A stretch of 32,813 nucleotides of DNA from Jimgerdemannia flammicorona (GCA_003990765.1 RBNJ01000333.1:1-32813); one strand, 5' to 3'; positions 1 to 32,813 are shown, counted from the first letter of the stretch. A program made the numbers and translations. The notes: generated by a model not told the origin, from the letters alone.

Positions 1-1400
1 TTTTTTTTGTTTAATGGACTCAATGTTCTGCAGATTTTTATTGGAAGGGAACCTAGACTATATATGCCAAAACCCTCCCCCACCACCCATCAAGCACTGC
101 CCCCCCATTAACCTAGGCTAGCTATTGTCCAGCAGCTCGACCATGCCAGGCACAGCAGGGCCAATGGCAGCCTGCACCTCATTCTGCACACCATGCTCTT
201 CCTACCACCAGGGGAAGCCCAACCATATGCCAACGACCAAAAGTGTATACTTGAGAACCCAACATATGTATAAGGCCATGCTTGAGCTGAATAGAATAGC
301 CCCTGCCATTCCAAAGAGAATGACAGGCAAAGAAAAACCCTCATCAAAGCACAACACAGTGGGTAGGGCCTGGTTCTCCCAGTTGAGGTGAGTAAAGGAC
401 TTATATATAAGGTGGGAGGAGATCCCCAATACCCCACTACTCAAGCCTGTGGGCCTCAATCACATTGCTGTATCAGCTCCCAGTTCCAGTTGAGTGCAGC
501 CAAGATGCCTGAAATAGATAGCCTCGGGCCCCCCACCCCCCCTGATGACTGGGGCTAATCTGCCAACCTGCCAAAAGAAGCTGAGAGTGTCATCTACCAC
601 TTAACCATGCTATATCAATTGAAAGGCCCCACTGAAGCAGCACCTGCCCTAGCCCCAATGACTGCCCCCAGCCTAGCACCCTACTGGTTCACCATTATCA
701 CCCTTCCTCCTATCTGTGATGGCCATCTCCCCTCCCATCCCAACATCACCCAAAAAGCAGTCACCTATGCCAGAACCACACTTGCTGGGAAGCTTACCAA
801 AGCCAGAGAGCCCCACCACAGGCACCAAGGACCTACAGGTAACCTACACTGAGCACTTGATGCCCAAGGTCAGCTGACTCCCTACATAGCCCGAGACACA
901 CCGAGACACTACCTTGTTGGTGACAGCAAAAGGAAGAAGGCACCACACCAAAACAGATGTACTCCAGATATAGCCGAAGGTACCAGAAACTGCAAAAAAG
1001 TGGAGAAGACACCAATCCAACACTGATAAAGGGGCAACTCATTACCATTGCCCTCCTCCCACTATGCCCATATAGGCACAGCAAACCAATCCAAGGTAAA
1101 GGGGGTAATAATAGGGGAAAGGGGACTTGAAAGGTTGCCTACTAAACCTTGTGACTGGTAAGGTAGTGGAGAAAGGAGCCTGCAACCTCTCTCATCATCC
1201 AGCCTCCTTTCTACACCCAGCTGGTCTCCTACTGCTATCCAAAAGTCCCCCAGTATACTATTATTCTCTATGAACAGTATAACTAACATTTTCTCATTGA
1301 ATATAAATGGTCTAAGGAACTCAGCAAGGTATTAGAATATTTTTTCTTAGCTAAAGTAACTGGATTTCTATTGCAGGATTTATGGTGAGAGGAGGATGTA
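1..1400 (+). mobile_element. Degenerate non-LTR retrotransposon (L1/Tx1-like) fragment: probable decayed ORF1 region plus the start of the ORF2 APE endonuclease
   Basis: ATG at 1270 reads MNSITNIFSLNINGLRNSARY*NIFS*LK*LDF, then LQD after a frameshift. This matches the LINE ORF2 APE N-terminal pattern (SLNINGL...IFxWLK...LQE). The stops are consistent with transitions from TGG/CAG/CAA. The region is strongly CpG-depleted. The ORF1 assignment upstream is positional only. Confidence 0.55.
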
Positions 1401-1461
1401 GATAGGTAAGAGTATACAAGAGAGTGTGGTCATGTAGCTATTTAAAGGAACAAGGTTGGAA

Positions 1462-2392
1462 TCTCACCATGACCAGAACCCCTCCAGATTCTGAGAATTC
1501 TCCATGACAAGAACCCTCCACTGAAGAAACCATCCACCTGACAAGAACCCTCCACTGAAGAAACCCTCCACCTGACAAGAACCCTCTACCTGACAAGAAC
1601 CCACCATCTGACCAGAACCCTCCACTCGCCAAGAATCCTCCACTCGGCAAGAACTCTCCACCCAACGAGAACCCTGACCCGAACCCTCCACAACGAAAAC
1701 CCTCCACGACGAGAACCCTCCACGACAAGAACCCTCAACGACAAGTACCCTCCACGACGAGAATCATCCACGATGAGAACTGTCCATCTGATGAGATCCC
1801 TTCATGACAAAATCCTCCACACAATGGGAGCTCTCCACCTGACGAGAGCCCTCTACCTGACAAGAATCCTCCATCTGACAAGAACCCTCCACTCACGAGA
1901 ACCCTCCACCTGACAAGAACCTTCCAACTGATGAGAACTCCACCTGACAAGAACCCTCCTCGACGAGAAAATTCTACCTGAGAAGAACCCTCCATGACCA
2001 AAACCCTCCGCCCAGTGAAAACCTTTCATCTGATGGGAATCCTCCACCAGAAATCCACCATCTGGCAAGCCCCCCACTCGCCAAGAACCCTCCACCTGAT
2101 GGGAATCCTTCACCTGACGAGATCCCTCGATGAGGTCCCTCCTCCCAATGAGATCCCTCCACTGGATGAGAACCCTCCACCTGATGTGAACCCACCTGAC
2201 GAGAACCCTCCCCCACCTGACAAGGACCCTCCAAGATAAGATCCCTCCACCCCATGAGAACCCTCCACAACGAGATCCCTCTACCCGACGAGAACCCTCC
2301 ACCCGACGAGGAACTCCCACCTGACAAGAACTCCCCATCTGGCAAGAACCCTCCATTCGCAGAGAACCCTCTACCCAACGAGAACCCCCACC
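1462..2392 (+). repeat. Degenerate minisatellite, ~21-bp unit (some 18 bp), consensus CCACCTGACRAGAACCCT(CCA)
   Basis: Dozens of recurrences of gacaagaaccctcc/gacgagaaccctcc. The 3' part reads as PPPDENP-like heptads in ORFs 1994..2239 and 2254..2520. Confidence 0.9.
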
Positions 2393-2564
2393 ACGGTCCC
2401 TTGCAGTCAAATGACGTCGATTATGTGTGCGCTGTAACGCTAAATATCCTACTCTCCCTGAGTACCTATATCACAATGGCCTCGCTCCGACCCCAACGGT
2501 CCTGGAACATTGCCTGTTGAACATCGGCGGCTAACGCGTTGATATTTGAAAGAGTACGGGACGA

Positions 2565-3461
2565 CTACAGATGTGGTGAAGGTTGCTGTTGCTGTTTCAG
2601 CGGTGATGGTTGATACATTGTTGTGATGACATGCGCAGGTGCAACTGTGCCAGATGGCGAGTAACACAGCAAATCAAAAATCTTATTGAAAGCTGTTTTC
2701 TTGCCTAAGGAAGACATTACCGTCGTCAACCTCGTACGACATTGAACCATGTATGCGACGAAGTCCTGAAAGACGAGGCTACGTTCCGGGCGACAGTGCC
2801 TTCCAATACCACGATTTTTCTATCTCCAGATCCAGCTCGCCTAATTCCTCCGATCCCTCACATTATATTGCATCTTACCAGTATAGACGGTGACACTCCG
2901 TTCCTTTCTGGGGTGTCCTTCAAATATTTCGTCATACGGAACATCTGCATTTTGATGTGGTTCTTATCTAGCGATCACTTGTCAGTGGCCTTGCCTTAGT
3001 CCCTTGCATCGAATCAATCAAGACCCATCTCCGGACAGCACCACGAACACATCCAGTAGGGGTTGAAAATAGAATTGCAGTTATGCCGCACAAAGGATGC
3101 GGGCATCTTCCGCAAGCATGTCATTAGCCCGGAGAGTGACTAGCTACCTGTTGAGCATGGTTTCGAAAGGCATGGAGATTGTGGGCATGATGAACACTTC
3201 GACGCCGTGCGCAAAATCCCAATTGGTCAACAGTTTGAGTTGCCCGATTCGGTATTGCGGATCTGGCATGGCGGACGATAACGGGCGCAATGGTCACATT
3301 CGTGCTGAGTCGAACAGTCGGAGGAGCAACAATCGCTCGGACCTCCCGGATTGTTTCTGAAGACGAGGATAACTCTAAACGCACGAAATTCCCGGGACAG
3401 GCAACCGGAGTAGCCGGCGGCCTTTTTCCTACAGGCGCGACACTTGTCGAACCTTGCGCAT
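2565..3461 (-). pseudogene. Possible decayed protein-coding gene of unknown family
   Basis: Protein-like minus-strand frames are broken by stops and frameshifts (MPDPQYRIGQLKLLTNWDFAHGVEVF...; WYWKALS/PERSLVFQDFVAYMVQCRTRL). A TATA-like TATAAAT lies on the minus strand near 3491-3497. Confidence 0.25.
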
Positions 3462-4299
3462 GTTTTCTAACACACCTATGACGAGCCCGTATTTATATTT
3501 GTCTGCACTTAACAGTTGGGTGGTCCTCTGTTTGCTCGATGGAGTCTGAGTAGGTCATTGACCTTTTACAGGGGATGGTGGAGATGAATCACATGTCGCA
3601 ATGTGTGTTTAAAATAGTTAAGTTGGTAAAGGGATAAAAGAGGTATGAAGTAAAGCGAAAAATTGAAAATTTAAATGTAAAAACATTGGTGTAGCCCTTG
3701 GTTGTCACGCATGAATCACATGAGACTATGGAGTACCAATTATTAGCTGCTCAGGGCATCGGCGAAATCAACTTACCCGGGTCTAGGCCTAATGCATGTG
3801 GTAACTCTTATATGAAAATATCTTTCCCCTTTATATTTTTAAAAAAATACAAATATAATATTAGTTAAAATAAAAAAAGAAATAAATTACCAAATATGAA
3901 GCAAATTAAAATAAATAAAATATTTATTGCTAACCCTGTCTCTTAGCAAAATCGGGGTTTCAGCGACGTCTATTCCCATGCATACAGCCATCCATCCAAG
4001 CGACCAGATTGTGATCCTCTGATTGGCCCGGCTCGCTACCATAAAGGATAAGTTGCCTGTGACATCACCACAAAACCATTTTGAATGTTCTGAAGTGTTC
4101 TAGGACTCGGTCCTGGTATTTGAGCCCTGGCGTTTTCGACCAAGAGTCCTGAGTACTTGCATTTAGTCCTAATTCCTGACTTTTACTCTGCAGTCCAGAC
4201 TTTATAGTCTGCAGCCCCCTGCATATACTGTGGAAAAATGTTCCGAAATATCTTCCTAAATAATTTTTATTATTTCAATGCACAATACACAATAATAAT

Positions 4300-4995
4300 G
4301 GCGAAATGCAGAATGATGCGACAAAAAGGCGCAGAAAGATACAATGAATAAGCGCAGAACAATACAATTAATAAGCGCAGATCGATACGATGAATAAGCG
4401 CAGCACGATAGGATGAATAAGCGCTGAACTATGTGAGGAAGTGCAGAATGATATGGCGACTAAGTGCGGAATGATACAAATAAGTGTCGAACAATACAAG
4501 AATGAGCGCAGATTGATACGATGAGCAAGGACAGAACGATAGACGAATAAGCGCAGAACGATATGAAGAATAAGCACAGAACGATATTACGAATAAGCGC
4601 AGGACTAAGCGCAGAACGATTTATACGTTGACAAGCAAAAACGATACGACCAATAAGCGCGAAATAATGACTTGAAGGGTAGGAGGATGGTAACGACAAC
4701 TAAGTGCAGAATGATGACGACTAACAACAGAACGTACCTCTCTCATTGACTAAGCGATGACGATGGCTAAGCACAAAACGATATGAGGAGTTAGCCCAGG
4801 ACGTTACGTCGAATTAGCGCAGAACGATGACGTCGACAACAAAGCGCAGAAGGGTAATAATGACTTCAATACGGAACGATAACGACGATCAAGCATAGAA
4901 CGAACCTGTCTCAACGACTAAGCGCAGAACGCCGACTAAGCGAAATAACAATGGCCAAGCACAGAACGAACATGTTTCGACTAAGCACGCTGAAA
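4300..4995 (+). repeat. Degenerate ~20-25 bp minisatellite, core TAAGCGCAGAACGAT
   Basis: Repeated (aa/ac)taagcgcagaacgat motifs with variable linkers. Confidence 0.8.
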
Positions 4996-4997
4996 GG

Positions 4998-5218
4998 GAG
5001 CAGATTTCGGAAGTCAGAAAGGGGGGCAGATGTCGAAGGTCGGAAAGGGGGGCAGATGTCGAAGGTCGGAAAGGGGGACAGATGTCGAAGGTCGGAAAGG
5101 TGGGGCAGATGTCGAAAGTCGGAAAGAGGGGCAGATGTCGAAGGTCGGAAAGTGGGGGCAGATGTCGAAGGTCGGAAAGGGGGGCAGATGTTGAAGTTGA
5201 AAAGGGGGTAGATGTTGT
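4998..5218 (+). repeat. ~21-bp tandem repeat GCAGATGTCGAAGGTCGGAAAG(G)n, ~10 copies
   Basis: Near-identical tandem copies with a variable G-run. Confidence 0.95.
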
Positions 5219-5324
5219 AGTTCACACTCCCCAAACACGAGGCGCCGGATGTGCGTCGGGAATATTATCCGAAAGACCTTATTAAGCCTGAATGACAATC
5301 GCACCCATCAGTTCATTTTGCGGG

Positions 5325-6038
5325 CGTCAAATAAAATAATAAGATTGGAATCAGGAGGTTGAGTAAGGAAAAAGTCGGTATAGTGCCACAAAACGCCTAT
5401 CCTAAAGTCGATCACGTTCTTTTCCAACCCAATAACAATCGCATTGCCCATCAAAACATCACTGACTGAGCCGTTCACTCACACCTCCTACCATACATGG
5501 ATGGTATCTGGAGGGACGACCTACCTCTGGGCTACGATTTACGGCTGGGCGGCGATTTACGGCTGGGCGGCGATTTATCGCTGAGAGAGGATATATCGAT
5601 GGGCATCGATTTCTGTGGACGGATAGCTGAGAGTTAATGGGGTGACAGCCTGCGTGGACAACTAATTACGTCTAACCTTTCTGAGGCTCGCTGCGAATGA
5701 CGAAGAGCATGAACAACAATTAACCTTGTTGGCTAATGACATTTGCGACAACAAATAGTCTCCGGGTGGAATTAGCGGCTGGTGGACAGTTATTCGCTTC
5801 GGGATTATTAAGGGCGACGCTGCAGTGCGTTGCGGTGGAGTGATGCACTAAATGAGTATAGCAAATGAACGTTGGAAGATGGTTAGATGCTGCGGGATGG
5901 CATGCCGTTGAGGTATGAAGTGCAACTGAGGACGGCGGTGGGCAAAATGAAGAGGAACGGCGGAATGGTGGAGTGTAGCATTCGGACAACGTTTGTTTTG
6001 AAAGTATCCACGGCCACGTGCTCTCCGCCACATTTCAT
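5325..6038 (-). repeat. Left arm of a long diverged inverted repeat (partner 7517-8468)
   Basis: The reverse complement matches the partner colinearly: tgaaatgtggcggaga.cacgtg, agcgtcgcccttaataatc, aaggttagacgtaat, cccagccgtaaatc, gactttaggataggcgt. Confidence 0.85.
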
Positions 6039-7516
6039 GCTAATTTGATGTCGGCATGTGCGTTTCGATGCAAAATCGTGAATCTTACGGTGACCACGAA
6101 ATCTTGAATTTTTTTGGAAGCAACTTTTAGTGGATAACGAAAATCGGAAACCGAAGTGATTGGCGTGGGGTTATCTGTAGAGAGTTCAACACGATACGCT
6201 ATGCTTTGTCAGCGTGCTGATGAAAACCAGAGTGTGCCATCTGAAGGTGCAACGTCGCCAAATGTGTGCAACCCAATGGGAAATAAAGAATTTTTTTTTT
6301 CTGCTGTTCAAGCTGGAGAGCATCGTTTAATTTTCCCACACGATTTCGAAATTATTTTTGCCCTCAAACTCAACTTGTCCTCGAAAAATATGATGCTGAA
6401 CATATGTTAGTATTCGACATAGTTCCATTTCCATGTTATTACCACGGGTCATAATTGAAAAAAATATATATATCTAGATTCAATAAACATTAAGGCAACT
6501 AGTTATGGTTTTCTGATAAGGCAGGCAAATATTTTGGAGAGGGATTTCGAATTTTGGACATGGCATATTTGGTGAAAATATACCTTACATACTCAATTTT
6601 GTGTGGCGCATTATAAAAGAGATGCTTACAGAACTATTAATATATATATCACATTTGGATGCTTTGAGGTATGGGTAATTTTCAATAGATTATTGGACGG
6701 AATTTGTAGGTAAAAATATATCAAAAATATATAAGGAGATAGTAATTACCTACCCAATTCACAGCCTCAATATCTTGAATAATATTTCCTGCTCATATCT
6801 GTCCAAAGGTGGTGAATTTGGTGGATTTCTTGCATTTGAAATTTTGAATATAATAATAACAAATAAATAATAAAAATATATCAAATAAATAAAGGTAATA
6901 AAATTAATCATATTACCTAATAGTAAATAAAACTATATTTATGAATGAAATTCAAACTGCTGATATCACTTATTGCATATAACATTTATACACTTATTCT
7001 CTATAGTTAGATTGGTTTCTTATAGAATATTTCCAATGTTATTAGTTAGATAACATATGATATATTCGAGAATGTGAATGTACTGGAATTTTCAAATAAT
7101 AACTATTCCAATGAGTTCCAGAAGTGCGGAACATCATGAGGTATTGTATAATTGAGCAAAGTTTGCAAAGTAGTTTGTGAAATACGTTAAAGGAGGAGGA
7201 AAACCGATTATATGGCAATTCTGAAGGAGGTAAAGGGGCATGGGAAGAGGGGCAATATTGTAAGGAATATATGTGCTGAAACAATCCATCGAATTGACTC
7301 GGGGACGCTATTTGGGAGATATCTGTATCATGACAGATTTTATCAAAACCTTTTAAAAATAGAAGCGCACAATGCTTGAAAACCTATTACAGACAGCCTT
7401 TAATGTTATTTAATAGGTACAAACTCATGAACAATAAAGGTAGTGTGGAAAAGATAATTAATCCGTTAATCTTTGTTTTATATATGCATCTGCTGCCGAT
7501 AGGACTTTTCGTATTT

Positions 7517-8468
7517 TGAAATGTGGCGGAGAACACGTGACCGTGTATTCTTGCAAGTCCGAACACTACACTCCGCCATTCCTCCGTCCATCTTCATTTC
7601 GCCCATCACCAGCCTCAGCTGCTCTCCATACCGCAACAACTTTCCTTCTCACAGCGGCTAACCTTTCCTCCAGTGGATATTCGCCGTACTCAAGGTGCAT
7701 TGCTGCGTCGTAATGCGTTGCCTACAATGGCTAGTTGTCACACTGCTACCACCCTGAAGCCAGCCGTCATAGCGTCGCCCTTAATAATCTCTTTGCGAAT
7801 AATCCTCTACAGGCCGCTAATTAATCCCCGGAGTACCGCCAACGGGGACCATCGTTGGCCAGCAGGTTATTGTCAGTAATCGGCAAAGCGTCACGCAGCT
7901 ACAAATCGGCAGCCAGCATGAAATAGTTGCTCGGTAGAAAGTCGCTACTCACTGGTAATTTGTCTCTCTTCGCCATTCCCAGCGAGTCCGGTGGAAAATC
8001 GTTTCTCACTGGTAATTTGTCTCTCTTCGCCATTCCCAGCGAGTTCAGTAGAAAGTCGTTGCTCACTGGTATTTTGTCTCTTTTCGCAATTCCCAGCGAG
8101 CCATAGCAAGGTTAGACGTAATGAGTCGCCCACGCGGGCTGGCTCCCCTATTTAACTCTCAGCGATCGGTCCACAATCGCATGTTATCGCTCGCCATCAA
8201 ATCAGCGCCATCAGTAAATCGTCGCTCCGCCGTAAATCGTTTCCCAGCCGTAAATCACAAATCATCGCGCCAGAAATGTAAGGAGCAGGATAGGGGGGGT
8301 GGGGGGGGGAGGGGGGAGGGTAGTGGTTCAGTCATTTATGTTTATAATAGGGAATGCGATTGTGATCGTGTCGGAAAAGAATGGGATTGACTTTAGGATA
8401 GGCGTGTTGTGGCGATTTGGCGACTTATTTCTCACTTAACCGTACCGATCTCAATTTATTATTTGATT
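7517..8468 (+). repeat. Right arm of a long diverged inverted repeat (partner 5325-6038)
   Basis: Same anchors in the same order as the reverse complement of 5325-6038. It is longer because of an internal tandem triplication and a G-rich run near 8293-8320. Confidence 0.85.
7930..8100 (+). repeat. Three tandem copies of a ~58-bp unit inside the right inverted arm
   Basis: gtagaaagtcg...ctcactggtaatttgtctctcttcgccattcccagcgag occurs three times; the left arm has only one similar segment. Confidence 0.9.
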
Positions 8469-9096
8469 TTTCGCTCGCAAAATAGAACTCGTGAGAGCGA
8501 CTTTGCGATATCGGGAAATACCAAAATCCATATGCAAAATATAGTGTGTTGTGCAATTCTCCAAATTTCCTCGGCAAAAAAAAAGAAACCGAAATTTTTT
8601 GTACACCATATATCTTGTGTTTATATTGCAAAGACCTCACTAGTCCAATTTAAATGATAACTTCAGTTCCGATTCTATGGTGCTGATAGATGCCTCTCAT
8701 ATGACAACGTGGCCAAATTGTGTAACTTGTGGAAACTAGCTTCATAAAATTCGATCAAAGCAAGCGCATTGATTCCGCGAACCATACCTTACTTTAAAAC
8801 CTATTTCAAGCTAATACTATAATTCACATAAGAGCGCTGCATAATTATATGACCTGGCCAATCGTACCCTCTGCGTAGTGCTATTTGTGAGCCTCGCACC
8901 ATCGCCCCTTCTATAGCAATAAATTGGACGCGCCAACCAAACACGAAGTCATCATCGTATGGAATCCTTGCGAGTTACACAATGACGTTCAGGATGTCAG
9001 CATAATTCCAGCACATGTTAGGTAAACCCGGTTCAAGGCCCATGTTGACGACTTGCTATCTTGGGTATGCATATGGGGTACGCTGACCTGGTTTGG

Positions 9097-9292
9097 CGTT
9101 GTTTGACAGGAGATGCGGAGGTCGGCCAGGATATGTGTTCAGGTCTTTAGTCAGAACCAACATGGCTGTTACTTGCAGTTGTTCGACGGGAGATTGCAGA
9201 GGTTGACTAGGATTTGTCTTCAGGTCTTTCTCTATTTCGTAGTTGTTTAAGGGGAGATTGCGCGGGTTGGCTAGGATCTGTGTTCAGGGCTT
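9097..9292 (-). repeat. Three diverged ~60-80 bp repeats, probably a former coding repeat (KDLxTxPSQPxQSPxxQL-like)
   Basis: gttgttt/cga..ggagat.gc.gaggt.g.c.aggat.tgt.ttcagg occurs three times, and the minus-strand translations are similar peptides. Confidence 0.7.
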
Positions 9293-10139
9293 CCTCCGTA
9301 TCTAATTTCTCGAAAGGAACCAGTTGAATATGGACGTGAGACACGAGTCGCACAAATGCCGCGCATTACCTCCGGAAGCCGTCGTCGCCCTTGCTACCTT
9401 GCGAGCATGGTTTTATAGTGACTCCGAGGTGTCGCGCAAAATGAATAACTGGACGATGCGCGCGCATTCCGAAATTGGCGGCTGTTTGGGTTTGGCTGAT
9501 CTGGTAAGGTGGGTGGGACGTGTTGAACAACGCGAAATTTTGAACAAGCGCGATGATCTCGTTCTTTTGCTGTCTAACGATCGTCATTGAGGCCTCCGCG
9601 ATGGTATCCGGTGACGTGCGAACAACCTCGAAAACACAGAACACTTTGAATTTGAACAGGCAATTGGAAACCTTCTTTCTGTAGGTGAGTCACTTGTCGA
9701 GTCTTTCGTACGCTTTGGCCACACACCTGCGCAATTGAACATTAAAGTTCTCCTGCGGCACCCTTCTCGCGTTTCAACGGCTTTTCGGTGTGTCGTGACT
9801 TGTGTGGGCGGGTCTTCGGAAAGGTATTTTCGTTTATGCTGGCGTTGGCATTGGTGTTGACACCATCGTTGACTTTGGCGTTGGCGTTGTGGCCTGGAGC
9901 ACGAGGGACGGTTTCCAATTCGAGTCGAATACGAACATGGACCTCGCCATCGCCTCGAAGTCGAGGTTGTATTAGATGGCGATGCGGACGTGGGTGGAGC
10001 AGCGGCAGCTACTTGGCTTTCCGATGACGTGCCGTTGCCTGATCGTACGATCGACCTTGGGTTTGGAATATGTGGAATGCATATGGATAGAAGCGTGGAA
10101 CGCATCGAGGTGGCAGTTAAGGATTCTGTTGTGTTAGCA

Positions 10140-13100
10140 GCCGCTGGGCGTGTCGTTGGAGCTGCTGCGGGGATCGTAGTGCTAGAAGTGGCGTAGCATT
10201 TCGCGGCAGCAGCAGCATGGATCGTTGCGGAAACAACCATGGCACGTCACTGTAGTTGTGGCAGGGCTCATAGTTATAGAAGCGGTGGGACCCGTCGTGA
10301 CAGCTACCGCGGGGTGGGTTTCCTTTCAGTCGTGGGGCGTGTCGTAGTAGCAGTAGCGGTGCTTGTCATGGTAGGACCCGCGGGACGCGTAGTGTTAGCA
10401 GCCGAGGGCGCGTCGTAGAAGCGTCAAAGGGATGGTCTTCCGTGATAGCGGTCGTGGGGCGCGTCGTTGGAGCTGGGGCGGGGATCTTAGTGCTAGAAGC
10501 GGCGTAGCGCTTCGAGGGTAGCATCTGCATGGCTCGTTGTGGAAACAACCATGGCCACGTCGCTGTAGTGGTGGCAGGGCTCGTAGTTATAGGAGCGGTG
10601 GGACGTGTCGTGGCAGCTGTCGTAGGGTACGTTGTTCTTGTAGCCGTGTGTCGTAGTAGCAGTAGCGGAGCCTGTCGTGGTAGGACCCGCGGGACGCGAC
10701 GTGTTAGCACCTGCGCGCGAGTCGTAAAATCATCACAGGGACGGTCTTGCATGATAGCGGGCGTGGGACATTCGGCGTTGTGCTTCGAGGTAGCAGCCGC
10801 ATGGCTCGTTGTGGAAACAACCACGGGCACGTAGCTGTAGTAGTGGCAAGGCTGGTAGAGAAGTGGTGGGATGCGTCGTGGCAGCTGCCGCAGGGTGCGT
10901 TGTCCTTGCAGCTGTCGGGCTTGTCCTGGTAGGACCCGCGGGACGCGACGTGTTATGAGCTGCGGGCGCGTCGCACAATCTTCAAAGGGACGGTCTTGCG
11001 TGATAGCGGCCGTGGGACGCATCGTTGGATCTGCGGCAGTGCGCTTCGAGGTAGCATCTGCATGGCCCGATGTGAAAATAACCACGGCCACGTCGCTGTA
11101 GTGGTGGCAGGGCGCGTAGTTACGGAAGCGGTGGGACGTGTCGTGGCAGTTACCGCAGGGTGCGTTTTTCTTGTAGCCCTGTCATATCGTAGTAGCAGTA
11201 GAGGTCCGTGTCGTGGTAGGACCCGCGGGACACGGCAAATTATCAGCGGCGGGTGCGTCGTAGAAGCGGCCGTAGGGCGCGTCATAGAAGCATCAAATGG
11301 GCGGTCTTGCATGATAGCGGCCGTGGGGCGCGTCATAGAAGCGTCAAATGGGCGGTCTTGCGTGATAGCGGCCGCGGGGCGCGTCGTTGGAGTTGCGACG
11401 GGGATCATAGTGCTAGAAGCGGCGTAGCGTTTCGTGGTAGCATCTGCATGGCTCGTTGTGGAAGCAACCACGGCCACGGCTGTAGTGGTGGCAGGGCTCG
11501 TAGTTATAGAAGCGGTGGGACGTGTCGTGGCAGCTCGTTGTTCTTGTAGCCGTGGGGCATGTCGTAGTAGCAGTAGCAATGCGTGTCGTGGTAGGACCCC
11601 CGTAGGACGCGACGTGTTAGCAACTGCGGGCGCGTCGTAAAATCATCAAAGGCACGGTCTTACGTGATAGCGGCCCTAGGACACCTGCGGTGTTGCGCTT
11701 CGAGGTAGCAGCTGCATGGCTCGGTGTGGAAACAACCACGGGCACGTCGCTGTAGTGGCGGCAGGGCTCGTAGTTATAGAAGCGGTGGGACGTGTCGTGG
11801 CAGCTGCCGTAGGGTACATTGCTCCTGTAGCCGTGGGGCATGTCGTAGTAGCAGTAGCGGTGCGTGTCGTGGTAAAATAATCAAAGGGACGGTCTTGCAG
11901 GATAGCGGGCGTGGGACGCGTCGTTGGATCGGCGGCGTTGCGCTTCGAGGTAGCAGCCGCTTGGCTCGTTATGGAAACAACCACGGGCACGTCGCTGTAG
12001 TGGTGGCAGGGCTCATAGTTATAGAAGCGGTGGGACGTGTCGTGGGAACTGCCGTAGGGTGCGTTGTTCTTAAAGCCTGGGGCATGTCGAGTAGCAGTAG
12101 CGGTCCGTGTCTTGGTAGGACCCACGGGACGCGGCATGTTATCAGCCGCGGGTGCGTCGTAGAAGCGGCCGTGGGGCGCGTCATAGAAGCATCAAATGGG
12201 CGGTCTTGGTTGATAGCGGTCGTAGGACTTGCGGGGGGATATTAGTGCTAGAAGGGCGTAGCGGTTCGAGGGTAGCATCTGCATAGCTCGTTGTGGGGCC
12301 ACGTCGCTGTAGTGGTGGCAGGGCTCGTAGTTAGAGAAGCGGTGGGACGTGTCGTGGTAGCTGTCGTAGGGTGCGTTGTTCTTGTAGTTGTGGGGCATGT
12401 CGTAGTAGCAGGAGCGGTGCGTGTAGTAGTAGGACCCGCGGGACGCGGCTTGTTATCAGCCCTGGGCGGGGCGTAGAAGCGGCCGCAGGGCGCGTCATAG
12501 AAACATCAAAAAGACGGTCTTGCTGATAGAGCATCGTTGGAGCTGCGGCGGGGGTAGTAGTGCTAGAAGCGGCGTTGCGCTTCGAGGTAGCAGCCGCATG
12601 GCTCGTTGTGGAAACAACCAGGGTACGTCGTTGTAGTGGTGGCGGGGCTCGTAGTTATAGAAGCGGTAGGACGTGGCGTGACAGCTGCCGTGGGTGCGTT
12701 GTTCTTGAAGCCGTGGGGCATGTCGTAGTAGCAGTAGCGGCGCGTGTCGTGGTAGGACCCGCGTGTTAGCAACTGCGCGCGCGTCGTAAAATCATCAAAG
12801 GGACGGTCTTGCGTGATAGTGGGCGTGGGACGCGTCGTTGGACCTTCGGCATTGCGAGGAAACAACCACGGGCACGTCGCTGTAGTGGTGGCAGGGCTCG
12901 TAGTTATGGAAGCGGTGGGACGTGTCGTGGCAGCTGCCGCAGGGTGCGTTTTTCTTGTAGCCCTGGATCATGTCGTAGTAGCAGTAGAAGTCCGTGTCGT
13001 GGTAGGACCCGCGGGACACGGCATGTTATCAGCGGCGGGTGCGGCGTAGAATCGGCCGTGGGGCGCGTCATAGAAGCATCAAATGGGCGATCTTGCGTGA

Positions 13101-16100
13101 TAGCGGCCGTGGGACGCATCGTTGGAGTTGTGGCGGGGATCTTAGTGCTAGAAGCGGCGTAGCGTTTCGAGGTAGCATCTGCATGGCTCGTTGTGGAAAC
13201 AACCACGGGCACGTCGCTGTAATGGTGGCAGGGCTCGTAGTTATAGGAGCGGTGGGGCGTGTCGTGGCAGCTGCCGTAGGGTACGATGTTCTTGTAGCCG
13301 TGGGGTGTGTCGTAGTAGCAGTAGCGGTGCGTGTCGTGTTAGCAGCTGCGGGCGCGTCGTAAAATCATTTTAGAATGGTCTTGCGGGATAGCGGGCGTGG
13401 GACGCGTCGTTGGATCGGCGGCGTTGCGCTTCGAGGTAGCAGCCGCTTGGCTCGTTGTGGAAACAACCACAAGCACGTCGCTTTAGTGGTGGCAGGGCTC
13501 GTAGTTATAGAAGAGGTGGGACGTGTCATGGGAACTGCCGTAGGGTGCGTTGTTCTTGAAGCCGTGGGGCATGTCGTAGTAGCTATAGCGGTCCGTGTCT
13601 TGGTAGGACCCGCGGGACGCGGCATGTTATCAGCCGCGGGCGCGTCGTAGAAGCGGCCGTAGGGCGCGTCATAGAAGCATCAAATGGGCGGTCTTGCGTG
13701 ATAGCGGCCGTGGGACGCGTCGTTGGAACTGCGGTGGGGATTGCGGCGTTGCCCTTCGATGTAGCAGCCGCATGGCTCGTTGTGTAAACAACCATGGGCA
13801 CGTAGCTATAATGGTAGAAGGGCTCGTAGATATGGAAGTGGCGGGATGCGCCATGGCAGCTGCCGCAGAGTGCGTTGTCCTTGTAGCCCTAGGGCGTGTC
13901 GTAGTAGCAGTAGCGCTGCGTGTCGTGGTAAGACCCGCGGGACGCGACGTATTAGCAGCCGCGGGCGCATCGTAAAATCATCAATGGGACGGTCTTGCCA
14001 TGGGATGCGTAATTGTATCTGCGGCGGGGATGGTAGTGCTAGAAGCGGCGTTGCGCTTCGAGGTAGCAGCCGTATGGCTCGTTGTGGAAACAACCGCGGG
14101 CACGTCGCTGTAGTGGTGGCAGGGCTCGTAGTTAGAGAAGCGGTGGGACGTGTCGTGGTAGCTGTCGTAGGGTGCGTTGTTCTTGTAGTTGGGGGCATGT
14201 CGTAGTAGCAGGAGCGGTGCGTGTAGTAGTAGGACCCGCGGGACGCGGCGTGTTATCAGCCCTGGGCGTGTCGTAGAAGCGGCCGCAGGGCGCGTCATAG
14301 AAATATCAAAGAGACGCTCTTGCTGATAGAGCATCGTTGGAGCTACGGCGGGGGTAGTAGTGCTAGAAGCGGCGTTGCGCTTCGAGGTAGCAGCCGCATG
14401 GCTCGTTGTGGAAACAACCAGGGTACGTCGTTGTAGTGGTGGCGGGGCTCGTAGTTATAGAAGTGGTAGGATGTGGCGTGGGTGCGTTGTTCTTGTAGCC
14501 GTGGGGCATGTCGTAGTAGCAGTAGCGTGTTAGCAGCTGCGCGCGCGTCGTAAAATCATCAAAGGGACGGTCTTGCGTGATAGTGGGCGTGGGACGCGTC
14601 GCTGGACCTTCGGCATTGCGCTTCGAGGAAACAACCACGGGCACGTCGCTGTAGTGGTGGCAGGGCTCGTAGTTAGAGAAGCGGTGGGATGTGTCGTGGT
14701 AGCTGTCGTAGGGTGCGTTGTTCTTGTAGTTGTGGGGCATGTCGTAGTAGCAGGAGCGGTGCGTGTAGTAGTAGGACCCACGGGACGCGGCGTGTTATCA
14801 GCCCTGGGCGCGTCGTAGAAGCGGCCGCAGGGCGCGTCATGGAAACATCAAAGAGACGGTCTTGCTGATAGAGCATCGTTGGAGCTGCGGCGGGGGTAGT
14901 AGTGCTAGAAGCGGCGTTGCGCTTCGAGGTAGCAGCCCCATGGCTCGTTGTGGAAACAACCAGGGTACGTCGTTGTAGTGGTGGCGGGGCTCGTAGTTAT
15001 AGAAGCGGTAGGATGTGGCGTGACAGCTGCCGTGGGTGCGTTGTTCTGGTAGCGTCGTAGTAGCAGTAGCGCGTTAGCAGCTGCGCGCGCGTCGTAAAAT
15101 CATCAAAGGGACGGTCTTGCGTGATAGTGGGCGTGGGACGCGTCGCTGAACCTTCGGCATTGCGCTTCGAGGAAACAACCACGGGCACGTCGCTGTAGTG
15201 GTGGTAGGGCTCGTAGTTATGGAAGCGGTGGGACGTGTCGTGGCAGCTGCCGCAGGGTGCGTTTTTCTTGTAGCCCTGCATCATGTCGTAGTAGCAGTAG
15301 AAGTCCGTGTCGTGGTAGGACCCGCGGGACACGGCATGTTATCAGCGGCGGGTGCGGCGTAGAATCGGCCGTGGGACGCATCGTTGGAGTTGTGGCGGGG
15401 ATCTTAGTGCTAGAAGCGGCGGAGTGTTTCGAGGTAGCATCTGCATGGCTCGTTGTGGAAACAACCACGGGCACATCGCTGTAGTGGTGGCAGGGCTCGT
15501 AGTTATAGAAGCGTTGGGACGTGTCGTGGCAGCTGCCGTAGGGTACGATGTTCTTGTAGCCGTGGGGTGTGTCGTAGTAGCAGTAGCGGTGCGTGTCGTG
15601 TTAGCAGCTGCGGGCGCGTCGTAAAATCATCAAAAGAATGGTCTTGCGGGATAGCGGGCGTGGGACGCGTCGTTGGATCGGCGGCGTTGCGCTCCGAGGT
15701 AGCAGCCGCTTGGCTCGTTGTGGAAACAACCACGAGCACGTCGCTTTAGTGGTGGCAAGGCTCGTAGTTATAGAAGAGGTGGGACGTGTCATGATAACTG
15801 CCGTAGGGCGCGTTGTTCTTGAAGCCGTGGGGCATGTCGTAGTAGCTGTAGCGGTCCGTGTCTTGGTAGGACCCGCGAGACGCGTCGTAGAAGCGGCCGT
15901 AGGGCGCGTCATAGAAGCATCAAATGGGCGGTCTTGCGTGATAGCGGCCGTGGGACGCGTCGTTGGAACTGCGGTGGGGATAGCGGCGTTGCCCTTCGAG
16001 GTAGCAGCCGCATGGCTCGTTGTGTAAACATCCATGGGCACGTAGCTATAATGGTAGTAGGGCTCGTAGATATAGAAGTGGTGGGATGCGCCGTGGCAGC

Positions 16101-16910
16101 TGCCGCAGAGTGCGTTGTCCTTGTAGCCCTAGGGCGTGTCGTAGTAGCAGTAGCGCTGCGTGTCGTGGTAAGACCCGCGGGACGCGACGTATTAGCAGCC
16201 GCGGGCGCATCGTAAAATCATCAATGGGACGGTCTTGCCATGGGTTGCGTAATTGTATCTGTGGCGGGGATGGTAGTGCTAGAAGCGGCGTTGCGCTTCG
16301 AGGTAGCAGCCGCATGGCTCGTTGTGGAAACAACCGCGGGCACGCCGCTGTAGTGGTGGCAGGGCTCGTAGTTAGAGAAGCGGTGGGACGTGTCGTGGTA
16401 GCTGTCGTTCTTGTAGCTGTGGGGCATGTCGTAGTAGCAGGAGCGGTGCGTGTAGTAGTGGGACTCGCGGGACGTCAGCCCCGGGCGCGTCGTAGAAGCG
16501 GCCGCAGGGCGCGTCATAGAAAGATCAAAGGGACGGTCTTGCTGATAGCGCGTCGTTGGAGCTGCGGCGGGGGTAGTAGTTCTAGAAGCGGCGTTGCGCT
16601 TCGAGGTAGCAGCCGTATGGCTCGTTGTGGAAACAACCATGGATACGTCGTTGTAGTGGTGGCGGGGCTCGTAGTTAGATAAGCGGTAGGACGTGGCGTG
16701 GCAGCCGCCGAGGGTGCGTTGTTCTTGTAGCCGTGGGGCATGTCGTAGTAGCAGTAGCGGCGCGTGTCGTGGTAGGACCCGCTGGACGCGGCGTGTTAGC
16801 AGCCGCGGGCGCGTCGTAGAAGCGGCCGTGGGGCGCGTCATAGAAGCACCAAATAGACGGTCTTGTGTGATAGCGGCCGTGGGACGTGTCGTAGAAGCAT
16901 CCAAGGGACG
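10140..16910. repeat. CpG-rich satellite, ~23 monomers of ~220-390 bp built from ~24-bp subunits, with a ~1.8-2.3 kb higher-order repeat
   Basis: The anchor ggctcgttgtggaaacaacc recurs roughly every 300 bp (about 10229, 10541, 10813...16629). Diagnostic variant monomers recur at 13781 and 16021, and at about 12300, 14100, 14642 and 16340. Confidence 0.95.
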
Positions 16911-17647
16911 ATCTGGCGTGGTGGAGTGCGTTGCGATACGGCCCACGGGGAGTGGCGTAGTAGGATTGCCTTGAGTAGTGGAGCGCGTCACGGTGGAGAG
17001 CGTCGTGGTGGAACGCATCGTGGTGAAGGGCGTTGTGAAAGGGCCCGCGCGGGGCGCGACGTAGTAGCAGTCACGGAACGGCCGTGAGTGGTAAAGCGAG
17101 GGCGTCGTGGTGGGACGCGTCGTGGCAGAGCAGCGGCTGGACCTTCTGTGATGGTGGAGCGCGTGGAAGTTGTACGAAATTTGGGATCTTGTCGTTGGGG
17201 TGTTATGAGTAGAGGCTATTGGGAAGACAAGAAGGGTGTAGAATAATCTTGATACCGAACGCGAACCATATACAAATTCTGTTGCCACTGATTTCCTCGT
17301 TGACGTCACCATGATCCTGCCAACACAGTGGCTGAGAGCCCACGTACTGAAGTTACATTTGACTTGGAAAGATGACGATTTGTCCCTGACATTCATATAA
17401 TTTGCACGAGGAGTATCCGATGGGTTCTACTTTCCCATCAACATGCGAAATGACGCTAGTAGGAAAACCTAATCCCCACTGATCAGGTTATAAATATTAA
17501 ATATATAATATTAACTAAAAATATATAGTGGGTTATAAAGAGAAAAAAAAAAAATCGAAATACTTTAATCCGATTATTAGATGCGGAATCTTCAAGATAT
17601 TCCGATTTGCTTGGTTACGGTTGTGCGATTCCAATGACTAAATCAAA

Positions 17648-17700
17648 AAAATAAAATAAAATAAAATAAAATAAAATAAAATAAAATAAAATAAAAAAAA
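17648..17700 (+). repeat. (AAAAT)n microsatellite
   Basis: About 9 perfect pentamers flanked by A-runs. Confidence 0.95.
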
Positions 17701-18209
17701 TACATGGAACCGGTTTGCGTGGTTTTTTAATTTAGTATTGCTTGCGACGTGGCTGCCACGCGAGGCCGAGGCCAACAGACTTGGCGCTGGTCACTGACAC
17801 ATACGCGAAATAAGGCCTTGTATGGCAATTGTCACGCAACATAGAACATTCGTATATTTTGATATGTCTGTACATGTATTCGTCAACTGATTTAATATAG
17901 CAAAAACCCAGAGAATTCTTGCCAGACTTGTCACTGTCCATCGACCATCTAAACCGCAGGATTGAAATTGGACAATGTTGGTTAACGCCCTTGTATTGTA
18001 ATATCCCGTGAGAAGTCACGTGTTAATAATGCCGTTGCACAAACGCAATAGGTTTTCTTGCTTTTTTTTCATGTCTTACATACGCCACAGTTTTTCCGGC
18101 TCATATTCCCAAGACGCTGGCTGCCACCCTTCGCTAAGTCTTCGGCCTCAATTGCTGGCACTCAACGTTCAAGCGCGGAATTAATTGCTGCGACTAAAAA
18201 CATCTGCGA

Positions 18210-18340
18210 TAATGCAATGACATAGTCACGTTACACGGTCTGATCTTTTTTAGAGAGCGTGAATGTGGCAATGATGCAATAACAGTCACGTTCCACCCTC
18301 ACGTTACACAGTCAGATCCCTTTTTAGAGAGCGCGAATGT
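18210..18340 (+). repeat. Short imperfect tandem duplication
   Basis: atgcaat..ca.agtcacgtt(...)acac.gtc.gatc.tttttagagagcg.gaatgt occurs twice. Confidence 0.8.
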
Positions 18341-18409
18341 CATAGAAGCGAAAAAGGTGCTTTTTAGTTAGAAATCATACTCTTATGCGACTGTGACCAG
18401 CCTTTTACT

Positions 18410-19760
18410 GCTTTTCGAAAGTGGAAACGCTTGCGAAAATTAACGTGTTTCCGACCCCCTTTCCAAAACAAGCTTTTCGGATCTATGTAGGAAAGAAATT
18501 AGCTCTAGATTTCGAGTACTACGTGGTAACAGACGAGTCTTGTTGACCAAGGGAGAGTCATCTCTCGGGGAATTCATGCTTAGTTTTTGATACGGCTTAT
18601 TTACGTATCTTTTGGTATTGCCGGCTAGAGTGGTTCCTGAAGGACTTTGGCGTTCGCCTTGAAGGCCGGAAGAAATCGTTGGCTTTACCATGGGTTTTAA
18701 CCCTCCTTGACGAAGCAAGCCGTAGAGCGAAGCGTGGCTCACTTTTGAGCCTGACGTTATGACTCCGGTGGGGCTTCCTTTCATTTAAAGATTCGCTGGA
18801 AGCTTTCGAAAGTGGAAACGCTTGCCTAAATCAACGTGCTTCCGACCACCTTTCGAAAATCAAGCTTTTCGGATCTATAAAGGAAAGAAATTAGCTCTAG
18901 ATTTCGAGTACTCAGTGGTAACAGACGAATCTTGTTTACCAAGGGAGAGTCATCTCTCGGGGAATTCATGCATTAGTTTTTTATACCGCTTAGGAAGGAA
19001 AGAAATTAGCTCTAGATTTCGAGTACTTGGTGGTAACAGACGAATCTTGTTGACCAAGGGAGAGTCATCTCTCGGGGAATTCATGCATTTGTCTTTGATA
19101 CCGCTTATTTACGTAACTTTTGGTATTGCCGGCTAGAGTTCTTCCTTAAGGTTTTTGGCGTTCGCTTTGAAGGCCGGAAGAAATCGTTGGCTTTACCATG
19201 GTTTTTAACCCTCCTTGACGAAGCAAGCCGTAGAGGGAAGCGTGGCTCACTTTTGAGCCTGACGTTATGACTCCGGTGGGGCTTCCTTTCATTTAAAGAT
19301 TCGCTGGAAGCTTTCGAAAGTGGAAACGCTTGCCAAAATCAACGTGTTTCCGACCCCCTTTCCAAAATCAAGCTTTTCGGATCTATAAAGGAAAGAAATT
19401 AGCTCTAGATTTCGAGTACTCAGTGGTAACAGGATACCGCTTAGGAAGGAAAGAAATTAGCTCTAGATTTCGAGTACTTGGTGGTAACAGACGAATCTTG
19501 TTGACCAAGGGAGAGTCATCTCTCGGGGAATTCATGCATTTGTTTTTGATACCGCTTATTTACGTAACTTTTGGTATTGCCGGCTAGAGTGCTTCCTGAA
19601 GGTTTTTGGCGTTCGCTTTGAAGGCCGGAAGAAATCGTTGGCTTTACCATGGTTATTAACCCTCCTTGACGAAGCAAGCCGTAGAGGGAAGCGTGGCTCA
19701 CTTTTGAGCCTGACGCTATGACTCCGGTGGGGCTTCCTTACATTTAGAGATTCGCTCGAG
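18410..19760 (+). repeat. Three tandem ~390-510 bp units upstream of 18S; probable rDNA IGS/5'ETS subrepeats
   Basis: Units start with ctttcgaaagtggaaacgcttg at about 18411, 18802 and 19310 and are nearly identical. Units 2 and 3 carry an internal ~110-bp duplication, partly deleted in unit 3. The repeat is certain; the IGS/ETS identity is inferred from its position ~240 bp before the 18S start. Confidence 0.8.
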
Positions 19761-19994
19761 GCCTTTGGCGTTCGTTTGAAGGCCGGAAGTAGAACTCTCT
19801 CACTCGCTGTGCGAAGCGAAAGGATTTATTGCCCTTGGGCTTTTTGATCCTTTTTCTCTGCATACATTGGCATTCATTTTGTCAATGAAAAAGGATTGGA
19901 TAACTGCCGAGTGTGTCGGGTTTTCTCGATTGACTCGCTTTCGCTCATTTTTATGCGGAATTTTTTTCGCATATAAAAGAGAGAATATTGTAGT

Positions 19995-20899
19995 TACCTG
20001 ACTAAGCTATGCATGTCTAAGTATAATTAACTTTGGACTGTGAAACTGCGAATGGCTCATTAAATCAGTTATAGTTTATTTGATAATACCTTACTACTTG
20101 GATATCCGTAGTAATTCTAGAGCTACTAAATATATAAAATCCTGACTTCTGGAAGGGATGTATTTATTAGATAAAAACCTAATGCGGGCAACCGCTTCTT
20201 GGGTGATTCTTAATAACTATTCGAATCGTACTGCCTTGCGCGGACGATGATTCATTGCAAATTACTCAATCCCGATACGCCCTTTGGGGTCTTGTAAATC
20301 GGCATGGATACATAATTCGGGTTCCAGCAGCCGCGGTAATTCCAGCTTATGAAAGATGTTACAGTTAAAAAGCTCATAGGACCGGGCGGTCGGGCCTTCT
20401 GGTCCGTACTGCTTTGGGTTGGATGTTTAAAGACAGACATATGCTTGCATACATTGGCATGGAATAAATGGAATAGGACTTTGGTTCTATTTTGTTGGTT
20501 CTAGGACCTTTGTAACGATTAATAGAGATAGTTGGGGGCATTAGTATTTAATTGCCAGAGGTGAAATTCTTGGATTTATGAAAGACTAACTTCTGCGAAA
20601 GCATTTGCCAATTAAAGTTTGAGTTCCAAAGGAAGTATGTTCAAAAGGCTGAAACTTAAAGAAAATTGATATAAGGTTACAACCTTGGCCGAAAGGTCTT
20701 GGTAATATTTTGAAACTCCATCGTGCATTGGAGTTATTGCTCTTCATCGAGGAATTTCTAGTAAGCGCGAGTCATCTGCTCACGTTAACTACGTCCCTAA
20801 ACGACCTATTATCACTATCACAAATTGGATGGCTTATTGAGTGCCTCGAATCAACATCCAGAAGCTGGCAACAGCATCCGGGTTTTGAGAAGTTGGGCA
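19995..20899 (+). pseudogene. 18S rRNA: 18S (SSU) rRNA pseudogene collapsed to ~0.9 kb by multiple internal deletions
   Basis: Colinear conserved SSU blocks: tacctg, atgcatgtctaagtataa, gtgaaactgcgaatggctcattaaatcagtta, ccagcagccgcggtaattccagct, agaggtgaaattcttggattta, ctgcgaaagcatttgcca, ggctgaaacttaaag, ctagtaagcgcgagtcatc, gagaagttgggca. Confidence 0.95.
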
Positions 20900-20941
20900 G
20901 AACGCAGTGAAATGTGATAAGTAATGTGAATTGCAGAATTC
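20899..20941 (+). pseudogene. 5.8S rRNA: 5.8S rRNA core fragment fused directly to the truncated 18S (first copy)
   Basis: agaacgcagtgaaatgtgataagtaatgtgaattgcagaattc matches the fungal 5.8S core AGAACGCAGCGAAATGCGATAAGTAATGTGAATTGCAGAATTC with two C-to-T changes. Confidence 0.92.
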
Positions 20942-21697
20942 GAAAATGACATCCAAAATTTGGTTTGTTTGCTAGTCAGACAGCGCCAAATTATTGGGCT
21001 TTGGGCTTGCCGAATTTTATTTCGGCTGGCTTGAAATAATTTAACTACGTTTGTATAGGGTGGGCAGCAACAAATATCTTGTGTGATTTCAGAACGCAGT
21101 GAAATGTGATAAGCAATGTGAATTGCAGAATTCGAAAATGACATCCAAAATTTGGTTTGTTTGCTAGTCAGACAGCTCGCTTTGGGCTTGCCGAATTTTG
21201 TTTCGGCTGGCTTGAAATAGTTTAACTACGTTTGTATAGGGCGGGCAGCAACAAATATCTTGGGTGATTTCAGAACACAGTGAAATGTGAGAAGCAATGT
21301 GAATTGCAGAATTCGAAAATGACATCCAAAATTTGGTTTGTTTGCTAGTCAGACAGCGCCAAATTATTGGGCTTTGGGCTTGCCGAATTTTATTTCGACG
21401 TTTGTATAGGGCGGGCAGCAACTGACATCCAAAATTTAGTTTGTTTGCTAGTCAGACAGCGCCAAATTATTGGGCTTTGGGCTTGCCGAATTTTATTTCT
21501 ACGTTTGTATAGGGCGGGCAGCAACAAATATCTTGTGCTCTGATTTGCTTCGCTCAATCGAGACAAAAAGTAATGTGAATTGCAGAATTCGAAAATGGCA
21601 TCCAAAATTTGGTTTGTTTGCTAGTCAGACAGCGCCAAATTATTGGGCTTTGGGCTTGCCGAATTTTATTTCGGCTGGCTTGAAATAGTTTAACTAC

Positions 21698-23205
21698 TGT
21701 GACAAGCAGCAGAAGTCAAACGTATCTGGACAGCTAGAACTGCTTTGTCAAAAGACAGTCAAAGATGTCTGGACAGCTAGGGCTGCTTTGTCATGACAAC
21801 TTATATAATTAGCTAGACATACCAGACAGGGTATCTTTTTTTTTTTTTTTTTTTTATAGTCACTTGGACTCCTTCCTTTATTAATACACCTGTCTATCCT
21901 CTATATAATACACAGTACCCACCCCTATCCGATCCCCCTATACCAGAAAGTGTATCTGTACAGGACCTGAACACTTGTACAGGATCTGAACACTTGTACA
22001 GGACCTGAACACTTGTACAGAACCAGAAACACCTGCCATAAATAGCCTTCTATAATTAGCCATGTAGCAACTAGGTAGCAACCAACTTGTATAAAATACC
22101 CCAGAGACAAGAGTGAATAAACCTCAGTCGGAATTGAAGTACAAACCAAAGAAGCCTCTAAAGATTGAGCATTTGTCCCCTTTTCCCACTCCGGTCCATT
22201 TTCCGATACAAAGAACGAGTCCGTTTTGGTTCGCTTGCTAGATAAGCCTGAAGAATCCAAGAAATCCGCCGCCATTTGAGTAATCCGCTGCTTAAGGAAT
22301 AAACCGCCGTTTTCAAGAAGTCCGCCTTTTGCCACAAAGCCAGTCTGTTGACACAACTTCGCAGTAGAGCCAGTCTAACGACGTAACTCCGCGTAAACGA
22401 AGCCAGTCTTGACATAACTTTGCCAAGAGAAGAGGATCCGAGTTATTTAAGAAGTCCGCCGATTCAGGAGAATCCGCGTCATCTGCCGTTTTCAAGTTAT
22501 CCGCTATTCCCAGAGAACCCGCCTTAAGGAAACTTGCCACAAGCCAGTCTTCTGACGCAAATTCGCAGTGGAGCCAGTCTACGACGTAACCCCGCGCAAA
22601 CGAAGCTAGTCTTTGACGTAACTTGCCAATAATCCGCGATCCGCGCCATCCGAGTTATTTCCCAGAACCCCGCCGATTCAGGAAGAATCCGCGACATCCG
22701 AGCTATCCGAGTTATCCGAATTATCCGCCGCCCGAGTTATTCACCCGTTCCCAGTGAGCCGATTCAGGAAGAATCCGCGTCACCGAGTTATCCGAGTTAT
22801 CCACCAAATCCGCATAAGGAAACCGCCGCGCTACACAGAGATCGTCGCGCTACACAGAGATCGTCACGCAGAAATCGCATAAGAAGTCCACTCGCACTAC
22901 ACAAAGATCGTCGCGCTACACAAGAGATCGTCACGCAGAAATCGCATACTTTTGGAGATCGCCGTCACTCAAGAAGGAAACCGCTAAATTACCAGTCCGC
23001 CACACACCCATAAATCGCCGCTACACCCAGAGAACCCTCCCAATAAGGAAATCCGCCAGAATCGACCACCGTATCCAGATTTGACTATTATACCACTAAA
23101 CACCAAGAAAATTTTGTTGCTTTTGACAAAGTAACTGGGGGCTCAAGCCAAACTACATCAACCCCCAACCTTGTAATTTGCCTCCGTTGAGCCAGGCACG
23201 TTACA
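21698..23205. mobile_element. Solo LTR or LTR-derived non-autonomous insertion, 1508 bp
   Basis: Begins TGTGAC and ends GTTACA, flanked by a 4-bp duplication CTAC (21694-21697 and 23206-23209). Removing it restores taactacgtttg as in the other units. It contains TATAAAA (~22091) and AATAAA (~22116), and no gag/pol ORF is evident. Confidence 0.85.
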
Positions 23206-23244
23206 CTACGTTTGTATAGGGCGGGCAGCAACAAATATCTTGTG

Positions 23245-25655
23245 CTCGAGACAAACTCTGATTTGCTTCGCTCACTCGAGACAAACTCTGATTTGCTTCG
23301 CTCACTCGAGACAAACTCTGATTTGCTTCGCTCAATCGAGACAAACTCTGATTTCAGAACGCAGTGAAATGTGATAAGTAATGTGAATTGCAGAATTCCA
23401 AAATGACATCCAAAATGTGTTTTGTTTGCTAGTCAGACAGCGCCAAATTATTGGGCTTTGGGCTTGCCGAATTTTATTTCGGCTGGCTTGAAATAGTTTA
23501 ACTACGTTTGTATAGGGCGGGCAGAAACAAATATCTTGTGCTCGAGACAAACTCTGATTTGCTTCGCTCGCTCAAGACAAACTCTGATTTGTTAGAGTTA
23601 TGAACGTAGCTCAAACTTCGGCAAAGTGGCCGAAGCCACGGATAAACCACTATCATGCAATCTTTCAGGTCTTTCATGCAATCTTAGCTTAGTGTCAGTT
23701 CCCTGCCACGCCGTTTCTTATGCAATCTTAGCTTAGTCTCAGTTCCCGTTGCGCTGTTTCTTATGCAATGTTAGCCTAGTCTCAGTTCCCCGGCAAGGTG
23801 CCAGCGGCAAATAGCTTAGCAACGTTTCAGTATGCATTATATGTAATATCCCCCTGAGCGACTGAGTACGCGTCGCATCTTAACAATCAAGCGCGTAGAC
23901 TACGCCTGTATACTTAGTTAGTTCCTGCAATCAGTTACGCAACCCATCCCGCCCTTCCCTCTTGGAGGAGGAACAATAAATGTGCGGCCCCTTCGCTTTA
24001 CGCGAATGGCGGGCCTGGGAAGCGCATGCTTCCATATTCACCAAACCCGTCGACCCAGCTTACATCAGCACACCCGATTTAGCATAACACATCTCACATA
24101 CATTTCACGCGAAGGACACTTTGCTTCGCTCAATCGAGACAAACTCTGATTTGCTTCGCTCACTCGAGACAAACTCTGATTGGCTTCGCTCAATCGAGAC
24201 AAACTCTGATTTCAGAACGTAGTGAAATGTGATAAGTAATGTGAATTGCAGAATTCGAAAATGACATCCAAAATTTGGTTTGTTTGCTAGTCAGACATCG
24301 CCAAATTATTGGGCTTTGGGCTTGCCGAATTTTATTTCGGCTGGCTTGAAATAGTTTAACTACGTTTGTATAGGGCGGGCAGCAACAAATATCTTGTGCT
24401 GGAGACAAACTCTGATTTGCTTCGCTCACTCGAGACAAACTCTTATTTGCTTCGCTCAATCGAGACAAACTCTGATTTGCTTCGCTCACTCGAGACAAAC
24501 TCTGATTTCAGAACGCAGTGAAATGTGATAAGTAATGTGAATTGCAGAATTCGAAAATGACATCCAAAATTTGGTTTGTTTGCTTGTCAGACAGCGCCAA
24601 ATTATTGGGCTTTGGGCTTGCCGAATTTTATTTCGGCTGGCTTGAAATAGTTTAACTACGTTTGATAGGGCGGGCAGCAACAAATATCTTGTGCTCGAGA
24701 CAAACTCTGATTTGCTTCGCTCAATTGAGACAAACTCTGATTTGCCTTCGCTCACTCGAGACAAACGCTGATTTGCTTCGCTCAATCGAGACAAACTCTG
24801 ATTTTCGCTCACTCGAGACAAACTCTGATTTGCTTCGCTCACTCGAGACAAACTCTGATTTCCTAACGCAGTGAAATGTAATAAGTAATGTGAATTGCAG
24901 AATTCGAAAATGACATCCAAAATTTGGTTTGTTTGCTAGTCAGACAGCGCCAAATTATTGGGCTTTGGGCTTGCCGAATTTTATTTCGGCTGGCTTGAAA
25001 TAGTTTAACTACGTTTGTATAGGGCGGGCAGCAACAAATATCTTGTGCTCGAGACAAACTCTGATTTGTTTCGCTCAATCGAGACAAACTCTGATTTGCC
25101 TTCGCTCACTCGAGACAAACGCTGATTTGCTTCGCTCAATCGAGACAAACTCTGATTTTCGCTCACTCGAGACAAACTCTTATTTGCTTCGCTCAATCGA
25201 GACAAACTCTGATTTGCTTCGCTCACTCGAGACAAACTCTGATTTCAGAACGCAGTGAAATGTGATAAGTAATGTGAATTGCAGAATTCGAAAATGACAT
25301 CCAAAATTTGGTTTGTTTCCTAGTCAGACAGCGCCAAATTATTGGGCTTTGGGCTTGCCGAATTTTATTTCGGCTGGCTTGAAATAGTTTAACTACGTTT
25401 GTATAGGGCGGGCAGCAACAAATATCTTGTGCTCGAGACAAACTCTGATTTGCTTCGCTCAATCGAGACAAACTCTGATTTGCCTTCGCTCACTCGAGAC
25501 AAACGCTGATTTGCTTCGCTCAATCGAGACAAACTCTGATTTTCGCTCACTCGAGACAAACTCTGATTTGTTTCGCTCAATCGAGACAAACTCTGATTTG
25601 CTTCGCTCAATCGAGACAAACTCTGATTTGCTTCGCACACTCGAGACAAACTCTA
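23245..25655 (+). repeat. 30-bp minisatellite TCGAGACAAACTCTGATTTGCTTCGCTCA(C/A) nested in the rDNA-derived units
   Basis: Blocks of 4, 5, 4, 6, 7 and 8 copies of gagacaaac in successive units, with head-to-tail copies and no spacers. Confidence 0.95.
23592..24119 (+). mobile_element. ~0.53 kb LTR-like insertion in the 30-bp subrepeat
   Basis: Interrupts ctctgatttg|cttcgctc with TTTG on both sides (23588-23591 and 24120-24123). TGTTA...TAACA spans 23590-24089. It has three ~41-bp internal repeats (atgcaatcttagcttagtctcagttccc) and AATAAA near 23975. Boundaries are ambiguous. Confidence 0.7.
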
Positions 25656-25969
25656 TGTCAAAGCATTTTTCATCACTTACTCTCTTACACAAATATATCT
25701 GTAACTCACATCATTTCTCTATATCTAAGTGATATTCTTCATTGCACGCTATTTCCATAAATAATCTGAAGATCAGAAAAAAGATCATATTCTCGATTAT
25801 GTGCGAAATCACGGGAGACAATGTGTATTAATTTCGATCAACCTACCCGGTGAAGGGAATATATAAAACATGATTGATCAATTTCCGCTAAACAATATCT
25901 TTGAACATATTACATATTTGTTTTAGACTATATATCTACGTTTTGTGTGTGTGGATGATAATGTATGCA

Positions 25970-26436
25970 GCTACGTCATTGTCGGGAACTCCCACTCCGG
26001 ACCTATTGATATGGATGCTATGACGACTACCACGAAATTCCGGCTCAACAAGTTCCTCGGCCGACCCCGCACTCGAAACCCAAGTACACGCTTGTCACGG
26101 GGGACGGCGTCAACATTCCGCTGGACCCGAACTGGGCGAGGTACTGCCCCTATCTGGCCGCAAGCTACACACCCTGGACGCATACAAATTTCTGGCGGTG
26201 ACGGTTCTGTTTGATCATCGAGTGCCGCGACCATCTACGCCATTAAGAACTGCAGACGTGCACCGCCTCCGCCTCAAACAACTCGCTCTACGACGTGCAA
26301 TTGCCCGGCGACATTTAATGAGTGGGCTCGGTTGAGACCACAGGTCAATGATTGCAGGAATGTCTTTGGCGCCGATGTCTTTGGCGCGTACGCCTTGTCT
26401 GTGTTTCTGTTTTGGGGCGGTGGCGGGATAATGTAA
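25970..26436 (+). pseudogene. Possible decayed last exon of a secreted/GPI-type protein gene
   Basis: A GC-rich island after a possible acceptor (tatgcag). The frames give YVIVGNSHSGPIDMDAM..., KPKYTLVTGDGVNIPLDPNWARYCPYLAASYTP and a Ser/Thr/Pro stretch ending in a hydrophobic tail (VFGAYALSVFLFWGGGGIM*), but are broken by frameshifts and stops. Confidence 0.3.
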
Positions 26437-26699
26437 TGTTTTAATTTGCATTGCGGGCGTATATTCCTATTTGGGTAATCTATAGCATTAGGTGCTTTAC
26501 GCTAGTTCTATTCATCATTCTTAGCTCAATACGCTACTCCCTACGCTCTATGTACATTCACCGCATGTAAATTCGCTCTCGCTTTCATCTACCACCCCCC
26601 CTCCCTGCTCATGTATATACATAGTTATGGGGCCGGTTTTCTTTTCACCGTGTGTTTCTCCCAAATACATTTACCGGAAACAACAATTACAATCATTGG

Positions 26700-26786
26700 T
26701 TTTTCTTCTTTCGCATCGGAGGGTTATAACTTTCGCGCGCGGGTTGTCTTCTTTCGCATCAGAGGGTTTTAATTTTCGCGCGCTGG
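26700..26786 (+). repeat. ~44-bp tandem duplication
   Basis: tcttctttcgcatc.gagggtt.taa.tttcgcgcgc occurs twice. Confidence 0.85.
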
Positions 26787-27218
26787 TCGGACATTGTAGC
26801 TAGACATTGACGAGTCTGTACCCATCACTGGCGGAGATTATATCTTCGACTATTTGGAGTTTGCGTTTGTGGCTCAGGAGCCTCTACGGTCAGCCATCGC
26901 TTGTCGCCGTCGAAAGGTCCGTACGTAGCACAGGTAGAGACTACATCTTCCATGTTCGGGAGCCCGCGATTGCGTTCAGGAGGACGATGGCTGCCTAGAA
27001 TCGGAGTTCGACTCCACCGCCGATTTTTTTAGAGTCGCCATTTCTTTAATGATGGTGGCCGGAAAAGACTGCACCACGAGGTTGCGTCTATGTACGGCGT
27101 ACATGATGTGCAAAACGACGAGAACGTTGTCACTGTGTAGGTGCAAAGTATGCAAGGGCTCAGGTGGCGGAGGTATGGGAGAATTCGGTATGGAGTGGGT
27201 AAGTAAGTGCGTAGCCAC
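26780..27218 (-). pseudogene. Possible decayed coding fragment, unknown family
   Basis: ORF 27218..26976 continues past a TGA as TQSRAPEHEDVVSTCATYGPFDGDKRWLTVEAPEPQTQTPNSRRYNLRQ*, compatible with CGA-to-TGA nonsense changes. Confidence 0.25.
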
Positions 27219-27939
27219 TTTGATTATAATGCATTAATATCATCTGAATCTATCTCATAAATTATTCACAATCATAGGGCTGAATTAAATAATTGTTGTT
27301 TTGATCTTCATGCTCACCAAATTCTCTCTCGCCGATGAGAAAACTAGGTATTATAAGTAACAAATGCAAAATTATTTTAAAACCAAATACAAAAGTTGAA
27401 AACATCTCATCTCCACCAGAAGTAACGAATCAAAATGTGATACAAGTACGACCAAAGTATAATCGCAAAGAATGGACGCTGTAGACGTATAATTGAAGAA
27501 ACGAGCCACTGTACGATATAAATTTTGTTATGCAGAGCTACGGCGTAGGTCGTCTTCCGTTTCAGCGAGTGTGGAATTCATCAAAGCCTTCAATACATTA
27601 CGCGGCACGTAAATTGACAAAAATCACCCCATTGTGGGAATTGTTCTTTATCGGCCCTCGACACAATCAACGCCGCCGCTACTACAAAAAAATTCAAAAT
27701 CCTCCCTTCTCACCACCATGCGCTTTCCTTTCCCCTCCCATTCCCAACTACTTTCACCAAAAAGCAGAGCATACAATCCCCCGATACATACAATCCTCTG
27801 GAAGAGGTACATGTCAGACTCCAACACCATCATCGAAACATTGAATCCATCATCCAAGTGCCTTTGCCAGGGCCAGGTTGCGCAGATTCGGTTGCATCGG
27901 GTGTCATTTTACTAGACAATAGTTTAAAATATTTCATAG

Positions 27940-28575
27940 ACCTGATTTCTGTGTCTTCCACTGCGCCAACATCTCTGTCGCCATACCTTCCTCGTCTCCG
28001 CCACTATCTCTGAGCCTCTGAGTTATAACGCTGCCCTCAACCCAGCCTCGGCCTTCATCCACGCACCACCGCTTTCGATCCAGGATAAGCCATCCAAGAA
28101 ATAGCTGTAAGTACCTCGAAACGCTTCTGATTCGGTCGCTGGCAGATATTGAGCAAAAGGACAATCGTATACACGCGCTTGAGAATTTGCAGAAAGAAAA
28201 CTTCAGGAGGAATTTCGCGGGTAGAGTCGACAAAGAGAGGTCGGAGCTCAGGCGTAGTTTACGGCGATGAGCAATATGGGGACATGGTTTGGCAATAGGA
28301 GGAGGAGAGGAGGAGAAAGCAAGGGTTATCAGAACAGTAGGAGATTGAGTAAGGAGAAGGAAGGGTAGAGGGTGGTTAAGGAGGGGAGGTAAAGCGAGGA
28401 TTCTCAGACTAATTAGAGTTTGAGTAAGGAGGTGGAAAGGAAGAGGTGGAGCGAGAAGGAAGAGAAAGAGACCAGAAGAATTTTGCGAATAAGATGACAG
28501 AAGAGGTTAAAATGGAGATAAGCGAAGGATTTGGCAACAAGTAGAAATTGGATGAGAAAGAAGAGATAAATGGAT
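27940..28575 (+). pseudogene. Decayed coiled-coil (E/K/R-rich) coding fragment
   Basis: One frame reads KYLETLLIRSLADIEQKDNRIHALENLQKENFRR, followed by a purine-rich GAG/AAG tract with stops. Confidence 0.3.
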
Positions 28576-29299
28576 TGGTTTTGTGTTTCGGAATATTCAA
28601 CGAGGATTGTACAGATGTAGAGGTGTCTTGTACCAATAATTTCATAATTTGTGGACGAGGTTGGTGGCGCTGGAAGAAACAGTGTTTTGGGCACTGCTAC
28701 GCGCATCGCCGACAACCACTGGGGCGGATATTGACATGTTAATATGTCAAGGGCAGTGGCGAAATCTGTCGATGAGGTCAGGAGGACAGAAAAGGTGGTA
28801 TTGGTGGGTTCGGAGAGGTTGGTGTTGTCGATTGTGCGGACCGGAAGTGGCTGAAATTATTCTGATACGAAAATTCACATATGGCAACTATTCCTTTGAA
28901 AACTTATATGAACCAAGCACCATCACCACCTTTGAAATTAATACCAGCAAGACCTATTTCACTGGGTGATGCGAGACTGAGGTGTCACACTCTGGTTATT
29001 ATCTGTCTGAAAATCAAGCCTGGGATCGATCAAAGGTCGGTTCACGCTTTGACGATGGCGCGGCCGTGATGCTTTCTTTGGGTAAACCGATGTACCTGAA
29101 GCAGATTGCGCAGATCTTTGGCCTAGATCTCTAGCCCTAGTATGACAATTCACAAAGGGCTGAGTAAATGGGATGCAGCTCTCCCTTGGCGAGATCGAGT
29201 TGGTTTGTGAGGAATTTACTTCCAACTGGAGAAAGGGGATCTACGTGAGTATTCCAATGTTGGGACGATTTTCGGTTGAGAGAGAACCACGACTATGGC

Positions 29300-30233
29300 G
29301 TCACCGGTCCGAATGGCTTTGTATATCTCTATAAAGCGTGCATTCTTGTGGCCTTTCTTTATATAGACCAACTTTGGGAAAGTGTTTTGTGTTGTGAACG
29401 TTCAACACTAGCATCAGGTAAGTCATTTCTTCTAATATTATCTCCTCTTAATTGCGTGCCCTATTTCTTTTCAACACAAAAATATTCCCCTCCCTTCCCA
29501 TTGGTATAATAACTAAAAGGGGATGGGGGAAGCGGCTGAACAATGCTCGAAATCTTTTAGGCAATTGTACATGTACCAAGGGTACGCCAATAAACATTAC
29601 AGAGTGTGCAGCAGATAAAAAATCTTTATATGACTGTTTCGCTGTTCTAATGGCAATCATCCGTATATATCCTACAAAAACTTAGAAGACAAATTCCTTT
29701 TTTTTGTAACACCATAACTATGTCTGGGAACGATCCGAACGTCGCAATAACATCATATTTTTCATTTGCCCAACCCTTAATCTGAACACGTCCAAATTTA
29801 TTTCGTAACTAGCATGCAGACTTAAACCAGCAGAAAGTGATATCTCTGGAGCGGTTCTTGTGAACCATATTCTCCAAAGGCTGTGTTTATTGTACATAAA
29901 TTATTGGCATGCTCACGGCCTAAATGTATACAGCCCACATATTACCGATAATGCAATAATGGTGGTTACTATTTCAATTCTTCCCGGTTCCGGAAATGAA
30001 TGTTGGGTGCTTTCTATACCTGGGTTATCCACATTGTATGTAAAATATCAAATTCCCGAGAACATGTCCACTTCGGAAAAGAATATGAATGTCCGGAAGA
30101 AATTATTCCTTCTGGAGCTTGTGGTACTCCTTGATATTTGGCAAGGAGCATCATCCTCTTGCCCGTGAACTTCACCTCGGGCATGAGCTATTGTTTCATG
30201 GGAATAATTGCACACATATGAAAAAGACGTCAA
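29300..30233 (-). pseudogene. Possible SesB/SERAC1-like alpha/beta-hydrolase pseudogene
   Basis: Motifs occur in family order on the minus strand: VHG (~30160-30170), RIVPRHSYG (~29712-29738), YKDFLSAAHSVMFIGVP (~29580-29630). Compare FVHGL / IFIxHSxGG / GxIFxGTPH. The matches are weak and in different frames. Confidence 0.35.
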
Positions 30234-30527
30234 AGGTCGGATTTAGAGTACATGCAATGAAGCTCAATTTTAACTACAAAGGAGCCAAGCCTTTGTTAAA
30301 TGTGGGTTCACGTCGCCATCTGCAAGCATACTATGTGACAGGTATTTTTAACTATCCAATACCACGTGGAAATTTCTGCACATCCTACGGTTCTGCCTTA
30401 CACGAAAGTGAAATATCTTATAACCAATAGGATCACCGTCATAGCATAGTGTTACTATCTTCTAATTGCATAATAATAACTACATTTCTCTTTGAAAGTC
30501 TTTTATTTTATTACAAACACAAATTCG

Positions 30528-30556
30528 AAAAATAAAAATAAAAATAAAATAAAATA
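30528..30556 (+). repeat. (AAAAT)n microsatellite
   Basis: About 5 pentamer copies. Confidence 0.85.
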
Positions 30557-31949
30557 ACACTGAAACATCTCTATTGCGAACATAATATCTTTACTATTTG
30601 TTATCTTCCAAGAACCTTTAATTCTTCTATGCAAATATTGCCAAAAGTCAAAATTGGCCCGCGTCATCACCTCGGATTCTGTTTATTATTCGTCTTTTTT
30701 GTGGACGAAGCGAAAAAAAGATGCATCGAACGAATATTTGCGCAATACGGTGAAAACCAGATGGCTTAAGTGCCCGGGTTGTGAGAAGGAATTTTTCTCG
30801 AACTAACGAATAACTATATTGATCTCAATTTATTTCGTTCCCGTATCAAATAGATTTCGCGTAGACGAATGACGAACACGTCAATGCGCCAATTCTTAAA
30901 CATGTTGCGCTTTTCGCAAGAAGTTTCAAAAGTGTACGCCTTCATTGACTAGTCAGCTAATATACCACATTAATAACTGCCAGTTCGCCGACTGTAAAAC
31001 TTTATTTACCACTCTGCGTAATGCCACGGATTGGCTATTAATCTTGTCATTTGATATGGGGGATTTCATCCCACAAAACCCCCAATTGACGGATTGGCAA
31101 CCTTGCGGTGAACAGGCAATTCAATTCCTGACGCGTGTCCCATAATACGTCAATGGGAACATTAGGATGCTCAACATAATTCTGAAATTGATTTGAGATT
31201 TAAATTGAAATCTTTCCGTTAACATTTTCTTCCGTAATCCAATTCCGGTCTGCATCGCTTTCGTGAACATAAAAACACAAAGAAGCTATACTGCGCATTC
31301 AATGGCTTACAAACAACGAGATCAACGGTCTTGGAACATAGACGCCTGGTTTTCCTGTGCACTAGCCAAATTGGTTTGCTCACTAACTTTCCATAAAACA
31401 GAACTGATCCGAGATTTGGAAACAAATGGATACCACATATAGGTGATATGGGTCTCTCTTATTCTTTTCCAGAGGGAGTACTAGTATAAGCCCAAAAATA
31501 GCTTGTGTGCTTTGGAAATATATAGCAGACTCCAACGATCCTTGGCTATGAATGGTTCCGTATTTCGGCATGTACTAGCACTTCGAATTAAAAAAAAAAA
31601 GCCTTTGAATTCGAAATTTGATCGGTGACACTGAAACGTGCTTTTTGACCGCAAAACCGACAAGCGGTTACGTAATGTGGGTTCACATTGACATATGCAA
31701 GTGAGTGGTATACATTGTCCGGAATCCATAAAACTTTTATTCTAACTATTCGAAGCCACACCAAATCAACCCTGCCAAATGGGACGGTAAATCCCTAACC
31801 AATTGTATCAATGTCATAGCATAAAAATTTCCAGTCTTAATGGCAGTATAGTTCTTTTTATGCTAATACAAGTTCTGGAAAAAGAGACACAGCTCTCACG
31901 CTGAGCAGAGTATTATCTCCGCTGATAGTTGTCTTCCGAGAACGTTTTG

Positions 31950-32813
31950 GATCTTTTATACAAGTGCTGCCAGCAACCAAAATTTCCCGCTTCACCACCC
32001 GGCACTCTATATAAAATTACAGTGTCTCGGTTATTGGAGCAATTTTTTGGGCTGTCGATAAACCGTTTCTGAATGCGAGCTCCCTATTGCGCTTGAACTC
32101 GGCGGTATGACATTCATTCTCCCCCCGAGCCCCTTATAGCGATTTAAAATTTTGTTCAGCCCGGCGATGTGACTATTCTTCTCGATCTTCAGCCGCATGT
32201 TGTGTGGCACAGCTGGTCGCATGTCTGTTTTCAATTCGAATTTGTGCTTTCGTCGTTGTAGGAGCTGCCTGGCCAACACCGCCAACTTCTGTTTTTTGAA
32301 CAAAACATAAATTTTCAATTCCAAAGTTATCACCTCTACATACTTAGTCTTTTCGCGGCCCTTTTGTGGCGATGGCAGAGTCTTCGATACGTAGAACCGG
32401 ATTTACGAGCAATATTTCCAAAACTTTGGCATCTTAAACAGGACCCATTTTGTCGCAAAACTATGCAATTATTACAGTGCTGTTGGATTTATATTCCATT
32501 TTTGAAGGGTGGCGTAGAATTGTTAAAAGAGAGAATTGTGCATTCCGCATGTAAGTTGATTGTGTGCCAACAATAGTTTTCTGCAAAGATGGTTTTTTAT
32601 AAGTTCGCGGACATCTGACCTGATCCGATATGACTGCTGACTATGACAAGCCAAAATACCGAATGTTTCCGGTCCCAATAATTCGTTGGTGGGTAACCGG
32701 CAATATGCAAATAAGCTCAAGGGCACCAGTCACAACACCAGCCACAAAGGCTATGGCGAAGAAATAGGACCTCCGAAGTGAGGTCACAGTCCTATGGCTA
32801 AATTCCGAAAAAA
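31950..32813 (-). pseudogene. Second possible SesB/SERAC1-like hydrolase pseudogene, truncated by the window edge
   Basis: The minus strand gives LFLRHSLCG (32741-32767, cf. IFLxHSLGG), FYAT (~32508-32519), IENLCFVQKTE and ENECHTAEFKRNRELAFRNGL in the expected order, across frameshifts. Confidence 0.3.

Follow-up and report, generated by a model that had tools for sequence, protein, structure and literature searches.

A non-coding satellite with nested repeat structure in Jimgerdemannia flammicorona and its plausible coding ancestry

A tandem array on the minus strand of a 32,813-nucleotide stretch of the Jimgerdemannia flammicorona genome (GCA_003990765.1 RBNJ01000333.1:1-32813; hereafter the window) is today a non-coding satellite with higher-order structure that produces no protein, and its copies show a neutral pattern of change. 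The best overall explanation that we can offer, one evenly poised between right and wrong, is that the satellite arose through three nested rounds of duplication from a low-complexity coding stretch of a now-dead gene. We infer both the coding ancestry, which is plausible, and the order of the events. The array is made up of the following parts.

Positions 10135 to 16930, minus strand: core array of 23 monomers, 219-386 nt in length.
Positions 16931 to 17170, minus strand: degenerate 5′ edge of the array, with 60-69% similarity to the core monomers.

The extent of the core agrees with the 6.8 kb proposed for the satellite in an initial annotation of the sequence. The monomers (n = 23, plus one partial leading copy) were delimited with an 11-nt anchor motif and a MAFFT alignment; they are arranged head to tail and belong to one family, with pairwise identities of 78-99%, as in a satellite. 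Their majority consensus is 313 nt long, or 337 nt when an optional 24-nt unit is included. Each monomer is in turn composed of ~13 diverged 24-nt (8-codon) units, and its two halves, termed A and B, are internally related, such that MAFFT stacked the B halves onto the A halves when 22 in-frame segments were aligned. Tandem Repeats Finder detected repeats with a period of 302-325 nt in the interval 10146-16875 (maximum score 1189), and shorter periods of 24, 51 and 15 nt nested inside the array; an offset of ~2.26 kb is also present among its periodicities. The degenerate 5′ edge contains 15-nt (5-codon) sub-repeats at 16978-17037, is Thr-rich and shares its frame with a 391-aa ORF described below. 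The GC content is 0.60 in the core and 0.59-0.61 over positions 10001-17000, compared with 0.33-0.51 in the remaining window. The array is also CpG-rich, with an observed/expected ratio of 1.31 across the 23-copy repeat. The window around it has few genes and many repeats, a gene desert occupied by satellites; no transposon features were seen around the array.

Above the level of the monomer, three regions can be distinguished.

Positions 14097 to 16336, minus strand: first higher-order pass, monomers m2-m9.
Positions 12306 to 14096, minus strand: second higher-order pass, monomers m10-m15.
Positions 10135 to 12305, minus strand: older, more diverged monomers m16-m23, with 78-94% identity to the others.

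A six-monomer unit occurs twice, with 97.6% identity between the second pass and m2-m7 across 1680 aligned nt, and the m8-m9 pair that completes the first pass is a duplicate of m6-m7 with 98% identity. Corresponding monomers of the two passes (m2/m10, m3/m11, m4/m12, m5/m13, m6/m14 and m7/m15) share 97-99% identity, whereas other pairs share 78-96% and adjacent monomers just 82-91%, which is the pattern of a higher-order array. Between these two youngest copies we counted 26 transitions and 15 transversions, together with indels of 23, 4-versus-3, 51, 5, 23, 1 and 10 nt, or roughly one indel per six substitutions; most of the indel lengths are not multiples of three.

We then considered whether any part of the core could encode a protein. 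Changes among the monomers are spread evenly over codon positions 1/2/3, with 39/42/32 (p = 0.50) and 47/37/30 (p = 0.15) minimal events. This absence of codon-position bias, together with the non-triplet indels between young copies, supports the earlier proposal that the array is non-coding at present. The 313-nt consensus, whose length is not a multiple of three, is interrupted by stops in every frame, and over 10150-17150 the three minus-strand frames contain 38, 56 and 40 stops. Coding on the plus strand was ruled out, as each of its frames has 112-129 stops, no fewer than expected. The single uninterrupted frame by which a live gene would be recognised is absent, the longest open stretch being 401 codons at the 5′ edge. 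Switching frames does recover a Thr/Pro/Ala-rich reading, as had been proposed: when this Thr/Pro/Ala/Ser-rich reading was traced through 10135-16930 with frame switches allowed, it comprised 2272 codons with 46 switches, 67% T/P/A/S and 8 remaining stops, compared with 40-41% T/P/A/S and 38-55 stops in any fixed frame. The Ser/Thr/Pro-rich composition looked for in a live gene is found solely along this frame-switching path, which requires two frame moves per monomer at sites common to nearly all monomers. These sites are exemplified by the following junctions.

Positions 13626 to 13645, minus strand: example of the first shared shift, from segment A to segment B, in the 17-nt short form.
Positions 10133 to 10153, minus strand: copy at the array edge whose junction is one base longer (18 nt), the only one to read PTTRPAAANTT in frame.
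Positions 13195 to 13224, minus strand: example of the second shared shift, from segment B to segment A, a 30-nt junction between ...TATCP and VVVSTTSH.

At the first junction, 14 of the 15 sites that matched the search pattern have a 17-nt stretch (some monomers whose upstream bases vary escaped the pattern), and larger deletions affect this site in three monomers. In the short form at 13626-13645, TTRP continues as RLI... instead of AA(A/D)N..., and the sole 18-nt form is that of the edge copy, exactly as claimed for an in-frame edge and internal monomers one base shorter. The second shared shift, also anticipated in the initial annotation, separates TTSPATTTAT... from ...VVVSTTSH; this junction is 30 nt long in 15 of the 19 matched cases, 29 nt in three and 28 nt in one, and the 28-nt form happens to bring back frame continuity. 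The junction lengths are constant although the letters vary by monomer subtype. Moreover, no monomer subtype lacks either shift, not even the 3′-ward copies that have diverged most (80-87% identity), in support of the view that the frame was lost before the ~313-nt monomer was amplified. Altogether, these data support the conclusion that the shifts are real and older than the amplification of the monomer.

Were the shifts systematic assembly errors instead, the array would represent a live giant mucin-like gene of ~2,300 codons. A C run followed by G is a context in which some long-read base callers err, and both recurrent shifts are located at CCC then G in most monomers, where one extra C would repair the frame. 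However, the short junction is kept where the C run precedes A or T (cgcccaggg..., cgccctcgg...), and the lesions are common to the higher-order copies and track monomer subtype. Deletions of 5, 10, 23 and 46 nt occur elsewhere, the best path retains its 8 stops and no signal peptide was found in a crude hydropathy scan; we consider a live gene very improbable. It is scarcely conceivable that a protein is made from the unaltered array, with programmed -1 frameshifting by ribosomes, or slippage in the transcript, repeated at both junctions. Of the 46 switches on the best path, 33 are -1 shifts at recurring fixed positions, but the other 13 run in the opposite direction and stops are left over; a slippery X XXY YYZ heptamer is absent from both junctions (ACG CGC CCG CGG and ACG TGC CCG TGG), and the copies have changed without sign of coding constraint. 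Introns excising the shift sites were likewise rejected because the monomer, inspected by eye, is without a GTRNGT-type donor.

Several parts at the edges of the array and beyond them bear on a coding past.

Positions 16221 to 17396, minus strand: 391-aa ORF entering the array, with its ATG at 17396.
Positions 17171 to 17396, minus strand: 5′ part of the 391-aa ORF, dissimilar to the array and with no hydrophobic signal-like start in a crude hydropathy scan.
Positions 9584 to 10240, minus strand: 218-aa ORF leaving the array, with an ATG.
Positions 9941 to 10126, minus strand: non-repeat 3′ flank, still rich in Ser/Thr/Pro/Ala when read in the last unit's frame, with a C fraction of 0.23/0.53/0.26 at codon positions 1/2/3.

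Both ORFs were recovered precisely where minus-strand frames had been said to enter (17396) and leave (10240 to 9584) the array. The frame of the first is open from 17426 and is terminated by a double stop in monomer m2, while the second remains open for 181 codons past the 3′ array edge. In 5000 first-order Markov resamplings, open flank frames in phase with the Thr/Pro/Ala reading had probabilities of P = 0.0076 for the 181 codons on the 3′ side and P = 0.0152 for the 85 codons on the 5′ side. The 186 nt of 3′ flank have no BLAST matches to the array, yet C is placed in phase at codon position 2 (chi-square p = 0.0004, compared with p values from 0.05 to 1 in eight control stretches). Within the array, the codons with C at position 2 number 75 out of 113 in one monomer and 70 out of 103 in another, and every sub-repeat period (15, 24 and 51 nt) is a multiple of three. 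The codon-like rhythm of the founder unit and the open flank frames in phase with it point to a coding source. The position of the only in-frame junction, at the array edge, was also counted in favour of coding ancestry.

A triplet rhythm could, however, be inherited from a single periodic founder unit. The array may never have been coding, an explanation that we rate as a serious one, if somewhat short of an even chance: a 24-nt minisatellite with triplet rhythm would have grown into the 313-nt monomer and then into the higher-order array, and the Thr/Pro/Ala 'frame' and its 'shifts' would be this rhythm displaced by ordinary one-base indels. The minisatellite could derive from a trinucleotide run of the (RCN)n type, or from a decayed rDNA unit that had dispersed and contributed its intergenic spacer. 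Differences between units as well as between monomers are equal over the three codon positions, which counts for such an origin. When ten 24-nt units were compared, change at the three positions was near equal (0.45/0.47/0.53), so that the codon bias sought as a mark of a pseudogene was lacking and even the oldest layer is without sign of protein-level selection. On the same contig, positions 19984-20949 contain a degenerate small-subunit (SSU) rRNA gene, which deletions have reduced to a fragment of 966 nt where the model spans 1831 positions. Tandem repeats at 20899-25310 include eight incomplete pieces of 5.8S; no large-subunit (LSU) rRNA was found alongside them. Because this degenerate rDNA is only 2.8 kb from the array, an rDNA spacer or a plain minisatellite has to be kept among the possible origins. 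Both have precedents, since section 4.1 of PMC12692304 gives transposable elements, rDNA spacers, micro- and minisatellites and other satellites as sources of satellites, the same review treats the growth of long units from short ones, and degraded rDNA units with their spacers are described as scattered in the human genome (PMC5381670). On the other hand, the array and the rDNA-side repeats have no repeat family in common, and the GC boundary of the array is sharp (0.60 versus about 0.42). Open frames in phase with the rhythm extend into both flanks, and the rhythm itself stays in phase through the flank dissimilar to the array; a neutrally decayed edge should have lost phase, given the indel rate between young copies.

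Homology searches returned nothing that would identify the putative ancestral gene. The 401-aa 5′ ORF had no match in protein searches restricted to 0.55-1.75 times the query length, in which candidates were saturated by Thr-rich proteins; under the same restriction there was no match to its unique residues 1-110 or to residues 40-220 of the 3′ ORF. A 97-aa peptide from a monomer whose two halves are by chance in the same frame had no relative among 1.84 billion representative proteins, its single match (E = 5.7e-5) being a compositional one to a Pro/Thr-rich protein. The ESM Atlas search gave no usable match. No Pfam family reached the cut-off among 27 + 150 ORFs, the 150 being the longest of 173 ORFs of at least 60 aa outside the array, and four ORFs gave sub-threshold noise matches. 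The crude hydropathy scan detected no signal-peptide-like start at the ATG or up to 1.4 kb upstream, and AlphaFold2 run from the single sequence of the 3′ flank ORF gave a mean pLDDT of 42, an uninformative value. When metagenomes were scanned with a 20-nt word shared by 12 monomers, the two loci retrieved matched in that word alone. No intact paralogue or orthologue was found in the protein libraries, a result that also fits an array that was never coding. The description of the ancestor as a surface protein is therefore unsupported by its start, by Pfam or by any homologue of the monomer peptide or the flanks, and the flanks are without an intact homologue in protein databases, an outcome that the initial annotation itself had named as telling against it. 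Its wider claim of a coding repeat inside its own gene is plausible and unproven: the in-phase flank frames and the C bias of the 3′ flank argue for it, and the lack of a homologue argues against it.

Fungal cell-wall adhesins and mucins of the FLO, ALS and Msb2 type contain Ser/Thr/Pro-rich intragenic repeats with unit lengths that are multiples of three. Such repeats expand and contract by recombination while the frame is kept, and signal peptide and anchor signals are present. The J. flammicorona array differs from them in that neither an intact frame nor, in the crude hydropathy scan, a signal peptide was found. Frameshifts in coding mucin-like VNTRs are also known, one case being MUC1. 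Another is the human CEL VNTR, in which single-base deletions cause a frameshift (PMC8692231) and, as would have happened here, a one-base change in a Thr/Pro-rich coding repeat shifts all downstream repeats. The events described for CEL (PMC8692231) and those in MUC1 are single ones in live genes, whereas here the shifted unit itself multiplied, with two shifts per monomer, 23 monomers and no surviving gene. The array resembles satellites whose long monomers grew from short units, as described in PMC12692304, in its nested periodicity (24 nt, about 313 nt and a six-monomer block), in its younger, homogenised body copies and older edge variants, and in having no open frame; it differs in a founder unit with codon-like rhythm and in flanks that are both open in phase. 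Satellites derived from rDNA and its spacers, as presented in PMC12692304 and PMC5381670, offer a further parallel, in that a GC-rich ~300-nt array lies a few kb upstream of an SSU rRNA sequence and the 5.8S pieces in the window are themselves tandemly amplified; here, however, the SSU copy is a deleted fragment and LSU was not found. The array is a fairly ordinary satellite whose likely origin is unusual.

If the coding origin is correct, the array would have been built by nested rounds of duplication and divergence, through slippage and unequal exchange, the most probable start being a low-complexity coding stretch, rich in Ser/Thr/Pro/Ala, in a gene now dead. In a first round, a 24-nt unit of eight codons, reading roughly TAAxTTRP, would have been copied and diverged, and in a second round ~13 such units would have become a monomer of about 313-337 nt. 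Two one-base losses would have placed the future halves A and B in different frames. The already broken monomer may then have been amplified about 23-fold, or both losses may have spread array-wide by homogenisation; a six-monomer block would have been copied as a higher-order unit in the third round, and the copies would afterwards have drifted neutrally. The older in-frame state may have been kept at the array edges, where homogenisation would be weakest. A more specific version is put forward as doubtful: the satellite would have been born from the variable repeat of a dead mucin-like gene, which lost its frame and kept expanding into a higher-order array, with the in-frame ancestor preserved in the edge copies. 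On this reading the array, which has stayed GC- and CpG-rich and without C-to-T hypermutation, would mean that such tandem arrays are exempt from or younger than that process. In the literature, taken mainly at the level of abstracts, we found no satellite derived from a coding repeat, and such a case may nonetheless exist in print.

If the coding ancestry is false, the array would add to the satellites derived from minisatellites or rDNA spacers in a fungal genome full of repeats, and would mainly serve to warn that triplet rhythm and long 'repairable' frames alone do not prove a gene. If it is true, the array would add a source of satellites absent from the list in section 4.1 of PMC12692304, and would serve as a test case for tandem arrays being spared repeat-directed C-to-T mutation. 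It would then also be a clean, datable case of a coding repeat turning into satellite DNA once selection on its frame ends.

The minus strand carries a tandem array at 10135-16930 in which Tandem Repeats Finder detects periods of 302-325 nt (top score 1189), with shorter periods nested inside: 24 nt at several sites, 51 nt at 11265-11385 and 15 nt at 16978-17037. The block is sharply delimited in composition, with a GC content of 0.59-0.61 against 0.33-0.51 in the remainder of the window, and has a GC skew of +0.25 to +0.34. The CpG observed/expected ratio is 1.31 over 10150-17150, and a GC content of 0.60 is kept across 23 copies. Using an 11-nt anchor and MAFFT alignment, we delimited 23 monomers of 219-386 nt each (m1 to m23 in minus-strand 5' to 3' order) plus a partial leading copy. 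The majority consensus monomer is 313 nt long and reaches 337 nt when an optional 24-nt unit is included, and about 13 units of 24 nt, each corresponding to eight codons with a final Pro, are discernible per monomer. The array fades gradually at its 5' side, where 17170-16926 retains 60-69% similarity to the core monomers, while it ends abruptly on the 3' side, near 10135, and a BLAST search of the 3' flank against the array gave no match.

Because the distant monomer pairs m2/m10, m3/m11, m4/m12, m5/m13, m6/m14 and m7/m15 are 97-99% identical whereas adjacent monomers are merely 82-91% alike, the array body is a six-monomer higher-order unit present in two copies, which share 97.6% identity across 1680 aligned nt. 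The pairs m6/m8 and m7/m9 are likewise 97-99% identical; the first higher-order copy contains one two-monomer duplication, which fits the ~2.26-kb offset at which Tandem Repeats Finder lists a pair of 24-nt repeats (13303 and 15565). The eight monomers at the 3' end (78-94% identity) are older than the rest. A comparison of the two young higher-order copies counts 26 transitions, 15 transversions (ratio 1.7) and indels of 23, 4-versus-3, 51, 5, 23, 1 and 10 nt, so that roughly one indel has accrued per six substitutions. With this ratio, its GC content of 0.60 and its CpG ratio of 1.31, the array bears no mark of C-to-T hypermutation.

The initial annotation had described minus-strand reading frames entering and leaving the array, a split-frame reading of the monomer and two shared shifts, and all four of these details are borne out. 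The frames run at 16221..17396 (391 aa) and 9584..10240 (218 aa). A Thr/Pro/Ala/Ser-rich reading is present in both monomer halves, each in its own frame: segment A translates as VVVSTTSH...TTRP and segment B as AA(A/D)N...TTATCP. The A-to-B junction has a 17-nt form at 14 of 15 matched sites, the sole 18-nt, in-frame form being the edge copy at 10133-10153, and the B-to-A junction measures 30 nt in 15 of 19 matched sites, 29 nt in three and 28 nt in one. Tracing this reading through the array takes 46 switches (33 in the -1 direction, 13 in +1) and gives 2272 codons with 67% T/P/A/S and 8 stops, compared with 40-41% T/P/A/S and 38-55 stops in the fixed frames.

Both shift sites lie at CCC then G in most monomers, where one extra C would restore the frame, and some long-read base callers make errors in such a context. 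However, the short junction length persists where the letters vary (as where A or T comes after the C run), the lesions track monomer subtype and are common to both higher-order copies, and further deletions (5-46 nt) and stops persist besides the two junctions. Judged from these sequence patterns, assembly error is an unlikely source of the shifts, and the form of the monomer now common to all subtypes is already out of frame.

The array is not a gene now, but a non-coding higher-order satellite. The consensus monomer has stops in every one of its three frames, and since 313 nt is not divisible by three, a single frame passes through all three readings in three monomers. Differences among monomers are evenly distributed over the codon positions of the T/P/A reading (39/42/32 minimal events in segment A, p = 0.50; 47/37/30 in segment B, p = 0.15), which counts against present coding, as do the indels between the two young higher-order copies, mostly of lengths that three does not divide; inspection by eye found no plausible intron donor within the monomer. 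Coding on the plus strand was rejected on its stop load, which exceeds that of the minus strand (112-129 per frame, with 106 +/- 10 expected). The whole 32.8-kb window appears to be without a protein-coding gene.

The window is instead a gene desert of tandem repeats, which include the following ribosomal remnants.

Ribosomal RNA-derived features in the window
19984-20949, plus strand: degenerate, internally deleted SSU rRNA (237.6 bits; 966 nt long, model length 1831 positions)
20899-25310, plus strand: eight partial 5.8S pieces (26-39.5 bits, under the gathering score of 42)
20840-25654, plus strand: tandem repeats of ~300-384 nt with a shared 5.8S fragment and runs of a 30-nt sub-repeat

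The SSU copy directly abuts a 5.8S fragment (model positions 40-102; combined span 19984-20962, plus strand), and the window yielded no large-subunit rRNA. The 5.8S pieces sit within the tandem repeats, and the segment at 20840-25654 therefore looks like an rDNA fragment that itself became satellite. Degraded rDNA units with spacers are described as scattered in the human genome (PMC5381670), and rDNA spacers, microsatellites and minisatellites are among the satellite sources described in PMC12692304, as is the growth of long satellite units from short ones. The array may have originated from an rDNA spacer, a reading that the neighbouring rDNA-derived satellite keeps in play, although the array and the rDNA-side repeats have no repeat family in common.

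Other repeats also occur in the window. At 1505-2392, an 18-nt (6-codon) unit recurs ~52 times; its plus-strand translation is a Pro-rich, NPPPDK-like repeat, and both strands have long open frames. The region around it, 1-3000, is CpG-depleted (observed/expected 0.39), in contrast to the remainder of the window. Two inverted-repeat arm pairs at 5357-5707 and 8080-8441 (one pair of 100 nt with 79% complementarity, the other of 69 nt with 81%) enclose ~2.4-2.9 kb, carry similar short ORF pieces on each arm and may represent the remains of an element with long inverted termini. At 17640-17702, just 5' of the minus-strand ATG at 17396, there is an (AAATA)13 microsatellite with an AT-rich stretch. 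A 450-508-nt repeat is present three times at 18443-19838 (78-95% identity among the copies), in the interval that separates the array from the rRNA fragment, and stops ~150 nt short of the latter.

Several observations favour a coding ancestry. In two monomers, 75 of 113 and 70 of 103 codons have C as their second base, and every sub-repeat period (15, 24 and 51 nt) is divisible by three. The T/P/A frame stays open for 181 codons past the 3' edge (P = 0.0076, weakening to 0.037 when any of six frames is allowed) and for 85 codons past the degenerate 5' edge (P = 0.0152; 5000 first-order Markov resamplings per flank). The initial 186 nt of the 3' flank, although dissimilar to the array, have C fractions of 0.23/0.53/0.26 by codon position, in phase (p = 0.0004), with p of 0.05 to 1 in eight control stretches elsewhere. 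The sole junction that stays in frame belongs to the edge copy, and homogenisation is weakest at the array edge. Finally, neutral decay at the indel rate of the young copies would be expected to erase the phase of the edge.

On the other side, ten 24-nt units compared with one another show nearly the same divergence at each codon position (0.45/0.47/0.53), so that the triplet rhythm may be inherited from one periodic founder. The monomer has no homologue among 1.84 billion representative proteins (the lone match, E = 5.7e-5, is compositional), and protein searches with both flanks, covering targets of 0.55-1.75 times the query length, found none. No Pfam family reached cut-off in 27 + 150 ORFs, the 150 being the longest of 173 ORFs of at least 60 aa outside the array, and the predicted structure of the 3' flank ORF has a mean pLDDT of 42 and no confident fold. 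A crude hydropathy scan of the ATG and the 1.4 kb upstream of it found no signal-peptide-like start. The proposed surface protein, for which no such start, family or homologue was found, is unsupported, as is the placement of the satellite inside its own gene.

Altogether, the earlier interpretation stands as to a non-coding satellite with an out-of-frame monomer, while its coding descent is probable and unproven. We consider it slightly better than an even chance that the array was ever coding. The out-of-frame state would either predate the amplification or have been spread by later homogenisation, and the probable, though unproven, ancestor of the array is a Ser/Thr/Pro/Ala-rich coding sequence.

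Follow-up and report, generated by a model that had tools for sequence, protein, structure and literature searches.

The stretch of DNA analysed here (32,813 nucleotides, hereafter the window) contains, from position 19984 to position 20898, the remnant of a collapsed 18S rRNA gene, followed at once by ten tandem units (20899-25654), all on the same strand (+). The locus is probably a dead, internally deleted eukaryotic rDNA unit of which a leftover 5.8S piece, together with an adjoining segment (segment X), was copied head-to-tail about ten times. It combines clear rRNA homology with the loss of parts essential to function, which is what characterises an rDNA pseudogene or relic, and no intact rRNA gene is present within the window. 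As a whole, it looks like an rDNA pseudogene with local tandem amplification, and resembles ordinary genomic debris rather than a working gene.

An earlier note on this DNA had described an array derived from rDNA, lying directly after a collapsed 18S, amplified about tenfold in tandem in the sense orientation and not followed by a 28S. This outline stands. The derivation from rDNA is upheld by the Rfam matches to 18S and 5.8S and by BLAST against real rDNA loci, and the position of the array directly after the 18S by Rfam and by the colinear BLAST blocks. All eight Rfam matches to 5.8S (8/8) are on the + strand, as is every copy found by self-BLAST of one unit, all of these copies lying inside 20899-25654. 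The amplification comes to ten units, eight of which have the full core, one a truncated core and one no core. Finally, nowhere in the window does the Rfam LSU rRNA model match at E<=1, and the 28S tile profiles (nhmmer) reach only E 0.5 at best there.

Results

The Rfam model SSU_rRNA_eukarya (RF01960) gives a single match, at 19984-20949 (+), in which model positions 1-1831 are squeezed into 966 nt. Its score (237.6 bits) is above the gathering score (50 bits), but the full-length structure of about 1.8 kb is lost, and the feature at 19984-20898 (+), which BLAST and nhmmer tiles recover as well, is thus a collapsed 18S pseudogene. For comparison we used 113 real rDNA loci, metagenome contigs picked for a fungal-type 5.8S core that are probably not close relatives. 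BLAST against them resolves the remnant into five colinear blocks of real 18S (about 20000-20266, 20314-20406, 20424-20611, 20610-20684 and 20682-20899), with 66-87% identity, and the nhmmer tiles match at E 7.7e-66 to 1.9e-04. Relative to real rDNA the remnant has four internal deletions and has lost its 3' end. The block ends abut or overlap by 1-3 nt; a sixth colinear block is the 5.8S core, and between 18S and 5.8S about 412 nt of the reference rDNA are absent (BLAST). Three sequencing runs share small fractions of the window's words (0.05-0.10 of 474), which may be conserved 18S words only.

The DNA directly upstream of the 18S remnant holds repeats of spacer type, with lengths of about 450-510 bp and 115 bp (18465-19838, +; repeat-family search, D6 and D7, and TRF), and positions 10146-16875 (+) are occupied by G+C-rich tandem repeats of about 300-325 bp (TRF, composition, self-BLAST). 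We infer that the first group may be the former external transcribed spacer or promoter region, and that the second may represent former intergenic-spacer subrepeats.

Run in E-value mode, the Rfam 5.8S model (RF00002) finds its eight matches with starts at 20899, 21091, 21272, 23356, 24214, 24510, 24865 and 25247; they score 26-39.5 bits (E 1.6e-07 to 1.2e-03), and none reaches the gathering score of 42 bits. A full-length 5.8S would extend over model positions 1-154 and comprise both the 5' and the 3' part, which base-pair with 28S rRNA; only positions 40-102 are matched (42-100 in one copy), and the nhmmer 5.8S tiles likewise detect the core only. The 3' part (model 103-154) is undetected beside segment X by Rfam, BLAST or nhmmer tiles. 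The core had been put at about 43 nt, with a "gaattc|gaaaatgacatcc junction" as the breakpoint, and neither proposal holds: the 5.8S match measures 64 nt, and in the covariance-model alignment the homology runs 21 nt further, to model position 102. A diagnostic 31-mer across that sequence occurs nine times with <=3 mismatches, and 0/100 shuffles gave any match.

All eight cores (8/8) carry identical departures from real 5.8S, with 83-85% identity to the 113 loci over 64-65 nt, although part of the "decay" measured in this way may be lineage difference. The units themselves are 93.1-98.9% identical to each other over 186 columns. Taken together, the shared departures and the high similarity between units suggest that the fragment decayed first and was amplified later.

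Units 1-3 have a period of 181 bp, and units 6-10 measure 296-408 bp (TRF, repeat search), the latter being longer because they hold three to seven copies of a 30-bp subrepeat. Every unit is on the + strand. Unit 1 (20899-21090; Rfam 39.5 bits, E 1.6e-07; self-BLAST 97.8% over unit positions 1-185) consists of 5.8S model 40-102, fused directly to the 18S remnant, and then X, with no 30-bp subrepeat. Unit 2 (21091-21271; Rfam 38.4 bits), of the 181-bp type, has an 11-nt deletion in X according to the unit alignment, and unit 3 (21272-21422; Rfam 37.1 bits, self-BLAST, unit alignment) has a 22-nt deletion in X and ends early, at about unit position 173. Unit 4 (21423-21567) is coreless, starting at about unit position 46 and ending with one 30-bp subrepeat; it is recognised by self-BLAST (79.6% for unit positions 46-226) and by the X profile (E 2e-30). 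The truncated core belongs to unit 5, which begins at about position 21 and is broken at position 150 by a first insertion: its first part (21568-21697) gives 98.5% in self-BLAST over unit positions 21-150 and an nhmmer 5.8S tile match at E 1.5e-04, and its second part (23205-23355; self-BLAST 97.4%) comprises the tail of X from position 146 and four 30-bp subrepeats (TRF period 30, 3.7 copies). Unit 6 is broken by a second insertion, with the core, X and the beginning of the subrepeats on one side (23356-23591; Rfam 33.3 bits, self-BLAST 95.8%) and the remaining subrepeat block on the other (24120-24213; TRF period 30, 3.1 copies; self-BLAST). Rfam and self-BLAST then delimit unit 7 (24214-24509; 296 bp, 37.4 bits), with core, X and 3-4 subrepeats, unit 8 (24510-24864; 355 bp, 39.5 bits) and unit 9 (24865-25246; 382 bp, 26 bits, E 1.2e-03). 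Unit 10 (25247-25654; Rfam 39.5 bits) has core, X and about seven subrepeats, inside which the array ends (TRF 25432-25654). An origin of the 30-bp subrepeat from the 5' part of 5.8S or from 28S was considered and rejected, BLAST of three subrepeats against the 113 loci giving only two rows, both at the level expected by chance (E 2.2 and E 5.8). A match to snoU61 (25410-25460; 13.4 bits, E 6.8) is likewise at chance level.

The two insertions, of transposon type (1.5 kb and 0.5 kb), occupy 2.0 kb of the 4.76-kb array. The first (21698-23204, 1.5 kb), defined by sequence reading, boundaries and internal repeats, is solo-LTR-like: a solo LTR is recognised by TG...CA termini and a 4-6-bp target-site duplication, and here the termini are TGTGAC...GTTACA and CTAC flanks the break in unit 5 on either side, where self-BLAST also finds unit positions 146-150 on both sides. 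Inside it lie a T20 run and numerous short repeats; it has no recognised coding capacity (0 Pfam matches in the 3 frames scanned), and self-BLAST finds no second copy of it within the window. The second insertion (23592-24119, about 0.5 kb) sits inside a 30-bp subrepeat, has TTTG on both sides and contains a 43-bp internal repeat (TRF). The unit sequence picks up again past each insertion, and 4-5 nt of it stand on either side, which indicates insertion into pre-existing units.

The word "young", which had been applied to the array, is appropriate only in a relative sense: the copies are 93-99% alike, carry the two insertions and occur in several structural forms, and the 5.8S decay apparently preceded amplification. 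The word "satellite" likewise goes further than what is shown: it designates long arrays of many homogeneous monomers, usually at several loci, and what we see is a single locus with ten units of differing structure. As for copies elsewhere, a 37-nt degenerate X pattern has 0 matches in the metagenome contig collection, the diagnostic 31-mer 0 matches in the genome contig collection and a 5.8S core pattern 0 matches in the viral contig collection.

The source of segment X

Segment X (124 nt) follows directly on the end of the 5.8S fragment (model 102). In comparison with the 113 real rDNA loci, it matches no ITS2 and no 3' half of 5.8S by BLAST, nhmmer tiles or reciprocal profile, and nothing significant emerges anywhere in the rDNA from BLAST, nhmmer (long profile, local profile and 17 tiles), pairwise and spliced-alignment shuffles or the reciprocal profile. 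Remnants of 5.8S 3' motifs, at about the right spacing, had been seen in X by eye; they found no support from any tool and were dropped. Three origins have to be weighed.

According to one hypothesis, which we regard as somewhat unlikely, X and the 30-bp subrepeat would be remnants of 28S, and the unit a "mini-rDNA" from which the 3' part of 5.8S, ITS2 and most of 28S had been deleted, in the same manner as the 18S collapsed. Only one place in real rDNA is indeed matched by X recurrently, a conserved site in 28S lying about 1.07 kb downstream of the 5.8S core (colinear, + strand), with BLAST rows in about 20 loci and pairwise alignments of 54-73 columns; however, the agreeing loci are mutually homologous and count as one observation. 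A profile of this site (nhmmer) matches unit copies at E 1.9-6.7 window-wide, but these E-values equal those of evident noise matches, and the Rfam LSU model finds nothing. In the reciprocal profile search, 21/23 matches at E<=10 fall on the same site (best E 0.32). With the profile of the site, chosen after the fact, 1/2000 shuffles reaches the real score, and in a fair test (17 tiles, both strands) 58/2000 do so. Against this, the pairwise local alignment is no better than shuffles, 54/150 of which reach the observed score, and the spliced colinear alignment is equalled by 26/200 shuffles (mean) or 90/200 (maximum), with an 18S control region scoring equally high. The recurring resemblance of X to the 28S site stays at noise level (E 0.3-3; 58/2000 shuffles).

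It may also be, although we regard this too as somewhat unlikely, that X is unrelated, non-rDNA sequence: the rDNA fragment would have stopped near 5.8S position 102, and the boundary between the relic and its neighbour would by chance have fallen inside the tandemly duplicated piece. The absence of a significant match between X and any part of the 113 loci fits this well, and the recognisable 18S relic indicates that rDNA of this age can still be recognised where it is conserved. Yet a spacer such as ITS2 would be equally unrecognisable, X has no further copy in the window outside the array, and the weak resemblance to 28S points the opposite way.

The earlier note had read X as ITS2, so that the 5.8S-ITS2 block of an orphan rDNA unit would have given rise to a young satellite, putatively transcribed by Pol I from retained spacer repeats. 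We consider this unlikely. It agrees with the location of X, on the same strand as the 5.8S fragment and following it, with the spacer-type repeats upstream of the 18S remnant and with a stable hairpin inside X; moreover, ITS2 is too variable for recognition across species, and a mismatch to foreign ITS2 therefore does not exclude it. However, the 5.8S alignment ends at model position 102 of 154, and the 3' third, which necessarily precedes ITS2, is undetected even though the 18S blocks are still recognisable, which implies at least one deletion between the 5.8S piece and X. There is no 28S 5' end downstream. ITS2 is defined by its position, with the 3' end of 5.8S on one side and the 5' end of 28S on the other, and beside X neither of these ends is detectable. 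The ITS2 hallmark is a conserved four-helix fold with typical motifs; the X-bearing unit, folded as a single sequence only, has one strong hairpin, with z = -1.40 overall. The hairpin announced for the segment after 5.8S is thus seen in the minimum-energy fold, but the whole unit folds no better than shuffles, 18/200 of which fold as well. Finally, the array is of mixed structure and broken up by insertions, and what was amplified was a piece already decayed, which also counts against this reading.

An assembly artefact, with repeats wrongly stitched or expanded, would be conceivable in tandem repeats, which are prone to misassembly, but is most improbable here, since the units differ by point changes, private deletions, subrepeat number and two insertions with duplicated target sites, a pattern of real diverged copies and unlike that of a collapsed or looped assembly graph.

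Discussion

We thus favour a dead rDNA unit with a re-amplified 5.8S piece, for which the following history can be proposed. An rDNA unit would have been stranded, as a displaced or array-edge pseudogene, in a eukaryote with a fungal-type 5.8S core, probably keeping its upstream spacer repeats. Several internal deletions would then have removed about half of its 18S, and a further deletion would have joined the 18S (about 100-200 nt short of its 3' end) to 5.8S position 40, removing ITS1 and leaving a 5.8S fragment with homology up to model position 102, followed by the 124 nt of segment X. After this decay, the 5.8S fragment, X and a short tail would have been duplicated in tandem to produce the ten units, most likely by unequal crossing-over or replication slippage, and a hairpin-forming 30-bp motif at the unit boundary would have expanded in the later units. 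The two mobile elements would have landed in the array afterwards, and the array would now be neutral, decaying repeat DNA.

Judging from the sequence, there is no sign that the array yields a working RNA; we infer an absence of function and assume that the array is silent. No tRNA was found in the window, and of its 104 frames of 90 aa or more, the 37 searched contain no Pfam family exceeding its curated cut-off. A sigma-70 promoter and terminator scan, a model irrelevant to a eukaryote, gave counts below the shuffle means. Substitutions relative to real 18S and 5.8S lean to A+T, with C>T and G>A making up 62/162 differences and T>C and A>G 21 (reference locus L053). RIP or CpG deamination was considered as the cause of decay and rejected: CpG observed/expected is 0.88-1.20 in the remnant and the array, and RIP indices are negative. 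There is, in our opinion, very little chance that the array belongs, as a single locus, to a lineage-specific family of repeats which coding rDNA has seeded, and is still transcribed from the retained spacer and ETS region into multimeric or small RNAs that would share about 43 nt of near-perfect identity with 5.8S and might feed back on rDNA silencing or rRNA processing.

If our reading is right, the locus illustrates clearly, on a small scale, a known process in which a stranded rDNA unit decays by internal deletions and a leftover piece is re-amplified. It would show rDNA partway to becoming "junk" or satellite DNA, a course already described for IGS and for larger rDNA pieces in plants and human. 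In practice, because such relics retain a near-intact 5.8S core and stretches of 18S, they can attract rRNA-depletion probes, ITS primers and read mappers, and should be masked in annotation and barcoding work. The locus would acquire greater importance only if the unit were abundant genome-wide or transcribed.

Comparison with known systems

In the portions of the literature covered by our search, a tandem repeat built on a 5.8S fragment is not described. Satellites derived from 5S rDNA and from the IGS are tandem repeat families seeded by rDNA; here, unlike in those families, the source segment includes a 5.8S fragment.

In filamentous ascomycetes, rRNA pseudogenes have been attributed to RIP (Li et al. 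2017, PMC5555474). Our locus shares with them divergent rRNA paralogs (there of 18S, 5.8S and 28S), a fungal-type rDNA and a mutation bias towards A+T, but differs in its negative RIP indices, its undepleted CpG and a predominance of large deletions over point mutation. In Capsicum, an rDNA-derived "mega-satellite" spans the IGS, parts of the coding region and internal spacers (Grabiele et al. 2018, according to the account in PMC13655049); there, as here, the tandem rDNA pieces include coding and (here putatively) internal-spacer sequence, beyond the IGS alone, but the Capsicum units are large and present at many chromosome ends, whereas the ten units here measure 181-408 bp and are known from a single locus.

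In tomato, truncated rDNA units interrupted by retrotransposons have been multiplied by unequal recombination (Jo et al. 2009, PMC2679016). The likeness extends to diverged truncated units, internal deletions and LTR-retrotransposon insertions, and to the expansion of short subrepeats with loss of the adjoining rDNA. In that plant, however, the amplified module is the IGS subrepeat of type I (53 bp), and the coding parts keep 89-94% likeness to normal rDNA, whereas the module described here includes a piece of 5.8S coding sequence, and decay and deletion have gone much further in the coding remnants (PMC2679016). Finally, in human, rDNA units in a degraded state occur away from functional arrays and also where arrays end (Robicheau et al. 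2017, PMC5381670). Our locus resembles these relics in being rDNA, putatively outside a homogenised array, that decays towards random sequence, spacer and coding parts included; it differs from them (PMC5381670) in that a sub-fragment, the 5.8S piece with segment X, was re-amplified ten times in tandem.

The 5.8S-containing array

This locus is the relic of an rDNA unit, a pseudogene in which a block that includes a 5.8S piece was amplified locally; the observation made in the earlier note is confirmed, and its interpretation (a young satellite born from the 5.8S-ITS2 part of an rDNA unit) is partly supported. At the gathering thresholds of Rfam only one feature was recovered in the 32.8-kb window, a eukaryotic SSU rRNA at 19984-20949 (+ strand, 237.6 bits) in which 966 nt represent model positions 1-1831; it is a collapsed 18S. 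In E-value mode Rfam gave eight additional 5.8S matches, all on the + strand (starting at 20899, 21091, 21272, 23356, 24214, 24510, 24865 and 25247), with scores of 26-39.5 bits (E 1.6e-07 to 1.2e-03) that fall under the 42-bit gathering score, each spanning model positions 40-102 (42-100 in one copy). The array is real and far beyond chance, since self-BLAST with one unit places all copies within 20899-25654 on the + strand, and a 31-mer across the junction proposed in the earlier note, gaattc|gaaaatgacatcc, occurs nine times at up to three mismatches, against matches in 0 of 100 shuffles.

There are ten units by count, all on the + strand, so that the claim of about ten sense-strand tandem copies stands. 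Units 1-3 (starting at 20899, 21091 and 21272) have a period of 181 bp and are without a 30-bp subrepeat; unit 4 (21423) is without the core (the 5.8S fragment) and begins near unit position 46; unit 5 (21568) begins near core position 21, is split at unit position 150 by insertion 1 (21698-23204, 1.5 kb), and continues at 23205 with unit position 146; unit 6 (23356) has its subrepeat block broken by insertion 2 (23592-24119, 0.5 kb). Units 7-10 (24214, 24510, 24865 and 25247) measure 296-408 bp because 3-7 copies of the 30-bp subrepeat separate X (the 124-nt segment that follows the 5.8S fragment) from the next core. The subrepeat holds a 9-bp inverted repeat (seen at 25065 and 25567) that may favour slippage. 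The hairpin noted earlier is indeed present in the minimum-energy fold of the unit, but the unit folds no better than shuffles.

Insertion 1 has TG...CA ends, is flanked on both sides by CTAC, and is solo-LTR-like; insertion 2 is flanked on both sides by TTTG. Together they make up 2,035 of the 4,757 bases originally marked as satellite. Insertion 1 occurs only once in the window and shows no coding capacity that could be recognised; within it lie a run of 20 T (21838-21857) and numerous short repeats (9, 19, 43 and about 204 bp). Near the point where the array resumes, at 23131-23180 (+), it is weakly matched by positions 296-345 of a 28S tile profile; at E 0.74 this match does not rise above noise, and it is out of colinear order with the other weak 28S match.

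The 5.8S core had been put at about 43 nt. The covariance-model alignment, however, passes through gaattc|gaaaatgacatcc and continues to model position 102 (the posterior probability dips over about 10 nt and is then high again), and BLAST matches unit positions 1-64 to real rDNA at 83-85% identity, in agreement with this span. As both alignments reach unit position ~64, the 5.8S piece is 64 nt long, the proposed junction lies inside it, and the true break is at unit position ~64/65.

The 18S remnant and its surroundings

Real rDNA for comparison was obtained by scanning a metagenome collection with a 5.8S core pattern, which gave 113 loci. Against these, the 18S remnant (19984-20898, +) resolves into five colinear blocks of 66-87% identity. 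On the reference locus L053, remnant positions 17-283, 331-423, 441-628, 627-701 and 699-916 correspond to 398-660, 909-1014, 1120-1307, 1443-1518 and 1851-2088, with the last three blocks meeting end to end or overlapping by 1-3 nt; a sixth block, the 5.8S core, follows at once (916-979, L053 2500-2562). This mapping was confirmed by nhmmer tiles, and the collapsed 18S described as a neighbour of the array is actually fused to it. Four deletions lie within the 18S, and a further one, of about 412 nt of the reference, took away 5.8S positions 1-39 along with ITS1 and the 3' end of the 18S. Relative to L053, differences lean to A+T (of 162, C>T plus G>A make 62 and T>C plus A>G make 21); part of this measured "decay" may be lineage difference, as the metagenome contigs are probably not close relatives. 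Neither RIP nor a loss of CpG through methylation is apparent in the window (in all segments CpG observed/expected stays within 0.8-1.3, without depletion, and the RIP indices are negative). In another reference contig, L036, two 500-nt tiles of the 18S region (~500-1000) have only one homolog among the 113 loci, which suggests an insertion or intron.

Directly upstream of the remnant, 18465-19838 holds 115-bp repeats and three longer ones (about 450-510 bp, 78-95% alike); they may have arisen by duplication of the promoter or ETS of the former rDNA unit. Further upstream, tandem repeats with a unit of about 300-325 bp fill 6.7 kb (10146-16875); they are G+C-rich (59-60%) and G-skewed, with open frames on both strands and no Pfam match in the four frames scanned, and look like former intergenic-spacer subrepeats. 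Such a layout would be expected of rDNA spacers; as the 18S 5' end is also retained, it suggests that the relic is a genomic rDNA unit rather than a retro-copy. Elsewhere in the window are three separate minisatellites, at 1505-2392 (18/34 bp), 4308-4602 (23 bp) and 4992-5215 (26 bp, G-rich), and long diverged inverted arms at 5357-6037 and 7517-8441 (seven pairs, 78-88% complementarity, 18-bp tandem motifs, centre of about 1.5 kb), which form a foldback or palindromic element. The window has no tRNAs and no recognisable genes, no Pfam family exceeding its curated cut-off in the 37 frames scanned among 104 listed of at least 90 aa.

Origin of the segment X

Candidate origins for X are ITS2, as proposed in the earlier note, a collapsed 28S, and unrelated flanking DNA. 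X does not have the position that defines ITS2, because neither the 5.8S 3' third ahead of it (undetectable by Rfam, BLAST and nhmmer, though the relic's 18S pieces can still be recognised) nor a 28S 5' end after it was found. A pattern scan of the metagenome collection gave no match to the unit. A collapsed 28S is a lead only. The one place in real rDNA that X resembles recurrently is a conserved site of the 28S (+ strand, about 1.07 kb downstream of the 5.8S core). The score of this resemblance was reached by one of 2000 shuffles, but with a profile picked post hoc. The fair 17-tile test gave 58 of 2000, the pairwise test 54 of 150, and in the spliced colinear test the mean was reached in 26 of 200 shuffles and the maximum in 90 of 200, an 18S control region scoring equally high; the best E in the reciprocal search was 0.32, and in a window-wide search the matches have E-values equal to evident noise. 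Statistical support for this resemblance is thus weak. The earlier statement that no 28S follows the array holds for the whole window, where Rfam gave no LSU match at E<=1.

Order of events

The 5.8S fragment must have been already degenerate when it was amplified, because all eight cores share departures from real 5.8S and yet are 93-99% alike. Over 186 aligned columns, pairwise identity of the eight core-bearing units is 93.1-98.9%, and the last four are 98.4-98.9% identical to each other. Insertions, private deletions and truncated units would all postdate amplification. "Young" is apt for units 7-10 only. We consider it fairly probable that an rDNA unit was stranded and decayed through deletions, that the block of 5.8S fragment and X was then multiplied (by unequal crossing-over or slippage), that the boundary motif expanded next, and that mobile elements finally inserted into the array. 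The array may be transcribed from the old spacer, and no function is proposed for it; the locus would be of greater interest only if genome-wide abundance or transcription were later shown.

Comparison with known systems

In the literature searched, in part as excerpts, we found no description of a tandem repeat built on a 5.8S fragment, which is no proof of its absence in print; passages of PMC10946416, PMC7859515 and PMC12589258 hold nothing specific for this comparison. Ascomycetes are known to carry rRNA pseudogenes (PMC5555474), degraded human rDNA units occur at array ends and away from arrays (PMC5381670), and amplified rDNA pieces in Capsicum reportedly include coding regions and internal spacers (PMC13655049). 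In tomato, truncated and retrotransposon-interrupted rDNA units with accumulated deletions were multiplied via unequal recombination and were the source of a satellite (PMC2679016).
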